From an uncultured Gammaproteobacteria bacterium (GTDB taxonomy: Bacteria > Patescibacteriota > Microgenomatia > UBA10105 > UBA927), in assembly GCA_964445435.1 (NCBI GenBank), contig CAYUKU010000001.1, positions 44,384 to 108,383 of the forward strand: DNA of 64,000 nucleotides. The letters are read 5' to 3'. The notes beneath the pieces were generated by a model. The model saw nothing but the letters and a program-made list of their open reading frames with translations, was not told the origin of the DNA and made no database searches. Below are positions 1 through 64,000 of the stretch, one piece after another. The position numbers were made by a program, and so were the translations under genes. Every line of letters starts with the position of its first letter. The stretch's first letter is position 1.

Positions 1-109
1 AGGCACCACGAAGGGCGCGTCCGGTTGAGGAGAAGCGGTTTGGCCGCCAAGAGACATCCCTCCCTGAGTAGTTTGATCATTCATACGATTCCTGTACAAT
101 TATCATAAC

Positions 110-1507
110 ATGGGGTCATCAGCCAAAACCACAAGATCATACCGGTGGATCCGGGCTATCGCCGCAGGTGTGGCATTTTTTTCACTGCTTATTCTTCTTG
201 TTATTGGTATATTTCGCAAATACTACGAAGGACGCATCTATCCGAACGTTACTATTGCAGGCGTACCATTTGGGGGACAGACAAGACTACAAGTCGCCCA
301 ATACTGGCAACAGAAAAACGAACCGTTTGGCAGTGCCCAATTTGAACTGAAATTCAAATCCACCATAGCCACGTTTTCGGGAAGCGATATTGAACTCGGA
401 TATGATGCTGATTTGTCCGCCACCCAAGCCTACCTGATCGGCCGCTCCGGAGGATTTTTAAGTAAGCTGAACGTCACATTCTTTCAGAAATCAGTGAATT
501 TAGAGCCGTATTTTCGATGGACGGAAAGCGTCGTTGATGAAACACTTGCGCAACTCGCATCTCAAATAGACATACCGGAGCAGGATGCGCTATTTCAGTT
601 TGCTGACGGAAAAGTTGTATCCTTCCGACCGTCAAAGACAGGCCAAAAACTTGACCAGGCTGAAGCCAAACGACGAATTCAGGAAGCATTCACAACCGTT
701 GCCCGGACGAACCAGCAGCGGGTGACCATTCTTTTACCGGTCGACACGGTAAAACCATCAACTGCCACAAATGACACGAACGCGTACGGCATAAAAGAAC
801 TCATCGGACGGGGCTATTCGGAATTCGCAGGGTCCATACCCGGACGCATTCACAATGTGGCACTGGCAGCCTCCCGTCTCAATGGAATCCTCATAAAACC
901 CGGCGAAGAATTTTCATTTAACAAGGCCATAGGTGATATTTCCGCAGCAACAGGGTATCAATCCGCGTATATTATTAAAGAGGGCAGGACGGTGTTGGGA
1001 GACGGTGGTGGCGTCTGCCAAGTCTCAAGCACGTTGTTTCGCGCGGCTTTGGACGCGGGGCTCCCGATTGTCGAACGTCATGCGCACGCATACCGGGTTC
1101 ATTATTACGAAGAAGGAGGGTACAAACCCGGCCTGGACGCTACAGTATTTAGTCCTTCCGTCGATTTACGAATAAAAAACAATACCCCGTCTTACATTCT
1201 CATCCAGACGAAAACGGATACAAAAAATCTGACCCTGACGTTTGAACTTTACGGAACCCGCGACGGGCGGAAAGCGGAAATTTTCAATCATGTGGTGTCA
1301 TCACAAACACCTCCTCCTCCCCCGTTATACCAGGATGATCCGACACTGAAAGCCGGCGTCGTCAAACAGGTCGACTGGGCAGCGTGGGGCGCCAAAGCCT
1401 CTTTTCAGTATAAAGTCACGCGAAACGGCGAAACGCTTGAAGACACCACCTTCTATTCAAACTTCCGCCCGTGGCAGGCGGTCTTCCTAAAAGGCACGGC
1501 GCCCTGA
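110..1507 (+). CDS. VanW-family protein with N-terminal membrane anchor
   Basis: N-terminal hydrophobic helix (IRAIAAGVAFFSLLILLVIGIF). The VanW-domain hallmark GDGGGVCQVSSTLFRAALDAGLP lies in the C-terminal half. Confidence 0.7.
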   Translation: MGSSAKTTRSYRWIRAIAAGVAFFSLLILLVIGIFRKYYEGRIYPNVTIAGVPFGGQTRLQVAQYWQQKNEPFGSAQFELKFKSTIATFSGSDIELGYDADLSATQAYLIGRSGGFLSKLNVTFFQKSVNLEPYFRWTESVVDETLAQLASQIDIPEQDALFQFADGKVVSFRPSKTGQKLDQAEAKRRIQEAFTTVARTNQQRVTILLPVDTVKPSTATNDTNAYGIKELIGRGYSEFAGSIPGRIHNVALAASRLNGILIKPGEEFSFNKAIGDISAATGYQSAYIIKEGRTVLGDGGGVCQVSSTLFRAALDAGLPIVERHAHAYRVHYYEEGGYKPGLDATVFSPSVDLRIKNNTPSYILIQTKTDTKNLTLTFELYGTRDGRKAEIFNHVVSSQTPPPPPLYQDDPTLKAGVVKQVDWAAWGAKASFQYKVTRNGETLEDTTFYSNFRPWQAVFLKGTAP

Positions 1508-1508
1508 T

Positions 1509-1925
1509 ATGAAAAAAGTGCTTGTCGGCGGCTGTTTCGATTTTATTCACTTCGGTCATATTTCGTTTCTCAAGCAGGCCAAAATGTATGGCGACTCGCT
1601 TGTCGTTGCGTTGGAATCCGATGAAAATGTGAAACGCGCAAAGGGTGAAACGCGGCCGATTCATTCGCAGGATAAACGGAAAATCATGCTCGAGTCCCTT
1701 TCATTTGTCGATGAGGTTATCAGCTTGCCTCCGATGCGAACCGACGAAGAGTATACGAATCTCGTGAGGGACGTGCATCCAGCCGTCATTGCGGTAACCG
1801 AGGACGATCCCATCATGGATAAGAAAAAGAGTCAGGCAAACAAGGTTGGGGCAACGCTCGTGGTTATTCCGAAAATCCATACACCGTCCACGTCTCAACT
1901 CGCCAAACTCCTGGGCCTCGAGTAA
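1509..1925 (+). CDS. cytidylyltransferase-like nucleotidyltransferase (TagD/RibL-like HxGH family)
   Basis: N-terminal GGCFDFIHFGHISFLKQAK matches the (T/H)xGH nucleotidyltransferase motif. The 138-aa size and the LVVALESDE...VDEVI pattern resemble glycerol-3-phosphate cytidylyltransferase / FAD synthase RibL. Confidence 0.55.
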   Translation: MKKVLVGGCFDFIHFGHISFLKQAKMYGDSLVVALESDENVKRAKGETRPIHSQDKRKIMLESLSFVDEVISLPPMRTDEEYTNLVRDVHPAVIAVTEDDPIMDKKKSQANKVGATLVVIPKIHTPSTSQLAKLLGLE

Positions 1926-1935
1926 AATAACTCCC

Positions 1936-2907
1936 ATGAAGATTCTCGCGATAGAAACAAGCTGCGATGAGACCGCGGCCGCGGTCGTTGAGGATGGAAC
2001 GAAAGTTCTATCCTCCATCGTGGCATCATCTGCGTCAATGCACGAGAAATACGGAGGCATCGTTCCTGAGATTGCGGCACGTGAACAACTCAAATGCATC
2101 ATGCCAACCGTCGAGGAAGCAGTCGCGCCTGTCGGCATTGATCACATCGACGCGCTTGCTGTAACAGTCGGGCCCGGCCTTATCGGATCGCTCCTCATCG
2201 GCGTAGAAACTGCCAAGACGATTTCATATATAACGGGCAAACCGCTTCTTCCGGTCAATCACGTTCTGGCGCACATGTACGCAAATTTTATAGAGAAAAT
2301 TCCAGAATTTCCCGCGATCTCTCTCGTTGTCTCAGGGGGACATACAGAACTGTATCTCATGAAGTCTGAAAAAGATCTTGAGTGGCTTGGCGGCACCCTC
2401 GATGACGCGGCCGGTGAAGCATTTGACAAAACAGCTCGACTTCTCGGATTCGGCCATGGCGGAGGTATAGCCATACAGCAAAACGCACGGGATAACGGCA
2501 TCGGCATCAAACTTCCCCGACCACTTCTCTACGACAACACACTGAACTTTTCTTTTTCCGGTCTCAAAACTGCCGTACTTCGGGAAATTGGCAAACAGAA
2601 AGAAAACAATAGTTTCGACAGACCAACAATTGAACAGGTAGCGTTTGAGGTACAGGAGGCAATCACTGATGTTTTGGCAGCAAAAACAAGACTAGCCGCC
2701 AAACAAAGCAATGCAAAAACCATACTTCTTTCTGGCGGAGTTGCCGCAAATCTTCGTCTTCGGGAAAAATTACCGGAGGCTGTAGCGCCGCCTGTTTCTT
2801 TGTGCACGGATAACGCGGTTTATATAGCCTCATACGCCTATTTTCGGGGCAAGAAAACTGATTGGCACGACATTAGCGCAGAGCCGGATCTTTCTGTTGA
2901 AGTATAA
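1936..2907 (+). CDS. tsaD: tRNA N6-adenosine threonylcarbamoyltransferase TsaD (Kae1/Gcp family)
   Basis: MKILAIETSCDETAAAVV start, HVLAHMYA and SGGVAANLRLRE motifs. The upstream ORF extension 1846-1935 is judged spurious because it overlaps the preceding gene. Confidence 0.9.
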   Translation: MKILAIETSCDETAAAVVEDGTKVLSSIVASSASMHEKYGGIVPEIAAREQLKCIMPTVEEAVAPVGIDHIDALAVTVGPGLIGSLLIGVETAKTISYITGKPLLPVNHVLAHMYANFIEKIPEFPAISLVVSGGHTELYLMKSEKDLEWLGGTLDDAAGEAFDKTARLLGFGHGGGIAIQQNARDNGIGIKLPRPLLYDNTLNFSFSGLKTAVLREIGKQKENNSFDRPTIEQVAFEVQEAITDVLAAKTRLAAKQSNAKTILLSGGVAANLRLREKLPEAVAPPVSLCTDNAVYIASYAYFRGKKTDWHDISAEPDLSVEV

Positions 2908-3400
2908 TCGCCTCTTCTTTGCACCAGGGAGAATAAACATCGTTTGTGTCAGCTGCTATTTCACGAAGAAATATCTTCCAGTCCATCCATTTCCAATCCT
3001 CAACTTCTTTTCTATTTGGATTGGGATCTTGGTCATACTGCCCAACAAGAATAGGACAAATTTCGTTTTCTACAATTCCGTTTCGGTCAGCTGCACGATA
3101 GCGGTACGGGGAGACCTCCTGTACATCAACGCCCTTAATACCCAATTCGTCTGTCAATCGTCTTTGGGCTGCGAGGACCGCAGACTCGCCCGGTGCAAGA
3201 TGGCCGCAAACGGTATTCGTCCATACACCGGGAAATGTTTTTTTTGAGAGGGCGCGTCGCGTTATGAGTATCTGTCTTTTGGAATTAAAGATAAAAAGTG
3301 AAAACGCGCGATGAAGCGGAGTATTTGTAGAATGGACCGTGTCCTTCGGCGCAGTGCCGATCTCCCGGTTATGTTCATCGACTAATACGACCAATTCCAT
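2873..3400 (-). CDS. idi: isopentenyl-diphosphate delta-isomerase, type 1 (Nudix fold)
   Basis: HRAFSLFIFN...ITRRALSKKTFPGVWTNTVCGHLAPGES...ENEICPILVG matches type-1 IDI including the catalytic Cys/Glu context. Convergent 35-nt overlap with the tsaD 3' end. Confidence 0.8.
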   Translation of the reverse strand: MELVVLVDEHNREIGTAPKDTVHSTNTPLHRAFSLFIFNSKRQILITRRALSKKTFPGVWTNTVCGHLAPGESAVLAAQRRLTDELGIKGVDVQEVSPYRYRAADRNGIVENEICPILVGQYDQDPNPNRKEVEDWKWMDWKIFLREIAADTNDVYSPWCKEEAIILQQKDPALR

Positions 3401-3401
3401 G

Positions 3402-3473
3402 TGGGCCCGCTTGGTGACGATCCAAGCGCCCCCATGTTATAAGCATGGTGCTCTACCGCTGAGCTACGGGCCC
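3402..3473 (-). tRNA. tRNA with anticodon UAU (tRNA-Ile, AUA-reading), 72 nt
   Basis: The reverse complement folds as a canonical cloverleaf. Acceptor GGGCCCG/CGGGCCC, D-arm GCTC-AGCGGTA-GAGC, anticodon stem CCATG/CATGG with loop CTTATAA (T33, anticodon TAT, A37), 5-nt variable loop, T-arm CTTGG-ATCGTCA-CCAAG, discriminator A, no encoded CCA. Confidence 0.75.
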
Positions 3474-3492
3474 GACAATAAATTATATCAAT

Positions 3493-3885
3493 TTACACCG
3501 CTTTTCTCACAATATGCCCCGCAACAACTCGAATTCCTATCAAAACACGCTCCTTTATCTCGGTGTCATAGACGCGGATTCCACAAGTACCGTGTCCGAA
3601 TCCTTTCTGATCGATATCACTTCTATTACTATCTTTCAGATATGGTTTGGTAAACTGTCGCAGTGGTAGGCCAAGCATGTCACTCCAGTACTTCATCTCC
3701 TTCAGAACGTTCATATCTTTATACAGATGAAGATATATTCGCAATTGATTCAAGGGCACCCGTAATCCTTTATGGATCCATTGCAGCGCAAACTGCATCA
3801 AGGTGGGATCTGTGTTACTTATGCTCAGCATATTGCGAGACCCTTTGTCGCCCTCCCCCCAATACAAAAAAAGTCCAGCTATCAA
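3493..3885 (-). CDS. LAGLIDADG-like homing endonuclease domain (downstream half of a split ORF pair)
   Basis: Starts on TTG in the -1 frame, overlapping the stop of the upstream HTH ORF. IAGLFLYWGEGDKG resembles a degenerate LAGLIDADG/LAGFIDGDG motif followed by a LYKD..VLKE helical region typical of that fold. Weak. Confidence 0.3.
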   Translation of the reverse strand: MIAGLFLYWGEGDKGSRNMLSISNTDPTLMQFALQWIHKGLRVPLNQLRIYLHLYKDMNVLKEMKYWSDMLGLPLRQFTKPYLKDSNRSDIDQKGFGHGTCGIRVYDTEIKERVLIGIRVVAGHIVRKAV

Positions 3886-4163
3886 TAGTCTTTGTGTGAT
3901 AAAGGGAGTAGGCTTCGAGCTTCCTCACTTCGATACTTATCTATCTTCATCTCTTGTTTTCTTCTCATTGTTTCTCTGAATTTTTCAATTCGTATCTCAC
4001 TTCGTCCCCGTAATGCGTTAATTTCTTCCTTTGTAAGAGGGCTATCGCGCAACCATATACTCAATGTGCTTTTGCCTACACCGAGGATCGATTTTATCTG
4101 GTTATAACTCTTCCGCTGGCGCCTTAAAATAAGGGCTTTACGACGGAGAAGTGTATGAGTCAT
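3882..4163 (-). CDS. resolvase/IS-type helix-turn-helix protein (upstream half of the split HTH + LAGLIDADG-like pair)
   Basis: SYNQIKSILGVGKSTLSIWLRD is a classic HTH. The ORF ends in TGA overlapping the TTG start of the downstream 130-aa ORF, so the two may be one frameshifted gene. Confidence 0.35.
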   Translation of the reverse strand: MTHTLLRRKALILRRQRKSYNQIKSILGVGKSTLSIWLRDSPLTKEEINALRGRSEIRIEKFRETMRRKQEMKIDKYRSEEARSLLPLSHKDY

Positions 4164-4225
4164 TTTGAACCAACAATGAATATTTTCTCAACAATAATTC
4201 CATTGTACGATAATGGAGAAAAGCA

Positions 4226-5623
4226 TCAAGCTCGAAGGAGAGATTCCATTTCCCCCTCAATATCATACGCGCGTTTTCTCGTTTTCCCGAAAATTATGTA
4301 TGCAAGTTTATCCATGCGCAGCAAATTTTCTGAAACAGTAATAACTCCTTCCCGTGTCGCTTTATCAAATAACACAGGTCGCAGCCGATCCTGGATCTGC
4401 CCAAACGTAAGGTGACCCAGGTGAGAAATATCGTAACTGTTATTGGAAAGTACGTTGGTGATGTACATGAAGTCCTTACCAAAAAGCTTGAGTGCCGTCG
4501 TATAGACAAACGTGCCGCCCGTGCTTCGCACGTTTGATTCCGTCACGAACAGTTGTCCGTTTCTGCCTGCGACAAAATCGACATCATAATATCCCCGATA
4601 CCCGGCAGCCGCGTACCGCTCTCCAATGAAAAATCCCGTATCTACCATCTGTGCCGCTATCCGGTCGCTCACCACCTCGTTGTGGATCTCCACGCCCTTG
4701 AAAATTCCCTCAGAGGTCATACGCATCCCGCAATAATAGAGAAACTCCACCCGTCCGTTTTTGAGGATTTTGAATTCCACATTCGGGCAACCACCACCTA
4801 TTGACGACTGTATCTGAATAAAATCTTCGACAATAATCGGAAATCTACTCCAATAGGCTTCCTTTTCAAGAATCTTCAGTATAGTTTGCTCGCATGCTAA
4901 GTAATCCTGCGGCAAATCTCCGGGGCGGAAAAGTAAAACTCCCATGCCGGCGTGCCCCTTGTTCGTCTTAATCACGACTCCGTTTTCCTTAATGTATCGT
5001 TTTGCCGCAATTTTGGCCGCATCTTCAACGCCGACACAAATAAGGCCTTCCGCCATTTGGAAATCCGGCTCTGCGTTTTGACTCTGCTGTGCTAATTGTC
5101 TTATACCTGACTTGCTCCCGTAAAAATTTACCGTCCACCCGTCTTCTTCTTCCGGCGCTTCCGGTGTGTAAATGGTAAGTCCGCGACTGCGAAGTTCACG
5201 CATGAGGTGAAGAAACTCCGGTGTCGTAGCGTAACTGACTACAGTCAGCCTTCTTGTGGAGTTTGCTATTTCCACAAGTCTTTTCATCATCGACTCGTCA
5301 TTGAGGATGTCATCACATAAGGCGCCCGTATGGTGCGTCATGGGAATAATCGTGATATGCGTATTGCCAAAAAGTCCCTGATAATACGAAAGGAATTGGT
5401 CGCTGACTCCCTGAGGACAAATGAAATAAACGTGATCATCCTCACCGCAAAACTGGAAAAGCCGCATATCCGCCAAAAAAACATTTTCCTGTATCTCGCT
5501 AACCCGGCCTTTTTTGTTTGACATTGCACTAATAAACGGCCACACGTCTTCCGACATGTTGAAGAAATACACAAGTTTTGATGGTAATTTCGACGCCCCT
5601 GAAGGACTGGAAGATATATCCAT
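4226..5623 (-). CDS. ATP-grasp superfamily protein (pre-ATP-grasp + ATP-grasp), function unknown
   Basis: Central KTNKGHAGMGVLLF, the later EDFIQIQSS...EFKIL and the C-terminal YYDVDFV..GQLFVTESNVR match the ATP-grasp nucleotide-binding and catalytic loops. 465 aa. Confidence 0.5.
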   Translation of the reverse strand: MDISSSPSGASKLPSKLVYFFNMSEDVWPFISAMSNKKGRVSEIQENVFLADMRLFQFCGEDDHVYFICPQGVSDQFLSYYQGLFGNTHITIIPMTHHTGALCDDILNDESMMKRLVEIANSTRRLTVVSYATTPEFLHLMRELRSRGLTIYTPEAPEEEDGWTVNFYGSKSGIRQLAQQSQNAEPDFQMAEGLICVGVEDAAKIAAKRYIKENGVVIKTNKGHAGMGVLLFRPGDLPQDYLACEQTILKILEKEAYWSRFPIIVEDFIQIQSSIGGGCPNVEFKILKNGRVEFLYYCGMRMTSEGIFKGVEIHNEVVSDRIAAQMVDTGFFIGERYAAAGYRGYYDVDFVAGRNGQLFVTESNVRSTGGTFVYTTALKLFGKDFMYITNVLSNNSYDISHLGHLTFGQIQDRLRPVLFDKATREGVITVSENLLRMDKLAYIIFGKTRKRAYDIEGEMESLLRA

Positions 5624-5688
5624 GCAGTTAGTATTTATTCCACCATATTAGGAGAATACCGCTTTTTGCATGTATGTAAAGAGGGAAA

Positions 5689-8037
5689 TTAAAGTCGCGC
5701 ACGATGCGCAATTTCCGCTTCCACTAATTCTTTTGATCTGCCGAACTTGAGGCGGGAAAGCTGAATGATCGCCTCGGCAACTTTCTGATTTTTCTCTGCG
5801 CTCACTTTTGCCATGTCTTTCGTTAAATCCATGCTAAAAGGTTTCACCGGCTCATTTCGGACACTCGTTTTTATGTAGGCGTTAAACTTATCAATATTGA
5901 TAAGGTCAGCTTCATTAAAAGTCGGCTGGAACTCGTGTTGGAGATAGTTGGCGTCCGTCACACCGACACGGAAGGAAACAACCGTTCCCACATTCCCGAA
6001 CACGGCGTTTTTCACTTCCTCTTCCATCTGTCCGATGAATTGATTGGCGACGATGAGGTTCAACCTATACTTACGGGCCTCGGAAAGAATCTGGGCAAAG
6101 TCAGGCGTTGCGAAATTCTGAAACTCGTCAACATAGAGATAAAAATCTCTGCGCTCGTTCTCCGGAATTTCCTGCCTACTCATGGCAGCGATAAGAATCC
6201 GGGGTACGAGAATAAGTCCTAAGAAGTTACTGTTTTCTTCGCCAATTTTTCCCTTCGCGAGATTCACGAGAAGAATTTTTCCGTCGTCCATCACTTTACG
6301 GAAATCAAAGGATGACTGTGATTGACCTATGATATTACGCATCAATTTATTCGTCACGAATCTTCCGAACTTAGACACAATGTAATCGAGAACTTCGGAT
6401 TTGTGAAAATCAGCAGTTTGCGCGATCTGATCGGTCCAGTACCGCCTGATAATCGGATCCTGAAGTTTAGGGAGAAGCTCCTGGACAAATGCGCTATCCG
6501 TAAGAACACGAACAACTTCAACGAATGTATTTCCCGGTTCGACCATGACAGTAAGCATCGCATTTCTAATAGCGTGCTCAAACCTCGGTCCGATGATTCC
6601 TGTTTTCATAGGATCGTACAGCTTATACATGAGGCCCACGATCGATGTCACGACGAAGTGCTTCTGCTCCTCGGTTTTTGCCTCGAGCATGTTTAATCCC
6701 ATTGGTCGCTCGATATCCGAGGGATCGAAATAAATAACATCTTCAGCGCGTGAGGCGGGCATCCGGGAGAGAACCCCGTCAATAAGATCGCCGTGAGGAT
6801 CGATAACGGCAATGCCTTTCCCCTCATTAATATCCTGGATAATCATTTCCTCAAGAAGTTGAGACTTTCCGGTACCTGTTTTCCCGATAACGTACATATG
6901 CCGCCGCCGGTCATCTTCCGCGATATAAATTGGCCGCTCGACACCACGATACCGGGATTTACCCAAAAACAACCCGCTCATGGGGATTTGGGAAGGCGCC
7001 GGTGCACGCTTCGCGTTAAGCCAATAAATATGTGCTGTTTCGATAGACTTATTTGGAAGGTGAAATACACTTGCTAGCTCATCGCTGTTCATAACGCTAA
7101 ACTGCCGAAACAACGGAATATTCATAACTGGGAAATACCGATAGATGAAGTCAATCATGAACAACTGTTTGAATGGCATTTTCACTTTCGTGAAATGATT
7201 ATGGTCGGATGAAAACTGGCTGAAACTGGTCAGAAGATTATCCAAATGCATCTGTGCATTTTCTCTCGTCTCTGCTGAAACAACACACCGTATAACGGCA
7301 TTGAAACCGGGTTTGCTTACTTTCTGTTCTATCGCCTCAAGAGTTTTGGGATCTACGGAAAAACTTGCTTTCTCTGGATTCGCCTCGTTCTTCTTCACTT
7401 TGGAAATATATGAACGGCCGGTGCCGCGCCATTTGTCATTCGCAGGCTGGATAAGAATTTGCACAGCAGCTGCTTCACCGGGGCGCATTTTCGCAAGAAC
7501 CGACGTAATGGAAGATAAGGGATCAGTCGGCAGATCACGGAAAATACGGATCGGCTGGTAATCTGCACCGCTTAAACACAGAGCCGCGAACGCTACTTTT
7601 CCTGTTTCCGAAAAGAGCGAATACTCCTCTACCTGACGGATATCAGCGCCCGGATATGCCCCATGAATCTGCTTTTCCACAAGATCGGTTAATTTCTTGG
7701 GAACCGCCACATAAAACCTGATATCCTCGGGTTTTGCCACGATTTCAAACGATAGATGTTCCTGCGGTTTCAGAAACGACCAAAAATCCCCGTGTGCGAT
7801 ACTATGTAAACTGGCAAACATCTGCTCTGCAGCGTCAATTTTGATTTCATTATCGCGAGGCACCGCTATCTGAAGGAGCACCGTTTCCAAAGAGTGCTCT
7901 TCCCGGTTGCGATACTTCCAGAAAAGAAACAGAATATATCCCACGAGGAATAAGCCCCCCACAAACAACACTAGAAGAATCAGGCTCACTCCGAGCATTT
8001 CCAACCGATACGTTATATCAATAAGTTGATCCTGCAT
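5689..8037 (-). CDS. TraD/VirD4-like type IV coupling protein ATPase (TraG-D_C family), membrane anchored
   Basis: N-terminal TM helix (LILLVLFVGGLFLVGYILFLFW). Walker A VIGKTGTGKSQLL, Walker B-like LYVDEFQNFA, and RKYRLNLIVANQFIGQM typical of the TraM-recognition (TraG/TraD C-terminal) domain. Confidence 0.6.
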   Translation of the reverse strand: MQDQLIDITYRLEMLGVSLILLVLFVGGLFLVGYILFLFWKYRNREEHSLETVLLQIAVPRDNEIKIDAAEQMFASLHSIAHGDFWSFLKPQEHLSFEIVAKPEDIRFYVAVPKKLTDLVEKQIHGAYPGADIRQVEEYSLFSETGKVAFAALCLSGADYQPIRIFRDLPTDPLSSITSVLAKMRPGEAAAVQILIQPANDKWRGTGRSYISKVKKNEANPEKASFSVDPKTLEAIEQKVSKPGFNAVIRCVVSAETRENAQMHLDNLLTSFSQFSSDHNHFTKVKMPFKQLFMIDFIYRYFPVMNIPLFRQFSVMNSDELASVFHLPNKSIETAHIYWLNAKRAPAPSQIPMSGLFLGKSRYRGVERPIYIAEDDRRRHMYVIGKTGTGKSQLLEEMIIQDINEGKGIAVIDPHGDLIDGVLSRMPASRAEDVIYFDPSDIERPMGLNMLEAKTEEQKHFVVTSIVGLMYKLYDPMKTGIIGPRFEHAIRNAMLTVMVEPGNTFVEVVRVLTDSAFVQELLPKLQDPIIRRYWTDQIAQTADFHKSEVLDYIVSKFGRFVTNKLMRNIIGQSQSSFDFRKVMDDGKILLVNLAKGKIGEENSNFLGLILVPRILIAAMSRQEIPENERRDFYLYVDEFQNFATPDFAQILSEARKYRLNLIVANQFIGQMEEEVKNAVFGNVGTVVSFRVGVTDANYLQHEFQPTFNEADLINIDKFNAYIKTSVRNEPVKPFSMDLTKDMAKVSAEKNQKVAEAIIQLSRLKFGRSKELVEAEIAHRARL

Positions 8038-8047
8038 ACATCCTCAA

Positions 8048-8506
8048 CTAGACTTTCACACGAATAAGAGTACTTCCCATTTTCTGAATACCGACATGAA
8101 GCTGCTTTAGCCTCTTCACGCACCATTCTGCAAGCCACCGCCAGGAGTCGTTCACGCTCTGGGTGAGTCCGCGGGCAATCTGGTCGTCAGAAATGGGAAG
8201 TGTAATGGTTGCCGTGGTAGCAACGGGAACACTTGCCGGAGCCGGCTTAACCCCCATCTGCGCGACCGGCTGGGGAATGGGAATAGTGGTTGGCTGCATG
8301 CGCACGCCTGCAGAGACGACTTCTTTCGGAAGTTCCATTTCACTGCCCGTCGCATCGATAAGTCCTTCTTTCGCGTCAATGGGAGCGCCCACCACCTCCT
8401 TGTTTCCCGATGGCGTTACAGGAATAGGTGACGCCGCAGGTTGAGCTGCGGAAACAATTTGGTCATCGGTTTGGTCGTTGGGAGTGGGCAGATTGGTCAT
8501 GTCCAT
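8048..8506 (-). CDS. hypothetical Pro/Ala-rich protein
   Basis: ORF in operon position between the 662-aa unknown and the coupling ATPase (10-nt gap). No recognisable domain. Confidence 0.35.
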   Translation of the reverse strand: MDMTNLPTPNDQTDDQIVSAAQPAASPIPVTPSGNKEVVGAPIDAKEGLIDATGSEMELPKEVVSAGVRMQPTTIPIPQPVAQMGVKPAPASVPVATTATITLPISDDQIARGLTQSVNDSWRWLAEWCVKRLKQLHVGIQKMGSTLIRVKV

Positions 8507-8512
8507 ATCATA

Positions 8513-10501
8513 TCATGAACCGTATGCAAATATGACGCCGTACATGGGCATAATCGTCGTTGCGGTTACCGTTTTTTTGTGTTTTTTGGTTTGCTTTTTG
8601 TTTGCCCCCGCTTTTGTCGTCTGCATACCCTGTTCCCGAATCATGGAAAGATGCCAGATAATCGCAAGAAGCAACCATTGGCCAAATTCCCGCTGTATAA
8701 GCCCTTCTGGGTGCCTTTCTCTTACGCGTGCAAGGAGACCAACTTCCTTCATGTTCTTCCCCTCTGTCCGCATATCCCCAGGCGCGGCGAGAAACGACTC
8801 GAGAGACTCCAATGTCGCGTGATAGCTCATAAGTTTCAATGTCATCCAGAGAGCAAGCGCAAGAGAAAATCGAGATATCTCATACCGCTCCCGTTTAATC
8901 GGCTCTGGTAAAAACGCACCCTCAGAAACATCCGGCGCACTGACAAGACGTTGCGTTTCTCCAAAAAGCATCACAAGAGACTGTTCTACTCGTTTCTTCT
9001 CACGAGCAATCGCTTCTTTCTGATCCTTTACCGGAAGCGCGTCTATACCTTCCAAAAATCTGATGGACCGGACAAATGTCTGCACGTCTACACTCTCTGA
9101 TACCTCAACCAGTTTGGGATTCGTTTCTGCTTCCGGCTGTTTACGTATTCCTTCACTCATCATCATAAAAAACAAGTCGAAAACATGTGCGCCAACCTGG
9201 TCCGTTTCGTTTGCGTTACCCTTTGACGTTACTGCATCCTTCCCTCCAAGCCTTTCCTCTGCGGGCATCAGAAACACACCTTCGCCCAACAATCCTTCAT
9301 GCGGCGTCAAAGTGAAGGTGTCTAGCGCGAAAAGGGCTGCGGGAACCCCGACACTTGAAGACTCTTGAACCAGTGCCGTGGCGAGGCTACGTATCTCATT
9401 GGCTTCTTCAAACGTTTCCCACATCTCCCGCACCTCAATATATAAGTGTTCTGATTGTTCTTCTGAAACTCCCAGGACATCTCGTACCGTTTGCGTCCAA
9501 ACTTCTACCTTTTCCGGCTCCGTAAGAAGAGAAAATCCGGGAGAAGCAGGTTCCGTGGTGATTGCGAGCATAACCGTCAGGTTTCCCTTGTGGATCACAT
9601 CTTCCAAGTTTCTGGTGTACGTTGGAGCTTCGTATGACACACTTGACTCCTCAACGATCTCTGGAGCGTGCTGCCGTTTCATATAGTCAACAACGCCGAC
9701 AATCGTCTCCCGCGTGTCATCCACAATGTTGTATGCCACCACTTCTGCTGTCTCGGAAGAAAGTGCGATAACCCCATATACGGCTGCCGCTAATCCTTCG
9801 CGGACATCATCCTCTGCTATCATATGATCTAGCGCTATAGACGCCATTTCCGCAACCTGTCGTTCACGCTCCCTTAAGATGAGCGGGAAAACCGATACAT
9901 CCCGAGATAGGCGCGCTAGATACTCCGCTCCCTCGTCCGTTGCAGCGACGGTTTCTTTGGCTTCTTGGAGAATCTCCTCTGGAGTAACGGTCCGGAAGAA
10001 AAGAAGCGGCTTTTCGAAATTATCGCTTTCAGATACGTCGGCACCGCCTTTCACGCCGAGTCCCCGAAAAAAATCACCAAGAGTTTCATCGTTTCCGTGA
10101 AATTCAACCGCAAGCGCCTGAATCGTGTTCCCTTCGCCCCTGCTGTAGAGATATATATAATTTCTTCCGTATCCCAAATCCGGACTTGCAACTGCAGCCA
10201 TCTCTATGGAATCATCGTTCATCATGGCTTTCTCTGCTGCCAAAACACGATCAAGCCTATCAGCACCCACGTCATCGGGATCGGTCAATTCTTCGATTGT
10301 TTTTCCACCGCTGTCCGTCCATCTTCCTTCTTCATTAATCTCGTAATCGAAAGGGATAAGCGTTTGCTTGAGGATAAACTCGTGATCGTGTGCTACTGCG
10401 TCTTTCGCAAGCGCCCTGGAAACCACGTCGAGCGATCTGCCGTTATCGAGCATTTCCTCCAGATAATTTTTTTCGTTTTGCGGATTCCATTCGTGACTCA
10501 T
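8513..10501 (-). CDS. large acidic hypothetical protein (662 aa)
   Basis: Long uninterrupted ORF, co-oriented and nearly contiguous with the downstream genes. No recognisable motif. Confidence 0.4.
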   Translation of the reverse strand: MSHEWNPQNEKNYLEEMLDNGRSLDVVSRALAKDAVAHDHEFILKQTLIPFDYEINEEGRWTDSGGKTIEELTDPDDVGADRLDRVLAAEKAMMNDDSIEMAAVASPDLGYGRNYIYLYSRGEGNTIQALAVEFHGNDETLGDFFRGLGVKGGADVSESDNFEKPLLFFRTVTPEEILQEAKETVAATDEGAEYLARLSRDVSVFPLILRERERQVAEMASIALDHMIAEDDVREGLAAAVYGVIALSSETAEVVAYNIVDDTRETIVGVVDYMKRQHAPEIVEESSVSYEAPTYTRNLEDVIHKGNLTVMLAITTEPASPGFSLLTEPEKVEVWTQTVRDVLGVSEEQSEHLYIEVREMWETFEEANEIRSLATALVQESSSVGVPAALFALDTFTLTPHEGLLGEGVFLMPAEERLGGKDAVTSKGNANETDQVGAHVFDLFFMMMSEGIRKQPEAETNPKLVEVSESVDVQTFVRSIRFLEGIDALPVKDQKEAIAREKKRVEQSLVMLFGETQRLVSAPDVSEGAFLPEPIKRERYEISRFSLALALWMTLKLMSYHATLESLESFLAAPGDMRTEGKNMKEVGLLARVRERHPEGLIQREFGQWLLLAIIWHLSMIREQGMQTTKAGANKKQTKKHKKTVTATTIMPMYGVIFAYGS

Positions 10502-10506
10502 AAAAA

Positions 10507-10523
10507 AACTTCTCGAATCGAGA
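10507..10523 (-). terminator. intrinsic terminator-like hairpin followed by a T7 run
   Basis: On the minus strand, CTTCTCG-ATT-CGAGAAG (7-bp stem) is followed immediately by TTTTTTT and then the ATG of the 662-aa ORF. Sits 118 nt downstream of the pduO-type gene. Confidence 0.45.
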
Positions 10524-10640
10524 AGTTGGCTTTGGCCTCTCCTTTGACTCGAAGGATACGCGTATCTGAAACCTGCGACCGGACTATCACCGTTGCGGTA
10601 CAGTTCCCGAGTTTCACGGGATTCGGAGTTTCGGATATGA

Positions 10641-11192
10641 CTATTTTTGGGTACGTTCCCGAGGAATACCGGACCAAACCGTTTCCTCGATATGATTGTT
10701 CTTATTTATAAATCTCGCAAGCATAAAAAACAAGTCCGATAACCGGTTGAGATATTTAATGATTTGAGGATCGACCTGTTGTCGCTGAGCCAAGGCAACG
10801 ACCTGCCGCTCTACGCGTCGCGCTATACTTCTGGTGACATGAATATGAGCGGCTTGCGGTGATCCGCCCGGGAGGATGAAATTGGCAAGCGGTGGTAAGC
10901 TTTTTTCCATCGCATCAATCTCCACCTCCATTTCGGTGACGCGGGTAGGAAGAACGGACAAATCAGCTTTCCAACCGGCAAGACTTCCTCCTACTGTAAA
11001 AAGGTCTGACTGGATTTTCACGAAAAGATCGCGAAGATGGTCAAATTTCGTTTCCGAGACAACGAGTCCCACCCAACTGTTGAGCTCATCCATTGACCCG
11101 TATGCATCGACTAACTCTTCGCATTTAAGAACGCGCTTGCCACCGAAGAGGCTCGTTTTTCCGGCATCGCCGGTACGGGTGTAAATCGGCAT
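10641..11192 (-). CDS. ATP:cob(I)alamin adenosyltransferase, PduO-type
   Basis: MPIYTRTGDAGKTSLFGG...DAYGSMDELNS is the signature N-terminus of PduO/MMAB-type adenosyltransferases. Confidence 0.85.
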   Translation of the reverse strand: MPIYTRTGDAGKTSLFGGKRVLKCEELVDAYGSMDELNSWVGLVVSETKFDHLRDLFVKIQSDLFTVGGSLAGWKADLSVLPTRVTEMEVEIDAMEKSLPPLANFILPGGSPQAAHIHVTRSIARRVERQVVALAQRQQVDPQIIKYLNRLSDLFFMLARFINKNNHIEETVWSGIPRERTQK

Positions 11193-11198
11193 AGAGTC

Positions 11199-13628
11199 CT
11201 AACACTCTGAGTATCCGCAGCTGTAGCATTTCTTGCAGGACTCTTCAAATACAAGACTCCCCTCCCCGCAGCTCGGACACAGATCGACGGTAACCATGCG
11301 TTTTTCCGTCAAAAGCATTTGCTGTGCTGGCACAGTCATCGGCTTTTCTGCCGGCTCCACTTGCGGTGCGTCCGTGTGGACAGTATGACCGTTCGTATGT
11401 CCATTTGCCTGTGCAGGCTTGGCATCGGTATTAATGGCAACTACGTCTTCCAAACGATGTTTCGTGAAAAATCCAAAATGCCGATCTATGACTTTTGCAA
11501 CCCCGTCCGGCAGACTTCGAACCCTGTTTTCACCAAAACCCATACTTCGCGCACCACCAATACCGATAAGCTCTGCTGCTATCTTATGAGCCCGTTCGAT
11601 AGCTGGGATGGGCGAGGCCATTCGGAGGGTTAGAGATATAAGCCGACCCATCGCCTCAGCCATTGCCGTCACATCACTCCCCGCTTTTCCGACGTTAATA
11701 AATACCTCAAGAGGTCGGTTGCCACCATTCGTATTAATGGTCACGTACGCCTGACCGACCGGGGTTTCTACCTGGTAGGTAGAACCGTGGACTACCATAG
11801 GTCTCGGTTTTACTTCGGGTACCGCTGGCTCTGCCGGCTTGGCAACTTCCTCTTTTTTTGGTTCTTCTTTCCGTTCCAATACGCCCTGCCTACTGCCCTC
11901 TCTCATGTAGGTAATTCCCTTACACCCTTGTTCATATGCCAACGTGTACAGGCGCTTCACGTCTTCTACCGTGTGCGTATTGGGTGCATTAACGGTTTTA
12001 CTTATGGACGCATCAACGTACTTCTGGATGGTAGCCTGCACGAAGACGTGATCTTCGGGTGTCAGGTCATTTGCGGATACGAACCATGCTGGCCGCTCTT
12101 CCTTCGTGGGTTCCCGTCCGCTGGTTTTCTTGAAATCTTCATACCATGCTTCGTACAGCGGATGTCTCAAAATATGCTCTCCCAGCCTGCTTCTTCGTAT
12201 GAACTCGAATTCATACACGGGCTCAATACCGCTTGATACGCCGGCCAGAAGCGATGTCGTTCCCGTCGGCGCCTGTTGAAGGATAACGCTGTTTCGCACG
12301 CCGTACTTTTTAATTTTCTTCTTTATCCTCTCTGGAAGTTGTTTGATGAAGTACGCCTCCAGATGTTTTTTGATTTCGATTTTTGGAAAAGCACCTTTTT
12401 CCTTGGCAATGTCGGCTGAAGCCTCATACGCCGCATCGCGGATAGTGCGGTAAATTTTGTCGATAACCGGCAGGCTTTCGGGCGATCCGTACCGGAGCTT
12501 CATCTTAATCAGTGCATCGCCCAGCCCCATGGTGCCAAGACCAATCCGACGTTCTCCCTGCTGCTGTACTTTTCGTATTTCGTCAAAAACGTAGAAATCC
12601 GCGTCGATCACGTCATCCTGAAACCGTACACCGATTTTGGCAACCTCTGCCAGGCGGTCATAATCCATTTCACCCTTGTCGTTCACGAGTGCAGCGACAT
12701 TTATGGAACACAGGTTGCATACCCCCCAGCTGGGAAGCCCTTCTTCACCACACGGATTTACGCAGTTTACGTACTCGAAATAGTAATTATTAAACCATTT
12801 GTTATAGCGCTCCATAAATACGACCCCGGGCTCCGCGCTTCTCCACGCGGCCTGTGCGATAAGATCCCACAGCGCCCGGGCTTTGAGCGTCTTATGGACC
12901 ACCGTTTTCTTGCCCATCGCAATCCAGTTGGGAAGATATCCATCCCATTTGGTGTCATAGTCAGGATCCGTCTTATCCGGAAACACGAGATTCCAGTCTG
13001 CATCGTTTTTCACCGCGTCCATAAATGCATCAGATACACAGACGGAAAGATTGGCTCCGTTTATCCGCGAAAGATCCTGTTTGACGGTGATAAATTCCTC
13101 GATATCCGGATGCCAATCCCACAACATAAGCATGAGCGCGCCGCGACGGCTACCACCTTGCTGGATAATATCTTTCGTCGCAACGGAAAAAAGCTCCGCC
13201 CAATTGCATGGACCGGAGGAAAATCCGTTTACCTTCGTAACCCGTGCCCCGCGTGGTCGAAGACTCGAAAGATTAATCCCCACTCCTCCACCGCGCGACA
13301 TGATTTCCACCATTTGGGAAAGCGTTTTGAGAATTCCCTGCCTGGAATCATGGGGACTTGGTATGACAAAACAATTGTAAAAGGTTACTTTGTATCCTGT
13401 TCCTGCGCCTGAAAGAATCCGACCCCCCGGTACAAACACGAAGTCCTGCATTGCCCCATAAAACTTATCCTCCCACTCCTGCCGCTTGGCTTTCGGTTCG
13501 ACTTGTGCAACGGCGTGAGCAACCCTTCGCCACATTTCCTCGGGAGTTTTCTCAATGGGAGCACCCTTTTCGTCTTTGACGGCGTATCTGTCTGCAAAAA
13601 CGTTTTGTCGGATTCCTGTTAATTCCAT
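11199..13628 (-). CDS. nrdJ: ribonucleoside-diphosphate/triphosphate reductase, class II (adenosylcobalamin-dependent)
   Basis: 809 aa. NCFV, CNLCSIN and SCVNPCGE active-site regions. C-terminal Zn-ribbon CPSCGEGSLVFEESCKKCYSCGYSEC. Sits in an nrdR-nrdJ-adenosyltransferase operon. Confidence 0.85.
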   Translation of the reverse strand: MELTGIRQNVFADRYAVKDEKGAPIEKTPEEMWRRVAHAVAQVEPKAKRQEWEDKFYGAMQDFVFVPGGRILSGAGTGYKVTFYNCFVIPSPHDSRQGILKTLSQMVEIMSRGGGVGINLSSLRPRGARVTKVNGFSSGPCNWAELFSVATKDIIQQGGSRRGALMLMLWDWHPDIEEFITVKQDLSRINGANLSVCVSDAFMDAVKNDADWNLVFPDKTDPDYDTKWDGYLPNWIAMGKKTVVHKTLKARALWDLIAQAAWRSAEPGVVFMERYNKWFNNYYFEYVNCVNPCGEEGLPSWGVCNLCSINVAALVNDKGEMDYDRLAEVAKIGVRFQDDVIDADFYVFDEIRKVQQQGERRIGLGTMGLGDALIKMKLRYGSPESLPVIDKIYRTIRDAAYEASADIAKEKGAFPKIEIKKHLEAYFIKQLPERIKKKIKKYGVRNSVILQQAPTGTTSLLAGVSSGIEPVYEFEFIRRSRLGEHILRHPLYEAWYEDFKKTSGREPTKEERPAWFVSANDLTPEDHVFVQATIQKYVDASISKTVNAPNTHTVEDVKRLYTLAYEQGCKGITYMREGSRQGVLERKEEPKKEEVAKPAEPAVPEVKPRPMVVHGSTYQVETPVGQAYVTINTNGGNRPLEVFINVGKAGSDVTAMAEAMGRLISLTLRMASPIPAIERAHKIAAELIGIGGARSMGFGENRVRSLPDGVAKVIDRHFGFFTKHRLEDVVAINTDAKPAQANGHTNGHTVHTDAPQVEPAEKPMTVPAQQMLLTEKRMVTVDLCPSCGEGSLVFEESCKKCYSCGYSEC

Positions 13629-13650
13629 AAAACGTAAAAAGATAAAATTT

Positions 13651-14097
13651 TTATAAAAGTTTTTTTACTTCTCTCTCGAAATCTTCTATATCAACAAATT
13701 GTCGAAATACGCTTGCGAACCGTATGTAAGCTATCTTGTCCAATTTTTTGAGTCTCTTGGCGACCAGCTCTCCAATTCTTTTGCTCGGAACTTCCGTCGT
13801 GTCCCCGCTAATCAGTTCCCGTTCTACCTCATTAACAATTCTGTCTATGTCTTCTGCTTTTATGGTTGTTTTCCCGCTTGCTCTCCACAAACCCCTTCGC
13901 AATTTCTCACGGTCGAATGTCTCCCTGCGTTCATCTTTTTTTATAACCGTAATCGGAACGTTTTCTACCCGTTCATATGTGGTAAACCGCTTCTCGCATT
14001 TGGAACAGTTCCTGCGCCTTCGTGTCACCGCCAAATCTTCGCTGTCACGCGTTTCCAATACATCGGTATTTTCAAAGTTGCAATACGGACACTTCAT
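13651..14097 (-). CDS. nrdR: transcriptional repressor NrdR
   Basis: MKCPYCNFENTDVLETRDSED...RRRRNCSKCEKRFTTYE Zn-ribbon plus ATP-cone. 22 nt upstream of nrdJ. Confidence 0.9.
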   Translation of the reverse strand: MKCPYCNFENTDVLETRDSEDLAVTRRRRNCSKCEKRFTTYERVENVPITVIKKDERRETFDREKLRRGLWRASGKTTIKAEDIDRIVNEVERELISGDTTEVPSKRIGELVAKRLKKLDKIAYIRFASVFRQFVDIEDFEREVKKLL

Positions 14098-14176
14098 TTT
14101 CTCTTAATTTTCGTCCTTCCATTCATTTCACTCGTGAAATAATGAACGCTACCCATTGTGCCAAATCACATACTAA

Positions 14177-14220
14177 GACACTATATAAACCCCGTCAACT
14201 GGAATCTTCTATATCAAAAC
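14177..14220 (-). promoter_or_regulatory. candidate NrdR-box pair upstream of nrdR
   Basis: GACACTATATAAACC and CTTCTATATCAAAAC each carry the CwAtATaT core of the NrdR box, with centres about 30 bp apart. Flanks match the consensus only partly. Confidence 0.3.
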
Positions 14221-14405
14221 ACTACAAGGAAAATTTTTAGCCTCAATCGTGTTTTCGTGAGGAAAAAGTACGGTAATTCTTCTTTCATTTCTTCCCTATT
14301 GGGCAAGACCTTGCCAACAAACCAGTCTTATGTTTATAAAACGTGTTCGATATTCTTAATTCATCTCTTACTGTAAGTCTATTTCTTCGCAAATCAGCGA
14401 ATACT

Positions 14406-15017
14406 TCATCTTTTCAGTTTTATCAGAAGCGCCTGAAGATCTTTCAGCTGATTTTGCGCATTCACGAAGTTTTCCCGAGACCCTTCGGCTGCTTTCGTCA
14501 CCAGTTGCGCTACCACTTCCTCGTGTTTCATAAGCGCGTTGGTAAATTTCTCTGTAATATACGCCGGAACTTCTTTCCCCTGTTCCTTGAGTGTGATGGC
14601 CGTCGATAATCCTTTTTCCATGAACTTATTGGATTTCGCTAGCGATTCCACGGCAAGCGATACATTTCCCTTCGCTTCCAAAAACACTGCCATGTTCATT
14701 CGCTTGTCTGCCTGCAGAATATAAAATTCTGCCTTCCGCACCGGATCGGCGATCAGTCGTTCGAATATCTGATCGCGCAAGTCTTTCAGGAAATATAAGG
14801 GGTGGTCCGGGAGTATCCCAGGATATGGAAGCGCGTATTCTACTTTTGCCGGCATCATTGCCTCATCCGCGGGTGCGGTTGCTGTTTTGGTGCCTCCTTT
14901 TTCCATGACCGCCGTCGGCTTAACCGAAGTTGATGGCGTACTCGCGTGCACCGGCAGAGGAATGATGAGAGCATGAAGAACGAGTGTCGAAACAGCCAGT
15001 AGTGTACGCGTTTTCAT
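14406..15017 (-). CDS. secreted hypothetical protein (signal peptide)
   Basis: MKTRTLLAVSTLVLHALIIPLPVHAS signal-like N-terminus, then a helical/coiled C-terminal half. Confidence 0.45.
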   Translation of the reverse strand: MKTRTLLAVSTLVLHALIIPLPVHASTPSTSVKPTAVMEKGGTKTATAPADEAMMPAKVEYALPYPGILPDHPLYFLKDLRDQIFERLIADPVRKAEFYILQADKRMNMAVFLEAKGNVSLAVESLAKSNKFMEKGLSTAITLKEQGKEVPAYITEKFTNALMKHEEVVAQLVTKAAEGSRENFVNAQNQLKDLQALLIKLKR

Positions 15018-15053
15018 AGATCCTCCTTTTTAGGCCCGCTAAGTATACCCTAC

Positions 15054-15596
15054 CTATGCAAGCTTTGCCACATCACTCGGATCAATTCCGATAATTGAGA
15101 ATATTTCCTTTTCAAGCTCCTTTACCCTGGGATAACACCGATCGAGCATATCCTGTGCATCCGGAGGTAAATACTCCTCGTTCCATAATTGGAACCGTTT
15201 GTCGACCGTAATAATTTCATATTTCACCATCTTGTCTGCCAGATAGAGAATTTTTTCTTCCCATGTTTGAGGGCGAATAGCCGGAGTCACAATCGCATGA
15301 AGCGGATGAGTTACGACCAGATCTGCTACTTCATCCATATGTTCCTGACGAAGGATACGGACAGCGGTATCAGGATGCGACTCGCCTGCAAGCCTGGAAG
15401 CTGCCTTGTCGATATCGTGAAGAAGTCCGCCTGCAACAACCAGTCTTTCATTTATGGAAACATAGGGAACCTTCTTCTGACACTCGCGCGCGAGAAATGA
15501 CGCAACGCGTGCAACAAGGCCCACATGAATTCTCTTCATCTGGGGAAGAGCATATATATCCCACAACCGTTTGGCTTGCAGTTCGTCAGGAATCAT
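15054..15596 (-). CDS. HD-domain phosphohydrolase
   Basis: H...HDIDK and later HP...D motif spacing of the HD superfamily (GGLLHDIDKAASR). Confidence 0.6.
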   Translation of the reverse strand: MIPDELQAKRLWDIYALPQMKRIHVGLVARVASFLARECQKKVPYVSINERLVVAGGLLHDIDKAASRLAGESHPDTAVRILRQEHMDEVADLVVTHPLHAIVTPAIRPQTWEEKILYLADKMVKYEIITVDKRFQLWNEEYLPPDAQDMLDRCYPRVKELEKEIFSIIGIDPSDVAKLA

Positions 15597-15597
15597 C

Positions 15598-16761
15598 TTA
15601 AAGCATGATAAACAATAACACCGCAGACACTACCGCGCTTATGCCGCCGAAATAAAACGCCGCATCGGGCGATATCGTTTGCCAGAGGAATCCTGCGATA
15701 TACGACGCGGGCAAAAGCGTTATTCCGGTTACGAGATTATATAGTCCGTATGCCGCACCAAAACGTCGCTCGGCCACAACATCGGCAACAAGCGCTTTGG
15801 CCGCTCCCTGAGTTACTGCGTAGTAGAGTCCATACAGCATGGTAGCAATCACGATCCCGGATACGCCTTCAGTCTGGGCAAAAATTCCATACACGACTGC
15901 GTAGAGTCCCCATCCCGATACCAGAAGTTTTTTTCTTCCCACCTGATCGCTTAATGATGAAAGCGGAAGTCCAAAAAGCGATGCTACAAGATTAAGAAGT
16001 GCAAGAAGGAGGAAAATCTGGGAAAGAGGCATTCCGACAAGCTGGGCTTTCAGCACAAGAAACGCATCCGAAGAGTTTCCGAGTGTAAAAACGAAAGAAA
16101 TCGCCAGGAAAAGATAAAACTTCTTGGGAAATGAATCATGAAGAGTGAACCTCTCTCCCTTATGCCTTTCCCCTCTGTCCCGGACAAACAAAACAAGAAG
16201 CGCAAGTGCGATACAAAGCGGTACGACCGCAAGAAGGACGATGTGCTGAAAACCTGCCTGTGTCAAACTGACCGAAGAGCCAAAGAGAAGTGCCGCCAGT
16301 ATCATCCCAGCAACAGATCCCGCATCGTCAAGTGCGCGCGAGAGGCCGAATGACCGTCCTTTTTTCGTTTTGGGTGACGACGATGCGATAAGCGCATCAC
16401 GCGGAGCATTGGCTATTCCCTTGCCGCTTCTATCTATAAAACGCAGCAGAAGAACGACTGGCCAACTCGTGGCCCAAAAAAGAAGAAGCATGGTCAAGCG
16501 CATGAATTGCCCGCCGACAACCAGCGGCTTTCGCCGGTATACGGCATCGGAAAGCCTTCCGCTGATCGGTTGGAAAATATGCGGCGTCGCCTCTGCGACT
16601 CCTTCAACTAGCCCGATGACCGACGTTTTTACTCCGAGAATGTTTGAGAGATACAGAGGAATTGCCCTTTTGATAGTCTCTCCGCCGACATCATTGAAAA
16701 ACGACACGAGCGAAAGCACGAAGACATTCTGTGGAAAACCAAAAAACCGTTTCTCCCTCAT
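15598..16761 (-). CDS. MFS transporter
   Basis: 12 predicted hydrophobic segments. MFS-like GRLSD..RRK loop between TM2-3. 387 aa. Confidence 0.65.
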   Translation of the reverse strand: MREKRFFGFPQNVFVLSLVSFFNDVGGETIKRAIPLYLSNILGVKTSVIGLVEGVAEATPHIFQPISGRLSDAVYRRKPLVVGGQFMRLTMLLLFWATSWPVVLLLRFIDRSGKGIANAPRDALIASSSPKTKKGRSFGLSRALDDAGSVAGMILAALLFGSSVSLTQAGFQHIVLLAVVPLCIALALLVLFVRDRGERHKGERFTLHDSFPKKFYLFLAISFVFTLGNSSDAFLVLKAQLVGMPLSQIFLLLALLNLVASLFGLPLSSLSDQVGRKKLLVSGWGLYAVVYGIFAQTEGVSGIVIATMLYGLYYAVTQGAAKALVADVVAERRFGAAYGLYNLVTGITLLPASYIAGFLWQTISPDAAFYFGGISAVVSAVLLFIML

Positions 16762-16816
16762 GATCGCATTGACTTCGTGGTTTGCATCACATTATTATTC
16801 CCCTAGGTCTACCATT

Positions 16817-17635
16817 ATGTTACCATCATTTCTCATAACTTTCCGCGAGTTCATTGAAGCCTCACTCATCGTTGCGACGATTCTCGGCATTCTCACGAAA
16901 CTGGGACAAAAACGGGAAATTAAAACCGTCTGGATCGCAACTGCCGCGGCGGGATTTGTGAGCATCCTTCTTTTGGCGGGGGGAAGCCTTCTGGGTCTTA
17001 AGGTGCAGGAAATCTACTCAGGAAAAACAGAAGAATTGATTGAAGGCATTCTCATGATCACTTCCGCTGCTTTCATTACATGGGCGGTTTTCTTCCTGCA
17101 TTCGTATTTCGGACGATATAAGACAAAACTCCTCTCACAGCTCAAAGAAACGGTTGAGAGGCAGGAACAGCGGGCGCTATTCGTCTTGGCGTTTACTGCA
17201 GTACTTCGGGAAGGGTTTGAAATCGTGTTATTTCTTTCCACTGTATATTTCTCCTCCAGTCCCGCCGCTATCTTGACAGGATTTGGGCTTGGAGCTTTGC
17301 TTGCGCTTCTTGTATGTTTCTCGCTTTTTGCCGCAACGCTACGCATGCCGGTCTATTATGCGTTCCAAACGACAAGTGCCCTTCTTATCTTATTTGCGGC
17401 GGGTCTACTCGCCTACGGAGCACATGAACTCGTAGAGGCGGGCGTTCTTGTCAGCACGCCGAATGTCTACCTTCCCTTTCTCCCGGAAAAATCAACATTC
17501 ATAGGAAGCACCATCAAATCCGTTTTCGGACTGACGGAAAAAATGGAACTCTTATCTCTTGTTCTCTACGGCACGTACGCTACCGCCATGACGTGGTGGG
17601 TCTTTGGAAAAAAAGCGGATCACCGCGATGCCTGA
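16817..17635 (+). CDS. FTR1/EfeU-family high-affinity iron permease
   Basis: Two RExxE motifs (FREFIEAS and LREGFEIV) in TM1/TM4 positions, seven hydrophobic segments. Start set at ATG 16817, because the 5' extension of the ORF overlaps the MFS gene on the other strand. Confidence 0.7.
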   Translation: MLPSFLITFREFIEASLIVATILGILTKLGQKREIKTVWIATAAAGFVSILLLAGGSLLGLKVQEIYSGKTEELIEGILMITSAAFITWAVFFLHSYFGRYKTKLLSQLKETVERQEQRALFVLAFTAVLREGFEIVLFLSTVYFSSSPAAILTGFGLGALLALLVCFSLFAATLRMPVYYAFQTTSALLILFAAGLLAYGAHELVEAGVLVSTPNVYLPFLPEKSTFIGSTIKSVFGLTEKMELLSLVLYGTYATAMTWWVFGKKADHRDA

Positions 17636-18231
17636 TACCCCAGAGTTACAAGTACCAGATCAAGCGTTTGCTTCGGCCCGTTGGAATACGTATCTATTAT
17701 AAGGTCGTAATACTTGGGATCCCAAAAATCCGTTACTGCGTACATGCGTTTCCATTTGGCGAAATTCGCCTCTTGCCTCTCACTGATGTGCGCTTTGGCT
17801 TCCTCAACCGTCAGATTATCGCGGTTCACAAGGCGGTCAATCCGAAGTGAGTCGTCGCACTGAAGAAGTATTTTCAAAACATGCGAAAGGCCGCGCATGT
17901 TCCATCCGCCGATCCATGATTCCACAACGTAATGGGCATTAGGGTCAGCAAGTTTCTTTCGCATGGCAGTATCGATTTGATAATCGATATCATCCCCGTA
18001 ATCCGTTGCCTTGTGATGCCTTCGGTCCTCCGGTTTGTGTTTCCCGTTTTGGAGGGCAAACTGTCTGGCCCACTCTCCGCCGGAAAACGTCTGCCACCCC
18101 CACGACTCCACGATGGGCTTGAGGTTCTTGAGAAGTGTTGATCTCCCCGCTCCGGGCGGGCCGGAAATAGCAATGCTGCTGTATTTCAAATTCGCAGTAT
18201 CCATGCACCTATTATAGGGCACCATTGACAT
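17620..18231 (-). CDS. P-loop nucleotide kinase (cytidylate kinase-like / AAA_18 family)
   Basis: IAISGPPGAGRSTL Walker A. Small size. Probable true start at the internal Met (MDTANLKY, about 18204). Confidence 0.45.
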   Translation of the reverse strand: MSMVPYNRCMDTANLKYSSIAISGPPGAGRSTLLKNLKPIVESWGWQTFSGGEWARQFALQNGKHKPEDRRHHKATDYGDDIDYQIDTAMRKKLADPNAHYVVESWIGGWNMRGLSHVLKILLQCDDSLRIDRLVNRDNLTVEEAKAHISERQEANFAKWKRMYAVTDFWDPKYYDLIIDTYSNGPKQTLDLVLVTLGYQASR

Positions 18232-18259
18232 TGGTCAACTCACCAACTCATAATAAGCC

Positions 18260-18838
18260 ATGTCTATTGCGTACCTCCCTGTTGCGTGGAGCGAATATCA
18301 CGCTCTTGCCCGTACACTCGCTGCCAATATTCTCACGGACGGCATTCATATCGACGAAGTCGTCGCCATCTCAAGAGGCGGACTGACGCTAGGACATCTT
18401 CTGACTGATCTTCTTCGCGTTCCGATCTCCACATTCACTATCCAGAGCTACACCGATATTCAGGAGCAGGGAGAGGTAAAAATTACCAAACCGCTCACCA
18501 CCCCGATTCATGACAAACATGTTCTTCTCGTCGACGACGTATCCGACTCGGGAAAAACCATTAAACGCGCGCTCGAATATCTCAAGACACAGCAACCGAA
18601 AGAGGTAACGACGCTCACCATGTACTACAAACCTCACTCGGTATTCAAGCCGGATTATTACGCGAAAGAAACATCTGCGTGGATCCTCTTCCCGTATGAA
18701 CCTACGGAAATGATTACAAACATTATCGGGAGCATGAAAAAAGAAGGAAAGTCCCAAAACGACATTGACGACTTTCTTCATACACTCAACTACGCTGACG
18801 ATCAGATCAATTTCGTCAGAAAATTCTACAGCAAATAA
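18260..18838 (+). CDS. type I phosphoribosyltransferase (purine PRTase-like)
   Basis: VLLVDDVSDSGKT PRPP-binding motif. Typical size and layout for this family. Confidence 0.65.
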   Translation: MSIAYLPVAWSEYHALARTLAANILTDGIHIDEVVAISRGGLTLGHLLTDLLRVPISTFTIQSYTDIQEQGEVKITKPLTTPIHDKHVLLVDDVSDSGKTIKRALEYLKTQQPKEVTTLTMYYKPHSVFKPDYYAKETSAWILFPYEPTEMITNIIGSMKKEGKSQNDIDDFLHTLNYADDQINFVRKFYSK

Positions 18839-18846
18839 TTCCCCTC

Positions 18847-18875
18847 TTGACGCACATTCCCACGTTAGGTATAAA
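18847..18875 (+). promoter_or_regulatory. sigma70-like promoter (TTGACG-17-TATAAA)
   Basis: TTGACG at 18847-18852, 17-nt spacer, TATAAA at 18870-18875. Followed by a 5-bp hairpin AGGGC/GCCCT + TATTTTTT (18884-18910) and an AAGGAGG SD at 18918-18924. Confidence 0.5.
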
Positions 18876-18929
18876 AACGGTATAGGGCTTGATTCGCGCC
18901 CTATTTTTTGTGGCGAAAAGGAGGTAATT

Positions 18930-19109
18930 ATGTCAGCCGGCGGACAAGAATTAATTCCAGGAATTACAGGACCTACTACGGGTACAGCGGAGGCAACCCC
19001 ACCACCAACATTCACTCCCCCTGTGGACCAACCGCTCCATATAATCACGAGCGATACAAGCGGTGTTGTTGTATTGCCACAAGCGCCTGCGCCAGCAACT
19101 TCGACATAA
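18930..19109 (+). CDS. small Pro/Thr-rich ORF (59 aa) with strong SD, unknown function
   Basis: AAGGAGG 6 nt upstream of ATG. MSAGGQELIPGITGPTTGTAEATPPPTFTPP... No signal peptide. Confidence 0.35.
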   Translation: MSAGGQELIPGITGPTTGTAEATPPPTFTPPVDQPLHIITSDTSGVVVLPQAPAPATST

Positions 19110-19146
19110 TGCTTGTAAAAGCATGGCGATGGCGTTAGAATAGAGT

Positions 19147-19770
19147 ATGGTGGCTGACACACTTCAGCACAACCGTACGTACCTCAGAGAAGAATTTTTG
19201 CGTGAGGCAAAAGTTCTTGATCCCCGACGCGGCTATATCTCAGTTTCTTCGTTTAATTTGCGGATGAAACCAAACGTGCTTCGCGCAGCTGCTCAGCTTA
19301 TTGTCCAGGAGTTCAAAAACGACGGCATCAATACCGTGCATGGCATTCCCCACTCCGGAAATTATCTCGCTGCCGCGGTAGCCATTGAATTTGGCGATCG
19401 CGTGCGGCTCCACAGTTCCAGAAAAGACCAAACCATCCCCGCCACCTGGAAGGACGTGTATCGCCAAGAGGTACAATCGTTTACCACAAGCGACGACGCA
19501 GTAACGGTGTACTCCGGCATCAATCTTTCGTTCGTCCAGAAAGGAGACCGCGTCTTACTTCTGGATGATGTGTGCGCAACCGGCGAAACGGCATACCAGA
19601 TAGCAGGCGGGCTTCTCAACCGGGGCGTGAAAGTACTGGGATTTGCCGTGTTGTTTGACAAAATTTTTCAGGAAGGTCTCAAGTACGTCAGCGGGTTAGG
19701 CATTAAAACGTTTTCCTGCGTCAGGGTCGCCAAAATAGGAACAGGCGATCAGATTGTGTTACAAGAATAA
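19147..19770 (+). CDS. type I phosphoribosyltransferase (second paralog)
   Basis: VLLLDDVCATGET PRPP-binding loop. Confidence 0.6.
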   Translation: MVADTLQHNRTYLREEFLREAKVLDPRRGYISVSSFNLRMKPNVLRAAAQLIVQEFKNDGINTVHGIPHSGNYLAAAVAIEFGDRVRLHSSRKDQTIPATWKDVYRQEVQSFTTSDDAVTVYSGINLSFVQKGDRVLLLDDVCATGETAYQIAGGLLNRGVKVLGFAVLFDKIFQEGLKYVSGLGIKTFSCVRVAKIGTGDQIVLQE

Positions 19771-19773
19771 TAT

Positions 19774-21291
19774 ATGATACTCGTCATTGATTTCGGAAGC
19801 CAGACTGCTCACCTCATCGGTCGAAGACTGCGATCTCTAGGCGTTACTGTGGAGTATTGCTACCCTGACGTTGCCCTCTCAGTCGTCGACAAGCTCAAGC
19901 CGTCAGGTATTATTCTTTCCGGCGGACCGGATTTCGTCGACAGGCAAGGCGCGCCGACCGTTCCCAAGAAACTCTTCGACCTGGGCATTCCTGTTTTGGG
20001 CATCTGTTACGGATGGCAGCTTATGAGCTATCTTCTGGGCGGTGATGGCCAAATAACCGCAAAAGAATTCGGCCCGGAAACGCTTCATATCACGAAACCC
20101 GTCGACATATTCAAATTGCCCGAACGGGATTTTACCGTTATCGTCTCCCACGGATATACGGTAACAAAAGCGCCTCCCGGATTTGAAATCGTAGGATCCA
20201 CTGACCGCGTGCGTTTCACCGCAGGGTTTGACAAAAAACGCAAACTCTACGGCATCCAGTTTCACCCGGAAGCCCATCATACGCAGTACGGCACGGAGCT
20301 CCTTCGAAATTTCGCCCACGACGTGTGCGGGCAGGCTATCCAACCCATGAAACTCGATCCGGAAAAAATCATCCAAGACATCCGCACCACCGTCGGAAAC
20401 CAGAAAGTCATCTGTGCCGTCTCGGGAGGAGTTGATTCCACAGTTGCTGCGTTTCTCATCGGCCGGGCCATCTGGGACCATCTGATCCCTGTCTATGTCG
20501 ACAGCGGACTCATGCGTCCGGAAACCGACCTGCGCGTCAAATATATTTTTACAAAACTCATCCATGCCAATCTCATTATCGTCGATGCCAAAAAGCGCTT
20601 CCTTTCTGCTCTCGCAGGCATTACTGACCCTGAGGAAAAACGTAAAACTATCGGAAAACTCTACATAGATATCTTCCAGGAAGAAGCCAAAAAACATAAA
20701 GATGCGACATTTCTGGGACAAGGCACAATTTACTCGGATGTCATCGAATCGAAAGGAAGCAAACACGCTTCCCACATTAAATCCCACCATAACGTCGGCG
20801 GACTTCCCAAGGGACTCCCCTTCCAACTTCTTGAGCCGGTGCGGAATTTCTACAAAGACGAGGTTCGGGAATTGGGACGACTGGCAGGACTTCCGGAAGA
20901 TATTGTCATGCAACAGCCGTTCCCGGGTCCCGGGTTTGCCGTTCGCATACGCGGAGAGGTAACTGAAGAACGCCTTAAGCAGGTTATCATGGCCGACTCA
21001 ATCGTCGTTGAAGAGCTCACGCGGGCTAACTTATACGATTCGCTTTTCCAATGTTTTGCCATCATGACCGGCGCCTATTCAACGGCCGTAAAAGGAGACG
21101 AGCGGGCTTTTGCGGAAGTCGTGGGAGTCAGAGCGTACGAATCCCATGACGTTATGACCTCGCAATGGGCGCATATTCCGCATGAAATTCTTGCAAAAAT
21201 CTCCTCCCGCATCGTCAACGAGGTTCCGAATGTCTCCCGTGTCGTCTATGACATCACCACCAAGCCCCCGGCAACTATGGAATGGGAGTAG
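19774..21291 (+). CDS. guaA: GMP synthase (glutamine-hydrolysing)
   Basis: N-terminal class-I GATase (MILVIDFGSQ..., GICYGWQ). PP-loop SGGVDSTV. C-terminal dimerisation domain ending ...PPATMEWE. Confidence 0.9.
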   Translation: MILVIDFGSQTAHLIGRRLRSLGVTVEYCYPDVALSVVDKLKPSGIILSGGPDFVDRQGAPTVPKKLFDLGIPVLGICYGWQLMSYLLGGDGQITAKEFGPETLHITKPVDIFKLPERDFTVIVSHGYTVTKAPPGFEIVGSTDRVRFTAGFDKKRKLYGIQFHPEAHHTQYGTELLRNFAHDVCGQAIQPMKLDPEKIIQDIRTTVGNQKVICAVSGGVDSTVAAFLIGRAIWDHLIPVYVDSGLMRPETDLRVKYIFTKLIHANLIIVDAKKRFLSALAGITDPEEKRKTIGKLYIDIFQEEAKKHKDATFLGQGTIYSDVIESKGSKHASHIKSHHNVGGLPKGLPFQLLEPVRNFYKDEVRELGRLAGLPEDIVMQQPFPGPGFAVRIRGEVTEERLKQVIMADSIVVEELTRANLYDSLFQCFAIMTGAYSTAVKGDERAFAEVVGVRAYESHDVMTSQWAHIPHEILAKISSRIVNEVPNVSRVVYDITTKPPATMEWE

Positions 21292-21293
21292 CC

Positions 21294-22145
21294 ATGAGTG
21301 ATATATACATCGATCACGTACAGGAAGCGGTTTTGCATATCCAGAAGAAAATGGGCCCGACATTTTCGCCGCGCGTCGCTCTCACGCTCGGATCCGGACT
21401 CAACAAACTTGCAGACCTCATCAAGCCGGTTGCAGTCATAAACTATAGTGACATTCCTCACTTCCCTGTATCCACCGTTCCCGGACATGAGGGAAAAATG
21501 ATTTTAGGAGACTTAGAAGGTGTACCGGTTGTGGGATTTAAAGGAAGAAAACATTATTACGAAGTCGCCGACCAGCCCGGGGCAATGGATATCGTAACGT
21601 TCCCTGTCCATGTCGCAGCAACACTCGGTTGCAGACTTTATATAGCCACAAACGCTGCGGGCGGACTCAATCCTTCCTATAACGTTGGGGATCTCATGGT
21701 CATCAAGTCGCATATCGGACTGTTTCTACCCAGCCCCCTTTTGGGCGCCCACCATGATTTTGGCGGCAATGATCTCTTTCAGCCGCAAAGCGGGGAATAC
21801 GACCAAAAACTGCGGGACCTGTTTCGCTCTCTTGATCCATCGATCCATGAAGGCGTATACGTAGCCGTCACCGGACGTGCGTACGAAACGCAGGCTGAAT
21901 GCCTGATGCTTCGTGCCATGGGCGCAGATGCCGTCGGCATGTCCACCGTACCCGAGATTCTCGCTGCCGCCAATCGAAAAATGAAAACCTGTGCCGTTTC
22001 CATGATCACCAATAAAATAGCAGAAGACGGCACGAACGCAACCAATCATGAAGAAGTCATGGCAGTACTGCAGAGTAAAGAAACCGAAGACAAATTGTAT
22101 CGCGTATTCAGGGAGTTTTTTGGGAAACTTATTGGGGCTTATTGA
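21294..22145 (+). CDS. purine nucleoside phosphorylase (PNP/MTAP trimeric family)
   Basis: VAVTGRAYETQAECLMLRAMGADAVGMSTVPE matches the PNP-I/MtnP family. Start at the internal ATG just after the guaA stop. Confidence 0.75.
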   Translation: MSDIYIDHVQEAVLHIQKKMGPTFSPRVALTLGSGLNKLADLIKPVAVINYSDIPHFPVSTVPGHEGKMILGDLEGVPVVGFKGRKHYYEVADQPGAMDIVTFPVHVAATLGCRLYIATNAAGGLNPSYNVGDLMVIKSHIGLFLPSPLLGAHHDFGGNDLFQPQSGEYDQKLRDLFRSLDPSIHEGVYVAVTGRAYETQAECLMLRAMGADAVGMSTVPEILAAANRKMKTCAVSMITNKIAEDGTNATNHEEVMAVLQSKETEDKLYRVFREFFGKLIGAY

Positions 22146-23613
22146 TAACCACCGGTTTCAACCTGCTCATTGCTTCAAGCGAATACCTGACTCCCTGCAC
22201 GCCGACCCCTGATTGCCGAACGCCCAGAAACGGGAAATGATCAGGACCCCGCTGTGGCGACCCGTTAATCTGTACCGTCCCGACGTTTAGCTCGGAGGCG
22301 AATTTCAGACCTGCGCCCTCATCTTTCGTAAACACGCACGCCTGCAATCCGAACCGCTGGGAGTTCACCAGGCGAGCCGCTTCGTCCATGCTTCCTATGG
22401 CGATAAAGGAAATAACGGGACCGAACACTTCGGTGGTGACGATATTCATCGCTGGCGTTACCGCTGTAAGAATGGTTGGCTCTATATACGCATTCGTCCG
22501 TTTGCCGCCGGTTGCTACTTTCGCCCCCTGCGAAACCGCACCGTTGATTGCCTCTTCTATGTTTTTTGCTGCGTCTTGGGAAATAACCGGCCCGACGAGT
22601 TTGGTCGACTCTTCACGCGGGTCACCCATGTGAACCATGTCTTTCATGTGCTCCAACACGACGGGAAGAAGTACGTCCAAAACGTTTTGCGTCGCCACGA
22701 CATATTTGATAGCTGTACACCGTTGTCCCGCGTAAGAAAATCCGCCTTTTATAATTTCTTTCGCGGTTAATGTCATGTCCGCATCAGGAAACACGATGGT
22801 CGCATTATTTCCTCCGCACTCAAACAGAAGCGGCTTCATCGCCGCTTTCCCAGCAATTGCCATCCCCACATCAGAGCTCCCCGTGAATGCGACCATGGAG
22901 ATGTCTTTATGGGCGACTAAATAATTCCCGATCTCGCTACCGCCCCCGGTGACACAGGTAATGACGCCGGGTGGCACGCCCGCTTTCTCAAAAATTCTCA
23001 CAAGGTGAAGCCCGCTTATCCCTCCCTGGGTCGGAGGTTTGAAAACCACGCTGTTGCCCATAAGAAGTGCGGGGGCAATTTTACTGCCCGATAGGTTAAC
23101 CGGGTAATTGAACGGGGCTATCGCCAAAACGACCCCGTGGGCAACCCGTTCAATCATCGCAAGTCTCCCTTTGTCGTATCCCGGGAAATTATCGCTATCG
23201 AGCGTCTCACCTCGAATCGACTGGGCTTCGTCGGCGAAATAATCCGTCAAATCTGCGGTGCGCACGATTTCACTTTTGGCCTCCCCTGCAGTCTTGCCGA
23301 TTTCCCGGGATAGAAGTTCCGTGAGGTACGCTTCGTAGTGTCTAATCCAGTCCGCAGCAAGGTGAATAATTTTTACCCGTTCATTGAGCGGCGTGGCTTC
23401 CCATTTTTTTTGCGCTTCCCTGGCTGCTGCTATCACTCGATCAATTTCCTCAGTGGTGACAATTTGAAGTTCACCTACCGGTGCATTATCAATCGGTGAG
23501 AAAATTTGTGTTCGTTTGCCGCTCGTACTTTCTTTCCAGGTATTGCCGTCAAAGTAAAAATACGCCGGTGGGCTACCCGCTGAGCAAATGGTATCAAAAA
23601 AAGGTTCGGACAT
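22129..23613 (-). CDS. NAD(P)-dependent aldehyde dehydrogenase (GapN-like non-phosphorylating family)
   Basis: ALDH motifs FECGGNNA (ELGGKSP-equivalent) and catalytic Cys in YAGQRCTAIKYV. 494 aa. Confidence 0.75.
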   Translation of the reverse strand: MSEPFFDTICSAGSPPAYFYFDGNTWKESTSGKRTQIFSPIDNAPVGELQIVTTEEIDRVIAAAREAQKKWEATPLNERVKIIHLAADWIRHYEAYLTELLSREIGKTAGEAKSEIVRTADLTDYFADEAQSIRGETLDSDNFPGYDKGRLAMIERVAHGVVLAIAPFNYPVNLSGSKIAPALLMGNSVVFKPPTQGGISGLHLVRIFEKAGVPPGVITCVTGGGSEIGNYLVAHKDISMVAFTGSSDVGMAIAGKAAMKPLLFECGGNNATIVFPDADMTLTAKEIIKGGFSYAGQRCTAIKYVVATQNVLDVLLPVVLEHMKDMVHMGDPREESTKLVGPVISQDAAKNIEEAINGAVSQGAKVATGGKRTNAYIEPTILTAVTPAMNIVTTEVFGPVISFIAIGSMDEAARLVNSQRFGLQACVFTKDEGAGLKFASELNVGTVQINGSPQRGPDHFPFLGVRQSGVGVQGVRYSLEAMSRLKPVVINKPQ

Positions 23614-23638
23614 TATTCTTACTATAACAAAAGGAATA

Positions 23639-24379
23639 CTATGTTGTCGCGGGTATTTTTTTTATCAGACATGCGGTTTTGTTATCGGTACTTCCGTTCT
23701 CTTCGGCGGTCTTAAGAAGATGCACAACCGCCTGTGATAAACTGTCTGCCGTGTCCCCAGCGGCTTCAAGGACGACACGCAGCTCATCTTCGCTTACAAA
23801 ACCCAACACACCATCTGTAGCAAGCAGTAAAACATCGCCAATGAGAAACCGCTCTGTTTTAACGTGCGGAACCAGGCCATATCTGGTAAGTCCCACCGCA
23901 TTGGTAAGCCGGCCTGCTTCATCGATATCATACGGGGTTACCATATCGATAAGCCCGTCGCGGTAGAGATAAATACCGGAATCTCCGACCGATCCCACCC
24001 AGAGAGCATGGGTTCCTATGATTGCCGTCACCAGCGTAGATGCAAGGCCTTCTTCGTAGCCCGGCTCTCTTTTCTTCTGCCAGACGGCGATATTGACGCT
24101 TCTGAATATCCGCTTAAGGAATAGTTTTTTGTCAGCCCAATAAAATGGCCGCTCCCGGATATGTTTATATCCCCAAATTGCAGTCTCTGCTGCGAGCTTG
24201 GCGGCCACATCCCCGTGCGGCAGTCCTCCAACGCCATCGGCAACGACGAAACACTCGTCGTTGAAATTGATAAAAAAATCTTCCTGAGTAGGACGATTCC
24301 CTTGAAGCTGACTTCCCGCAAAAATAATCGCCGCCGGCGTCTTTTTGTGCCTAACAACGAGAGGGTCGACAAAATTCAT
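23639..24379 (-). CDS. PP2C-family Ser/Thr protein phosphatase
   Basis: FVVADGVGG...and C-terminal LLLATDGVLG metal-binding Asp motifs. Confidence 0.7.
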   Translation of the reverse strand: MNFVDPLVVRHKKTPAAIIFAGSQLQGNRPTQEDFFINFNDECFVVADGVGGLPHGDVAAKLAAETAIWGYKHIRERPFYWADKKLFLKRIFRSVNIAVWQKKREPGYEEGLASTLVTAIIGTHALWVGSVGDSGIYLYRDGLIDMVTPYDIDEAGRLTNAVGLTRYGLVPHVKTERFLIGDVLLLATDGVLGFVSEDELRVVLEAAGDTADSLSQAVVHLLKTAEENGSTDNKTACLIKKIPATT

Positions 24380-24392
24380 TTCTTCTTTCGCG

Positions 24393-24995
24393 TTATCCTG
24401 AAACGAACCGTTTTTCGACCTCGTTCCAGTTCACGACATTCCACCATGCTCTAATGTAATCCGCCCGCATGTTTTGATACTTAAGGTAGTATGCGTGTTC
24501 CCAGACGTCCAATCCAAGAATGGGAGTCTTCCCTTCCATAACAGGACTATCCTGATTTGGCGTGTCCATGATGTCTAATTTTCCTCCTGATACTACAAGC
24601 CAAACCCATCCGCTTCCGAATCGTCCCATCCCGGCAGTACTAAACTTCTCCTGAAACCCCTGGATACTGCCAAACGTCGAACTTAGTGCATCTTTTAACG
24701 TACCTGCCGGTTCTTTTTGTGCATTCGGCGCCATCACCTGCCAGAAAAGGCTATGATTTGCGTGACCTCCGCCGTTATTTCGGACCTTAGTACGGACGGT
24801 TTCAGGAATCAGTGAAAGGTCAGCTATCAACTGCTCAACGGGCATGCGCAACAAATCTTCCTGACCCGCAAGGGCATCATTGAGATTTTTCACATACGCA
24901 GCATGGTGTTTTCCGTGATGAATCTGCATCGTGCGTTCGTCGATATACGGTTCAAGTGCATTTGCCGCATACGGCAATTCGGGAAGAGTAAACAT
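24393..24995 (-). CDS. sodA: Fe/Mn superoxide dismutase
   Basis: [31 protein letters not shown]...DVWEHAYYL canonical metal ligands. Confidence 0.9.
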
Positions 24996-25083
24996 ACGAA
25001 ACCTCCTTTGGGATAAACATTGTACGCTAGCCTACATTATTATATACCATGCAGAAAAGCCACCCGATCGGTATAATAGAGGG

Positions 25084-27315
25084 ATGTTCGCTTCACGCAT
25101 AAAATTAGCCGCACAGTGGGTGCAAAAAAAATTACCGAAAAAGCTTACCAACGGCAAACTGTCCAGGCGCCTCGGATATGCTTTTTGGCTTTTGCCTCTA
25201 TCCATCGTCATTTCCTCTTACCTTTTGATTCTGAAAGATCTCCCCTCTCCTACAAAACTCGGTAGGTATGATATACCGCTGGCAACGAAAATATACGACA
25301 GAAACGGTCAATTGTTGTTTGATATCTTTGCCGACGAAAACCGCACCGCCGTACCGCTTGCCGAAATTCCCGTGCACGTAAGACAGGCAACTATCGCCAT
25401 AGAAGATAAGGATTTCTATAAACACCAAGGCATTAATCCTGTCGGTGGCATACTGCGAGCCATCTCTTCAAGTATCACCCGAAAACGGCTTGAGGGCGGA
25501 TCGACCATTACCCAGCAACTCGTTAAATCAGCTCTCCTCACTCCGGAGCGCACTATCATCAGAAAGATTAAAGAAGCTATCCTGGCCATTTGGGTCGAAG
25601 CGCTCTATTCAAAAGATAAGATTCTCGAACTCTACCTCAACCAAGTGCCGTATGGAGGCACAGCGTGGGGAGTCGAATCTGCAGCGGAAAAATATTTCGG
25701 AAAATCAGTGCGGGACCTGACGTTGGCAGAGTCTGCGCTTCTTGCTGGTTTACCGCAAGCGCCCACCCGGTACTCACCGTTCGGCGCATACCCGGAATAT
25801 GCGAAAAACCGACAGCGAGAAGTCCTGCGAAGAATGACGGAAGACGGCTACATAACTCATGAACAAGCCGAAGAAGCGGATAGAGCAGAACTTGTTTATA
25901 AGAGAGAAGAGGGTATAAAAGCAGGACATTTCGTCATGTACGTCAAGCAACAACTGGTAGAAAAGTACGGTGAGGCACTCGTTGAACGCGGCGGGCTAAA
26001 AGTAACCACAACCCTCGACGCTAACCTGCAGGAGTATGCCCAGGCAACGGTCGCTGCAGAAATCGCAAAACTCTCCCGCCTTCGGGTTGGGAACGGAGCG
26101 GCTCTCATCACCAAGCCCTCAACCGGGGAAATACTCGCTATGGTTGGAAGTACAGATTATTTTGCGACTCCCTCCGGGAGCTATAACGTAACAACGGCGC
26201 TTCGGCAACCCGGTTCATCGATCAAACCCATTAATTACGCAATCGGCATTGAAAACAGAATCGTCACCCCCGGAACCGTATTCCTCGACATTCCGACCTG
26301 CTTTGGGGTTACCGGTCAACCTAACTATTGTCCCAAGAATTACGACGGAAAATTTCATGGCCCTGTTGCCCTTCGCATGGCACTTGGAAATTCGTTCAAT
26401 ATACCGGCAGTGAAAATGCTAAAACTTAATTCAGTCGAAACCATGATTGCCTCCGCATCGGCCTTCGGTCTGGATACGCTTCAAGACCCGAGTCGTTATG
26501 GCTTGTCCCTTGCCTTGGGAGGCGGTGAAGTACGCATGATCGACATGGCCGAAGCATTCGGAGTTTTTGCAAACGGCGGTATCAGGAAAGACCTTGTATC
26601 CATACTCAAGGTTGTCGATAAAAACGGAAAAACGCTTGACGAGTATTCTGACCCGAATCTCAATCGGGATATACCCTCTCAACTCCTGCTCCAGGGACCG
26701 AGAGTGGTTTCCCAAGAAACGGCATTTCTCATTTCCCACATACTCTTGGATAATAACGCGCGCATTCAAGCATTCGGACCGTCATCCGAACTCGTCATCC
26801 CGCAACATGCAGTTTCCGTTAAAACAGGAACGACAGACGATTTACGGGACAACTGGACCATCGGCTACACCCCACAATATCTCGTCGCCACCTGGGTAGG
26901 AAACAATGATAATTCCCCTATGAACCGTGCGCTCGTCTCCGGCGTTACCGGAGCCGCTCCTATTTGGAACAAATTAATGCGACGCGTTCTTCAGGGCGCC
27001 TCAGATATCTGGCCAAAACAGCCTGACGGGGTAGTCGGCGCACGCATATGCTCTCTCTCTGGTCTTCTGCCACCAAACGACGGGGATGATGCAGGATGTC
27101 CAATCCGATTTGAGTATTTTATAAAGGGTACCGTGCCCACACAACGGGAAGGCTTGAAACAATCGGTGTTGATCGATAAGGCAACGGGCGATATTGCCGC
27201 ACCCGGGAAAACCGATAATGTTGAACCACAGGAACATATCGTCCTGAAGGACGGCATTTCCACGTATTGTTTGGATTGTCCCCATCCCACCGAAAATCCG
27301 ACGCCCGCACCCTAA
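25084..27315 (+). CDS. class A penicillin-binding protein (PBP1A; GT51 transglycosylase + transpeptidase)
   Basis: TM anchor. GT51 motifs (IAIEDKDFYKHQGIN, RKRLEGGSTITQQL). Transpeptidase SxxK context (PGSSIKP) and KTGTT. The 5' ORF extension overlapping sodA is judged spurious. Confidence 0.85.
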   Translation: MFASRIKLAAQWVQKKLPKKLTNGKLSRRLGYAFWLLPLSIVISSYLLILKDLPSPTKLGRYDIPLATKIYDRNGQLLFDIFADENRTAVPLAEIPVHVRQATIAIEDKDFYKHQGINPVGGILRAISSSITRKRLEGGSTITQQLVKSALLTPERTIIRKIKEAILAIWVEALYSKDKILELYLNQVPYGGTAWGVESAAEKYFGKSVRDLTLAESALLAGLPQAPTRYSPFGAYPEYAKNRQREVLRRMTEDGYITHEQAEEADRAELVYKREEGIKAGHFVMYVKQQLVEKYGEALVERGGLKVTTTLDANLQEYAQATVAAEIAKLSRLRVGNGAALITKPSTGEILAMVGSTDYFATPSGSYNVTTALRQPGSSIKPINYAIGIENRIVTPGTVFLDIPTCFGVTGQPNYCPKNYDGKFHGPVALRMALGNSFNIPAVKMLKLNSVETMIASASAFGLDTLQDPSRYGLSLALGGGEVRMIDMAEAFGVFANGGIRKDLVSILKVVDKNGKTLDEYSDPNLNRDIPSQLLLQGPRVVSQETAFLISHILLDNNARIQAFGPSSELVIPQHAVSVKTGTTDDLRDNWTIGYTPQYLVATWVGNNDNSPMNRALVSGVTGAAPIWNKLMRRVLQGASDIWPKQPDGVVGARICSLSGLLPPNDGDDAGCPIRFEYFIKGTVPTQREGLKQSVLIDKATGDIAAPGKTDNVEPQEHIVLKDGISTYCLDCPHPTENPTPAP

Positions 27316-27371
27316 GATTGGAACGCTCCCCTATTGTTGGAGCCTATAGATTGTGATATAAACGCAAGGCT

Positions 27372-29705
27372 ATGGCGCGCCAAAATAACCCAAGCACTTC
27401 ACCTGACCCCCGCGGTAACATATTCGTACAGCTTCTCATAGGTATTCTTACCGTACTTATCGGAATCGGCCGTGTAGTTCAGTTCCCCTTTCGGTTGCCG
27501 TTTCTCCTTGCCAAACTCCTCAAACCTAAACGGAAGCCAGGCAGACCGAGGAAACACAAAAAATTTTCAGATACGTTTTCAAAAATTCAGCTGCCAAAAT
27601 TCCGCATTCCCCAAATGCTACGTGTCACAATTCCACGACTGCCTTCTTTGCACATTTCCTTTCCTAAGGTACCGCGAGTTGTATTGCCGCATGTATCAAT
27701 GCCCACCATTACCATCCTCCCGTCGAGCGAAGTGCTGGATCGGATTAAATTCTTTACTTCCGGGGTTGCGGTAACGATTATTTTCTTTTTTGCGCCATAC
27801 GTGACGTACTCATGGCTTCGGGCACTGCCGAATCCCGAACTGCTCTCAAAAAGGGATATCCAGGTCACCACAAAAATATTTGACCGGAATGGACTCCTTC
27901 TGTATGAAATCTACGCGGACCAGAACCGCACGCCCATTCCGCTTTCAGAAATTCCGGCGTACGTAAAAGAGGCGACAATCGCAATTGAAGACCAGGATTT
28001 CTACCGACACAACGGCATATCACTTCGGGGCATTATCCGCGCCGTGCGGGAGACGCTCCTCAATAACCAGATTCAGGGAGGTTCAACAATCACCCAGCAG
28101 CTTATCAAATCCGCGCTTCTTACGCCGGAAGTTAAACTCACCAGGAAAATAAAAGAAATTATCCTTGCCTTCTGGGCAGAACGGTTATACACCAAGAACC
28201 AAATTCTAGAAATGTATCTTAACCAGGTTCCGTATGGCGGCACTGCATGGGGTATCGAAGCTGCGAGTCAGACATATTTCAACAAGTCTGTGGTCGAATT
28301 AAGCCTCGCGGAAGCGGCACTTCTTGCCGGACTTCCTCAGGCTCCCACAGAATATTCCCCCTTTGGGAGCCATCCCCAAAAAGCATTTGAACGGCAAAAA
28401 GAAGTGTTGCGTCGCATGGTCGAAGACCGATATATAACAGTTAAAGAGGAAAGCGACGCGCTCAATACTCCAATCGTGTTTGCACAGCCCCGTACGTCTA
28501 TCAAAGCTCCGCATTTTGTCATGTACGTAAAAAATCTTCTCGAAAAAGAGTATGGACTACGACTTGTAGAGCAAGGCGGTCTTCGCATCACAACGTCACT
28601 TGATCTTTCACTTCAGGAAAAAGCAGAAGAAATTGTTGCAAGCCACATCAACAATCTCGCGGCACTTCAGGTAGGCAATGGAGCGGCACTCATAACAAAC
28701 CCAAAAACAGGGGAAATTCTCTCAATGGTCGGCAGTAAGAATTACTTTGATCTCGCAGGCGAGGGAAATGTGAACGTCACAACGAGCTTACGACAACCAG
28801 GTTCATCGATAAAAGTCATTACCTACGCAGCGGCATTGGAAAACGGATTTACGCCCGCTTCCATCATCGATGACTCACCCGTTATCTACCAAACACCCGG
28901 CAGTCCGCCGTATGTTCCGGTAAACTACGATGGAAGATTCCACGGACCTACACCTCTAAGGTATGCGCTTGCAAATTCATATAACATACCGGCCGTAAAA
29001 ATACTTGCAAAACTCGGAGTCCAAACCATGATCAATACAGGACGCCTTATGGGAATCACGTCGTGGTCTGATGAAAGCAGATACGGGCTCTCTCTCACTT
29101 TGGGAGGCGGGGATGTCACTATGCTGGAAATGGCACAAGTATACGGAACGCTTGCCAACGAAGGCAAACACGTTACGCTCATGCCTATTTTAGAAATCAC
29201 GGATTACACGGGTCGCGTTATCAAACGAAACAAACCCAAGGGAGCAACACAGGCAATCAAACCGGAAGTCGCCTGGCTTATAAGTAACATTCTTAGTGAC
29301 AATACGGCACGAATCGCGGCGTTTGGTCCGAACTCAAGTCTCGTCATCCCGGGTAAAACCGTTTCGGTGAAAACTGGCACGAGCAATGAGAAACGCGACA
29401 ACTGGACCATCGGATATACGCCGTCCTTTGTCGTATCGGTGTGGGTGGGAAATAACGACAATAGTCCGATGAACCCATATCTCACATCCGGTGTAACGGG
29501 AGCAGCTCCGATATGGCACGATCTTATGGTGGAACTCCTGAAGGATACACCCGATGAAATACCAAGCAAGCCCGATTCTGTTGTGTCCGTACCATGCTAC
29601 TTCGGCAGGCCAGAATACTTCATCTCGGGAACTCAACCCTCATCCGGTCGCTGCGCAGCAGTCCCAACCGCAACGCCAAGCGCCTCTGTTGCACCGCTTC
29701 GCTAG
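27372..29705 (+). CDS. class A penicillin-binding protein, second tandem paralog
   Basis: Same motif set (IAIEDQDFYRHNGIS, QGGSTITQQL, PGSSIKV, KTGTS). Unique Pro/Lys-rich N-terminal tail before the TM helix. Confidence 0.85.
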   Translation: MARQNNPSTSPDPRGNIFVQLLIGILTVLIGIGRVVQFPFRLPFLLAKLLKPKRKPGRPRKHKKFSDTFSKIQLPKFRIPQMLRVTIPRLPSLHISFPKVPRVVLPHVSMPTITILPSSEVLDRIKFFTSGVAVTIIFFFAPYVTYSWLRALPNPELLSKRDIQVTTKIFDRNGLLLYEIYADQNRTPIPLSEIPAYVKEATIAIEDQDFYRHNGISLRGIIRAVRETLLNNQIQGGSTITQQLIKSALLTPEVKLTRKIKEIILAFWAERLYTKNQILEMYLNQVPYGGTAWGIEAASQTYFNKSVVELSLAEAALLAGLPQAPTEYSPFGSHPQKAFERQKEVLRRMVEDRYITVKEESDALNTPIVFAQPRTSIKAPHFVMYVKNLLEKEYGLRLVEQGGLRITTSLDLSLQEKAEEIVASHINNLAALQVGNGAALITNPKTGEILSMVGSKNYFDLAGEGNVNVTTSLRQPGSSIKVITYAAALENGFTPASIIDDSPVIYQTPGSPPYVPVNYDGRFHGPTPLRYALANSYNIPAVKILAKLGVQTMINTGRLMGITSWSDESRYGLSLTLGGGDVTMLEMAQVYGTLANEGKHVTLMPILEITDYTGRVIKRNKPKGATQAIKPEVAWLISNILSDNTARIAAFGPNSSLVIPGKTVSVKTGTSNEKRDNWTIGYTPSFVVSVWVGNNDNSPMNPYLTSGVTGAAPIWHDLMVELLKDTPDEIPSKPDSVVSVPCYFGRPEYFISGTQPSSGRCAAVPTATPSASVAPLR

Positions 29706-29707
29706 CG

Positions 29708-30106
29708 CTACTCTTTCACCGTAATAGTTCCGGTAATATAGGGCGCCAGATGGTCATGCATTCGCCACGATCCCACCCGATCGAAGCGAAAAGACCAGGA
29801 TTTTTCCGGCGCAACCGGCTCCTTGGGGTCAAACTCGGGATATATATCATGGGTTGGGTGAAGATTCGACGCGGGCCATCGCCAGTCCGAGCTTTTGTTT
29901 ACGAAAACGACGGTCGTTCCCTTTTGTATCGTAACGTCTGAGGGGTCATAATCATCCTGCCGCATCGTTATCACAACGGCATCTTTGGATGGTAACGACT
30001 CCTCTTTTTTGGAAACCGAAAACTTCTCTGCACGTCCTGCCCAATAAGACCATCCGATCCCCGCGAGGACAGCCACAATGATAACCACTCCCATGATTTT
30101 TTTCAT
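29708..30106 (-). CDS. membrane-anchored cupredoxin-like domain protein (no Cys ligand)
   Basis: TM anchor, then TIQKGTTVVFVNKS...HPTHD...WRMHDH...TGTITV beta-sandwich pattern. His-rich HPTH/HxH. Start taken at the internal MKKIMGVV. Confidence 0.45.
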   Translation of the reverse strand: MKKIMGVVIIVAVLAGIGWSYWAGRAEKFSVSKKEESLPSKDAVVITMRQDDYDPSDVTIQKGTTVVFVNKSSDWRWPASNLHPTHDIYPEFDPKEPVAPEKSWSFRFDRVGSWRMHDHLAPYITGTITVKE

Positions 30107-30137
30107 AGACGTAGTATACAAAGAAACAACGCTCCCG

Positions 30138-30635
30138 TCATTTGGCAACTACCACGACAGAGCCGGTGTCAGCCGGATTCATGTGGTTATGGTATTTCCA
30201 TGTGCCTACCTTCGTAAAGGTATATTCATATGTTCCGTTGCGTGCAACCGATGTCAGCTGATCAAAGCCAGGAAGCAATTGATGCGTCGGGTGTACGGCA
30301 GACGCAACCCACATTGATCGGCTAGACTCATTAACGAATGTCACTGCCGTTCCTTGTGTGATAGTAATCGAAGCAGGCCCAAATCCGCTATCTGAATACG
30401 TAACCACGGATCTGGTTACAGTGCCCCCGCCCTTGTTTTCCATAACTCCACTATCGGTCGTTATGGGAACCTCTACGCTTGGTCTGTCAACCGTCTGCGT
30501 CGGAGTAGCTTGTTGGGAAATTTCTCCCGTGCCCATCAACTCCTGATACGAAGGAATCTCTCCTTTAAATACGAACCACCCGACCAGAATTCCGGCGGCC
30601 AAAACCAAAAGTCCCAAAAATACTTTATTACTCAT
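30138..30635 (-). CDS. membrane-anchored cupredoxin-like domain protein, tandem paralog
   Basis: ITQGTAVTFVNESS...HPTHQ...WKYHNHMNP...TGSVVV, collinear with the neighbouring paralog. Confidence 0.45.
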   Translation of the reverse strand: MSNKVFLGLLVLAAGILVGWFVFKGEIPSYQELMGTGEISQQATPTQTVDRPSVEVPITTDSGVMENKGGGTVTRSVVTYSDSGFGPASITITQGTAVTFVNESSRSMWVASAVHPTHQLLPGFDQLTSVARNGTYEYTFTKVGTWKYHNHMNPADTGSVVVVAK

Positions 30636-30655
30636 AAACGTTTCACCTCCTCTTA

Positions 30656-31126
30656 TTAGGTGTATCGGTCTGCTACCTTACTTGCCGCGTAGCTTTCCGG
30701 CTTTATTTTTACATTGTATCCTGATCCGCGAATCATACCGACAATCTCCTGAATCATCTCTCTGGTATCGCCGAACTTGCCAATATCCACGTGTATCTCT
30801 ACATCGTATTTCGTAATGCCGTCTTTGTGCAAGAGCGTGAGGACCGTTTCTGCCATCTCAAGCGACATAGTGGCCTCTTCGTACATCCGCTCTCGTAGAA
30901 CATAATGCTTCTTGTTCACCGTCCTTCGCCAGAAATAGATGCCACCCGCTCCAATCCGATGGACAACCAGAGCGGTCACGAAATCCACGCCTAAACCGTT
31001 ATGCGGCTGGGAATCAGTACCGATCACAATCTGATATATCTTGTCCGGATCATTGGCAAGAAAATGAAGAATTCTTTCACGCACCTGGGGAAGCTCTAGA
31101 TCTCCGTATGTCGGACTTTGAAACAT
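30656..31126 (-). CDS. YkuK/DUF458-like RNase H-fold protein
   Basis: IVIGTDSQ...VDFVTALVVHRIG...EIHVDIG pattern of the DUF458 family. Weak. Confidence 0.35.
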   Translation of the reverse strand: MFQSPTYGDLELPQVRERILHFLANDPDKIYQIVIGTDSQPHNGLGVDFVTALVVHRIGAGGIYFWRRTVNKKHYVLRERMYEEATMSLEMAETVLTLLHKDGITKYDVEIHVDIGKFGDTREMIQEIVGMIRGSGYNVKIKPESYAASKVADRYT

Positions 31127-31149
31127 ACGAGGGGTATGGTACCAAAGTA

Positions 31150-31177
31150 AAGCCCCGCCTTCAAGAAAGCGGGGCTT
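31150..31177 (-). terminator. intrinsic terminator hairpin (9-bp GC-rich stem)
   Basis: AAGCCCCGC-(10 nt)-GCGGGGCTT. On the minus strand it is followed by TTTACTTT. Lies 34 nt downstream of the RRM-protein gene. Confidence 0.55.
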
Positions 31178-31210
31178 ACCGGTAACTCAAATAACCTCAG
31201 TTATTTAAGT

Positions 31211-31477
31211 TTATTGTCGTGGTCGCTCTTCGCGGGGTCGTGCTTCGTTGACTACCAATGCTCGGCCATCCACGTCTTTACCATTGAACATTTCAATGGC
31301 TTTCTTCGCCTCTTCATCGCTTGCCATTTCGACAAATCCGAATCCGCGTGATCGACCAGAATATTTGTCACTGATGACCTTTGCGGAAACGACGTTGCCT
31401 GCCTGCGCAAACATTGTCTGAAGCTGCGCGCTATCTGTTGCGTAAGGAAGATTCCCTACAAATAGATTCGTTGCCAT
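31211..31477 (-). CDS. RRM-type RNA-binding protein
   Basis: RNP2 LFVGNL and RNP1 RGFGFVEM motifs. Confidence 0.85.
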   Translation of the reverse strand: MATNLFVGNLPYATDSAQLQTMFAQAGNVVSAKVISDKYSGRSRGFGFVEMASDEEAKKAIEMFNGKDVDGRALVVNEARPREERPRQ

Positions 31478-31619
31478 ATTGGATTTCCTTTCTCCTTAGG
31501 ACTTGAAGGAAGTGCCAGAAACGCCTAAAGAGAAAAATAGACGATGGTCACAGACACTTTGTTCCCAGGACATCGTGAAGTATATCACATTGAGGGCGCA
31601 ACAATCAAACGACTACGCT

Positions 31620-32234
31620 TTATTCAAGCACCTCTTCCTCATCTACAGCCATATCTTCACCTTCACCAGGCGCAGAAGATTGCGCTGTCTGATCCCCGAT
31701 TGACGTAAAGGCAAACGTTGAAACGACGGTATCGTACACACGACTCCAGTAATCGCTGTTATCGAACTCCCCCTCGACGAAGAAAACAATTGCATCATCG
31801 ATCGTTGCGGTTACAATTCTTTTCTTTGGACTGCTTACAAGCACCTTCTTGCCCGGTTGACCTGCCAGTGTCGTTTCGAAAATTACCCCGTCTTTGAGAG
31901 TCTTCTCCCCGCTTACCCATACCGCAGGGCTTTGCGCTGTCGTATCTTTTGCCCACACGATAATGCTTCCGGGGTAATCAGGGTGAGTGAATTCAATGTG
32001 GGCGTAATTTTCGTTATCCTCCGGATGATTATTTATCTTGAGATTTTTCGGGTAGGTAAACGAAAATCCTGCCTGATCTGTCCATTGTTCCATTTCCTCC
32101 GGAATCGGTGTCGGACTCACGCTCGATACAGGTACGGATTCACTTTGCTGTACACGTGTCTTCCACGCATATAATCCTGCACCCGATACCACAAGGAGAA
32201 TAACCACGACCGACACTATCCAGAATCTTTTCAT
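31620..32234 (-). CDS. secreted/anchored hypothetical protein
   Basis: N-terminal hydrophobic helix. Acidic C-terminus. Confidence 0.4.
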   Translation of the reverse strand: MKRFWIVSVVVILLVVSGAGLYAWKTRVQQSESVPVSSVSPTPIPEEMEQWTDQAGFSFTYPKNLKINNHPEDNENYAHIEFTHPDYPGSIIVWAKDTTAQSPAVWVSGEKTLKDGVIFETTLAGQPGKKVLVSSPKKRIVTATIDDAIVFFVEGEFDNSDYWSRVYDTVVSTFAFTSIGDQTAQSSAPGEGEDMAVDEEEVLE

Positions 32235-32284
32235 AACTCCCCGAGTATACCATGTTTCTTCTTCCTGTTTGGTATAATGCGCTC

Positions 32285-32695
32285 ATGAGACAAGGAATCA
32301 TGTTTGCCGTTATCATGGCGCTTATGCTTTCGTCGGCTGTAAACGTATCGGCTGCCAAAAAACGCATCAGAACCACCCGCGCCGCAGCAGTAAGCTACTC
32401 TTCGGCAAAACTCTCCCGCTCCACAAACAGCGTCATCGTGACGTTCAAAAATCTCGCCAGGGTCAATCGCGTCGAATACACATTAAGCTATTCAGCCAAC
32501 GGTATTTCGCAGGGCGTAGTAGGTTCGTTTATTCCAAACGGACTGGGATCAGACACGCGTGACTTATATTTCGGCACGTGCAGCAAGGGCGTTTGTACGC
32601 CGCACTACGGCATTACCAATGCAACTCTGGTTATTACGACAACGCTCACGTCCGGAAAAACAAACACAAAGCGGTACATCATCAAACGCGTGTAA
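32285..32695 (+). CDS. small secreted beta-rich hypothetical protein
   Basis: Signal-like IMFAVIMALMLSSAVNVSAA, then Ser/Thr-rich beta strands. Confidence 0.4.
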   Translation: MRQGIMFAVIMALMLSSAVNVSAAKKRIRTTRAAAVSYSSAKLSRSTNSVIVTFKNLARVNRVEYTLSYSANGISQGVVGSFIPNGLGSDTRDLYFGTCSKGVCTPHYGITNATLVITTTLTSGKTNTKRYIIKRV

Positions 32696-32700
32696 GCCGT

Positions 32701-33459
32701 ATGACATTTCTTCACGCGATACTCCTGTCTTTTGTCGAGGGAATCACAGAATTTTTGCCGGTCTCATCGACCGGCCACCTGATTCTCACAAGCCAGATCC
32801 TCAATATCCCCCAAACAGAATTTACGAAATCCTTCGAATTATTTATTCAGCTTGGCGCTATCCTCGCCGTCTTATGGCTGTATGGGAAAAAACTTCTCGT
32901 GGAGAAACTGCTCCTGGTAAATATCGGCATCTCCTTTCTCCCCACTGCGTTAGCAGGATTTCTCCTCTATCCCTTCATCAAAGGAACCCTGCTGGGAAAC
33001 AGTTCGGTCGTGTCGTGGTCACTTATCGTGGGCGGTGTCGTTCTTATCGCAATAGAACGTTTCGTAGAAAAAAATAAAACTCCAGATATGAAGTCTTTTT
33101 CCCAGAAAGAAGCGTTTCTCATCGGCTGTGCTCAGGCAGTCTCAGTTATCCCCGGCGTATCGCGGGCAGGAGCGACCATTGCAGGAGCGCTTCTTCTGGG
33201 AGTCCCGCGCCAAACGGCTGTTGAATATTCGTTTCTGCTTGCTCTTCCCACCATGGCAGCGGCCGTCGGATTCGACATTCTTAGAACCGCCTGGCAGTTT
33301 TCCGCGTCCGACATGTCAATTCTTGCAGTCGGATTTCTCGGCGCGTTTATTACGGCACTCTTTACTATCCGAATATTTACGAATTTCGTGAAAGCGCACT
33401 CGTTTACCTTTTTTGGCATATATAGAATCCTGGTTGGAATTCTGTTTTTATTTGCATGA
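32701..33459 (+). CDS. uppP: undecaprenyl-diphosphatase (BacA/UppP)
   Basis: MTFLHAILLSFVEGITEFLPVSSTGHL and later PGVSRAGATI motifs. Confidence 0.9.
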   Translation: MTFLHAILLSFVEGITEFLPVSSTGHLILTSQILNIPQTEFTKSFELFIQLGAILAVLWLYGKKLLVEKLLLVNIGISFLPTALAGFLLYPFIKGTLLGNSSVVSWSLIVGGVVLIAIERFVEKNKTPDMKSFSQKEAFLIGCAQAVSVIPGVSRAGATIAGALLLGVPRQTAVEYSFLLALPTMAAAVGFDILRTAWQFSASDMSILAVGFLGAFITALFTIRIFTNFVKAHSFTFFGIYRILVGILFLFA

Positions 33460-34313
33460 AAAAAGTTGCGCTCGTCACCAGTACTGAGTTCCCAAAACTG
33501 TCGGAAAGCGATCAACTCCTCGTTTCTCCACTAAAACGTCACGGGGTTGAACCGACTGCGGTAGCCTGGGATGATCCCTCAGTCGAATGGAGTCAATTCG
33601 ACGCAATTATCCTCCGCTCAGCCTGGAACTATCATTACCGATACGATCCGTTTATCAAGTGGGTTACAGATCTGGAAAAAATTCGAGTACCCGTTTTCAA
33701 CGCGCCGGCTGTCGTCAAGTGGAATTCTCAAAAAACGTACCTAAAAGATTTGGCGCAAAAAGGAATTCGTACGATTCCGACTGTTTATCAAACGTACCAT
33801 TCACATTGCGACCTTGCCCGTGAGATGGAAACGCATTCCTGGAACACCGTCGTCGTAAAACCAGTCATCGGAGCATCTGCGTATGAGATTTTTTCCGTTT
33901 CCCGCTCAGATGTGGAAACAGGACAGAAGAAACTTACCAAACTTCTTGAAAAAAAAGGCTGCATGCTCCAGCCGCTTATGGAAGAAGTACAACAAGGAGA
34001 ATACTCGCTTATTTTCATCGGCGGCAAATATTCGCACGCCGTCTTGAAAGTTCCTCCGAAAAACGACTTCCGTTCCAACTATCAATTCGGAAGCCGAGAA
34101 ATTATCGTCGAACCCGATAAAACGATACTGGATCAGGCGGCCCATGTCATTTCCCAAGTCAAATCCGACCTCCTGTATGCCCGCGTGGACGGAATACGCA
34201 AGGATAACACGTTTGTTCTCATGGAACTGGAACTTATCGAACCGCATTTATTTTTCGATATGTACCCCAGCGGCGCGGAATTTTTTGCAGCGGAATGCGC
34301 GAAACGTCTATGA
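33456..34313 (+). CDS. ATP-grasp ligase (RimK/GshB-like)
   Basis: 285 aa. KPVIGASAYEIF and C-terminal ARVDG...FVLMELELIEP consistent with the ATP-grasp fold. Start overlaps the uppP stop. Confidence 0.5.
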   Translation: MKKVALVTSTEFPKLSESDQLLVSPLKRHGVEPTAVAWDDPSVEWSQFDAIILRSAWNYHYRYDPFIKWVTDLEKIRVPVFNAPAVVKWNSQKTYLKDLAQKGIRTIPTVYQTYHSHCDLAREMETHSWNTVVVKPVIGASAYEIFSVSRSDVETGQKKLTKLLEKKGCMLQPLMEEVQQGEYSLIFIGGKYSHAVLKVPPKNDFRSNYQFGSREIIVEPDKTILDQAAHVISQVKSDLLYARVDGIRKDNTFVLMELELIEPHLFFDMYPSGAEFFAAECAKRL

Positions 34314-35779
34314 ACGACTCTTCGGTAAAAGTAGATATTGTCGAGACGCTGAATGAAGTGTCGTATCTTCTCTCCGACGCGGATCGAAAACTCGCCAGGT
34401 TTCTCGGGATAATCCAAAAAAACAAAAAACATATTACACCCCAAACCGCAGATCGAATAGTACGCACAGTCCAAGTCTACAGACACGACCTCTCCTCTCA
34501 GAAAGAGATCATAAATGCTTGTTACGTCAAAACCCGCAGGCTATCTTCAGAAAAAGAGGTCGAGAGTATTACGGGCGTCATAGAAAACGCACGGGAGCAT
34601 CTTCGGACACATCTTGGCCTGTTTGGTACGCTTATCACAAGTACGGATTGGCAGTCTCCGACGTTCGCACATTCTCTGTTTTCGCAGGCAGGACGAGAAA
34701 CCGGGCGTATCTACGCAACTATGAATGACTACAAGCGCGATCAGCATTGGGATAGTTACTACTACGAACAGGCGTTTCTGAGAGAATACATCGATGTCCT
34801 CATTAAGTTTCCAGCACACATCTTCGCTACTTCAAGCGGCATGGCGGCTTTTACAACTATCCTTCTTTTTCTCGTCGGGGAAAAGAAAATTTCCGGACCG
34901 ATACTGGCGGGCAACTCTATCTATTTTGAAAACAAGGGACTGCTAACTCAATTGTTTGGGAATTCGGTTATTTATGAAGATGAAACGGATATGGAATCAT
35001 TTATCGGTGCGGTCAAAGCCCATAAACCCTCGGTAATTTTCATCGACAGCCTCACAAATTCGCCTTCCATCATCATACCGAATATTCCCAAGCTTATTGG
35101 GTGGCTTGCGGCACACGCCGTCAAAGAAACATATCTTATTATCGACAACACCGGCCTATCAGTGTTACTTCAACCATATAAACACCTCTTTGGCAGGAGG
35201 ACGAAACTTCGGATCATTACATTCGAAAGCCTCAATAAATACCATCAATTTGGCATGGATCGGTTTACGGGCGGCATCGTTACTTCCTACGGCATGCACA
35301 CAGGAAAGCTATTTGATTATCGGGATCACGGCGGAACAAACATCATCGATAGTACCGCCGCAGCGCTTCCGACGCCCAATCGAAAACTCCTCTCAGCGCG
35401 GCTTGCCCGTCACACCCGCAATGCACGCAAACTGGCGTCTTCATTACGACAATGGCTCGCCGGTCACCCGGCAAATGCGGTAGAGGAAATCTCGTATCCC
35501 GGACAGGGAAGCTATCTCGCTCTCAAATTTACACCAAAGAAACACACAATCAAGACATATAAACGCTTTGTCGAAACTGCCGTGGCGATAGCCAAACGCC
35601 ATAACGTCAATCTAGTTTCCGGTACCAGTTTCGGGCTCGACACGACGCGTATTTACCTTACCGCTGTTCGAAGCCGTCCGAACACTCCGTTCGTCCGAAT
35701 AGCGCTCGGGACAGAACATGTTCTTATGCTGAAAAAAATAACTGATGTCTTCATCGAAACGCTCAAACAATTCGCCTGA
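34295..35779 (+). CDS. PLP-dependent Cys/Met-metabolism family enzyme (CGS/MGL-like) with about 160-aa N-terminal extension
   Basis: ATSSGMAAF glycine-rich PLP loop, and ESLNKYHQFGMDRFTGGIV aligning to the S-A-T-K-Y-x-G-G lysine motif. 19-nt overlap with the upstream ATP-grasp gene. Confidence 0.55.
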   Translation: MRETSMNDSSVKVDIVETLNEVSYLLSDADRKLARFLGIIQKNKKHITPQTADRIVRTVQVYRHDLSSQKEIINACYVKTRRLSSEKEVESITGVIENAREHLRTHLGLFGTLITSTDWQSPTFAHSLFSQAGRETGRIYATMNDYKRDQHWDSYYYEQAFLREYIDVLIKFPAHIFATSSGMAAFTTILLFLVGEKKISGPILAGNSIYFENKGLLTQLFGNSVIYEDETDMESFIGAVKAHKPSVIFIDSLTNSPSIIIPNIPKLIGWLAAHAVKETYLIIDNTGLSVLLQPYKHLFGRRTKLRIITFESLNKYHQFGMDRFTGGIVTSYGMHTGKLFDYRDHGGTNIIDSTAAALPTPNRKLLSARLARHTRNARKLASSLRQWLAGHPANAVEEISYPGQGSYLALKFTPKKHTIKTYKRFVETAVAIAKRHNVNLVSGTSFGLDTTRIYLTAVRSRPNTPFVRIALGTEHVLMLKKITDVFIETLKQFA

Positions 35780-35780
35780 T

Positions 35781-36806
35781 ATGCCAACACCAATTTCTGA
35801 GTACGACTATCATCTTCCTGAAGACCGAATTGCCCAGACGCCCGCAAACCCGCGGGAATCCGCAAAACTTATGGTCCTTACGAGAAACGACCAAACCATG
35901 ATCCATAAACATGTATCAGATCTGCCTCAATATTTTCGTCGGGATGACATCCTTGTAGTGAATAATACGAAGGTGTTCAGGGCACGACTCCATGGAACTG
36001 TCGGGAAAAAAACGGTTGAATTATTTCTTATACGACCGACAGAAAAAAACACGTGGATTGCGATGGGAAAACCAGGAAAAAAAATTACGCCCGGAAGCAC
36101 AATTGTCATCGCAGGCGATTTTATCGGCCACGTCGCTCACAAACACGAAGACGGCACGTTTATCGTTGACTTCGGGATGCTTCCCGAGGCGGTCATCGCA
36201 AAGGCCAATCAGTATGGCTCAGTTCCGGTGCCGCCGTACATAAAAGCAGTTCCCAACGCTTCCGACTATCAAACCAGTTACGCCAAATACGAAGGCTCTG
36301 TTGCTGCCCCCACTGCCGGATTCCATTTCACGAAAAACATCCTGCAAACACTTGCAAAAAAAGGCATTACGATCATAGAGCTAACACTTCATGTGGGACT
36401 GGGAACATTCTTACCCATAAAATCACAAACCGTGGAAGAACATGCAATTCACAGTGAATGGGTAAACGTTTCCGCAGACGTAGCCAGAACGATCAATGAA
36501 GCCAAGCGGGACAAGAGAAGGGTTATCGCCGTAGGAACAACCACAGTACGCACGCTCGAAGGAATTGCACACATTCACAACGGCCTGGTAGTGCCATATC
36601 AAGGCGATATCAATCTCTTTATTACACCCGGATATCGATTCTCAATTGTCGATGGCATGGTAACGAATTTCCATTTACCGAAATCCACGCTTATCGTTCT
36701 TGTAAGTGCGTTTGCCGGTCGGAAGACAATATTGAATGCATATGAAGAGGCAATTCGGTTGGGATACCGCTTTTACAGCTTCGGCGATGCTATGCTTATC
36801 TTGTAA
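35781..36806 (+). CDS. queA: S-adenosylmethionine:tRNA ribosyltransferase-isomerase
   Basis: YDYHLPEDRIAQTPANPRESAKLMVL N-terminus and GTTTVRTLE motif. Confidence 0.9.
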   Translation: MPTPISEYDYHLPEDRIAQTPANPRESAKLMVLTRNDQTMIHKHVSDLPQYFRRDDILVVNNTKVFRARLHGTVGKKTVELFLIRPTEKNTWIAMGKPGKKITPGSTIVIAGDFIGHVAHKHEDGTFIVDFGMLPEAVIAKANQYGSVPVPPYIKAVPNASDYQTSYAKYEGSVAAPTAGFHFTKNILQTLAKKGITIIELTLHVGLGTFLPIKSQTVEEHAIHSEWVNVSADVARTINEAKRDKRRVIAVGTTTVRTLEGIAHIHNGLVVPYQGDINLFITPGYRFSIVDGMVTNFHLPKSTLIVLVSAFAGRKTILNAYEEAIRLGYRFYSFGDAMLIL

Positions 36807-37273
36807 TATCTTTCCCCGCGGCGCTCGAGAATCTTTCGTATGAGCATGAGCTGATCCTTCCGGATATCCGGCAGTTCACGGAAAGAAAAAAATTCCGCCC
36901 TGTCCACCTCGGTTGATTTTCTGAATGTTCCGCCGAGATACTTCCCGACATAGACGATATCCAGACGCGCTGTCTGCCTATCGGTACGGATTTTGAATCG
37001 CGTATCAGCTGATACGATAAAACCTGATTCCTCCTCGATTTCTCGTTCAATGCCTTCTTTTGGGTGTTCACCTTTCTTCATATACCCTCCGGGGAGACTC
37101 CACTCGTAATCGTTTCTGTATGTGTGACGAAAAAGAAGCACTTCGTCTTTTTCATTGAAAATAACACCGGTAACTCCAACGAGAAATTGATCCTGCACCA
37201 CCCTCATAAACCGCAGTTGCCACACCTTTGAGATAGGAAGCACCTTCCATAAGAACGCAATAAACGACGTCAT
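36773..37273 (-). CDS. NUDIX hydrolase
   Basis: Nudix box GGYMKKGEHPKEGIEREIEEESGF. Confidence 0.8.
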   Translation of the reverse strand: MTSFIAFLWKVLPISKVWQLRFMRVVQDQFLVGVTGVIFNEKDEVLLFRHTYRNDYEWSLPGGYMKKGEHPKEGIEREIEEESGFIVSADTRFKIRTDRQTARLDIVYVGKYLGGTFRKSTEVDRAEFFSFRELPDIRKDQLMLIRKILERRGERYYKISIASPKL

Positions 37274-37620
37274 ATCACTTCATCTTCTGCGCTTATCTCG
37301 CCGTATGTCGCCTGCAGGCGGGTATTTTCTATTTCCAATTCGTGATTTTTCTTTACCAAATCGATGTTTTCTTTCTTGATCTGGGCTATTTCTTTGGCCT
37401 GCTGGGCGACTTTCTTCTTCCTTCCGAATGATTCTACGAGGTAGAAGATGGTCGTGAATAGTACACCGAGAATGATGGATCCGAAAATTACCAGGTATAG
37501 AGGAACGCCGGACATGAGAGAATATCCAAAAGAAATGGAAATTGGAGTCGTATTGAGTGTGGCGAAATATCCGAACGCGATCCCGAAGAGAATAAACAGC
37601 AGGAGCGCATACATACCCAA
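37270..37620 (-). CDS. LapA-like (DUF1049) inner-membrane protein
   Basis: Two TM helices followed by a Lys/Glu-rich coiled tail. Confidence 0.5.
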   Translation of the reverse strand: MGMYALLLFILFGIAFGYFATLNTTPISISFGYSLMSGVPLYLVIFGSIILGVLFTTIFYLVESFGRKKKVAQQAKEIAQIKKENIDLVKKNHELEIENTRLQATYGEISAEDEVI

Positions 37621-37650
37621 ACCTCCTTACGCGTTTTATTGTAACATACA

Positions 37651-39471
37651 TTACCGATCCCGTCGCAGCGCGCGTACACGGTCGGTTTTGGATAAGTATT
37701 TCTTTCGCAAACGTAAACTTACCGGAGTAATCTCGAGCAATTCATCGTCCTCTATAAAATCAAGACACTGTTCAAGACTATATGAAATCGGCGGATCCAG
37801 CTGGATGGCGACGTCGGCGGTTGCAGAGTGAATGTTAGTAAGTTTCTTGGTTTTGCATACGTTGATGTCGATATCTTCCTGGCGATTATTAATCCCGATA
37901 ATCATCCCTTCGTAGACTGGAACACCGGGTCCGATAAATGCCCGCCCCCGTTCCTGCACCGTCGTCAATGCATACCCGCTTGATGTGCCGGTTTCGCTTG
38001 CGACAAGTACGCCGTTTCTGAGTTTCGGAATATGACTTGCCAACGGGAAATACCCGATAAACCGAGTCGCAAATATTCCGTTTCCGCGTGTCTTTGTCAT
38101 GATATCACCCCGAAATCCCAACAAGTTTCGACTAGAAACTTTGTAGACCATCCGGGTAATGCCCCGCTGATTCGTATGTGTGTCCAGAAGCTCTGCGCGC
38201 CGTTTGCCTAATTCCTCAGAAATAATACCGACATACGAATTGTCAATCTCGATTGTGATCTCCTCAAATGGTTCGCGTTTTTCCTCGTTTTCTTCGATAA
38301 ATATTACCTCAGGTTTCCCCACCTGCATTTCAAATCCCTCTCGCCTGAGGTTTTCAAGAAGCACTGCCAAATGAAGCTCTCCACGGCCTGCTACGATAAA
38401 CCCTTGACCGTTGGGATTCTCAGATATCCGAAGACCGATATTTGTCTTCTTTTCCTTAATAAGTCGCTCGTGGATCTGACGCGCAGTACAAAATTTACCT
38501 TCTTTCCCCGCGAACGGCGAAGTGTTTGCAGATACGAAAATTTTCAGCGTCGGTTCCTCAAGTCGTATAACCGGGTATCCTGTTGGATCGGCCGGATCGG
38601 CAAGCGTTTGTCCTATCTCTACACCATCTATCCCGGTAACTGCAATAATATCTCCCGGCACTGATTGCTCTATGGCTACCCGCTTAAGCCCGGCACTTGT
38701 GAATACGCCTTCTATCTTGCAGTGTTTCACTTTCGCATTCTCACTCAATAGCAGTACGGACTGGCCTGGCGAAACGACTCCCTGACTCACCTTACCGATG
38801 GCATATGTGCCTTTATAAGCATCAAAATCGAGCGTCGATACGAGCATCTTAAATGGACGATCCGCATCAACAGCCGGCGCGGGCACACTTCGAATAATTT
38901 GCTCAAATAAAGGCTCCAGAGTGGCATGTTCCTGCAAATTCTTCGGTAACTCATTCCAAGCTTTTTCTTCCCGGCCGACTGAATAGAGCACCGGAAATGA
39001 GAGATGCCCTTCGTGATGGGCAAGGTGAAGAAAAAGTTCCTCTGTTTGACGGATGACTTCTTCCGGACGTGCATCTTTGCGGTCAATTTTATTGATTACG
39101 ACAATGACGGGAATGTTACGTCCAAGCGCCTTTTCCAGAACAAATTGTGTTTGTGGAAGCGGTCCTTCCGCCGCGTCGACAATAAGAAGCGCACCGTCTG
39201 CCATGTTTATGACCCGTTCGACTTCTCCCGAGAAATCCGCATGACCCGGCGTATCAATGATGTTTATTTTTATCCCCTTATAGGTAACAGAGGTATTCTT
39301 GGCAAGAATGGTAATTCCCTTCTCTCGCTCAAGGTCATTACTATCCAGGATGGTCGTTTGACTCATCTCGGCCTCGTTTTCGCGGAATGTATGCGTCTGC
39401 TTGAGCATCCCGTCAACGAGTGTCGTTTTCCCGTGATCGACATGGGCGATAATAGCGATATTTCGTATTTC
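37651..39471 (-). CDS. typA: translational GTPase TypA/BipA
   Basis: MEIRNIAIIAHVDHGKTTLVD G1, DTPGHADF G3, NKIDR G4. Start set at the internal Met, because the 5' ORF extension has no homology. Confidence 0.9.
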   Translation of the reverse strand, partial: EIRNIAIIAHVDHGKTTLVDGMLKQTHTFRENEAEMSQTTILDSNDLEREKGITILAKNTSVTYKGIKINIIDTPGHADFSGEVERVINMADGALLIVDAAEGPLPQTQFVLEKALGRNIPVIVVINKIDRKDARPEEVIRQTEELFLHLAHHEGHLSFPVLYSVGREEKAWNELPKNLQEHATLEPLFEQIIRSVPAPAVDADRPFKMLVSTLDFDAYKGTYAIGKVSQGVVSPGQSVLLLSENAKVKHCKIEGVFTSAGLKRVAIEQSVPGDIIAVTGIDGVEIGQTLADPADPTGYPVIRLEEPTLKIFVSANTSPFAGKEGKFCTARQIHERLIKEKKTNIGLRISENPNGQGFIVAGRGELHLAVLLENLRREGFEMQVGKPEVIFIEENEEKREPFEEITIEIDNSYVGIISEELGKRRAELLDTHTNQRGITRMVYKVSSRNLLGFRGDIMTKTRGNGIFATRFIGYFPLASHIPKLRNGVLVASETGTSSGYALTTVQERGRAFIGPGVPVYEGMIIGINNRQEDIDINVCKTKKLTNIHSATADVAIQLDPPISYSLEQCLDFIEDDELLEITPVSLRLRKKYLSKTDRVRALRRDR

Positions 39472-39812
39472 CATAGCAATGCCCACGCGTCTTCCTTCAT
39501 TGGTAACAATACAAAGAGGAGCACAACGAGGGGACTTAAGTATACCAATTTCATACCCCGTACGCAAAAAGTTGATATGATATCGCCATCATATGAAAAT
39601 ACGCTTTCACTGGGGAATTTTGGCGATTTTCGTACTCGCTGTGTTTCTTCGATTTGTTAATTTCCCCAACAGGTGGGGACTTGGGTATGATCAGGCATCG
39701 TTTGCCATTGTTGGCAAACATGCAGCTTCAGCCGCAGATCTTGATCGGGCACACTGGGCGTATCTCGATTTCCCGGTGGTCTACAAAAGCGTGCAACACT
39801 GGTGGTAATGCT

Positions 39813-40697
39813 TCATGTTTTGTGTTCAGAGCGAATCACAAGAAGCGATGCCGCAAGCACACACATTCCTCCGATTGCCGTAGGAAACGACGGAATTTCC
39901 CTGAAAAACAAAAAAGCAAACACAATTCCGATAAAATTTTCAGACAACATTACTAAGCTTCCCGTTCCTGCGCTTACCAGCTGAAAACCGCGGGTCATAA
40001 ATAACCACGCGGCGAAATTATCTATGCCAAACAACAGCGTCAAAAGCCACGTGCCTGGCGCAACTGATCCGATGCCGCCAGGGGCATAAAAAGATGACTC
40101 GGTGGTAACCGATATCAGTCCTACTGCAACCACACCGAGAAACGTATTTGTAAGAAGAAGCTTTGGCGATCCGATGGAAGAAAGCTTCTTCCTTCCGATC
40201 ACATACACAGCCTGCCCTATAGCCGAAAGCACGGCAAACCATGCTCCCGCCTTCCATGTATCTATAGGACCAGGACGGAAAAGGAATAGAAGAGCTACGG
40301 CGCCCAAGAGTATAGCAACAAGCTTCTCTTTGGTAATCGTCTCCCCCAAAAATACTTGTGCAAATATGGGGGTCAGGACACTAAAAGAAAAAAAGATGAA
40401 AAGCACCGTTCCAACTTGTGTAAGGAGAATCGCGTATGTGTAAAAAAGATTCGTTAACGCATATCCGAAAAGGGATACGATAAAAAGTAGGGCAATTTCA
40501 CTACGCTTCATGATAAATCGTTCACTCGTTCGCCAAAAATAAATACCCGCGCAGAAAAAAGCGACGACATACCTTAAAAACACCTGGGCCGCGGGAGGGA
40601 GTGATCCGGCTCCGAGAAATCGTATGAGAACCGGCATGATGCTGTAGAGCACGACTGAAATACCAAGGTACAGTACTCCCCGATGAAATTTACTCAT
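39813..40697 (-). CDS. EamA/DMT-superfamily transporter
   Basis: 10 TM segments in two repeated halves. Confidence 0.65.
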   Translation of the reverse strand: MSKFHRGVLYLGISVVLYSIMPVLIRFLGAGSLPPAAQVFLRYVVAFFCAGIYFWRTSERFIMKRSEIALLFIVSLFGYALTNLFYTYAILLTQVGTVLFIFFSFSVLTPIFAQVFLGETITKEKLVAILLGAVALLFLFRPGPIDTWKAGAWFAVLSAIGQAVYVIGRKKLSSIGSPKLLLTNTFLGVVAVGLISVTTESSFYAPGGIGSVAPGTWLLTLLFGIDNFAAWLFMTRGFQLVSAGTGSLVMLSENFIGIVFAFLFFREIPSFPTAIGGMCVLAASLLVIRSEHKT

Positions 40698-40701
40698 ATG
40701 G

Positions 40702-41244
40702 TCACAAATCCTTGAGTATTTCGTCAATGTACTCAATAGCCGCAGTCGGAGTGTCCGCGAAATGCACGAGTTCTTCCACTGTTTTGTTCACGAATCCATC
40801 GTCTTTCATTTTCTGGAGCTGAACGCGGATGCCTTCATAAAAATTTTCCGTATTGAGAAACACGATAGGCTTATTATGAATCCCTAGTTTCTTAAGCTCT
40901 AATATTTGTGCTACTTCATCGAGAGTTCCCAACCCACCGACAAGTACTACAATTGCTTCTGCTTTCGCAAGCATCATTGACTTTCGTTCCCCCAAATCCT
41001 TAGCTACGATCATCTCATCGGCGCTTTTTTTTGCGATACTGGAGAAAATTTCCAAAGATACACCGAACAATTTTCCTCCCCCCGCCTGCACCTCCGCTGA
41101 TATGACCCTCATAAGTCCTGTGTCCGACCCACCCCACACCAAGTGATATCCGTGACTTGCAAGAAGTCGTCCAAATTCAGCTGCAGGCGATACGTATTTA
41201 TCGGCCACCTCACTGGCAGAACAGAATACCGCTATGTATTTCAT
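40702..41244 (-). CDS. LOG-family cytokinin riboside 5'-monophosphate phosphoribohydrolase-like (TIGR00730)
   Basis: VFCSAS...GGSDTGLM...GGLGTLDE motifs. Confidence 0.75.
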   Translation of the reverse strand: MKYIAVFCSASEVADKYVSPAAEFGRLLASHGYHLVWGGSDTGLMRVISAEVQAGGGKLFGVSLEIFSSIAKKSADEMIVAKDLGERKSMMLAKAEAIVVLVGGLGTLDEVAQILELKKLGIHNKPIVFLNTENFYEGIRVQLQKMKDDGFVNKTVEELVHFADTPTAAIEYIDEILKDL

Positions 41245-42116
41245 CGACTTTCCTCCTTCTCAATACTTTTTATTATTGCTGAAAAATCCTCATCCGATAA
41301 CCCTTCAGCAACTCCGCGATCGAAGACTTCCTTCACCATCGTAAGCATGGTCAATTTCTTCCCGTGCACCTCCTCAAAGGCAAGCGAGACATCCTTGCGC
41401 ATATTCGAAAGGGAGAAGATCACAGGATAGTTGCCGGTGGCATGATTGGCTATCACGAGCTTCATCGCAGGCGACATCCCAGTCGATGCGCTCTGAAGAA
41501 CGTCCGCCACTTGCGCCCGACTCAGCCTCATGCTATCTGCAAGCATCATACCCTCACTGAGGGCTACTGCCTCTACGGCGACGAAATAATTATTGACAAG
41601 CTTAATCGCCTGCCCGGCCCCTACTTCACCCATATGATGGAGCGTCGTTCCCATCGCAAGAAGGACAGGCTTTATCTCTTCAAACACGTCTTTTTGGGCA
41701 CCTATAAATATCGTCAGCTCCCCGCTTGTTGCGCGAACCACGCTTCCGGTCACCGGCGCATCGACAAATCGTGCGCCCCGCTTCACAACCTGTATCCCTA
41801 TGGTACGCGCTGCTGTGGGGCCGATCGTGCTCATGTCTATCACAACCAGTCCCTTCTTCGGATCCGAAAGAACCCCGTTCTCACCCAATAGAACACTTTC
41901 GACGTCCGCCGGTCCCGTCACCATGGTAATCACAACGTCGCAGTCTTGACCCAACGCTCGTGGGGAATCGGCGGATTGGGCCCCAAGCGCAATGAGTTCC
42001 CTGGTCTTATCAGCGGTTCTACTGTAGACAGATAACGGAAATCCCCTCTTGAGGATGTTTTTCGCCATGGGCATGCCCATGAGTCCGAGGCCGATAAATC
42101 CGATCCGTTTTCTCAT
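41241..42116 (-). CDS. NAD-binding 3-hydroxyisobutyrate/tartronate-semialdehyde reductase family (HIBADH)
   Basis: IGFIGLGLMGMPMAKN Rossmann motif and the MGEVGAGQAIKLVNN catalytic region. Confidence 0.8.
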   Translation of the reverse strand: MRKRIGFIGLGLMGMPMAKNILKRGFPLSVYSRTADKTRELIALGAQSADSPRALGQDCDVVITMVTGPADVESVLLGENGVLSDPKKGLVVIDMSTIGPTAARTIGIQVVKRGARFVDAPVTGSVVRATSGELTIFIGAQKDVFEEIKPVLLAMGTTLHHMGEVGAGQAIKLVNNYFVAVEAVALSEGMMLADSMRLSRAQVADVLQSASTGMSPAMKLVIANHATGNYPVIFSLSNMRKDVSLAFEEVHGKKLTMLTMVKEVFDRGVAEGLSDEDFSAIIKSIEKEESR

Positions 42117-42121
42117 CTGGA

Positions 42122-43060
42122 TTACTTTTTAAGTTCGAAAAACGAAAACACGATATATAAGCATAACAGAACGCACCCCTCAAGTCTGGAAATTGAATTT
42201 CTCGAACGGGAGAAAATAAAAAATAATGCGATTCCTCCGACGATAAATACAAAAGTTAATGGAAATCTGTTTGCTGTCAACACGTCTCCTTGATTGATCA
42301 GTGTGAATATGCCGAAAAAAAGCGAATTGACCGCAGCAGATCCCATATAGTCTCCGAAGGCGACATCTTTTTTTCCCAACATAATCGAACGGATTGCAAG
42401 CGAGAGCTCAGGAAGATTCGTCCCCAATGATAAAACAATAAGACTAATGTAGAGGGGGTGGATAGAAAAAATCCGCGAGAAATAAAGTGTGTGATCCACG
42501 ATAATCTGGCTTGCCCCAAAAACGATAATCGCTCCGAAAAGCACTTTAAGAATATCTTTCAAGCTATACGCTTTGAGCTGAAGCAATTCTTTATTCTTTC
42601 TATCCAGAAAACCGTGATCCCTCGCAAGTACGAATAAGAGTATTGCATACAACGCGATGAGAAATGCACCTTCTGCGTTCGTGACTTTTCTGTCCAGAAT
42701 CATTATCGAAGGCGTTACGATAACACCAAGCGTGAGAAGCATATTTCTCTGACTGAAAAAGTGCTTCAACTGAACTCCGTTCCCGAAGATAGCCAACATG
42801 GGAATAACAAAAAGGAAAATAACGGGAATCCCTCCCAAAAGATTACCGACGAAAATTTCCGGATTTGCCTCGGAAATCGCGGCAAACCCGACGGCAAATT
42901 CGGGCGTGGATGTCAGAAGCCCCAAAAGAACGAATGAAACGGCAAATGAGGAAAGTTTTAACCTATGGGCAAATTTGTCTATCGAAGAGACGATAAGTCC
43001 GGCGCCAAGCCATATTAACAGAAACGATGCGATGTAAGATAGAAAGTTATAAACAAGCAT
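42122..43060 (-). CDS. Ca2+/Na+ antiporter (CaCA/YrbG family)
   Basis: Two alpha-repeat regions (GLLTSTPEF, LSLGTNLPEL). Confidence 0.7.
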   Translation of the reverse strand: MLVYNFLSYIASFLLIWLGAGLIVSSIDKFAHRLKLSSFAVSFVLLGLLTSTPEFAVGFAAISEANPEIFVGNLLGGIPVIFLFVIPMLAIFGNGVQLKHFFSQRNMLLTLGVIVTPSIMILDRKVTNAEGAFLIALYAILLFVLARDHGFLDRKNKELLQLKAYSLKDILKVLFGAIIVFGASQIIVDHTLYFSRIFSIHPLYISLIVLSLGTNLPELSLAIRSIMLGKKDVAFGDYMGSAAVNSLFFGIFTLINQGDVLTANRFPLTFVFIVGGIALFFIFSRSRNSISRLEGCVLLCLYIVFSFFELKK

Positions 43061-43119
43061 GATATCTAGTATACCAAACGGGTCAGCTTGCCTTTACCGG
43101 AATGGTATAATTAGCGCGT

Positions 43120-43875
43120 ATGAACAATATAAATATTGCCTTTATTCTTACACTCGTTCTTCCTTTCCTTGTCGCGGCGCTCTTGAGTCGTCTGATTCAC
43201 CGGTACATGAGGATTCCCAAAAACCTCGAATCCCCACGGACAAAAACGTATCTCGCTACAATCCAAAGCTTGTCAACAATGATTCTCTACATAATCGCGG
43301 TATATTACGTGCTTACCCAACTACGCATTAACGTCACGCCGCTCTTTGCTTCGGCTGGCGTCATCGGCATCATTATAGGGTTGGGCGTCCGGTCATTTAT
43401 TGAGGATTTCTTCACCGGAATTCTTATGCTCACGCAAGACACAATAAGCGTCGGTGATTACGTGGAAATCGGCGGCACCCAGGGAATTGCGGAAGCCGTG
43501 GGCCTGAGAACAGTCCGCATTAAGGACCAAAATGGAGCTATTCACATATTCCCAAACCGTGAAATCAAAAAAATCGTCAATTATTCCAGAAGACTTGCAC
43601 GCGTTGTCGTTGATGTACCGATCAAATCAAATCAGCCGATCGATCGGGCCATAAAAGCGCTGGAACGCGCAATCAAAGAACTTAAGAAAGACACGGTGCT
43701 CTCTTCTCTCATCGCAGAGGGCTCACGCGTTCAGGGAGTCGAACGCATCAGCGGAAACTCAATCGCCGTTCGGGTACTCATCATTACCCGTGCCGCATTC
43801 CGATGGGACACCGCAAGAAAATACCGGTACCTGGCGCTTCGGCAGCTGGAACGTGCAAAAATTCTCCTGGGATAG
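43120..43875 (+). CDS. small-conductance mechanosensitive channel (MscS)
   Basis: Three TM helices plus the beta domain VGDYVEIGGTQGIAEAVGLRTVRIKDQNGAIHIFPN. Confidence 0.85.
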   Translation: MNNINIAFILTLVLPFLVAALLSRLIHRYMRIPKNLESPRTKTYLATIQSLSTMILYIIAVYYVLTQLRINVTPLFASAGVIGIIIGLGVRSFIEDFFTGILMLTQDTISVGDYVEIGGTQGIAEAVGLRTVRIKDQNGAIHIFPNREIKKIVNYSRRLARVVVDVPIKSNQPIDRAIKALERAIKELKKDTVLSSLIAEGSRVQGVERISGNSIAVRVLIITRAAFRWDTARKYRYLALRQLERAKILLG

Positions 43876-43908
43876 AACTCTCTTGCGCTTAAGTGTTACG
43901 ATAGGTAT

Positions 43909-44244
43909 ATGCACATTCTCGTCCGTTGGATAATAAATGCTCTTTCTCTGTATATCGTTGCCAGAATCGTCCCGGGAATACGATTGACCGATTTCGGAGC
44001 GGCGCTCATTGCCGTTATCTTCATAGGCTTGATAAACGCACTTCTCAAACCTATCCTTCTTCTTCTGACGCTGCCTATTAACATTCTCACGTTGGGACTA
44101 TTCACATTCATTCTGAATGCGAGCCTTCTTAAGCTGGCTGCGTCGGTAAGTCCGGACTTTCAGGTTGATGGATGGGGATCGGCTATTATCGGTTCTGTTC
44201 TTCTGTCAATCGTCTCGACCATCCTTCACTCGCTTGTTCGGTAG
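43909..44244 (+). CDS. DUF360 / phage-holin-4 family membrane protein
   Basis: Four short TM helices. 111 aa. Confidence 0.5.
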   Translation: MHILVRWIINALSLYIVARIVPGIRLTDFGAALIAVIFIGLINALLKPILLLLTLPINILTLGLFTFILNASLLKLAASVSPDFQVDGWGSAIIGSVLLSIVSTILHSLVR

Positions 44245-44247
44245 GAG

Positions 44248-44952
44248 TTACTTGTTTACCTCTTTTTCAAGCTTCTTCGGAGAAACTCCAGGGACATCCG
44301 GATGACGCTTCGCCTGAACGTATTCGTACACCATTGGAACGAGCGACAAGAAAATAATTGCAAATATCGCGTAATGGAAATTCTTTTGGATAAACTCAAG
44401 ATTCCCGAAGAAATACCCGGCAAGCGTGAAGAGCGTAACCCATACAACACCCCCGATAACGTTGTATGTGATAAATTTACCGTATTCCATCGTGCCGACT
44501 CCGGCGACAAACGGCGCGAACGTCCGAACGATGGGAACGAATCGTGCAAGGATGATGGTCTTGCCTCCGTATTTTTTGTAAAACTGCTCTGTCTTATCGA
44601 TATGTTCCTGGTTAATAATCGTAATCTTGGGATTATCGACAATCTTCTGGCCAAAAAAATGCCCGATCCAATAGTTAGCTGTATCACCCATAACGGCAGC
44701 TATTATAAGAAGAATGATCACACCCGCGATATGAAGGGATCCAAGCGCGGATATGGCCCCTGCGGCAAACAAAAGCGAATCTCCCGGTAAAAAGGGCGTG
44801 ATGACAAACCCGGTTTCCGCAAACACGATCCCAAAAAGTATAGCGTATGTCAGTATCCCATACTGTGAGACCAATTCTTTCAAGTGAACATCGAGGTGTA
44901 AAACGAAATCGACAAACGACTGGATAATTTCCATAGACCTCAATGATACCAC
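44248..44952 (-). CDS. DedA-family membrane protein
   Basis: GILTYAILFGIVFAETGFVITPFLPGDSLLFAAG signature. Confidence 0.8.
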   Translation of the reverse strand: MVSLRSMEIIQSFVDFVLHLDVHLKELVSQYGILTYAILFGIVFAETGFVITPFLPGDSLLFAAGAISALGSLHIAGVIILLIIAAVMGDTANYWIGHFFGQKIVDNPKITIINQEHIDKTEQFYKKYGGKTIILARFVPIVRTFAPFVAGVGTMEYGKFITYNVIGGVVWVTLFTLAGYFFGNLEFIQKNFHYAIFAIIFLSLVPMVYEYVQAKRHPDVPGVSPKKLEKEVNK

Positions 44953-44976
44953 GGACCACGTCGTGCGCGAAGTCGT

Positions 44977-45600
44977 CTAAAATCCTAAGTTTTCCTTTAC
45001 GAGGATGAACGTCACCTTTCGTCCCAACATGGGGTTTTCTCCCTTAAATATCACGATTTTATTGAGGTGTGTCCCGACTCCGTAGGCTTCGTTCATTCGC
45101 TTATCCTCCAGAGGAACGACATGCTCTTCAAGCCTGCGCAAGCCATCCGCGAGCGTCGGGACGATTTTTTTCGTACTAACGACGAATATAAGATTTGGCG
45201 AGGTATGAACGACATGCGGCAACTGGCTGCCGGTGTTTGAGGCGATAAGGAATTCTCCGTTTTCCACTAACGCGTGGACGCTTCCAAGATAATATTCGGA
45301 CAGCACCGCCTGTCTTCGTAACTGTCGCTGCTTCTTCTCATCTTTTTCTGCCACTATGGCAGCGTGGAGGTTATTCCACGGATGCGTGCCGCTTTTGAGA
45401 TAGTCCGTAAATCCGATTTGTGTAAGCGTCGTTGATGAGCCGTTCATGACGGATGATCCGGCCGGAATCAATTCTTTTACTTTTTCGAGAGCTTGAACAC
45501 CCGTATCCGCAAGATAAACGGTATAACTGTGCTTCACGAGATTACCAACAGTCGTTTGAACAACAGCATCACTTGCTAAATCATCAAATGACATAGACAT
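44977..45600 (-). CDS. LUD-domain (LutC/YkgG-like) protein
   Basis: 207 aa. Pattern consistent with DUF162/LUD. Confidence 0.45.
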   Translation of the reverse strand: MSMSFDDLASDAVVQTTVGNLVKHSYTVYLADTGVQALEKVKELIPAGSSVMNGSSTTLTQIGFTDYLKSGTHPWNNLHAAIVAEKDEKKQRQLRRQAVLSEYYLGSVHALVENGEFLIASNTGSQLPHVVHTSPNLIFVVSTKKIVPTLADGLRRLEEHVVPLEDKRMNEAYGVGTHLNKIVIFKGENPMLGRKVTFILVKENLGF

Positions 45601-45623
45601 CCCTTCCTATAAAATAACCGTTA

Positions 45624-45902
45624 TTACTTTTTTACCGAAGATGAAATGCTTTTAAGCAGCTGCAACATGTACGAACTGTTAATTGCGTAAATAACTTCTT
45701 TCCCTTTGCGCACGTCATGAACGAGATTATTGTCCTTAAGGAGTTTGAGATGCTGTGAAACAAGCGGCTGGGACAGACCTGTGGTCGCCACCAGATCACT
45801 GACGGTTTTTGCATGATCCAGCAACTCCTGAACGATTCGGTACCTTGACTCGTTGCCGATACTTTTGCCGAATTTCGCGATTTGGGCACACACGTCATCC
45901 AT
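45624..45902 (-). CDS. ArsR/SmtB-family transcriptional regulator
   Basis: Winged HTH RYRIVQELLDHAKTVSDLVATTGLSQPLVSQHLKLLKD. Start set at the internal Met to avoid overlapping the upstream MGMT gene. Confidence 0.7.
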   Translation of the reverse strand: MDDVCAQIAKFGKSIGNESRYRIVQELLDHAKTVSDLVATTGLSQPLVSQHLKLLKDNNLVHDVRKGKEVIYAINSSYMLQLLKSISSSVKK

Positions 45903-45960
45903 ATATAAACATATTAGTATATGTTTATATATTATGCAATGGAGGATTCCTTCATGAACC

Positions 45961-46266
45961 TTATTTCGGATGCCATTGGGAAAAAGAAAGATCAACGCGT
46001 TCTCCCCTGAAGCGAACACCTTCGTTCTCAAGCATATTCTTCTTTCGTTTCACGCCCCCTTCCGCTGAATATCCGGTCAATCTGCCGTCTGACGCAACGA
46101 CGCGATGACACGGAGTACGTGGCGCGTCAGGATTTACCTTCATGCACATACCGACTGCCCGGGAAGCTCTCGGGCTACCGACAAGCGCTGCTACCTGACC
46201 ATAGGTGGCAACTTTTCCTTTGGGAATCTTGCGGATGAGCGTGTATACGGAATCGCGGAATGTCAT
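45961..46266 (-). CDS. methylated-DNA-protein-cysteine methyltransferase (Ogt/MGMT, DNA-binding/active-site domain only)
   Basis: PCHRVV active-site motif. 101 aa. Confidence 0.8.
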   Translation of the reverse strand: MTFRDSVYTLIRKIPKGKVATYGQVAALVGSPRASRAVGMCMKVNPDAPRTPCHRVVASDGRLTGYSAEGGVKRKKNMLENEGVRFRGERVDLSFSQWHPK

Positions 46267-47324
46267 AATTGAGGTATTGTATCATACACCGGCTGGAGTC
46301 TTTCTCCCCGCAAAAACTTTTCAAGAATCCGCGACAGGACAACCGCCTCCAACTCAAGTCCTTTCGAAGTAAAATGACAACACACGTCCAGAAAAACCTC
46401 TTCATCCGGATAGTTTGCAAACTCGCCCCGTATATCTACGAAATGCACGCGATCATGTGTCGTAGCGTACGTTCGCAGTGTTTCGTTCAAGAGTGTAATC
46501 GGCCGGAGCTCTTCCTGTGAAATCTCTTTCATCACGAGCAGCGGGCGGGATAACGCCACCAGAAAAATATGACTTCTTGTATGAGCCAGAAGAGTGTCCA
46601 AAGAGAGCGTGATGGATTCTCTCAGCCTGTCAAGATCTGCTTCATCGTAGGGAATGCGGCCGTTCAGCGGCTCGAAAAACAATCCGCTGTATCGCCAAAA
46701 CAGATAATACATGAATGAATACCGCAATCGCGAGTCGGTCATTCGTTTCACAGCTCCAATTTTGTGGCGGGCGCTACTTGTGTACCAGTTTTTCGTGACA
46801 TCCCACTTGTGCCCAAGCCAATAGAAGTTCTCTGCCGGATCATACGCCTGCAAGACAATCGCTGCCTCCGGAAATTTGCCTTCAATGTCATAGATATACC
46901 GATATACAGCCTGATTCAGCGAATACGAAGGTACTGCGGCATTTATGGAAGCCACCGTTAACCCGGCTCGGCCCAACATGTTACTAACCCGACTGGGAAC
47001 CGTCTCTCCCGCCGTTGCCAGATAACCGAAAAGAATGGAATCTCCCAGAAAAATGATATTCTTTTCCGTTTTTGAAGGGTTCACGCCCGGTGTTTTTCGA
47101 AATCCGTACTCATCAAACATAACGTACTCATCTGAGTATGAGATATCAGGAACGACATACCGCTCATCCTGCACAGGAGTCAAATATTGAATGTTAAACA
47201 CCTCAACTTTGTCGATTATCTCCCATGTATATTCATTATTCTTGAGGTGATACAAAAACTGGAGGAGGCCGTCCGCAATTACCAGACTCCCAACGGCAAG
47301 CATCAATCGAGCGAGTATTCTCAT
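46263..47324 (-). CDS. SGNH/GDSL-like hydrolase with N-terminal anchor
   Basis: IIFLGDSILFG block I with catalytic Ser. Confidence 0.5.
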   Translation of the reverse strand: MRILARLMLAVGSLVIADGLLQFLYHLKNNEYTWEIIDKVEVFNIQYLTPVQDERYVVPDISYSDEYVMFDEYGFRKTPGVNPSKTEKNIIFLGDSILFGYLATAGETVPSRVSNMLGRAGLTVASINAAVPSYSLNQAVYRYIYDIEGKFPEAAIVLQAYDPAENFYWLGHKWDVTKNWYTSSARHKIGAVKRMTDSRLRYSFMYYLFWRYSGLFFEPLNGRIPYDEADLDRLRESITLSLDTLLAHTRSHIFLVALSRPLLVMKEISQEELRPITLLNETLRTYATTHDRVHFVDIRGEFANYPDEEVFLDVCCHFTSKGLELEAVVLSRILEKFLRGERLQPVYDTIPQL

Positions 47325-47473
47325 GAGTATGATCAGTATACCTGGAAGAGGAAATAAACGTTATCCCCATAAAGAAGCGTTCTGATTCAACCGGATAATG
47401 GTTGTCACGTCAACTATACTCTGATTGTCAACATATGACCAAAAAGGCGTATGAGCGAGACAGTGGCAAACTA

Positions 47474-47893
47474 TTACCGAGTAGAAAAACCTGGGTTCTT
47501 CGCAGCCATCTTGATCAACTCTTCGAGGACTGTAAGATTTACCTTATTCACATCATCAAACCGGATACAGCTTTTCCCGACGCTTACTCTCCCTAGACGC
47601 GATTTATTTTTTTCTGCGATATATTCACCGTTTACTACCGCACATATGTACATAGATATGTAATTCTTCTGGTTCGCCAATGACACAATCGGCCATTGGA
47701 TCTCTTCCCCTTTATAGTTTTTGTACAAAAAATTACCGTAGCCAATCATGTTGTATGAAAAATGCGGCTTAAGACCCGGTGTCGCTCTTTGAATAAACTG
47801 ATGCAGAAATTTTATTGCTTTTCTTCGTTCATGTGGCAGTGAAGCAAGATATTCTTCGATTGTCTTGGCCTTGACAGGTTTGAACATGTTCAT
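47474..47893 (-). CDS. DUF1801 (YdhG-like) protein
   Basis: Family-like pattern. Start overlaps (ATGA) the stop of the upstream VOC gene. Confidence 0.45.
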   Translation of the reverse strand: MNMFKPVKAKTIEEYLASLPHERRKAIKFLHQFIQRATPGLKPHFSYNMIGYGNFLYKNYKGEEIQWPIVSLANQKNYISMYICAVVNGEYIAEKNKSRLGRVSVGKSCIRFDDVNKVNLTVLEELIKMAAKNPGFSTR

Positions 47894-48287
47894 ACATGTA
47901 TTTTTACTGGTTCAAGCATGCCGACGCGGTTCCCTTCCGTATCCACAAACATCACAAACGCACCGATCCCCGGTATATCCATGGGATTTCCTTCGATACG
48001 TCCGCCTGATTTCTTTACGATTTCCATGTACCCCCTCAGGTTATCGACGGAAATCACAACATGAGGGATCGTTCCCTGCTCTCCATGCAGGAAAAATCCG
48101 CCGTTGATGGCGCCTTTTCTGTTGACATCCGGTTTTCATCTACGGGCGTCGTGCCTGCCAGAAGATAGTCTCCCATTTCCGGTCCCATCTGGGTCATCTG
48201 CCAGCCGAATACCTCTTCATAGAACTTCTTTGTGCGCGCTTTATCCTTTGCCGGCATTTCGAAATGGACAACAGGATTCATTTTCAT
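47890..48287 (-). pseudogene. VOC/glyoxalase-family gene with internal frameshift
   Basis: The N-terminal 60 aa (VHFEMPAKD...YLLAGTTPVDENR) and the C-terminal 75 aa (GAINGGFFLHGEQGTIPHVVISVDN...MLEPVKIHV) are both clear VOC halves but in different frames. The shift maps to the A-run region GAAAAC/GAAAAG around 48100-48125. Confidence 0.6.
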
Positions 48288-48383
48288 AGGACCTCCGATT
48301 TGTAATGTTTCTTACACACTTACTCTACCAGAGTACGCGTATTGCGCAAGCTTTTTTGCTTTATCCCGTATAATACGGCTGCG

Positions 48384-49154
48384 ATGCGTCGACTCGTATC
48401 AACGCTTTTTACGTTCGCCTTTTGCGGGACGCTGTTTCTGGCCGCTACTCCCCGCACATTTGCTGCAGTCGTTATCAACGAGATATTACCCAAGTCAGCT
48501 GACGTGAAACAAACCTGGATCGAACTCTACAACAACGGATCAGAGTCCGTATCCCTGGATCGCTGGCGATTGGAAAATGCAAACGGAACATCGTTTATCC
48601 TCAACGCAAGTGCGATTATCTCGCCCCGGGGATTTCTGACTTTTTTCCAAACACAGTCAGGAATCACATTCAACACCGAAGGAGACACAGTGAGGTTATT
48701 CGATGAGACAAATACCTTGAAAGACGCCCAAAGTTATCCTGGCATTCTCGGTTACAACACATCCATGGGCCGCAGTACTGATGGCGCCGAGGGTTGGGTT
48801 ACGTGCTCACCTGCTCCCGACTACTCGGCAACGCCAAACAAATCAAACGACTGCCCCCCGCCGCCTACGCCAACTGCGACAACCAGTCTTCTTCCGGCTA
48901 CATCATCGCCGACCAGTTCTCCCAAGCCCACAGCAACTCCCACAACTTCGACGATCGATTCCAGAAACGCATTTTCATCCCCCCAAGTTCCGGGAGAGGT
49001 CGCGCCTCTCTCTCCGTCTCCGACGCCCACCCCGCAACCGTTTTTGGAAAGTGATCTGTATGGGAAAATTTGGGCCGCCAGTCTCGTTTTCGGCGTAAGC
49101 GCGGGCGTCACCATCATGCTCTACGGGTTATATACAACGCGGAAACGCACATAA
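48384..49154 (+). CDS. secreted lamin-tail-domain (LTD) protein with Pro/Thr-rich linker and C-terminal TM anchor
   Basis: AVVINEILPKSADVKQTWIELYNNGSESVSLDRWRLENANGT LTD motif. PT-rich low-complexity region. Terminal hydrophobic helix + RKRT. Confidence 0.55.
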   Translation: MRRLVSTLFTFAFCGTLFLAATPRTFAAVVINEILPKSADVKQTWIELYNNGSESVSLDRWRLENANGTSFILNASAIISPRGFLTFFQTQSGITFNTEGDTVRLFDETNTLKDAQSYPGILGYNTSMGRSTDGAEGWVTCSPAPDYSATPNKSNDCPPPPTPTATTSLLPATSSPTSSPKPTATPTTSTIDSRNAFSSPQVPGEVAPLSPSPTPTPQPFLESDLYGKIWAASLVFGVSAGVTIMLYGLYTTRKRT

Positions 49155-49283
49155 TAGTTTATTTTGCGAATTAAGGCCACGGGAGATCCATTCTCAAACG
49201 GATCTCTTATCAAAAGCGATTATCTATTACCGTAACTTGGCGAGAGCATGCACTCCTCAACACCGTGTGCTATCCTTATACTT

Positions 49284-49715
49284 ATGGGAAAACAAAAGGG
49301 TATTGCCGCGATTGCCGTCGGATTGATTCTTCTTTTGGCCTTCATCATCTTCACGTCCCTTCGCGGAAACACTCCGCCGACGTCAGGCGTCAATCCCATC
49401 TATACCGTCCCAAACAGCAGCCCGGTAGGCACGTATACCGGTACCATCAAACGCGGGTCTGATATCACCGAGAAAACATATTGCTCCAACGGATATTACC
49501 TGGTGGCAGACGCCGGCACATACATCAAGGACCAGGCCATGATGATTCTTCTGAAAAATCCCGGAGACGAGCCTCAATCGATGTATGATGGGGTCGAGTT
49601 TGTGGGGAAGAAAGTGCGCATGACGGCAATGGAATCCAATAGACAAGCCTTCTGCGAAGCCCTCATTTGCAGCTGCGATGACTATCTTCTCGTCGACACC
49701 GTTACCCCCCTCTGA
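49284..49715 (+). CDS. membrane-anchored hypothetical protein
   Basis: N-terminal TM. No domain recognised. Confidence 0.35.
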   Translation: MGKQKGIAAIAVGLILLLAFIIFTSLRGNTPPTSGVNPIYTVPNSSPVGTYTGTIKRGSDITEKTYCSNGYYLVADAGTYIKDQAMMILLKNPGDEPQSMYDGVEFVGKKVRMTAMESNRQAFCEALICSCDDYLLVDTVTPL

Positions 49716-49745
49716 CAGAGGTATCCGATTTGCTATGATAAAGAA

Positions 49746-50975
49746 GTGAGTATCGCCCTATCGATATTTCTTCTATTAACCACAGTCGTTGCCGTAAGCC
49801 TATTCCTGCGGCAACGCACCCAGCTCATCCGGCACAAAAAGAAAATCTCAGAATTAGAGCTTCAGCTTACCAGTGCGACAGCCGACGCTGCCGCTACGCG
49901 AGCGCAGGCCATCAGCCAGGATGAATTCGTCCGTCTCTCAAGCCACGTGGTATCCCGCATGGACCAGGGCATTCTTTGTATCGACCAAAAGGGCATGGTG
50001 AGACTTGCAAATCCCTATGCAGAAAAACTGCTTGGCGGCACACCCCTAGTCGGAAAACCGTATACAGAAGTTCTCCATTCGCTGAAAATTGCAGGAACGA
50101 CTGATTTTTCCGCGTTTGAAGCAGCCATTGGAGGAAACGGATTTACACTTCCAGACAACATAGAACTCGCCACAGGACACGGGAACATTCCCCTGAGCGC
50201 TACGCTCGTGCCGCTTTTTTCCGATCTTTCCGGCACATTTACCCTATTTACTTTCGCCGACAACAGTAGGAACGTTGCCGGAATCGCAGAAGAAAAGGCT
50301 TTTTTCTCCGCCGCGGCACACGAGCTTCGGACCCCTCTTACCGTCATACGACTGGCTGTTTCTATCCTGCTTTCAAAAATCGATACGTTCGACAAAGCGG
50401 CGTTACTTGATCATCTTAATAAAATTAATATCTCCTCAGAACAGCTTCTGAATCTCATCAATGACCTTCTTAACGTATCGCGGATAGACCAGGGACGACT
50501 CATTGTTGAGAAGACTCCGTTTGACATCATTTCCCTCACCGATGAGGTCGTAAAAGAACTCACCGATCTGGCAAACACACGAAGGCTCTATATACATCAT
50601 GATCCGTCAACCAACGAGTATCGGACAGTCATCGGTGATAAAACGAAGGCAAAAGAAGTACTCACCAATCTTATAAGTAACGGCATCAAATACACTATTC
50701 AGGGAGGAATCACAATTACTCATGAGCAAAATGGGGGGTCCTTGGTCACCGTCGTTTCCGATACCGGAAGCGGTATTCCGGCAGGGTCAAAGAGCTTGCT
50801 CTTCAAGCGGTTTCTGCAGGTCGGAGAGGCGCGCCAGCAATCATCGGCAAAAGGAAGCGGTCTGGGACTCTATATATCCAAAAAATTTGCTCAGCTGATG
50901 GGCGGGGACGTGAAACTCGAGTCAAGCGAACCGGGGAAAGGATCGACGTTTGCCTTTCGTCTACCGCTGGGGTAA
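49746..50975 (+). CDS. sensor histidine kinase (TM + PAS-like + HisKA + HATPase_c)
   Basis: H-box FSAAAHELRTPLTVI. N-box LISNGIKYT. G-boxes DTGSGIP and GSGLGL. Confidence 0.8.
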   Translation: MSIALSIFLLLTTVVAVSLFLRQRTQLIRHKKKISELELQLTSATADAAATRAQAISQDEFVRLSSHVVSRMDQGILCIDQKGMVRLANPYAEKLLGGTPLVGKPYTEVLHSLKIAGTTDFSAFEAAIGGNGFTLPDNIELATGHGNIPLSATLVPLFSDLSGTFTLFTFADNSRNVAGIAEEKAFFSAAAHELRTPLTVIRLAVSILLSKIDTFDKAALLDHLNKINISSEQLLNLINDLLNVSRIDQGRLIVEKTPFDIISLTDEVVKELTDLANTRRLYIHHDPSTNEYRTVIGDKTKAKEVLTNLISNGIKYTIQGGITITHEQNGGSLVTVVSDTGSGIPAGSKSLLFKRFLQVGEARQQSSAKGSGLGLYISKKFAQLMGGDVKLESSEPGKGSTFAFRLPLG

Positions 50976-50981
50976 GGCATT

Positions 50982-51221
50982 TTGCAATCTAGTAAACTAG
51001 ATAAAGCATATCGAAGCGCTACCATAGAAATACTTATCGACGTGATCCGCACGCACCCGTTCATCATGCTTCACGGAAAAATGTACGAGAATAAGTATTT
51101 CTATACCGCGCCGGAATATAGCGCCGGACTCCTCAACCGATTCAAGGCCGAGGATTATGACGTCATTCTTTCCATTATCGAAGAAGACAAACCGGAGGCC
51201 ATCGGAAAAATTTCACATTAA
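50982..51221 (+). CDS. small hypothetical protein
   Basis: 79-aa ORF just downstream of the kinase. No receiver-domain motifs. Confidence 0.3.
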   Translation: MQSSKLDKAYRSATIEILIDVIRTHPFIMLHGKMYENKYFYTAPEYSAGLLNRFKAEDYDVILSIIEEDKPEAIGKISH

Positions 51222-51280
51222 ACCTGTGCGGCACACACGAACTGCCCTGTAGATTCCGTACGTCGGAACTCTATTTTTCA

Positions 51281-51613
51281 TTAACGGAAAACTCCGAGGA
51301 ATAGGAGCGCAAAAACAAACACAGTGATACCTGCAAAAGCGGCAACGGTCTGCAGGAAAAGGTTCGCCCCTTGTTTTTTATGACCATCCAGAAGAAACTG
51401 AAGCGGCTGGTAGACGAAAAGATACCCCATGACGGCAGCAGACAAGGTAAAAAGGGAAATCATCGCAACCGGTATTGCCATTGTTTTTTCCGAGTTAAGC
51501 AGCCTGGAACCATAAAACATAAACCACGCGACCGCCGTTATATATAAAGAGGCAGCAACCGCATTGACAAGAGGATTCTTGGTCATAGCTTCTTGAGTAT
51601 AGCACGTTCCCAA
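51281..51613 (-). CDS. small integral membrane protein
   Basis: Three hydrophobic helices. Confidence 0.4.
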   Translation of the reverse strand: MGTCYTQEAMTKNPLVNAVAASLYITAVAWFMFYGSRLLNSEKTMAIPVAMISLFTLSAAVMGYLFVYQPLQFLLDGHKKQGANLFLQTVAAFAGITVFVFALLFLGVFR

Positions 51614-51683
51614 GAAAGCATTTACAAATATGCGGTGAGATCTTATTGTTAGATAAGATACATTTACAAAGGAGGTGAACAGT

Positions 51684-51893
51684 ATGCAGAATATGTCAGG
51701 TGCGGTTGATCATCTCAAAAATCATGTCGGTAAATGGCCAGCGACCAAAGCGGAGCTTGTCGCAGCATGTAATAATCTTTCCGACTTCACGCCGGAAGAC
51801 AAGGCGGAATTTGAATCCAAACTTCCTGAGGGAACCTACAACACCCCCGGAGGACGTGATGAAGGCGCTTGGGTGGTCATAAATTTGGTATGA
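51684..51893 (+). CDS. DUF2795-like small protein
   Basis: AAAGGAGGTG SD 6 nt upstream. HLKNHVGKWPATKAELVAAC resembles DUF2795. Confidence 0.4.
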   Translation: MQNMSGAVDHLKNHVGKWPATKAELVAACNNLSDFTPEDKAEFESKLPEGTYNTPGGRDEGAWVVINLV

Positions 51894-51953
51894 AAAGCTC
51901 CTCGATTCTTGGTATTACAATGCCGACGGGGAGCTTTTTGTTGGTTAAATTCC

Positions 51954-52385
51954 TTATCTCACTGCTTTTTTGACAAGATCGGCGATTTTCTTCTCTTCTG
52001 TATCGGTCAGTTTTTTCAAGGCATAGGAAACCGGCCACATGTTGTCTTCGTCGAGATTAGCCGCGTCCTGGAATCCCAACGTAGAATACCGATATTTGAA
52101 TTTACTCGCGTTTTGGAAAAAACAGACCACCTTACCGTTTTTGTCTGCATACGCAGGCATGCCGTACCAGGTTTTGGGTGTGAGGGATGGGGCGCTTTTC
52201 CTGATGACATCGTGAAGTCGTTTGGCCATGGAGCGATCCGGTTCCGGCATCTGTGCGATCTTCGCAAGTACGGCTGCTTCCCCATTTGCCTTGCCAGAGC
52301 GCATTTCCTGATACCGCTCCTTCATTGCCTCCCGCTCCTCATCAGAGAAACCTTTAGCTTTCGTGTTTGATTTCGCGTTTGTCAT
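51954..52385 (-). CDS. DUF1801-like protein (second copy)
   Basis: [19 protein letters not shown] pattern. Confidence 0.4.
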
Positions 52386-52398
52386 GATCGTTAATGTA

Positions 52399-53013
52399 TC
52401 ACGAATGAGAACTTAACGAAAACGAGCCGGTTGCAACTCTTCCAGCGCGCCTATAGTTTGCGAAGATTACTCCGCTTGGAGAAGTTGTGGCATCTAATAA
52501 TGTAAAGGCTGCGGGAATAGCTCCCTCGCCGAATAATCGTTTCCCTTTTCCGAGCGTTATCGGGAAAATCTTTAACCAGAGCTCATCAACTAAGTCATGT
52601 TTGAGAAGCGTTTGAAGCAAATTCCCGCTGCCGTACACGTGTAAATTAGGACCGTTTTCGGCTTTCAGTTTCTTTAATCTTTCGACTACGTTATTATGTA
52701 TAACCACCGAGTTATTCCATGTAGTTTTTTTGAGCGTGTGTGAAACGACATACTTTGTGGCATCGTTGACTCCCGGCCAATTGTCTTCGTGTTGCGGCCA
52801 ATACGAAGCAAAAATTTCAAACGTTTTCCTGCCCAGAAGCAGACTGAACGGCTGCTTCATCTGCTTAGCCATCATTTTTCCTGAATAATCATCGAAATAT
52901 GGGACCGTCCATCCGCCATATGTAAAGTTACCGGATCTATCTTCTCCCGGCCCACCCGGAGCTTGCAAAATACCATCAAGCGTTACAAATTCAAGCGCAA
53001 TTATTTTCCTCAT
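52399..53013 (-). CDS. RibD C-terminal domain / dihydrofolate-reductase-like protein
   Basis: [26 protein letters not shown]-terminus typical of the RibD_C/YwjB family. Confidence 0.75.
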
Positions 53014-53064
53014 AAGGCTGGATGTGATTGTCGTCTCCGTTTCAGTGAAGCTGAAAATACTTTT

Positions 53065-53565
53065 TTATTCGCCGGCTTTTTTCATTGCTTCAAGGTCAAG
53101 TTTCTTCATTGGCAGAAAAGCGGCGGTTACCGCCTCAACCTTTTGCGGGTCGCGCATATACTCACCCAAAATCCTTGGAACTATTTGCCATGTGACGCCA
53201 AAGCGGTCTTGACACCATCCGCATTGTTCAGCTTCAGGAACAGCTGAAAGCTTTTCCCAGAAGAAGTCAATTTCTTCCTGCGTTTCGCACTCAACTATGA
53301 AGGATGTCGAGCCATTCAGCTTGAATTGCTCAAGAGGGCCACCGTTCAGAAACATAAAACTGGTGCCATCCAGCTCGCATTCAGCTGTTAACACCGACCC
53401 GGCGGGCCTGCCGGAAACGTCTTCTGATGCCTTCGGTGATTTGGTAACATCTCTCATGGTTCCTCTGTGATCACCTGGCGCGGCATTGAACGTATCTGTG
53501 TAGTACTGCGCTGCCTCTTCCCCGTTATTCTTGGCAAACCAGAGACATGTAATGAGTTTACTCAT
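53065..53565 (-). CDS. VOC-family protein (PhnB / 3-demethylubiquinone-9 3-methyltransferase-like)
   Basis: KLITCLWFAKNNGEEAAQYYTDTF...GWCQDRFGVTWQIVP. Confidence 0.7.
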   Translation of the reverse strand: MSKLITCLWFAKNNGEEAAQYYTDTFNAAPGDHRGTMRDVTKSPKASEDVSGRPAGSVLTAECELDGTSFMFLNGGPLEQFKLNGSTSFIVECETQEEIDFFWEKLSAVPEAEQCGWCQDRFGVTWQIVPRILGEYMRDPQKVEAVTAAFLPMKKLDLEAMKKAGE

Positions 53566-53566
53566 A

Positions 53567-53995
53567 TTATTTACTGGAAGAATATTCAATGATCCATTCA
53601 ATACCGTATTTATCTCGAAACATACCCGCGTAGGAGCCCCATGGGCTGTCCCCCATGGGCCCTTCTACATCTCCTCCGGCTGAAAGGCCCAGAAATAATC
53701 TGTCCGCCTCTTCTTTGCTTTCTACGCGTACCAAAATTTTGCTTCGATTTTCTTTCTCATTTACTCGCCCCAAAACCTCCGGCACGTCATTGGCTATAAG
53801 CATGGTAGTGGCACCGATGGGTAAAGCGATATACATTATTTTGTTTTCCTCTTTTTCTGCTACGGGGAATTCAGCGCTCGCGATATCTTTAAAGCGCACC
53901 ACTTTCGCAAACTCGCCACCAAAAACGGATTTATAAAAGGTAAACGCCTCTTCTGCGTTTCCGTTGAAGTTGATCCAGGGGTGTAATGCGGCCAT
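53567..53995 (-). CDS. VOC/glyoxalase-family protein (PhnB-like)
   Basis: HPWINFNGNAEEAFTFYKSVFGGEF...FRDKYGIEWIIEY. Confidence 0.65.
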   Translation of the reverse strand: MAALHPWINFNGNAEEAFTFYKSVFGGEFAKVVRFKDIASAEFPVAEKEENKIMYIALPIGATTMLIANDVPEVLGRVNEKENRSKILVRVESKEEADRLFLGLSAGGDVEGPMGDSPWGSYAGMFRDKYGIEWIIEYSSSK

Positions 53996-54158
53996 ACTGT
54001 AATCTATATCACACTAAAGCAAGTAAATAAAACAGTTTTGTCCGAGAAACGGGAATTTTCCGACACATTGACTAGTGACTTACCTAGAATATCCAGAATT
54101 TACCACCAAAGAAATTAATCGATTTCTCAACTTTTAGTCAAAGCAAGATGCCAATCAT

Positions 54159-54486
54159 TATTGATTTTCATAGACTTTCTTACCGGCTTCTGTGATCAGT
54201 CCGAGTCTCAGTAATTCAGCATATCTTTTTTGTTCATCGCTGACCACTGACTGTTCTTTTTTCTGGGAGTAAACCGCACCATATAGGTTTCTTTATCAAT
54301 GCCTTTTTCCATGCTGTCTATCCAACCAAAGCACAAAGCCTCATCCAGTAGATTTTGAAAAGTGACAGTCTGCTTCCCGCTGGACTTCTTGTGTAAAGTT
54401 ACCCAAATCTCTTTTTCATTCTGGTGATACTATCGTAGCCAATGACGCCACTCGACTTGAGCTTGAGGGGAAATAGTGTTTGTCAT
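54159..54486 (-). pseudogene. YdeI/OmpD-associated-family gene remnant (at least 2 frameshifts)
   Basis: Minus-strand translation gives MTNTISPQAQVEWRHWLR* / QNEKEIWVTLHKKSSGKQTVTFQNLLDEALCFGWIDSMEKGIDKETYMVRFTPRKKNSQWSAMNKKDMLNY* / LRLGLITEAGKKVYENQ* in three different frames. No ORF of 60 aa or more in the track. Confidence 0.6.
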
Positions 54487-54543
54487 ATCATTAGTTTAAT
54501 GGGAAATTGCCCTTTTGCCTAATTTGCTTCATTCGAAAAATGG

Positions 54544-55013
54544 ATGAAAAATCTGTCAAAACTTGTTATTTCTATTGTTGGTTGTGAAGTAGTAGGAATT
54601 CTGGGGAGCGTATTTACGGTTTCCTCAATTTCCTCTTGGTACGCCACTTTAAATAAGCCCTTCTTTGCGCCACCGAACTGGATATTTGGGCCTGTTTGGA
54701 CACTCCTATATTTTCTAATGGGCGTAGCGTTTTATCTGATCTGGAAACAAGGTTGGAAGAAGAAAAAAGTTGCTACCGCCGGCAAATACTTTTTCGCACA
54801 ATTAGGGCTCAACTTTATCTGATCACCCGTTTTCTTTGGCTTACGATCGCCGCTATTGGCTCTATGTGTTATTATCGTCCTGTTGGCGCTGATCGTGATG
54901 ACAATCAAAAAATTTTATCCCCTGTCCAGATGGGCAGCCTACCTGCTTGTCCCATATCTTTTCTGGGTGAGCTTTGCTTCCGCACTGAACGCTGCCATCG
55001 CTATTCTTAATTG
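54544..55013 (+). pseudogene. tspO: TspO/MBR (tryptophan-rich sensory protein) gene interrupted by a single in-frame TGA at a conserved Trp position
   Basis: WYATLNKPFFAPPNWIFGPVWTLLY...LNFI-TGA-SPVFFGLRSP...AAYLLVPYLFWVSFASALNAAI is a full TspO in one frame. The TGA at 54820-54822 aligns with the conserved W of the LNxxWxPxFF motif. Confidence 0.65.
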
Positions 55014-55109
55014 ATCTTTGGCTCCACCTCATAGATATGTTCCGTAACCGCGTGATTGAGATAAGCATACCACTCGTCAATCTCAAAACACTGTTTGAAA
55101 CGTTTCACA

Positions 55110-55721
55110 TCACACCTGCGTTCGCTTGACCATGATGGTTGGAACACGAATAGTAAAACCACTTTCTTCCGGACTAATGTATATGGTTTCATATTTTTCC
55201 TGCAATTTCTCCCGAAGCTTTTCCAGATATACGTCTTTTTTTAGTTTTCTGCCTCCCGTCTGGTGTGCCCAAAAAAGAGCCATAGCATCGCTCCCGTCAC
55301 CTGCTTGTATCGTAAACGGCAGATGTATTTTTTGCGCGTATGCTTCTATCTCATGGATAAATGCCTGAACACTTTGGTTTTTCGCATGAAACAGTCTGTC
55401 CCTGTACATGAGTGAGAATGGATAATATCTCGTTATAAAACTCCAAAATCGGTCGTGGATAGTCATGATGACCAGAACAATTATTACCCGTATGCCTTTG
55501 TTAAAGTCCGAACGTCTTATTTCAACATTTCTTGGCACATGGACGAGCTTGTAAATATACCGAGCAAATGGTTTTGGCAAAAATAGGATAAGATATACAC
55601 CGAAAAGAAGGAGAAACAGAAAAAATAATCCTATCGTAATATGAAGTAATTCAAGGAATTTGAGAAACAGAAAAAACGCTACTACTGAACCCAAAACTAT
55701 ATACTGTGTTTTTACGCTCAT
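55110..55721 (-). CDS. membrane protein, unknown function
   Basis: Two N-terminal TM helices plus a soluble C-terminal domain. Confidence 0.4.
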   Translation of the reverse strand: MSVKTQYIVLGSVVAFFLFLKFLELLHITIGLFFLFLLLFGVYLILFLPKPFARYIYKLVHVPRNVEIRRSDFNKGIRVIIVLVIMTIHDRFWSFITRYYPFSLMYRDRLFHAKNQSVQAFIHEIEAYAQKIHLPFTIQAGDGSDAMALFWAHQTGGRKLKKDVYLEKLREKLQEKYETIYISPEESGFTIRVPTIMVKRTQV

Positions 55722-55992
55722 ACATCAGTTAACTTGTAATTCCCTTACCCGTATTTTTTTCACGTCGCCTATAATGGTGTTTTCATCATACTCCTGTGGA
55801 CGAACATTGATAATAAGACCGATATTTTCTGGCTCATGAAATAGCTCTTCTGCGTATCTAAATCTATGGCCAAATGCCGTTGAAAGAGATACGGGCTTAC
55901 CTGATTGTTAACCACCTTTAACCACCTTGGAGGTGAAATATTAGGTAGCCTATTAAGACAAAGTCAATCAGGTACTAAACCAAAGACAAAAC

Positions 55993-56148
55993 TTAAACCT
56001 TAACCTTAATAAGATCCCTAATACGACGTTCAACCACGCTCTTATACAAATATTGATACGCAGTCACTACATTTTCCATAAGTTGTTCTTTTTGTTCAGA
56101 AGTAGCCGTATCAAGATTTGTTGTAACACTAATTTTCCGTTTACTTCT
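55993..56148 (-). CDS. small ORF (about 52 aa) translationally coupled to the upstream nuclease gene
   Basis: MRSKRKISVTTNLDTATSEQKEQLMENVVTAYQYLYKSVVERRIRDLIKVKV. Its start overlaps the nuclease stop by 8 nt. Confidence 0.3.
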   Translation of the reverse strand, partial: RSKRKISVTTNLDTATSEQKEQLMENVVTAYQYLYKSVVERRIRDLIKVKV

Positions 56149-56896
56149 CATATTGCCTAACAGCACTGCGATATTTACAGAAGTCACAGTCTTCCCCTGA
56201 TTCAGGTATGCCGTCACTTTTCAAACATTCAATGGCTTTGAGAATAGTTCCCTCAACCCAATCTGTATTGCCTTTATAGGGAATGAGTTTGATATCAAAT
56301 TCCAATTTGGCGTCAAAGGCCTCTTTGTCGGTATTGCCATTGCAGTAGACGAAATAGCCAGTATCAGACACTTTGAAGCCGTTTTCTCTAAATAGCCATT
56401 GGTATATTTCCATCTGACGTTTGTATCCATCCTGCCACTCGGCATCTAGGGTTACTTCTTCATCTTTGGATGTAGCCTTGTAGTCAACCACGATATATTC
56501 TCTCGATGGCGTCACCCACATATCATCCACACCACCCGTGATAACAACGTTCGTGTTATCCACTCGGACAGTTATACCGCCCCGTAGTGAATCCCGCCAT
56601 TCGTCGATCTTTTCGTGGGCTAGTGGTATAGCGTCGATGCCGTACTTCTCCATTAATGGATGTCTGGTGCCTTTGGCCCGATGAATATCAAACTCTTTTT
56701 TCAGGAGTTTATCGACGGCAGAGTTAAGGGAAAAAGGGTATCCAGGCGGTTGGGCCACACCAAGTCTACGATCCAGATAAAAACAACGGGGACATGTAAT
56801 AAAATTGTTAATTTTTCCACGACTCAAACGAAACAACTCACTAGAGTTTGGATCGTAAATATTTCTTGTTCGGTTTGGATTGTAATACTGGCTCAT
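56141..56896 (-). CDS. Cas4/RecB-like PD-(D/E)xK nuclease with Cys cluster
   Basis: N-terminal CPRCFY and C-terminal C-x12-CDFC cysteines. Core D...VVDYKATSK (D-x-K) nuclease motif. Confidence 0.55.
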   Translation of the reverse strand: MSQYYNPNRTRNIYDPNSSELFRLSRGKINNFITCPRCFYLDRRLGVAQPPGYPFSLNSAVDKLLKKEFDIHRAKGTRHPLMEKYGIDAIPLAHEKIDEWRDSLRGGITVRVDNTNVVITGGVDDMWVTPSREYIVVDYKATSKDEEVTLDAEWQDGYKRQMEIYQWLFRENGFKVSDTGYFVYCNGNTDKEAFDAKLEFDIKLIPYKGNTDWVEGTILKAIECLKSDGIPESGEDCDFCKYRSAVRQYEK

Positions 56897-59379
56897 TGTT
56901 TGTTTACTTTATTACTTATGATTTTTTGCACCAATCGTAAATCCTCGTCGTTATAAAGCCTAAATCTCACAGATTGATACTGGTTATCTCGTACCAATAC
57001 TGAATCTGGATGTGACAACCCATTTTTTAATTGTTCTACTATTTCGGGGGTAGATGAGCCGAGTTCGCCATATACCCAATGATTTGCGTAATAGTAAAAC
57101 AACAACAATTCTTCACCCCGTTTAATACTGTGATACGAACCAGCTCCACCTTTTGAAATGTACACATCGCCGTCAGGGAACTCTTCATCAACCCACTGAG
57201 GAATAGACGTAACAGCTTTTTTGACAAATTCGTCTTTCACTCTGGCAATTGTTTCATCTTCTGTTTCTGGTGGTTTAGTTACGCTTACCTTAACCTCCTC
57301 CTCGTTATCGTCATCACCCTTTACGCCCCGCAACACCTGGGCAAACCATTCAATCGCCGCTTCCGCTTCTCGTTGCAATACAAAGTTAATTTCTTTGATG
57401 TGTTTAACCGCATTACGGAAATCTTTTAGAGTTATAAATCGTTTCTCTGTTTCGTACTTAGAGCCAAAGAATATTTCGAAGTGTTCCCAGTTTTTGAGAA
57501 TGATATTGGAATAATCCATGACGTCGCATTGACACAAACGATCATATGCATCCAGTTTCTCCTCAACAACATAGGGGTTCTTACGCAGGTATTCTGCTAG
57601 TTTTACTTTTACTTTCCCTTGAATATCTCCTGGCACTACCTGATTCCAATAATCTTTGCCAATTTTTTCGGACAATTGACTATTGATAAGTAAACGCAGT
57701 TTTAATTCAATGTCGTCTAAAGCTTTATTTGCATTTACGCCAAGGATCTGGATAATCTTTGATCCCGTTAGTCTTTCAAACTCTCGCTTGATAGCTTCTG
57801 CACGCTCTTTGATAAACAATTTATAGTTATCTTCTTTAATGGCATCACCGTAGTTGATTAAATGCGTTTCCAGTGTGTCATTAAATTCAGGATTTTCATT
57901 TTGATAATGGGCGAAATAATCGCTAGGTTTTTGATCTAATATTTCCTTATTCAATTCAGCAGGGATAAAGCAAAAGTTGGCTATTAAATTTTCCCCACCA
58001 ATCCTGTTTTTTGAGAGAAAACGCCTCGGGAAGATATGATGTTTTTCTGGACTATTAAAGCTTGAGTAGAAATGTCGATCCATTGGAATAAGTCCATTGG
58101 TTTTGAAATGCCTTGGGTTTCTACGGGCCAACATACAGAAGATAGCATTTCTAAGCGCAGATTTTGTACCAATTGTGGCAGTGGCAATCTTTTCCTCATC
58201 CGCCGTAATAGCAAAGTTTATCTTCACATCTTTGCCATTTAGGAGCTTATCGAATATTTCCCGACGATCTTCTCCCATCTTGCTTTCCATAGCTGCTGTG
58301 TATCGCTCGCTTAAAGATGATTTCCAAAACCACTCATGTACCACATCTGTCATCTCTTTACTTAATGCCCGCCCATCCGTCTTGAAATACAGATAGGCCA
58401 ATAGCGGAATGAATGACGGGTATGGAGTAAATTCAAAGATTTTAACCCCTAGATTGGCCGACAAATGCTCAACCGCCAACTCAATCGCATTAGCAATCTC
58501 ATTCCAATTCTCCTTTATTTCCTCTTTTTTTAGCTGTAATTGATATATCTTGCTACAAAACCCTTTGAGAATGAGCGAAATGGCGTGTGTAACTACTTCT
58601 GGGCTAATATCTCCAAAACCTTTCGATGCAATCCTTTCCCGCAATTGGTTGTAATTCTCCTTTAGATCAAAATCTTCACCCCATGTACTAGCTACCACCA
58701 AATCGAACAACGACAATTTCTTACCACCCTGGTTGATGCGTTCAAATATGACGCTAGCATTGTTGAGTTCGACGTTATAGACAGTTACCACACTAAGGGG
58801 GTAAGTGGTGAATATCCGATGACACTCCATGAACACTTCCTGCCGTTCGGGTGACAGTTTGCGAAACATCTGCATGTGATCTTCACCCAAGACTTTGTAT
58901 AGAGGAATATATCTATCGCTTTCCCGCTTCACCTCAAAGACTGATTGGTTGCCATTATCATCAGGCTCTTTTTTGTAGTAATCCAAGTCTAAGCAGATTT
59001 GCGAACAGTCAACCAATTTTGTTTTATTGCCATCCTTAAACTCAACCCGAACACCATGCCAGGCGGCATAGAGTGAACAAATACGTTGTTGGCCGTCTAG
59101 GATGAATTTCAATTTTTCATCCTCTCTTGGTTTAGGTGGTGTTATTCCAAGTTCAGGTAGATCCCGATAAAACAGATTGTATTTGCCCGTTGTTTCCCAA
59201 AGAAAAAAACTACCAATCGGATACTCTTTGTAAATGCTATCCAACAAGGCCACAATTTTGCTTCGTTCCCACACAAAGTCCCGTTGAAATCGGGGAACAC
59301 GAAGAGTTCCTTCTTTTAGGTAAGTAAGTAGGGAAATGATTTGTTTGTTTCCCTCTGATTCAATTTTTGGTAGCTTCAT
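56893..59379 (-). CDS. GmrSD-like DUF262 (ParB/Srx-fold, DGQQR) + DUF1524 (His-Me finger) protein with C-terminal HEPN-like and unknown domains
   Basis: N-terminus VPRFQRDFVWERSKIVALLDSIYKEYPIGSFFLWE ... ILDGQQR. Middle EKHHIFPRRFL...NLIANFCFIPAELNKEI (DUF1524). Later Rx4H motif FRNAVKHI. The final about 130 aa is aromatic-rich (LLLFYYYANHWVYGE). Confidence 0.65.
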   Translation of the reverse strand: MKLPKIESEGNKQIISLLTYLKEGTLRVPRFQRDFVWERSKIVALLDSIYKEYPIGSFFLWETTGKYNLFYRDLPELGITPPKPREDEKLKFILDGQQRICSLYAAWHGVRVEFKDGNKTKLVDCSQICLDLDYYKKEPDDNGNQSVFEVKRESDRYIPLYKVLGEDHMQMFRKLSPERQEVFMECHRIFTTYPLSVVTVYNVELNNASVIFERINQGGKKLSLFDLVVASTWGEDFDLKENYNQLRERIASKGFGDISPEVVTHAISLILKGFCSKIYQLQLKKEEIKENWNEIANAIELAVEHLSANLGVKIFEFTPYPSFIPLLAYLYFKTDGRALSKEMTDVVHEWFWKSSLSERYTAAMESKMGEDRREIFDKLLNGKDVKINFAITADEEKIATATIGTKSALRNAIFCMLARRNPRHFKTNGLIPMDRHFYSSFNSPEKHHIFPRRFLSKNRIGGENLIANFCFIPAELNKEILDQKPSDYFAHYQNENPEFNDTLETHLINYGDAIKEDNYKLFIKERAEAIKREFERLTGSKIIQILGVNANKALDDIELKLRLLINSQLSEKIGKDYWNQVVPGDIQGKVKVKLAEYLRKNPYVVEEKLDAYDRLCQCDVMDYSNIILKNWEHFEIFFGSKYETEKRFITLKDFRNAVKHIKEINFVLQREAEAAIEWFAQVLRGVKGDDDNEEEVKVSVTKPPETEDETIARVKDEFVKKAVTSIPQWVDEEFPDGDVYISKGGAGSYHSIKRGEELLLFYYYANHWVYGELGSSTPEIVEQLKNGLSHPDSVLVRDNQYQSVRFRLYNDEDLRLVQKIISNKVNKQ

Positions 59380-59382
59380 AAT

Positions 59383-62300
59383 TTATTTTTCTCCCGTCCA
59401 ATCTTTTGCTAATAACTCCGCCTGTTCCAATACAATCTTGGTAGCTCCATCCTGTTTGTCTGGCGGGTAGTTATATTTCTTGAGCAACCGCTTGATATAA
59501 ACCCGTAATTTAGCTTGAATGCTTTCCTTGATCGTCCAGTCGATAGTGGTATTTTTACGGAGCATATCCACCAGCTCCCGAGCCATTGCCTTAAGGGTTT
59601 CATCACCTAGTTCTCTAATTGCGCTTTCGTTATTAGAGAGTGCGTCATAAAATGCCACTTCTTCCTCGGTTAATCCCATGCCCTTGCCTTTGTCTTTTTC
59701 GTCTTTGATCTTCTTGGCTAGTTCTAGAAGTTCTGCGATTACCTGCGCCGCTTCAATCGTCCTGTTCTGGTACTTACGAATTGTTTCCGCGAGCATTGAG
59801 GCAAATGAACGAGATTTAACCAGATTTGTTCTGGCAAAAGTTCGGAGTTCATCGTTTAAGAGTCTTTTCAGAAGTTCCAAAGCTACGTTTTTGTGCTTCA
59901 TATTTTTCACTTCTTCCAAAAACTCCTCGGAAAATATCGAAATGTCAGGAGTCTTGATCCCAGCTGCAGAATAGATATCTATCACCGCGTCCGATGTCAC
60001 CGCCGAAGATACTATCTGTTTAATCGCTACGTCATACTCTTCATCAGTTGGCCCTCCGGAACGTGCTTCCATTTTCAGAATCGCGCCCCGTACAATCTGG
60101 AAAAATCCTACTTCATCTCTAATCTCAATTGCTTTCTCATGGGGAACGGCTAGTGAAAATGCCTTCGATAATTCTGATACCGCCGCAAGATACCGTTTTT
60201 TGCCATCAGGAAGCCCCAAGATAAAATCAGTTGCGCCAGAAATTGTTTGCGTGCGTAAAGAGGCAGCAGAGCTAAAGTAGTTTTGGTAGCCAAACCCGTG
60301 ATACATTCCCCGAACCACTTCGTATTTTTCGAGCATTACCGATACCGCCTCGTCTTGAGGAATAGCTGTTTCCTGTCTATCGGATTCCGAATAATAAGAT
60401 AGAGCCTCCTTTAATTCAGGCGCAATGCCGATGTAGTCAACGATAAGTCCGCCTTGTTTGTCCTTATAGACACGATTGACGCGAGCAATAGCTTGCATCA
60501 AACCATGCCCCTGCATGGGTTTGTCTATGTACATCGTATGCAAGGACGGCACGTCAAAACCCGTCAGCCACATATCCCGCACAATAACTAGTTTCAGGGA
60601 ATCGTCGGGATCTTTCATTCGTCTAGCCATTTCATCTAATGCATGTTTGGCCCGAATGTGGGGTTGATACTCCTCTGGATCAGCCGCCGATCCTGTCATC
60701 ACAACTTTCAAAAATCCTTTGTTGTCATCTCCCTCATGCCAGTTTGGCCGAAGTTTTATGATTGCGTTGTATAGTTCCACCGCAATCCTACGGCTCATCG
60801 CCACGATCATGCCTTTGCCATCAATGGCAGAGAGTCTATTTTCAAAATGATCCACCACGTCACGGGCAATAAGAGCAATGCGTTTTTCCGATCCCACCAT
60901 TGCCTCGAGCCTTGCCCACTTACTCTTCAATTTTTCCTTGCGCTCAACTTCTTCACCCTCGGTTAGTTCTTCAAATTCGGGATCAATCTTGGGCTGTTCT
61001 TCTTTCTTTAGTTCAATACGGGCTAGTCTGGCCTCGTAGTAGATCGGTACTGTGGCATGATCTTCAACCGCACGGGTAACATCGTATACATCGACATATT
61101 CACCAAATACCGCCCGTGTGTTTCGATCTGTCAGCTCGACAGGAGTGCCAGTAAAACCGATAAAGGAGGCATTGGGGAGAGCAGAGCGCATGTGTTTGGC
61201 AAAGCCATGAATAAATTCATACTGGCTCCGATGGGCTTCGTCGGCAATAACCACAATGTTTTTTCGATCAGACAGCATCGGATATTCCGTGTGTCCATTT
61301 TGAGGTAAGAATTTTTGAATAGTCGTAAATATCACCCCACCCGATGCCACCCGTAACAACTCTTGTAACTCTTCTCGGTTCTCTGCCTGTTTAGGAGTTT
61401 GCCGTAAGAGTTCATGACAACGAGAAAAGATGCCAAACAGTTGGTTGTCCAAGTCGTTGCGATCGGTTAAGACGACGAGAGTCGGGTTGTTGAGAGTTTG
61501 GATGATTTTACCCGCATAAAACGTCATGGTTAGGCTCTTTCCCGATCCTTGCGTATGCCAAACTACACCCGCTCGTCTGTCTCCCTCTTCCTGTGTCGCC
61601 TTAATCGTGCTTTCAATGGCCTTATTGGTAGCAAAATATTGGTGATACGCTGCCGCTTTTTTGATAGTATGCTCGCCATCGGTTTCAAAAACAATGAAGT
61701 TGGCGAGTAAGTCCAAGAGTCGGGTTTTATCAAAAATACCTTTTAAGAGTACCTCTAGCTGGGGTAGTGCATTGGAGGCTAGCTCTTTCCCATCTACAGT
61801 TCGCCAACGGGTAAACCATTCCAGGTTGGCCGAAAGCGTCCCCATGCGGGCCTCAATTCCGTCACTAATGATGGAAAGTTCGTTATAGGCAAACAGAGTG
61901 GGAATATCCCGTTTGTAGGTTTGGATTTGGTTAAAGGCATTTTTAACTGTGGCTTTTTCATCTCCTGGGTTTTTTAGTTCGATAACAACTACAGGTAACC
62001 CATTCACAAACACCACCACATCGGGCCGACGATTCACATTGTTTTCAATAATGGTGTATTGGTTAACAGCCAAAAAGTCGTTATTTGCAACGTCGCCAAA
62101 GTACACCAATCGTACTTTATCACCAGCTACAGTTCCATCAGAGCGCATATATTCCACATCCACACCATCCCGCAGATAGGAATGAAAGATTTTGTTATTG
62201 ATGATCAGATTCGGGGTAGTGTGGGCCACCTGCACCACTTTCTTAAACGCCTCTTCTTTAGCATCTTGGGGAATATTGGGATTTAGTTTTTCAATAGCCG

Positions 62301-62463
62301 TAAGCAATCTGTCCTCAAGTACCACGTCGCCATAACTAGCCCGTTCGGGATGTTCGCCATCGGGAGGTGGGGCAATCTCTGGGCCACCAATAACCGAATA
62401 ACCCAACCCCTCGAGCCATTCAAGTGTTGCTAGTTCTAGATCTGTTTCTGTGTATTTAGTCAT
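59383..62463 (-). CDS. hsdR: type I restriction enzyme R subunit
   Basis: 1026 aa. N-terminal nuclease domain. SF2 helicase motifs [24 protein letters not shown] and QAIARVNR. Confidence 0.9.
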
Positions 62464-62468
62464 ATTTA

Positions 62469-63623
62469 TTAAAATGATATTTTGTCATCATCCAATTCCA
62501 CTTCAAAGGAAGTTACAACTTTTGTATCGGCAGGTTGTACCTCTTCTGTAGAATTGTTAACGATAAATTTTGCCCTTTCAAATAATTCATCAAATGTAAT
62601 AATTTCAGGGTTAGATAAATTTCTCCTGTATAACTCAAAAGTCTTTTTCTTAGAATTGGAGTCCAACTGATTACAATGGCCGATTACCAATAATCCTTTT
62701 GGGCTGCATGTGGTAATACCGCCTAATTCTTCTCTGTTTTCGTCTGTTCTTGAACCCTCAGTTTCCCATTTATTTGCGTTAACTTGGAGCTGTGATACAC
62801 CACCAACTAATTCTTTTCCAATCTCCCATGCTCCATTTCTATATTCATCATTCCCGAGTAATGCAGTACTTGGTTTTTTGATTTCTACTAATACTGTAAA
62901 TCTGCCATCAGCGGCTGTATCCATCAGATAATCTCCACGTTGATTTCCTGAACCAAATACATTGCCTCCACCGTACTGAGGCTGGGATGTTATCAAATGA
63001 AGATATTGGTATTTCAACCCTAATCCGAAAATCCACTCATTGTTCTTGAAGAAATTTTGCCAATAGGCCTCGTCCTTATCTTCTGTTAATGAATTTTCAA
63101 ATTCTCTTAAGGCTGTTCCCCGTTCAGTTTGCACCCGAGAATATGCAAGCCGTGTGGCCAAGTGTGGCTCCTTTTGTACTAACTGTTCCCAAACCTCATT
63201 TCCGTAATCCTGCTCCAATAACTTGGTAACGAAACTCTTTCTCTTTTCATCAACCCTGATAATTTCGTCCTCCTTGGCCACGACATAGCTCTGTTCTAAC
63301 CAGGGTAATTCTTGCTTTGAAATGCGATATAGATTTACGAGTGCTTCAAACAAATTTTTTAATGCCAAGCTTTTAAGCTCAAATTTAATTCCCTCGTCTT
63401 TTTTTAATTCGTTGAGTTTTACCGAAGATAAATCTTGCCATTCATCATGCGCCCCTTTTCTTTGCACGATAATATACCCCTTAAGTGTGGCCTTAGGATC
63501 TTTCGGGTTGTCTTTAATGACAACTCCTCGAAAGACTTTTCTAAAGGTACCGCTTTCTTCAATAACAACATCGTCTGTTTTTGCAACATTGCTCGACACT
63601 CTGGTTAATTGATATTGCTGCAT
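62469..63623 (-). CDS. PD-(D/E)xK nuclease, Shedu/DUF4263-like, inserted between hsdS and hsdR
   Basis: GDYLMD...[10 protein letters not shown] (D231/D235 ... E247-x-K249). C-terminal [11 protein letters not shown]. No Walker motif, so not PrrC. Confidence 0.4.
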
Positions 63624-63624
63624 A

Positions 63625-64000
63625 CTAATTTTTCACTCTTAATTTCCCACTCATTAATCTTGGTAATAGAGAATCTCGCAGTGCGCCCAATTGTTCGTTC
63701 TCATCCATTTTTGCATTGATTTCTTGATATATGGCTCCGCATATCTGATTAAATCGATCTAGAATATCCTTACTCGGTGACAATACTGACATTTGTTTTA
63801 GATGTGTTGGCCCAAAATTTGCTTGCACACTACCTGCTGATAATCGTATTTGTTCACTTAAAAATTCTTCAGATTGTAAATACTGATACATAAAGGGATA
63901 ACTTACATTATCTTGGGGCCTAAATCGAATAACGCTCGTATTAAGTAAAAGTGGTAGATGTGATTTGCGCACAATTGCATTTTTACCTAAAGTTCCCGAT
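63625..64000 (-). CDS. hsdS: type I restriction enzyme S subunit (C-terminal part; gene continues beyond window end)
   Basis: C-terminal conserved helix EQLGALRDSLLPRLMSGKLRV typical of HsdS. The ORF is open at the window edge. Confidence 0.75.
   Translation of the reverse strand, partial: SGTLGKNAIVRKSHLPLLLNTSVIRFRPQDNVSYPFMYQYLQSEEFLSEQIRLSAGSVQANFGPTHLKQMSVLSPSKDILDRFNQICGAIYQEINAKMDENEQLGALRDSLLPRLMSGKLRVKN

What the first reader, a model, noticed from the sequence alone, without database searches (positions are those of the whole stretch)
56141..64000. Contiguous defense operon: hsdS, Shedu-like nuclease, hsdR, GmrSD-HEPN fusion, Cas4-like nuclease, small ORF
Six co-oriented genes with 0-5 nt gaps or overlaps form a single transcription unit. 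A type I R-M system (hsdS, hsdR) appears to have been expanded by three extra nuclease-type effectors. Stacking a Shedu-like, a GmrSD-like and a Cas4-like protein inside one R-M operon is, to my knowledge, not a described architecture. It would be a composite immune locus. hsdM is presumably just beyond the window.
Basis: partly seen in the sequence, partly recalled or inferred. Interest (0 to 1): 0.8.

Follow-up and report, generated by a model that had tools for sequence, protein, structure and literature searches.

The report
Type I restriction operon carrying extra defence genes
This is a real anti-phage locus in which a type I restriction-modification operon carries a Shedu nuclease, a GmrSD-like DUF262-HNH-HEPN enzyme and a Cas4-like nuclease as swappable gene-sized cassettes; this layout is already described in the literature, so it is a good example and not a new kind of system.

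Summary
Six co-oriented minus-strand genes (64000 to 55993) are separated by 1-5 nt or overlap. They are the hsdS 3' end, a Shedu SduA, hsdR, a DUF262-HNH-HEPN protein, a Cas4-like PDDEXK_1 nuclease and a 52-aa ORF. All domain calls were supported by Pfam/PADLOC/NCBIfam, conserved catalytic residues and two AlphaFold models.

The novelty claim does not hold. Shedu inside RM loci, GmrSD-like genes embedded in type I RM, and ParB(DUF262)+HNH+HEPN fusions are all published.

Surveys of about 190 related loci show the parts are independent modules:
- The hsdS-hsdR gap is a variable cargo slot, filled in 48 of 60 related operons.
- The DUF262-HEPN ORF is an exact gene-sized insertion between hsdR and the Cas4-like gene.
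- The same DUF262-HEPN gene (85-88% identical) also follows Hma-like, type III-like and other type I systems.
- The closest backbone (L188) reads hsdM-hsdS-Shedu-hsdR-CpXC-PDDEXK.

The least-described element is the Cas4-like gene. It recurs as the last gene of several unrelated defence operons, mostly in metagenome and Patescibacteria-MAG contigs.

The best reading is layered, probably co-transcribed, independently acting defences. hsdM lies outside the window.

The parts
63625..64000 (-). 3' end of hsdS, the type I specificity subunit (last 124 codons; the gene continues beyond the window)
   Evidence: PADLOC Specificity_I 2.7e-24, matching profile positions 324-437 of 446. The reading frame is open to the window edge. 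The conserved 3' end (63677..63621) is shared at DNA level with L088 and L188.
62469..63623 (-). sduA: Shedu nuclease, 384 aa, with SduA_N plus a DUF4263/SduA_C PD-(D/E)XK domain. It sits as embedded cargo between hsdS and hsdR.
   Evidence: Pfam SduA_C 4.8e-29 and SduA_N 5.6e-19, both above their cut-offs. PADLOC SduA 8e-78. Full-length match to the solved B. cereus SduA 8TI8, E 4.4e-35, with the D231 / E247-x-K249 triad aligned to the published motif II/III residues. Relative to L088 it is a gene-sized replacement.
59383..62463 (-). hsdR: type I restriction subunit, 1026 aa
   Evidence: TIGR00348 hsdR 2.8e-195, 650 bits against a cut-off of 284. Pfam HSDR_N, SWI2_SNF2, T1R_D3-like and T1RH-like_C. 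PADLOC REase_I 1155 bits. The PD..ELK, QxxxY, GSGKS and DEAH motifs are readable in the translation.
56893..59379 (-). GmrSD/BrxU-like four-domain protein, 828 aa: DUF262 (ParB/Srx NTPase, DGQQR), a helical linker, a His-Me/HNH-like motif (E445-K-H447-H448-I-F-P ... N468 ... N477), a HEPN domain (R655-x4-H660), and a YjbR/YdhG/MotA-CTD-like C-terminal domain
56141..56896 (-). Cas4-like RecB-family nuclease (PDDEXK_1), 251 aa, with CxxC...CxxC cysteines. It is the recurrent terminal gene of defence operons.
   Evidence: PDDEXK_1 1.7e-11. cas4 TIGR00372 scores 36.5 bits, below its cut-off of 65. The conserved residues C35/C38, D124/D125, D138-Y-K140, Q161-x3-Y165 and C237/C240 are invariant in 42 homologues. 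The AF2 model has pLDDT 81.5. Foldseek matches the AdnA nuclease, Cas4, Exo5, MGME1, ACE1 and AddB.
55993..56151 (-). Small gene, 52 aa, overlapping the Cas4-like stop codon by 11 nt. It belongs to a small-protein family of unknown function.
   Evidence: Eleven representative clusters at E<=1e-3 in a 1.84-billion-protein library, all 47-65 aa, sharing the motif TNLDxATPEQKExF..A..LY(K/R)SV(V/I)ER. It occupies the same position in L002, and differences between the two copies are concentrated at the third codon position (15/14/29). It is also present near PDDEXK in L085. No Pfam, NCBIfam or PHROG hit.

Best explanation
The locus is a layered anti-phage defence operon. [quoted passage not shown] Into this scaffold, independently mobile single-gene defence cassettes have been slotted at gene boundaries.

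How each part most likely works (function is inferred from family membership and was not tested here):
1. HsdM2S methylates the host target sequence. HsdR2M2S translocates along and cuts unmethylated invading DNA.
2. The Shedu SduA is a B. cereus-type PD-(D/E)XK nuclease with an N-terminal sensor domain. It acts as an autonomous second nuclease triggered by an infection cue. Published work on Shedu points to free DNA ends.
3. The DUF262-HNH-HEPN protein is a GmrSD/BrxU-like NTP-regulated type IV enzyme. It would attack modified phage DNA that escapes type I restriction. It also carries a HEPN RNase as a possible second (abortive) effector and a YjbR/MotA-CTD-like domain as a probable nucleic-acid-binding sensor.
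4. The Cas4-like nuclease, predicted to carry an Fe-S (or Zn) cluster, is a DNA-end-processing enzyme. It recurs as the last gene of many different defence operons.
5. The 52-aa gene is a real accessory of unknown role.

Tight spacing suggests co-transcription. Cassette turnover most likely occurs by recombination between the conserved flanking genes: the hsdS 3' end with the hsdR 5' end, and the hsdR 3' end with the PDDEXK 5' end.
For: Shown:
- Domain identities and intact catalytic motifs for all four nucleases.
- Fold-level confirmation for the DUF262-HEPN protein and the Cas4-like protein.
- Gaps of 1-5 nt or overlaps between genes.

Modularity:
- Among 80 loci encoding HsdR 53-93% identical to this one, 60 have hsdS upstream. 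Of those, 48 carry at least one gene between hsdS and hsdR, and 91 of the 99 such genes are co-oriented.
- That cargo is a mixed bag of defence families: AAA_15/AAA_21, ABC-3C components, RhuM, GmrSD_N, PIN, Mrr, HNH, AAA_13 and KAP.
- Shedu fills this slot in the window and in L008, L015, L098 and L188.
- DNA homology to L088, L085 and L182 stops at the hsdR stop codon (59375-59377) and resumes at the PDDEXK start (56887-56905). To L088 it also breaks exactly across Shedu.
- DUF262-HEPN genes 85-88% identical to this one follow an Hma-like system (L165, L003), a different type I family (L163, L004) and a type III-like system (L002).
- The closest backbone, L188, reads HTH_17-hsdM-2 small genes-hsdS-Shedu(80%)-hsdR(85%)-CpXC-PDDEXK.

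Literature precedent for embedding and for complementary RM plus type IV protection.
Against: - No function was tested. Anti-phage activity, modification dependence, RNase activity and co-transcription are all inferred.
- hsdM is not in the window, and the source contig could not be extended.
- Pfam's GmrSD_C/DUF1524 model hits none of 20 family members, so the HNH assignment rests on a motif and on the BrxU superposition.
- The window protein's HEPN_Swt1 score (17.7 bits) is below Pfam's cut-off of 27.5.
- The sigma-70 promoter and terminator scan was no better than shuffled sequence, so internal promoters, for example ahead of hsdR, cannot be excluded.
- The surveys were seeded on one component each. 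They rest on my own ORF calls and on MAG or short metagenome contigs, so the frequencies are rough.
Confidence: 0.8

Rival explanations
1. Integrated machine: the extra nucleases are added subunits or effectors of the type I enzyme and depend on it. The locus would then be a new multi-nuclease RM variant.
For: Operon-tight spacing. The same order, hsdS-Shedu-hsdR-DUF262HEPN-PDDEXK, recurs in a Shapirobacteria MAG, L008. The hsdR-DUF262HEPN junction recurs in L006/L089, L009, L015 and L090.
Against: Each extra gene is found without the others and without type I RM. The Shedu in L008 is only 37% identical to this one and lacks SduA_N, while its hsdR is 85% identical, which indicates independent acquisition. 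Most close HsdR relatives carry other cargo or none. Shedu and BrxU-type enzymes work as single genes according to the literature.
Confidence: 0.07
2. DUF262-HNH-HEPN plus the Cas4-like nuclease (with or without the 52-aa gene) form one two- or three-gene system whose parts need each other.
For: Among DUF262-HEPN homologues at least 56% identical and with informative flanks, 12 of 17 have this PDDEXK gene directly adjacent, in either order. The pair moves as one about 78%-identical DNA block into Hma-like and other type I contexts (window 59395..56159 against L163 and L165). The start and stop codons overlap by 4 nt.
Against: DUF262-HEPN occurs without PDDEXK in L003, L004, L015, L016 and L090. 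PDDEXK occurs without DUF262-HEPN behind hsdR, an Hma-like ATPase, UvrD, an RT, HARE-HTH and CpXC. More distant DUF262-HEPN homologues (49% identity or less) almost never have it. PADLOC has no paired model: protein 5 hits only Cas4 models.
Confidence: 0.3
3. The Cas4-like gene belongs to the RM/Hma scaffold as a generic tail component, for example to degrade or process restricted DNA. DUF262-HEPN is then simply embedded between hsdR and that tail.
For: PDDEXK follows hsdR directly in L088. It follows hsdR with one small gene between in L085, L182-187 and L188-192. It overlaps the stop of the Hma-like ATPase in L176-181. Hudaiberdiev et al. noted solo-Cas4 next to RM genes in small-genome lineages.
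Against: It also follows UvrD and a reverse transcriptase with no RM genes shown. Most sampled HsdR relatives lack it: only 2 of 61 downstream genes are PDDEXK_1. No biochemical link is known.
Confidence: 0.35
4. The neighbours are not defence genes but repair, housekeeping or mobile-element genes that sit next to an RM system by chance.
For: A 45%-identical PDDEXK homologue sits among helicase and nucleotide-kinase genes on a Flagellatimonas plasmid. Cas4-family nucleases also act in repair.
Against: Shedu and GmrSD-like families are experimentally validated defences. Every sampled context of the closer PDDEXK relatives is a defence-type operon. There are no phage hits by tblastn.
Confidence: 0.03

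Closest known systems
Defence genes embedded in type I RM operons ('guilt-by-embedding', Payne et al. bioRxiv 10.1101/2024.01.29.577857; classical example PrrC)
   Same: Co-oriented cargo lies between core RM genes. GmrSD-like proteins are stated to be frequent cargo of Hma and type I RM systems. The window's DUF262 protein hits PADLOC HEC-05 (3.7e-41) and PDC models derived from that study.
   Different: Here one cargo gene (Shedu) lies between hsdS and hsdR. Two more genes lie after hsdR, outside the strict 'between core genes' definition, unless the Cas4-like gene is counted as part of the scaffold.
[quoted passage not shown]
   Same: A DUF262-family type IV-like restriction module sits inside a type I RM cluster. 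It was shown experimentally to restrict phages with modified cytosines.
   Different: TgvAB is two proteins (DUF262, and DUF262+DUF1524) placed between the RM genes. The window has one protein with an added HEPN domain and a YjbR-like domain, placed after hsdR. No sequence-level relationship to TgvAB was tested.
BrxU / GmrSD (PDB 7P9K) and SspE
   Different: About 18% identity. Pfam GmrSD_C is not detected. The motif is HHIFP where BrxU has DHIYP. There are about 280 extra C-terminal residues forming the HEPN and YjbR/MotA-CTD-like domains.
ParB(DUF262)+HNH+HEPN fusions of the Swt1-like HEPN family (example VNG7073; Anantharaman et al. 2013, PMC3710099)
   Same: The same three-domain logic with an active Rx4-6H motif. 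A 33%-identical homologue covering residues 18-683 lies on Halobacterium pNRC100/200.
   Different: I did not verify that the pNRC100 ORF is VNG7073 itself. The window clade adds the C-terminal YjbR-like domain. That architecture has only been predicted and has not been characterised.
Bacillus cereus Shedu SduA (PDB 8TI8; Gu et al.)
   Same: Full-length homology (residues 10-355 against 13-377, E 4.4e-35), SduA_N plus SduA_C, and a conserved D/E-x-K triad. Gu et al. report 602 Shedu genes inside RM loci.
   Different: The two sequences are divergent: the match is E 4.4e-35 at 124.7 bits, and I did not compute a percent identity. Oligomeric state and trigger are untested.
Solo-Cas4 / Cas4-like pfam12705 nucleases (Hudaiberdiev et al. 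2017, PMC5704561)
   Same: A RecB-family fold with four cysteines, not CRISPR-associated. Solo-Cas4 is reported as over-represented in small-genome lineages and sometimes adjacent to RM genes or UvrD helicases. Structural matches include Cas4, AdnA, AddB and Exo5.
   Different: It fails the Cas4 equivalog cut-off (36.5 against 65 bits). The cysteine pattern is CxxC...CxxC, whereas my recollection of the Cas4 pattern is C...Cx2Cx5C. Its recurrent position as the last gene of at least five operon types was not found in the papers read here.

Membership tests
Type I restriction-modification system | HsdR with an N-terminal PD-(D/E)XK nuclease, an SF2 helicase motor and a C-terminal helical domain | tested here: met
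   TIGR00348 scores 650.7 bits against a cut-off of 284.55. Pfam finds HSDR_N, SWI2_SNF2, T1R_D3-like and T1RH-like_C. The motifs are readable in the translation.
Type I restriction-modification system | HsdS specificity subunit | tested here: met
   Only the last 124 residues are in the window. PADLOC Specificity_I 2.7e-24. Pfam Methylase_S was not hit by this fragment.
Type I restriction-modification system | HsdM methyltransferase in the same operon | not testable with these tools
   It lies outside the window, and exact look-ups did not return the long source contig. In related loci (L006, L008, L009, L015, L188 and 50+ metagenome loci), hsdM precedes hsdS.
Shedu (SduA) | DUF4263/SduA_C nuclease domain above the family threshold, with a D...E-x-K active site | tested here: met
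   SduA_C scores 102 bits against a cut-off of 27. D231, E247 and K249 align with B. cereus SduA motif residues (numbering).
Shedu (SduA) | Acts as a single-gene, autonomous anti-phage system | not testable with these tools
   Indirect evidence only. Homologues occur in different contexts (L013, next to PDDEXK and DUF262-HEPN; L015, after an AAA_15 gene). Literature.
GmrSD / BrxU type IV restriction enzymes | N-terminal DUF262 with the DGQQR NTPase motif | tested here: met
   GmrSD_N scores 101.6 bits against a cut-off of 33.2. D95-G-Q-Q-R99 is invariant in 78 sequences.
GmrSD / BrxU type IV restriction enzymes | C-terminal DUF1524 (GmrSD_C) His-Me finger nuclease | tested here: inconclusive
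   The Pfam GmrSD_C model hits 0 of 20 family members. However, E445, H447, H448, N468 and N477 are invariant, and the BrxU alignment spans the region (domain 2, 69).
GmrSD / BrxU type IV restriction enzymes | Cleaves modified (for example glucosyl-hmC) DNA | not testable with these tools
   Needs phage assays or biochemistry.
HEPN superfamily (Swt1/Abi2-like) | All-alpha HEPN fold with an Rx4-6H motif | tested here: met
HEPN superfamily (Swt1/Abi2-like) | Pfam HEPN_Swt1 at or above the gathering score | tested here: not met
   The window protein scores 17.7 bits against a cut-off of 27.5. Twelve of 20 relatives hit at E<=0.01, with a best E of 6e-5.
Cas4 (CRISPR-associated, TIGR00372/COG1468) | Score at or above the equivalog cut-off | tested here: not met
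   36.5 bits against a cut-off of 65.
Cas4 (CRISPR-associated, TIGR00372/COG1468) | Association with a CRISPR array or cas1/cas2 | tested here: not met
   There are no CRISPR-like direct repeats anywhere in the 64-kb window. The neighbours are RM and defence genes.
Cas4/AddB/Exo5-type RecB-family nucleases (PDDEXK_1) | RecB motifs (D, D/E-x-K, QxxxY) plus four cluster-binding cysteines, and a Cas4-like fold | tested here: met
   PDDEXK_1 scores 45 bits against a cut-off of 22. D124/D125, D138-Y-K140, Q161..Y165, C35, C38, C237 and C240 are invariant in 42 sequences. Foldseek matches AdnA, Cas4, Exo5 and AddB at probability 1.0. Whether the cysteines bind Fe-S or Zn is not testable here.
Embedded defence cargo (guilt-by-embedding pattern) | Cargo between core genes of a multi-gene system, on the same strand, and also found outside that system | tested here: met
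   Shedu lies between hsdS and hsdR. 91 of 99 cargo genes in related operons are co-oriented. The same families occur elsewhere.

The most novel reading that the evidence does not exclude
The 251-aa Cas4-like nuclease may be a portable, shared 'tail' module. It has more than 120 clusters at 78-93% identity among its listed homologues, and the contigs that carry a taxon label are mostly Patescibacteria MAGs. Several unrelated defence operons (type I RM, Hma-like, UvrD, reverse transcriptase, DUF262-HNH-HEPN) appear to plug into it. It could act as a common DNA-end-processing or degradation step downstream of different sensors, or as the conserved anchor that lets gene-sized defence cassettes be exchanged by homologous recombination. 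In that reading the DUF262-HNH-HEPN-YjbR protein with this nuclease and the 52-aa protein would be an uncharacterised multi-gene system.
Probability: 0.25. Interest if true: 0.65.

Novelty: new member of a known kind. Interest (0 to 1): 0.4.

Why it matters
The locus is a clear natural example of how defence islands are built. A type I RM operon acts as a scaffold with at least two insertion slots where single-gene defences are swapped exactly at gene boundaries. It is likely to combine restriction of unmodified DNA (type I), of modified DNA (GmrSD-like) and a trigger-dependent nuclease (Shedu), which fits the published idea of complementary layers.

Two pieces would repay experiments. The first is the untested DUF262-HNH-HEPN-YjbR architecture, which would be a DNase plus an RNase in one type IV-like enzyme. 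The second is the Cas4-like gene that closes many different defence operons, mostly on metagenome and Patescibacteria-MAG contigs; published work reports solo-Cas4 as over-represented in small-genome lineages, where its role is unknown. The general phenomenon is already published, so the finding refines existing knowledge and does not overturn it.

Tried and rejected
- Extending the contig to find hsdM failed. Exact look-ups of Shedu and HsdR were not on record. Look-ups of DUF262-HEPN and PDDEXK returned only an 8.4-kb Logan contig that ends inside Shedu. The 248-kb NCBI contig listed was not retrievable.
- Megablast of the locus against plasmids found no match. tblastn of the Cas4-like protein against phages found none.
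- The promoter/terminator scan gave counts at or near shuffled expectation and nothing usable.
- Repeat search around the locus found only short chance pairs, with no att-like or IS-like boundaries. Rfam found nothing. There is no CRISPR array.
Housekeeping genes show only that the window is chromosomal.
- An iterated HMM for the 52-aa ORF drifted to other small ORFs on the opposite strand. It was replaced by the exhaustive library search and a family HMM.
- I considered PrrC/RloC-type anticodon nucleases as the embedded gene. This was rejected for the window, since the cargo is Shedu. An AAA_13 protein does fill the slot in L009.
- I considered whether the 92-aa gene seen before PDDEXK in L002 and L085 is a remnant of the DUF262-HEPN C-terminus. 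There is no evidence for this and it has no family hit.

Full report
**Observation**

The stretch 64000 to 55993 carries six co-oriented genes on the minus strand:
- the hsdS 3' fragment (64000..63625)
- a 384-aa gene (63623..62469)
- a 1026-aa gene (62463..59383)
- an 828-aa gene (59379..56893)
- a 251-aa gene (56896..56141)
- a 52-aa ORF (56151..55993)

The junctions are 1, 5 and 3 nt gaps followed by 4- and 11-nt overlaps. An independent Logan assembly reproduces 8,421 nt of the locus with a single mismatch.

**What the genes are**

- The hsdS fragment matches type I specificity models (2.7e-24).
- The 384-aa protein is a Shedu SduA. It has SduA_N and SduA_C above threshold and a PADLOC SduA hit of 8e-78. 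It is homologous over its full length to the solved B. cereus SduA (8TI8, E 4.4e-35), and the D231/E247/K249 triad is conserved.
- The 1026-aa protein is HsdR (TIGR00348, 650 bits).
- The 828-aa protein has a DUF262/GmrSD_N domain (8e-29) and hits PADLOC HEC-05 (the BrxU family) at 3.7e-41.
  - Across 78 homologues the invariant residues are DGQQR, an E-K-H-H-I-F-P...N...N His-Me-like motif, and R655-x4-H660.
  - Pfam's HEPN_Swt1 is below cut-off for this protein but hits 12 of 20 relatives. GmrSD_C is never hit.
- The 251-aa protein is a PDDEXK_1 nuclease. It scores 36.5 bits against the Cas4 equivalog, below the cut-off of 65. It has invariant RecB motifs and CxxC...CxxC cysteines. Its model (pLDDT 81.5) matches AdnA, Cas4, Exo5, MGME1, ACE1 and AddB nucleases. 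The window has no CRISPR array.
- The 52-aa ORF has no family hit but belongs to a small-protein family. Eleven representative clusters match it, all 47-65 aa, with the motif TNLDxATPEQKExF. It occupies the same position in L002, where differences between the two copies are biased to the third codon position.

**Are the parts one system or several?**

*Survey seeded on DUF262-HEPN* (80 genome loci; own ORF calls and BLAST/HMM)

Several related operons share an HsdR that is 73-88% identical to the window's and is followed by DUF262-HEPN, but the gene between hsdS and hsdR differs in each:
- Shedu in L008
- DUF6602, a 141-aa gene, a Schlafen/AlbA_2 gene and a 243-aa gene in L006
- an AAA_13 ATPase in L009
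- AAA_15 plus Shedu in L015

*Survey seeded on HsdR* (80 metagenome loci)
- 48 of the 60 operons with a recognisable hsdS carry cargo in that gap, and 91 of 99 cargo genes are co-oriented. In 42 of 80 loci, co-oriented genes sit directly after hsdR.
- A Pfam census of that cargo is dominated by defence-type families: AAA_15/21, ABC-3C parts, RhuM, GmrSD_N, PIN, Mrr, HNH, AAA_13, KAP, UvrD and OLD-like.

*Contexts of the closest DUF262-HEPN genes*

DUF262-HEPN genes 85-88% identical to the window's follow quite different systems:
- an Hma-like helicase/methylase/ATPase set (L165, L003)
- a different type I family with YgjP and an OLD-family gene (L004), or with YgjP and an unannotated 770-aa gene (L163)
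- a type III-like set (L002)

*DNA-level comparison*
- Homology to L088, L085 and L182 ends at the hsdR stop (59375-59377) and resumes at the PDDEXK start (56887-56905).
- Homology to L088 also breaks exactly across Shedu.
- Homology to L163 and L165 covers DUF262-HEPN plus PDDEXK as one block.

*Closest overall backbone*

This was found through the nearest Shedu (80% identical). L188 reads HTH_17-hsdM-two small genes-hsdS-Shedu-hsdR(85%)-CpXC-PDDEXK. The slot after hsdR is therefore variable as well.

**The Cas4-like gene**

Its family is large. The search returned 8,000 hits at its cap, and more than 120 listed clusters are 78-93% identical to the window protein. In every context sampled it is at or near the end of a defence-type operon:
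- after UvrD, followed by Trypsin_2
- after a reverse transcriptase
- overlapping the stop of an Hma-like ATPase
- after hsdR plus a HARE-HTH protein
- directly after hsdR

The pairing is asymmetric. Seen from DUF262-HEPN, in the clade at least 56% identical, this gene is a frequent neighbour (12 of 17 informative loci). Seen from the Cas4-like gene, DUF262-HEPN is only one of many partners. Functional coupling is therefore possible but unproven.

**Mechanism**

The best-supported reading is a layered, probably co-transcribed set of independently acting defences on a type I RM scaffold.
- Type I restriction acts on unmethylated DNA.
- The GmrSD/BrxU-like enzyme probably aims at modified DNA. 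It carries an extra HEPN RNase and a YjbR/MotA-CTD-like sensor domain.
- Shedu acts as a trigger-dependent nuclease.
- The Cas4-like enzyme processes DNA ends.

What is shown: domain and fold identities, conserved catalytic residues, gene order, and cassette-level modularity. What is inferred: all activities, triggers, synergy and co-transcription. The promoter and terminator scans were uninformative.

**Comparison with what is known**

Each element of the architecture has precedent:
- 602 of 5,499 Shedu genes lie within RM loci, including type I.
[quoted passage not shown] - ParB(DUF262)+HNH+HEPN fusions were listed in 2013, and a 33%-identical homologue lies on Halobacterium pNRC100.
- Solo-Cas4 has been reported as enriched in small-genome lineages and sometimes adjacent to RM genes.

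The locus is a new member of a known kind. The parts that remain uncharacterised are the DUF262-HNH-HEPN-YjbR protein, the recurring Cas4-like tail gene and the 52-aa protein.

**Caveats**
- hsdM is outside the window and the long source contig could not be fetched.
- Each survey was seeded on one component and relies on MAG or short contigs and on my own ORF calls.
- The Pfam census shows only the top 25 families.
- The organism was not identified. Housekeeping genes show that the window is chromosomal, and most relatives of the locus come from Patescibacteria MAGs.

**Verdict**

The most novel reading that remains open is that the Cas4-like gene is a shared portable tail module for multiple defence operons (probability about 0.25).

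Noticed in passing
window 60890 (inside hsdR, codon 525): An independent Logan assembly of the same locus (L001, SRR10095373) differs from the window at one base only. That change turns Ser525 (TCG) into a stop (TAG) and splits hsdR into 524 + 490 aa. It could be population-level inactivation of the restriction subunit or a read error.
   Followed up: partly
window 55993-56151 (-); also L002 13381-13536 and L085 4955-5140: The 52-aa ORF belongs to a small-protein family (47-65 aa, motif TNLDxATPEQKExF..LY(K/R)SV(V/I)ER) with 11 representative clusters in a 1.84-billion-protein library. Weaker copies lie on the opposite strand 2-7 kb from DUF262-HEPN in L003, L004, L013 and L028.
   Followed up: partly
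L168, L170-175, L176-181, L182-187, L188-192, L085, L088, L151: The 251-aa Cas4-like nuclease (61-91% identical across these loci) is at or near the end of at least five unrelated operon types: UvrD, reverse transcriptase, Hma-like, type I RM with HARE-HTH or CpXC, and DUF262-HEPN. It is often followed by a Trypsin_2 gene.
   Followed up: partly
L003, L004, L013 (downstream of position about 14000): Three Patescibacteria-type MAG loci share the same downstream chromosomal genes (a gene of about 522 aa on the + strand and one of about 905-927 aa on the - strand). They carry different defence cargo upstream, which suggests a conserved defence-island hotspot.
   Followed up: no
cassette junctions, e.g. 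window 59395-59377 and 56905-56894; L003, L004, L006, L085, L088, L090, L168: Many cassette boundaries read '...AAATAA(A/T)T|ATG', that is, a TAA stop, 2-3 nt, then ATG in an A-rich context. This could be plain translational coupling in AT-rich genes or a recurrent recombination joint.
   Followed up: no
window 54100-55100: Just beyond the locus there are apparent gene remnants. One is a 92-aa TspO_MBR-type ORF at 54544..54822 (+). The other is a frame-broken YdeI/OmdA-like reading on the minus strand near 54440..54160. Next comes a 203-aa predicted membrane protein with no family (55721..55110, -).
   Followed up: no
window 55000-59500 and 62000-64000: GC content drops to 0.38-0.42 over the cargo genes (Shedu, DUF262-HEPN, the Cas4-like gene). 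hsdR sits at 0.44-0.47 and the neighbouring chromosome at 0.45-0.51. This is consistent with separately acquired cassettes.
   Followed up: no
window 24931-27315 and 27372-29705 (+); 5689-8037 (-); 3401-3473 (-): The window contains two tandem PBP1A-family genes, a protein with a weak TraD-like coupling-protein match next to nrdJ, and a tRNA-Ile with anticodon TAT.
   Followed up: no
P0083, P0086, P0099, P0115 and others (one search list): More distant DUF262-HEPN homologues carry other annotated extra domains where the window protein has the YjbR-like C-terminal domain: DUF4357 (PF14267), DUF5655 (PF18899) or DUF4268 (PF14088). This suggests a variable sensor module; the position of these domains within the proteins was not checked.
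   Followed up: no

Follow-up and report, generated by a model that had tools for sequence, protein, structure and literature searches.

A large part of bacterial diversity belongs to the CPR/Patescibacteria, whose DNA repair and immunity are poorly understood. Several groups of characterized enzymes bear on the locus described here. The nucleases AddB, AdnAB, Dna2 and Exo5 carry an Fe-S cluster known as the 'iron staple'. The GmrSD-type enzymes work as single polypeptides, and no GmrSD system is known to need a Cas4-like partner. The solo-Cas4 proteins are over-represented in small-genome CPR, are mostly inherited vertically and have no known function (Hudaiberdiev et al. 2017, PMC5704561). 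For the Cas4-like proteins of the pfam12705 type, ancillary roles in defence or repair have been proposed (PMC5704561). The window, that is, the whole 64,000-nucleotide stretch of DNA that was analysed, encodes a 251-aa nuclease that belongs to this already known solo Cas4-like kind, at the end of a cluster of defence genes.

The nuclease, its family and the overlapping ORF

The nuclease gene, its motifs and the short ORF that overlaps its 3' end are located as follows.

56141..56896, minus strand: solo Cas4-like (RecB-family PD-(D/E)xK) nuclease gene, 251 aa, an ORF with an ATG start
56783..56794, minus strand: N-terminal CxxC, C35-P-R-C38, first half of a predicted metal 'staple'
56522..56527, minus strand: motif II, D124-D125 (GGVDD), catalytic metal ligand, conserved in at least 95% family-wide
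56477..56485, minus strand: motif III, D138-Y-K140, the (D/E)xK of VVDYKATSK
56402..56416, minus strand: RecB-type QxxxY motif, Q161-M-E-I-Y165
56225..56227, minus strand: C224, an additional Cys of the CPR clade, present in 57% of distant representatives
56177..56188, minus strand: C-terminal CxxC, C237-D-F-C240, predicted to supply the other half of the metal staple
55993..56151, minus strand: 52-aa ORF, not regarded as a gene (singleton, without homologues)

Judged by its sequence, the 251-aa ORF is a genuine, free-standing PD-(D/E)xK nuclease gene. The Pfam model PF12705 (PDDEXK_1) matched residues 23-244 of 251 with a score of 45 bits, the cut-off being 22. Conservation among distant members was evaluated with 83 representatives that are 36-60% identical to the window nuclease. 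The RecB-family residues D124/D125, D138-x-K140 and Q161xxxY165 were each found in at least 95% of them (D138 in 95%, K140 in 100%, Q161 in 96% and Y165 in 98%) and are invariant in alignment A3. The PD-(D/E)xK core that an earlier note on this DNA had recognized in VVDYKATSK, at residues 136-144, is therefore confirmed by the domain match and by the conservation of the catalytic residues in homologues.

Five Cys residues are conserved within the CPR clade and four throughout the family, the latter in a 2+2 arrangement (C35xxC38 … C237xxC240). C35 and C38 are invariant in 78 CPR sequences and occur in at least 95% of the distant representatives; C237 and C240 occur in 92-93% of these and are invariant in alignment A3. 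A four-Cys arrangement like that of Cas4 and AddB had also been claimed. The residues are indeed there (CPRC at 35-38 and C224-x12-C237-DF-C240) and have been kept among homologues, a point that had been named beforehand as a possible refutation, but the invariant 2+2 set resembles the pattern C...CxxCx5C without matching it.

Searches of the PDB sequences with the nuclease, both as a single sequence and as a profile, returned zero usable relatives. The protein gave a confident AlphaFold model with a Cas4-like three-dimensional fold, to which Cas4, Dna2, AdnA, AddB and Exo5 are the nearest; with TM values of 0.51 or less, none of the solved structures is close. In the model, C35-xx-C38 is placed where helix 26-34 meets helix 36-43, and the second CxxC opens the last helix. 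The N-terminal helix pair and the C-terminal helix would be stapled together by a four-Cys metal site (CxxC...CxxC). The modelled topology of the two CxxC pairs is consistent with the predicted 'iron staple'; a Zn site is equally possible.

The family is large, strongly conserved and found mainly in CPR/Patescibacteria, and is of the pfam12705 'solo Cas4-like' type. Its homologues number more than 8000, of which the best 120 are all at least 78% identical, and at least 581 species, mostly CPR, have a homologue at 65-89% identity. The family is rare in viral contigs, with 14 matches. An annotation search of Southlakia, a tractable saccharibacterium with Tn-seq tables, found zero stand-alone orthologues; the family is apparently absent from this organism and so is not universal in CPR. 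The Microgenomates form a phylogenetically coherent clade in the nuclease tree. Outside this clade the tree is flat, with some near-identical pairs across groups, for which horizontal transfer or wrongly labelled bins could be responsible. The GC content of the nuclease gene, 0.433, is 1.9 SD lower than the backbone value, and the gene is flanked on either side by low-GC DNA, so it could itself be island cargo. As a criterion for distinguishing resident from cargo genes, base composition placed the nuclease in an intermediate, ambiguous position. A search around the gene for the flanking direct or inverted repeats that mark mobile elements found none that were convincing.

The possibility had been raised that the 52-aa ORF, whose start overlaps the nuclease stop, encodes a small partner or regulator. 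The overlap exists and, from the ATG at 56151, amounts to 11 nt, but longer versions with GTG starts can be drawn (74 aa, starting at 56217, and 64 aa, starting at 56187) and nothing supports the ORF as a gene. Its MRS start is borrowed from the nuclease, whose final YEK-stop codons give these residues in a different frame. The ORF is a singleton cluster among approximately 15 billion proteins and had no match in protein-family searches. Furthermore, tblastn and blastn found no match in 164 loci (86 other nuclease loci and 78 GmrSD loci), and the ORF was missing 3' of all homologues examined, including the loci ordered HsdR-GmrSD-nuclease; two relatives (L093 and L094) have a different sequence at this position. 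No Rfam element was detected in the spacer, and a terminator scan found none separating nuclease and ORF. The 52-aa ORF can almost certainly be discounted as a gene, and since it is an unconserved singleton without a family match, a function as partner, antitoxin or regulator was rejected. The analysis thereby removes a spurious small 'partner' gene from the locus.

The defence cluster and the turnover of neighbours

Upstream of the nuclease, the window contains the following features.

56893..56896, minus strand: 4-nt ATGA overlap of the DUF262/HEPN gene stop with the nuclease start, read from the sequence
56893..59379, minus strand: GmrSD-like protein, 828 aa, with DUF262 (GmrSD_N), an EKHHIFP...N His-Me-like motif, HEPN (RNAVKH) and a C-terminal domain
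59383..62463, minus strand: Type I restriction enzyme R subunit HsdR, 1026 aa (TIGR00348, 2.8e-195; PADLOC REase_I)
62469..63623, minus strand: Shedu SduA nuclease, 384 aa, 5' of hsdR (Pfam SduA_N 5.6e-19, SduA_C 4.8e-29)
63625..64000, minus strand: 3' end of an ORF that leaves the window, probably the HsdS C-terminus (…LRDSLLPRLMSGKL), from the translation, by eye

The order [HsdS?]-Shedu-HsdR-GmrSD/HEPN-nuclease is a low-GC defence cluster in which the nuclease is the last gene and is co-directional with the others. The Pfam SduA matches rule out an HsdS identity for the 384-aa gene that lies 5' of hsdR, and the partial ORF at the edge of the window (63625..64000) had no Pfam match. A scan for promoters and terminators around the nuclease gene yielded sites no more numerous than in shuffled sequence.

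The neighbour of the nuclease had been labelled a DUF262/DUF1524 protein. The first half of this label stands, with a GmrSD_N match at 8e-29, but DUF1524 (GmrSD_C) was not detected by Pfam at E <= 0.1, and there is a weak match to HEPN_Swt1 (0.0046) besides. The sequence of the EKHHIFP...N motif suggests a divergent His-Me finger; this motif and the HEPN motif, both identified by eye, are kept in the homologues of loci L100, L107 and L122. PADLOC matched the protein to PDC-M55C, HEC-05 and PDC-M34B. Relative to four close relatives of the locus (L088-L091), the 828-aa gene is an indel cassette.

The surroundings of the nuclease change rapidly. The commonest neighbour cluster was found in 8 or fewer of the 80 nuclease loci, and directly 5' of nucleases that are more than 90% identical there is either GmrSD or HsdR, or else a gene for an AAA_13 ATPase or a 92-aa ORF. 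Upstream OLD-like genes are 22-45% identical to one another and their nucleases 66-80% (r = 0.2). Among the genes found upstream are those for OLD/GajA-like, GmrSD, Shedu, UvrD, HerA, SMC-like, Type III Res, HsdS, Schlafen and R-M proteins. Downstream, synteny is partly preserved in relatives. With the downstream neighbours alone as the comparator, 255 PADLOC families were matched upstream of the nuclease and 61 downstream. The upstream side is thus enriched for defence genes and the nuclease has no fixed partner; the gene stays put while the surrounding DNA changes, chiefly on its 5' side.

Proposed role of the nuclease and alternatives

The reading that we favour, with a probability of roughly 0.55, is that the protein is a free-standing DNA-end processor of the RecB/Cas4 fold that has no dedicated partner, that lies next to GmrSD facultatively, and that is followed by a 52-aa ORF that is no gene. 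We infer its substrate, polarity, metal identity and cooperation with defence enzymes. Its most likely role would be Mg/Mn-dependent processing of DNA ends, either as a 5'->3' single-strand exonuclease or by flap cleavage, as in Cas4, AddB, Dna2 and Exo5. Such an enzyme would act on DNA ends regardless of which enzyme produced them, and may resect or degrade DNA cut by the upstream restriction-type enzymes, as a RecBCD-like back end, and/or serve in repair.

It was also considered that this is purely a housekeeping nuclease of repair or recombination that flanks an integration hotspot for defence islands and is functionally unlinked to defence. Core genes flank such hotspots in Pseudomonas or E. 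coli, and the concept is established (PMC10250203, PMC10121019). The very high conservation and broad distribution of the nuclease would fit this explanation, as would its failure to co-evolve with its neighbours and the many loci where these are housekeeping genes alone (AlaRS, TGT, YceG, RpoB, FtsK, SecDF, XseA and DNA glycosylase). However, the family is not universal in CPR, variable low-GC DNA flanks the gene on both sides, and in the close relatives the nuclease is always co-directional and the last gene of the defence operon. Moreover, two paralogous nuclease subfamilies both recur beside a single GmrSD-HEPN clade. A housekeeping role unconnected with defence is judged rather unlikely.

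A more ambitious proposal, for which we hold out somewhat less hope, is that the 251-aa and 222-aa subfamilies together serve the defence islands of CPR as a common, interchangeable 'back-end' nuclease, co-transcribed with any upstream sensor, motor or cutter. The upstream partners would be Type I R-M, GmrSD-HEPN, OLD/Gabija-like proteins, Shedu and SMC-like ATPases, and the nuclease would finish the destruction of foreign DNA, as RecBCD does after restriction in E. coli. If this were true, immunity in ultra-small bacteria would have a common hub in this nuclease.

The earlier note had suggested, on account of their overlap, that the nuclease and the GmrSD-like gene form a functional pair. In its strict form, this would be a dedicated two-gene module: the GmrSD-like DUF262/HEPN protein would sense or cut modified or foreign nucleic acid, and the nuclease would be its obligate effector or partner, co-translated by way of the ATGA. 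The overlap is as claimed, the ATG of the nuclease lying on the stop of the 828-aa gene, and since no Shine-Dalgarno-like sequence precedes the nuclease, translational coupling is plausible. However, YceG, FKBP and cyclophilin genes, which are housekeeping genes, join the nuclease equally tightly in other genomes, and the 4-nt overlap is for this reason uninformative here; in compact genomes such as these, it is no evidence for partnership.

A survey of neighbours established that the two genes do occur together elsewhere; a lack of any such co-occurrence had been named beforehand as a refutation of the pair. The order GmrSD then nuclease with tight junctions was seen in L001, L085, L093, L094 and L103, and in L100 and L107 the GmrSD homologue is overlapped by a paralogous Cas4-like nuclease of 222 aa, which in L122 is encoded immediately upstream. 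A Cas4-like nuclease adjoins GmrSD in 8 of 22 non-redundant close relatives (three of the eight carry the 222-aa paralogous subfamily) and in 0 of 20 distant ones, a contrast of 36% with 0% that is confounded with taxonomy. On the other hand, the remaining 14 close relatives have no Cas4-like neighbour, including one (L097) at 88% identity, and GmrSD lies near the nuclease in just 3 of the 80 nuclease loci. In L088-L091, where HsdR is 90% and the nuclease more than 90% identical, hsdR is followed directly by the nuclease and GmrSD is absent. In L027, L098/L099, L112 and L122 the gene order is reversed.

The two proteins also differ in their conservation. The nuclease is conserved at 65-89% and its cluster at 90% identity has 22 members, while the GmrSD-like protein is a singleton at this threshold. 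Co-evolution of the partners was not observed; between the window and L100, HsdR is 73% identical, GmrSD 69% and the nuclease, which is of the other subfamily, 29%. The co-occurrence in 8 of 22 GmrSD-HEPN relatives exceeds the expectation for a pure bystander, but the pairing is a minority state from either side and near-identical operons do without GmrSD. The association is thus recurrent but facultative, and the nuclease is not a dedicated GmrSD partner; an obligate module is improbable, and 'functional pair' is weakly supported.

It is very doubtful that the gene is an exonuclease derived from a phage or mobile element, brought in on the island either as half of a lambda-Exo/RecE-like or MGE-Cas4-like recombination module or as a factor against defence, although the nuclease resembles lambda exonuclease, RecE, AFV1 ORF223 and phage PD-(D/E)XK proteins in structure, matches PHROG 31195 at 1.4e-16 and is encoded by a low-GC gene. 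Finally, a bona fide Cas4 of CRISPR adaptation was rejected as next to impossible: the Cas4 models are matched weakly (TIGR00372 at 36.5 bits, PADLOC Cas4 at 1e-9) and relatives carry the JGI annotation COG1468, but the scores miss the curated thresholds (36.5 vs 65 for TIGR00372, 14 vs 22.7 for PF01930), the Cys pattern is 2+2 where Cas4 has 1+3 (C...CxxCx5C), no Cas family, cas1 and cas2 included, is among the most frequent neighbour families of the 80 nuclease loci, and the scan for a CRISPR repeat array in the 64-kb window was negative, in agreement with the lack of CRISPR context remarked on before.

The nuclease is therefore not a CRISPR component and not a dedicated GmrSD partner, and it is the recurrent tail of fast-changing defence clusters; together, these three results narrow the hypotheses to a general role in DNA-end processing. 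With 65-89% identity across classes, it is among the most conserved non-translational proteins of CPR and is a concrete target for experiments.

Comparison with known systems

The nearest described proteins are the solo-Cas4 and pfam12705 nucleases (PMC5704561). The window nuclease is like them a stand-alone RecB-family PD-(D/E)xK protein of approximately 200-250 aa with four conserved Cys residues, and is likewise unlinked to CRISPR. It differs in that its Cys residues are arranged 2+2 rather than 1+3, that it falls below the Cas4 thresholds (PF01930, TIGR00372), and that its family is unusually conserved across CPR classes (65-89%). The published description (PMC5704561) does not include the repeated placement of the gene at the 3' ends of variable defence clusters.

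The Cas4 proteins of CRISPR adaptation (SSO0001, 4ic1; Pcal_0546, 4r5q; Cas4-Cas1, 7mi4) are 15-21% identical to the window nuclease with a TM of approximately 0.43. The window nuclease is about 40-50 residues longer, has a different Cys spacing and is not accompanied by cas1/cas2 or an array. Its neighbour resembles the Type IV enzymes of the GmrSD and BrxU type (DUF262-DUF1524) in its N-terminal DUF262 domain and in an HHxxP...N motif identified by eye, but has an additional HEPN and C-terminal domain, with DUF1524 undetected by Pfam.

The nuclease domains of AddB, AdnA-AdnB, RecB, Dna2 and Exo5 share the RecB-type fold and the QxxxY motif with the window nuclease and are DNA-end processors, as it is proposed to be. 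In those enzymes the nuclease domain is joined to a helicase motor, by fusion or in a tight complex, whereas the window nuclease is free-standing; across loci, helicases and ATPases (HsdR, UvrD, OLD and SMC-like) are often encoded directly 5' of its gene.

The nuclease gene and its surroundings

From about 55.1 kb to the end of the window all genes were found on the minus strand, and the nuclease gene stands at the end of a co-directional operon:

55110..55721, minus strand: gene for a 203-aa hydrophobic protein, orphan and low in GC, 3' of a 420-bp spacer after the nuclease gene
56151 (ATG) to 55993 (stop), minus strand: 52-aa open frame, overlapping the nuclease gene by 11 nt
56141..56896, minus strand: 251-aa nuclease ORF with an ATG start, read from the sequence
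56893..59379, minus strand: 828-aa DUF262/HEPN gene, GmrSD-like
59383..62463, minus strand: Type I HsdR, from family profile matches
62469..63623, minus strand: 384-aa Shedu SduA nuclease with the Pfam domains SduA_N and SduA_C
from 63625, minus strand: partial ORF running off the window, HsdS-like by eye at its C-terminus and with no Pfam match

Shedu SduA thus lies inside a Type I restriction-modification (R-M) operon, between the end of the HsdS-like ORF and hsdR. At L088, one of the loci (L handles) from other genomes or metagenomes compared with the window, HsdR is 90% identical and an AAA_15 ATPase fills the slot held by Shedu, indicating that the hsdS-hsdR junction is itself a variable site for embedded defence genes. 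The hsdR gene, intact in the window, was split in L081 (501..3581; 524 and 490 aa), essentially the same sequence from another assembly; likewise it was split in L089 (2918..5997; 511 and 505 aa) and intact in L088 (2917..5997), again in essentially the same sequence. The restriction subunit could thus be frameshifted or phase-variable within the population, or the splits could stem from assembly error. Elsewhere in the window, a tRNA-Ile with anticodon TAT (UAU) was found at 3401..3473 (minus strand); this anticodon is uncommon in bacteria, where AUA is usually read by a lysidine-modified CAU tRNA. An AdoCbl-II (cobalamin) riboswitch at 10570..10637 (minus strand), upstream of a 662-aa gene (8513..10501), scored 37.5, just above the Rfam gathering score of 36.5.

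The GmrSD-like protein, encoded also in L100 (3986..6472), L107 (4001..6427) and L122 (3947..6304), has an unusual architecture consisting of DUF262, a conserved EKHHIFP...N motif (His-Me-like), a HEPN domain and, at the C-terminus, a domain of some 160 aa. DUF1524 was not detected by Pfam. The HEPN motif is R-N-[AS]-[VI]-x-H, with a weak Swt1-like match and PADLOC family PDC-M34B, and the PADLOC systems matched by the protein are candidate systems only (PDC-M55C, HEC-05). The gene often follows hsdR (L093, L095, L100, L123, L132).

The sequence features claimed for the 251-aa ORF are present: CPRC at residues 35-38, VVDYKATSK at 136-144 and C224-x12-C237-D-F-C240. The protein passed Pfam PDDEXK_1 (45 bits, cut-off 22). 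Both Cas4 family models failed, PF01930 scoring 14 against 22.7 and TIGR00372 36.5 against 65. A PDB sequence search detected no entry apart from a marginal profile match to Cas4 SSO0001 (E = 0.096). The AlphaFold2 model, calculated from an 85-sequence alignment, was confident (pLDDT 93.8, pTM 0.90) and has a RecB/Cas4 fold. On the basis of the family scores, the PDB search and the model, the protein is assigned to the RecB/Cas4 clade of nucleases that process DNA ends, in a distinct subfamily without a solved representative.

The catalytic motifs are intact: D124/D125, D138-x-K140 and Q161xxxY165 were kept in at least 95% of 78 CPR sequences and again of 83 distant representatives (36-60% identity). 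C35, C38, C237 and C240 are invariant family-wide, whereas C224 is conserved in the CPR clade only (97% there, 57% family-wide), giving a 2+2 ligand set, CxxC...CxxC. In Cas4, AddB, Dna2 and Exo5, by contrast, the pattern is 1+3 (C...CxxCx5C). In the model, one CxxC pair lies where the first two helices meet and the other where the last helix begins. This topology matches that of the "iron staple", and the predicted metal may be Fe-S or Zn alike.

Neighbours of the nuclease and the GmrSD-like gene

The immediate upstream neighbours of the nuclease were enriched for defence-island proteins. OLD/GajA-like ATPase-TOPRIM proteins occurred in 6-8 loci, and the list further includes Shedu, GmrSD, UvrD, HerA, SMC-like ATPases, Type III Res, HsdS, a TaqI-like methyltransferase and Schlafen; in L027, UvrD with OLD forms a Gabija-like pair. 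The PADLOC families matched numbered 255 upstream and 61 downstream, the baseline being the downstream neighbours rather than a genome-wide background, and among the 27 upstream genes that are co-directional and no more than 16 nt away, about 17 were R-M or defence-like. The OLD-like genes were 22-45% identical to one another and their nucleases 66-80% (r = 0.2), indicating that the former were acquired independently.

Many loci had housekeeping neighbours only (AlaRS, TGT, RpoB, FtsK, SecDF, XseA). The possibility was considered that the protein is purely a housekeeping nuclease located at a hotspot. This is consistent with those loci, less so with the DNA right beside the nuclease, which is variable and low in GC (203-aa ORF 0.389, nuclease 0.433, GmrSD 0.396; backbone 0.482 +/- 0.027); it is conceivable but rather unlikely. 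Downstream, scattered synteny with relatives remains: L088/L089 share the glyoxalase, L004 a 178-aa protein and L092 a 110-aa protein. In the closest relatives the nuclease is followed after 3-7 nt, or overlapped, by a trypsin-like (Trypsin_2) peptidase of 425-431 aa (L001 3184..4479; L093 7256..8551; L082 6753..8042; L087 6759..8036; also L006, L010 and L016), which in PADLOC weakly resembles the protease portions of RT-Protease and LmuA. The window has the spacer and the orphan gene instead.

A second alternative is a dedicated module of GmrSD and nuclease, the functional pair that the earlier note had proposed from their overlap. The 4-nt ATGA, where the nuclease start overlaps the stop of the 828-aa gene, is present. 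However, junctions with the nuclease are just as tight for YceG, FKBP, a cyclophilin-SNase fusion and a DnaB_C protein, indicating that close coupling is a feature of compact CPR genomes and no evidence of partnership. The nuclease has no fixed partner: a relative of the window's GmrSD-like protein was found within 6 kb in 3 of the 80 genome loci (L001, L013, L027), and no neighbour gene cluster in more than 8 of them. Among nucleases 91-93% identical, the upstream gene was GmrSD (L085) or an AAA_13 ATPase placed behind an MmeI-like enzyme (L082-L084, L087); L092, in the nuclease's own 90% cluster, has GmrSD plus a 92-aa ORF. In L088-L091, HsdM/S-AAA_15-HsdR is followed directly, after a 3-nt gap, by the nuclease without GmrSD. 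As this HsdR is 90.4% identical to that of the window, the 2.5-kb GmrSD/HEPN gene is an indel cassette in an otherwise orthologous operon.

In the opposite direction, the 828-aa protein was used to scan metagenomes; with at least 750 bp required on both sides, a Cas4-like nuclease was adjacent in 11 of 26 loci with close relatives (>= 40% identity), or 8 of 22 when non-redundant, and in 0 of 20 with distant DUF262 relatives (< 40%), a contrast of 36% vs 0% that is confounded with taxonomy. The 251-aa type lay downstream of GmrSD in L093, L094 and L103 and upstream in L098/L099 and L112. The association is recurrent but facultative in both directions: the pair does recur as neighbours elsewhere, but in a minority of loci from either side, and a dedicated module is improbable. 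The compact locus L027 (119..7477, Amesbacteria) carries the nuclease mid-cluster among co-directional defence genes, in the order OLD-like ATPase, UvrD-like helicase, Cas4-like nuclease, 140-aa ORF and a homologue of GmrSD-HEPN that shares 56% identity with that of the window.

A second, 222-aa nuclease subfamily is 26-33% identical to the window nuclease and shares the signature CPRCFW...DYK...QxxxY...CxFC. It is large, occurs in CPR, Omnitrophota and Margulisbacteria, and shows high conservation (55-87%) among them (L100 6469..7137; L107 6424..7095; L122 3301..3966; also P0406-P0525, listed with this subfamily). In L100 and L107 its gene shares 4 nt with GmrSD, and in L122 it is found just upstream; its contexts without GmrSD are housekeeping/repair or adjoining R-M genes. 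The order HsdR (73%)-GmrSD (69%)-nuclease is kept in L100. Directly after GmrSD-HEPN, the 251-aa type can give way to the 222-aa type.

The 52-aa open frame

This ORF, suggested previously to be a small partner or regulator, is very probably non-coding. No family match was found in any library searched, and no tblastn or blastn match in 164 related loci. Two longer forms start at GTG codons, one at 56217 (74 aa) and one at 56187 (64 aa), the latter called by a gene finder. Clustering of about 15 billion proteins left the 64-aa form a singleton, whereas the nuclease cluster has 22 members. L093, with the same HsdR-GmrSD-nuclease order, has the trypsin-like peptidase starting 4 nt after the nuclease, and L094 an unrelated 51-aa ORF, also beginning MRSR. 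The shared MRS arises because the conserved last codons of the nuclease (TAT GAG AAG TAA, Y-E-K-stop) read ATG AGA AGT one base later, and the "basic N-terminus" is thus mostly a side effect of the nuclease reading frame.

Distribution and proposed role

The nuclease is strongly conserved. The best 120 of more than 8000 matches were each at least 78% identical, and 50% clustering collapsed the family to 306 representatives at E <= 1e-30. A genome scan confirmed it in at least 581 species, the best 80 of which were almost all Patescibacteria/CPR MAGs (65-89% identity), the closest among the matches listed being a Woykebacteria MAG; the window thus probably derives from a CPR bacterium of the Microgenomates group. 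Microgenomates nucleases cluster coherently (77% identity within vs 68% between groups); outside them the tree is flat, with a few near-identical pairs across groups. For the saccharibacterium Southlakia the annotation table lists a UvrD-PDDEXK_1 fusion and nothing else of this kind; not all CPR, therefore, carry the stand-alone gene. Record titles supplied the taxon labels, and errors are possible for some of the bins labelled "Gammaproteobacteria" or "Saccharibacteria"; ORF calling was mechanical and used table 11, and the genetic code differs in a few Gracilibacteria loci. Many nucleases of L002-L068, binchicken MAGs titled "uncultured Gammaproteobacteria", were 66-84% identical to that of the window. 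Ranked by identity, they are interspersed with records from Microgenomates and Parcubacteria, and the taxon names given to these bins look unreliable.

An exonuclease derived from a mobile element is very improbable. Only 14 relatives of the nuclease occur in 2.9 million viral contigs. CPR carry an excess of solo-Cas4 genes, mostly inherited vertically and with an uncharacterised "defence or repair" function, and pfam12705-type Cas4-like proteins are not CRISPR-associated (Hudaiberdiev et al. 2017, PMC5704561); a Cas4 of a CRISPR system, for all the likeness in fold, is scarcely credible here.

The preferred reading, to which a probability of roughly 55% is assigned, combines repair and defence in one end-processing nuclease. 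Judging from Cas4, AddB, Dna2 and Exo5, it would be a metal-dependent 5'->3' single-strand exonuclease or end-trimming enzyme, with the Cys-metal site as a structural staple as in its nearest structural relatives. Its contexts suggest action on DNA ends whichever enzyme made them, so that it could serve repair and also complete the destruction of DNA that the upstream HsdR, Shedu and GmrSD enzymes have cut.

The solo Cas4-like nucleases of CPR, to which the protein belongs, are a kind already noted but uncharacterised. Four points extend the published picture: cysteines arranged 2+2, an extreme degree of conservation, the repeated placement of the gene at the tail of defence clusters that vary, and the exchange of two paralogous subfamilies in one slot. 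RecBCD acts after restriction in E. coli, and an analogous role is proposed for the window nuclease.

What the first reader, a model, noticed from the sequence alone, without database searches (positions are those of the whole stretch)
62469..63623. PD-(D/E)xK nuclease occupying the PrrC slot between hsdS and hsdR
In the classical prr locus the anticodon nuclease PrrC sits between hsdS and hsdR and is held latent by the R-M complex. Here that position holds a 384-aa protein with no ATPase motifs. It has a D-x3-D...E-x-K nuclease core (GDYLMD...VLVEIKKP) and a C-terminal ITFDELF tail reminiscent of Shedu SduA (DUF4263). This suggests a different R-M-embedded abortive or immune effector.
Basis: partly seen in the sequence, partly recalled or inferred. 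Interest (0 to 1): 0.75.

Follow-up and report, generated by a model that had tools for sequence, protein, structure and literature searches.

The report
Shedu nuclease inside type I restriction operon
The gene between hsdS and hsdR encodes a clear member of the known Shedu (SduA) family of anti-phage DNA nucleases, an arrangement already reported in the literature, so the finding is real but ordinary.

Summary
The ORF 62469..63623 (-), 384 aa, is real and lies between a cut hsdS and a full hsdR. It is not merely reminiscent of Shedu. It is a full-length Type 1A Shedu nuclease:
- Pfam SduA_N plus SduA_C.
- PADLOC SduA, E 8e-78.
- B. cereus SduA structure 8TI8, E 4e-35.

All five catalytic-motif residues are present (E185, D231, E247, K249, Q278), as is the sensor-domain arginine R28.

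Gu et al. (bioRxiv 2023) already counted 602 of 5,499 Shedu genes inside restriction-modification systems, type I included.

New here:
- In this clade about half of the relatives sit in hsd operons, always directly after hsdS.
- These operons belong to several type I families.
- Other defence cargo is often inserted before hsdR.

Roughly half of the relatives are not next to hsd genes, and characterised Shedu proteins work alone. I therefore read the gene as an autonomous second-layer nuclease co-transcribed with the R-M system, not a PrrC-like guard.

One unreported feature: 56% of close homologues end in an SSB-tip-like tail (D-D-[LIV]-P-F). The window's own tail (DDDKISF) is a degenerate version.

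The parts
62469..63623 (-). sduA: 384-aa Type 1A Shedu immune nuclease (stop codon 62469-62471)
63309..63596 (-). N-terminal sensor domain (aa 10-105), SduA_N, sPC4/Whirly-like; invariant R28
63078..63308 (-). helical linker domain (aa 106-182)
   Evidence: AF2 helices 126-180. It aligns with the linker of 8TI8.
62553..63077 (-). DUF4263 / SduA_C PD-(D/E)xK nuclease domain (aa 183-357). Motif I E185, motif II D231, motif III E247 and K249, motif IV Q278.
   Evidence: Pfam PF14082, 102 bits. The residues align with B. cereus E204, D249, E264, K266 and Q295 (numbering from Gu et al.). They are invariant or nearly so in A1/A2 and were verified in the translation.
62472..62552 (-). disordered acidic C-terminal tail (aa 358-384) ending ELDDDKISF, a degenerate SSB-tip-like motif
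   Evidence: pLDDT below 50 for aa 360-384. 67 of 120 closest homologues end [DE]-D-D-[LIV]-P-F. The same ISF ending is found in an independent assembly, L093.
63625..64000 (-). 3' part of hsdS (specificity subunit), cut by the window end; its stop lies 1 nt before the sduA ATG
   Evidence: Open frame to the window end. NCBIfam S-subunit profile E 5.6e-8. tblastn hits to HsdS C-termini of L003, L005 and L009.
59383..62463 (-). hsdR (1026 aa), starting 5 nt after the sduA stop
   Evidence: Pfam HSDR_N, SWI2_SNF2, T1R_D3-like and T1RH-like_C. PADLOC REase_I, 1155 bits. TIGR00348. 85% identical to the HsdR of L003.
56893..59379 (-). 828-aa DUF262 (GmrSD_N) protein with a HEPN-like middle region, starting 3 nt after the hsdR stop; further defence cargo in the same operon
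   Evidence: Pfam GmrSD_N E 8e-29; weak HEPN_Swt1. PADLOC PDC-M55C E 1.7e-46, HEC-05 E 3.7e-41, PDC-M34B E 1.5e-11 at aa 554-665.
56141..56896 (-). 251-aa Cas4-like PD-(D/E)xK nuclease (PDDEXK_1), overlapping the previous gene by 4 nt; last gene of the co-directional cluster
   Evidence: Pfam PDDEXK_1 E 1.7e-11. Cas4 profiles. 62% identical to the gene at the same position in L003.

Best explanation
The ORF encodes a Type 1A Shedu (SduA) anti-phage nuclease carried as embedded cargo in a type I restriction-modification operon: (hsdM)-hsdS-sduA-hsdR-DUF262/HEPN-Cas4-like.

Shown here:
- Family membership.
- An intact PD-(D/E)xK active site.
- An intact N-terminal sPC4/Whirly-like sensor domain.
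- Near-zero intergenic gaps of 1, 5 and 3 nt and a 4-nt overlap, which imply co-transcription.
- A recurrent hsdS-sduA junction in relatives.

Inferred from B. cereus SduA (29% identical over the full length):
- The protein forms an autoinhibited homotetramer.
- The DUF4263 domains then nick and cut DNA.

I consider it most likely an autonomous second layer of defence. It is co-expressed and co-transferred with the R-M system and can act on phages that evade restriction. Embedding gives genetic linkage and perhaps complementary coverage, not PrrC-like control by the R-M complex.
For: Identity:
- Pfam SduA_N plus SduA_C.
- PADLOC SduA E 8e-78, full length.
- PDB 8TI8 E 4.4e-35.

Active site and sensor:
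- E185, D231, E247, K249, Q278 and R28 are conserved.
- They map onto residues shown to be essential (Gu et al.; Loeff et al.).

Operon: gene spacing and no convincing internal terminators or promoters.

Autonomy:
- B. cereus and E. coli SduA protect as single genes, and the N-terminal domain restrains toxicity.
- 18 of 33 non-redundant full-length relatives with enough flank have no hsd gene nearby.
- In some loci sduA follows hsdR instead (L031, L082).
- Unrelated defence cargo sits between sduA and hsdR: Abi_C in L009, SLATT plus SMODS in L011, and a 277-aa unknown protein in L005.

Precedent:
- 602 of 5,499 Shedu genes lie in R-M systems.
- Embedding in type I R-M is a general phenomenon (Payne et al.; TgvAB).
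Against: - No experiment exists for this protein or its close relatives.
- Embedding in this clade (15 of 33; 7 of 13 with long flanks) is several-fold above the 11% reported for all Shedu.
- The hsdS-sduA junction is always tight (40 nt or less).
- The association spans R-M systems whose HsdR is only 27-41% identical to the window's.
- These last three points hint at selection for the arrangement, possibly a functional link.
- The B. cereus octamer-interface tyrosines (Y312, Y315) and loop lysines (K238, K241) are not conserved at the aligned positions (E295, E298, G220, F223). The activation details may therefore differ.
Confidence: 0.75

Rival explanations
1. PrrC-like guard. SduA is held latent by physical association with the HsdMS(R) complex. 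It is unleashed when a phage anti-restriction protein (Ocr-, Stp- or ArdA-like) disables the R-M enzyme, acting as a back-up or abortive effector.
For: - It sits in the same hsdS-hsdR slot as prrC.
- The 1-nt gap to hsdS suggests translational coupling.
- About half of the clade is hsd-embedded, and sduA is always immediately after hsdS.
- The association recurs across divergent type I families.
Against: - PrrC is almost exclusively embedded (Payne et al.), whereas about half of these SduA relatives are not.
- Characterised SduA proteins are self-regulated by their own N-terminal domain and work as single genes.
- That domain and its essential Arg are retained here.
- No extra domain or ATPase module could serve as an R-M interface.
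- E. coli SduA is non-abortive.
Confidence: 0.1
2. Sequential synergy. HsdR cleavage of unmodified phage DNA produces free DNA ends or ssDNA. The Shedu sensor domain recognises these, so Shedu amplifies destruction of DNA first cut by the R-M enzyme. No physical complex is needed.
For: - E. coli SduA senses free dsDNA ends and nicks at a fixed distance (Loeff et al.).
- Gu et al. propose that the Type 1A N-domain binds the single-stranded ends of injected DNA, and that Shedu may complement R-M.
- The clade is enriched in type I operons.
Against: - This rests purely on inference.
- Standalone relatives are equally common.
- Host RecBCD-type enzymes already process such ends.
- Nothing in the sequence distinguishes embedded from standalone proteins in the analyses run here.
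Confidence: 0.13
3. Decayed or inactive passenger. The gene is a remnant with no nuclease function.
For: The C-terminal tail deviates from the clade consensus, with K at -4 and S at -2.
Against: - The reading frame is full length.
- All catalytic and sensor residues are intact.
- The sequence is identical in an independent assembly.
- There are 80-91% identical orthologues in the same arrangement.
Confidence: 0.02

Closest known systems
Bacillus cereus B4264 Shedu / SduA (Type 1A; PDB 8TI8, 8TI9)
   Same: - Same three-part architecture over the full length: SduA_N sensor, helical linker, DUF4263 nuclease.
- Same motif I-IV residues and the same N-domain arginine.
- Best sequence and fold match.
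   Different: - Only about 29% identical.
- The octamer-interface tyrosines and motif II loop lysines are not conserved at the aligned positions.
- The window protein has an extra 27-aa acidic tail that B. cereus SduA lacks.
- The window gene is inside a type I R-M operon.
Escherichia coli SduA (PDB 8PS4, 8PS5), DNA-end-sensing Shedu
   Different: A different N-terminal clamp domain (Type 1B-like) and only 16-19% identity. End-sensing was shown for that N-domain, not for the Type 1A domain.
PrrC / EcoprrI (prr locus)
   Same: The gene position between hsdS and hsdR of a type I R-M operon, and co-transcription with it.
   Different: - PrrC is an ABC-ATPase-fused tRNA(Lys) anticodon nuclease kept latent by EcoprrI and triggered by T4 Stp.
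- The window protein is a DNA nuclease of an unrelated fold, without an ATPase and with its own sensor domain.
- Its family is not restricted to R-M loci.
Other type I R-M-embedded defences (TgvAB of V. cholerae VPI-2; RloF; Payne et al. 'guilt by embedding')
   Same: An independent defence gene inserted within an hsd operon. TgvAB works without HsdR activity.
   Different: A different protein family: GmrSD-like rather than Shedu. The window operon also carries a GmrSD_N-type protein downstream of hsdR.
NucS / EndoMS
   Different: No sequence-level match, a different N-terminal domain, and a mismatch-repair function. The window protein is not a member.

Membership tests
Shedu (SduA, DUF4263) | DUF4263 / SduA_C domain above the curated threshold | tested here: met
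   PF14082 at 102 bits against a cut-off of 27, aa 183-347. 17 PADLOC SduA models match, best E 8e-78.
Shedu (SduA, DUF4263) | PD-(D/E)xK motifs I-IV (B. cereus E204, D249, E264, K266, Q295) | tested here: met
   E185, D231, E247, K249 and Q278 align to these residues and are invariant or at least 90% conserved in 46 and 70 homologues.
Shedu (SduA, DUF4263) | Fold matches solved SduA structures | tested here: met
Shedu Type 1A (Gu et al.) | N-terminal sPC4/Whirly-like domain with a conserved Arg (B. cereus R29) | tested here: met
Shedu Type 1A (Gu et al.) | Octamer-interface Tyr (Y312, Y315) and motif II loop Lys (K238, K241) used for activation in B. cereus | tested here: not met
   The aligned residues are E295, E298, G220 and F223. 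The loop does keep R229, and the clade consensus has Lys nearby. The alignment in these loops is uncertain, and the oligomeric state was not testable.
Shedu (SduA, DUF4263) | Confers phage resistance as a single gene; nuclease-dependent | not testable with these tools
   Needs cloning and phage assays.
PrrC-type R-M guard | Gene located between hsdS and hsdR | tested here: met
PrrC-type R-M guard | ABC-ATPase domain fused to an anticodon nuclease domain | tested here: not met
   No ATPase, PrrC or RloC model matches in Pfam, PADLOC or NCBIfam.
PrrC-type R-M guard | Family almost exclusively embedded in type I R-M | tested here: not met
   15 of 33 relatives (7 of 13 with 4 kb or more on both flanks) have hsd genes nearby. 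This is a lower bound, because tblastn used few queries.
PrrC-type R-M guard | Latency through binding the R-M complex; activation by an anti-restriction factor | not testable with these tools
   Needs biochemistry and genetics.
SSB C-terminal tip (SSB-Ct) motif | Extreme C-terminus D-D-D-[IL]-P-F after a disordered linker | tested here: inconclusive
   The clade consensus is [DE]-D-D-[LIV]-P-F in 67 of 120 homologues, with Pro at -2 in 67 of 67. The window has DDDKISF: the terminal Phe and three Asp are kept, but Lys is at -4 and Ser replaces the Pro, the same change as ssb-113, which weakens partner binding (PMC10164576). The tail is disordered in AF2 models.
SSB C-terminal tip (SSB-Ct) motif | Binds SSB-interacting proteins or an ssDNA-binding surface | not testable with these tools
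   Only monomer AF2 was available. The tail did not dock (pLDDT about 36) in either model.

The most novel reading that the evidence does not exclude
A large subclade of Type 1A Shedu nucleases carries a mimic of the SSB C-terminal tip: an acidic disordered linker ending D-D-[LIV]-P-F-COOH. This tail could act in one of two ways:
- as a built-in ssDNA mimic that plugs the protein's own sPC4/Whirly ssDNA-sensing domain until real ssDNA displaces it;
- as a handle that docks Shedu onto host or phage SSB-interacting replication and recombination proteins, placing the nuclease at phage replication intermediates.

I found no mention of this in the two Shedu structure preprints or in full-text searches.

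The tail occurs only with the Type 1A-like N-domain in my sample: 32 of 53 such proteins, against 0 of 14 with other N-domains that have enough flanking sequence. The window protein carries a degenerate version (DDDKISF), so the claim rests mainly on its relatives.
Probability: 0.3. Interest if true: 0.6.

Novelty: new member of a known kind. Interest (0 to 1): 0.25.

Why it matters
For the finding as stated, very little. It adds one more Shedu gene embedded in a type I R-M operon, which is a published pattern.

Three modest points go beyond the literature I could read.

1. **Higher embedding rate.** In this Type 1A clade, embedding reaches roughly one half rather than about one in ten. The junction is fixed (directly after hsdS) and spans several type I families. 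This makes the clade a good test case for asking whether 'embedding' reflects function or only linkage.

2. **Stacked nucleases.** The window operon stacks four nuclease-type defence genes in one transcription unit: HsdR, SduA, DUF262/HEPN and a Cas4-like protein.

3. **SSB-tip-like tail.** If the tail on many relatives is functional, it would give a concrete, testable handle on how Type 1A Shedu senses infection. That question is still open.

Tried and rejected
- **Exact-sequence look-up** of the window SduA found nothing.
- **The genome-contig scan** gave only two loci, so neighbourhoods came from the look-up of encoding contigs and one metagenome scan.
- **Dedicated partner hypothesis.** I tested whether the Cas4-like PDDEXK_1 gene is a dedicated partner of Shedu.
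  - For: it follows sduA directly in L076 (78% identity) and lies near it in L074 and L003.
  - Against: the family is huge and highly conserved (8,000 hits), and it also sits next to a UvrD helicase in a LexA-flanked island without Shedu or hsd.
  - Rejected as a specific partner.
- **Tail versus R-M embedding.** The 2x2 counts were 11, 4, 7 and 11. The loci are few and related and some were picked as the query's closest relatives, so I did not test for significance and draw no conclusion.
- **AF2 monomer models** of the window protein and of P0083 (canonical SDDDIPF tail) both left the tail undocked and disordered. This is uninformative, because the biological unit is a tetramer.
- **The promoter and terminator scan** of 54.5-64 kb found fewer promoter-like sites than the shuffled controls and no convincing minus-strand terminator inside the operon.
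- **The published Mol Cell version** of Gu et al. (PMC11805627) is not held, so I could only check the preprint for any mention of the tail.

Full report
**Observation**

The ORF is exactly as described: 62469..63623 on the minus strand, ATG start, 384 codons.
- Directly upstream (1 nt), an open frame that runs off the window end terminates. It matches the C-terminal part of R-M specificity subunits.
- Directly downstream (5 nt), a 1026-aa HsdR begins.
- The cluster continues on the same strand with a DUF262/GmrSD_N protein of 828 aa (3-nt gap) and a Cas4-like PDDEXK_1 protein of 251 aa (4-nt overlap).
- The region 54-64 kb has about 40% G+C, against about 48% in the rest of the window. The rest carries ordinary chromosomal genes: BipA, penicillin-binding proteins and ribonucleotide reductase. 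This fits an acquired defence island.

**What the protein is**

Every line of evidence gives the same answer.
- Pfam finds SduA_N (aa 10-105, E 5.6e-19) and SduA_C/DUF4263 (aa 183-347, E 4.8e-29).
- PADLOC's SduA model PDLC00394 matches end to end (E 8e-78).
- The only PDB sequences matched are B. cereus SduA: 8TI8 (E 4.4e-35, aa 10-355) and its nuclease-domain construct.

Using the residue numbering of Gu et al., B. cereus motifs I-IV (E204, D249, E264/K266, Q295) align to E185, D231, E247/K249 and Q278.
- These are invariant or nearly so in alignments of 46 and 70 homologues.
- R28 is also invariant. It aligns with B. cereus R29, the N-domain arginine whose mutation abolishes immunity.

The protein is therefore a Type 1A Shedu in the Gu et al. 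classification.

Two B. cereus-specific activation features are not conserved at the aligned positions:
- octamer-interface Y312 and Y315;
- loop K238 and K241.

The octamer mechanism cannot simply be transferred.

**Is the arrangement new?**

No. [quoted passage not shown] Embedding of independent defence genes in type I operons is a described general phenomenon (Payne et al.; TgvAB; PrrC).

**What I could add**

- The three closest relatives (91, 80 and 64% identity) have the same arrangement: sduA follows hsdS in the two whose upstream flank is present (the third contig begins at sduA), and hsdR lies downstream in all three, directly or after one extra gene in the 91% relative. L003 is an orthologous operon, with HsdR 85% and PDDEXK 62% identical.
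- I clustered 92 fetched loci at 90% identity.
  - 15 of 33 full-length relatives with at least 1.3 kb of upstream flank have hsd genes in the locus.
  - 7 of 13 with at least 4 kb on both sides have them.
  - The dominant order is hsdM-hsdS-sduA-hsdR.
- sduA always starts within 40 nt of the hsdS stop. The sduA-hsdR gap varies from 5 nt to 3.4 kb and holds other cargo: Abi_C, SLATT plus SMODS, and unknown proteins.
- Relatives with SduA 46-49% identical sit in systems whose HsdR is only 27-41% identical to the window's. The association therefore spans several type I families.
- Three clusters have sduA after hsdR.

**Mechanism**

- The tight spacing and the lack of convincing internal signals indicate one transcript.
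- I favour autonomous action for four reasons:
  - the self-regulating N-domain is intact;
  - B. cereus and E. coli SduA work as single genes, and their N-domains restrain toxicity;
  - about half of the relatives are standalone;
  - the slot also accepts unrelated cargo.
- The guard model (PrrC-like) and the sequential-synergy model (Shedu sensing ends made by HsdR) remain possible. They are the interesting alternatives, and neither can be decided computationally here.

**Side finding: an SSB-tip-like tail**

After the nuclease core (which ends about aa 357), the protein has a 27-aa acidic tail that is disordered in the model.
- Among the 120 closest homologues, 67 end in [DE]-D-D-[LIV]-P-F, with Pro at -2 in all 67.
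- This is the consensus of the SSB C-terminal tip (E. coli MDFDDDIPF; PMC10164576).
- In my loci the tail occurs in 32 of 53 Type 1A-like proteins and in none of the 14 with other N-domains that have enough flanking sequence.
- It shows no clear link with hsd embedding.
- The window's own tail, DDDKISF, keeps the terminal Phe and three Asp. It has Lys at -4 and Ser instead of Pro, the ssb-113 change that weakens SSB-partner binding.
- The same sequence appears in an independent assembly.
- I found no mention of this tail in the Shedu preprints or in full-text searches.
- Its function is speculative: either a plug for the ssDNA-binding N-domain or a handle for SSB-interacting proteins.

**Verdict**

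The Shedu guess is right, and in fact understated. The claim of a different, PrrC-like effector is not supported. This is a new member of a known family in a known arrangement, and interest is low, apart from the clade-level embedding pattern and the unreported tail.

Noticed in passing
window 62472-62552 (-); homologues P0001-P0120; loci L013-L063: 56% of the closest SduA homologues end in an SSB-C-terminal-tip-like motif, [DE]-D-D-[LIV]-P-F, after a variable acidic linker. The window has the degenerate DDDKISF. I did not find this in the Shedu literature I could search.
   Followed up: partly
window 56141-56896 (-); L003 14601-15359; L076 8603-9358; L074 2866-3621; L094 7001-7756: The 251-aa Cas4-like PDDEXK_1 protein, with Cys pairs near both ends, belongs to a very large and unusually conserved family: 8,000 hits, with the top 120 all at least 78% identical. 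It recurs at the 3' end of Shedu-containing R-M clusters, directly after a different-N-domain SduA in L076. It also sits next to a UvrD helicase in a LexA-flanked island. Its function is unknown, and it looks like a mobile defence-island cassette.
   Followed up: partly
window 56893-59379 (-): An 828-aa DUF262 (GmrSD_N) protein lacks the usual DUF1524 HNH domain. It has a HEPN-like middle region (PADLOC PDC-M34B E 1.5e-11; Pfam HEPN_Swt1 weak) and about 160 further C-terminal residues. It matches the candidate families PDC-M55C and HEC-05. In the orthologous operon L003 this slot holds a 125-aa CpXC protein instead.
   Followed up: no
L007 1254-4661: The HsdR downstream of a 64%-identical SduA is 1135 aa long and carries a GIY-YIG domain inserted within its HSDR_N region. 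This may be a homing-endonuclease-type insertion.
   Followed up: no
L003 7642-8722; L009 4290-6778; L010 1032-6669: In related operons, further genes without Pfam matches sit between hsdM and hsdS: 189 and 168 aa in L003, and a 1276-aa protein in L010. L009 has a Fic-family gene there. Both junctions of these type I operons therefore accumulate cargo.
   Followed up: no
window 3401-3473 (-): ARAGORN calls a tRNA-Ile with anticodon TAT (UAU). From my own knowledge this is uncommon in bacteria, which normally read AUA with a lysidine-modified CAU tRNA.
   Followed up: no
window 54544-55010 (+): A TspO/MBR-like ORF of only 92 aa is overlapped by a second ORF in another frame, at the edge of the low-GC island. 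It may be a frameshifted or truncated gene marking the island boundary. The same 92-aa ORF is called TspO_MBR in L093.
   Followed up: no
window 54000-64000: G+C drops to 0.39-0.42 in four of the five 2-kb bins across the defence cluster (0.46 in the 60-62 kb bin inside hsdR), against 0.45-0.51 elsewhere in the window. This fits horizontal acquisition.
   Followed up: no
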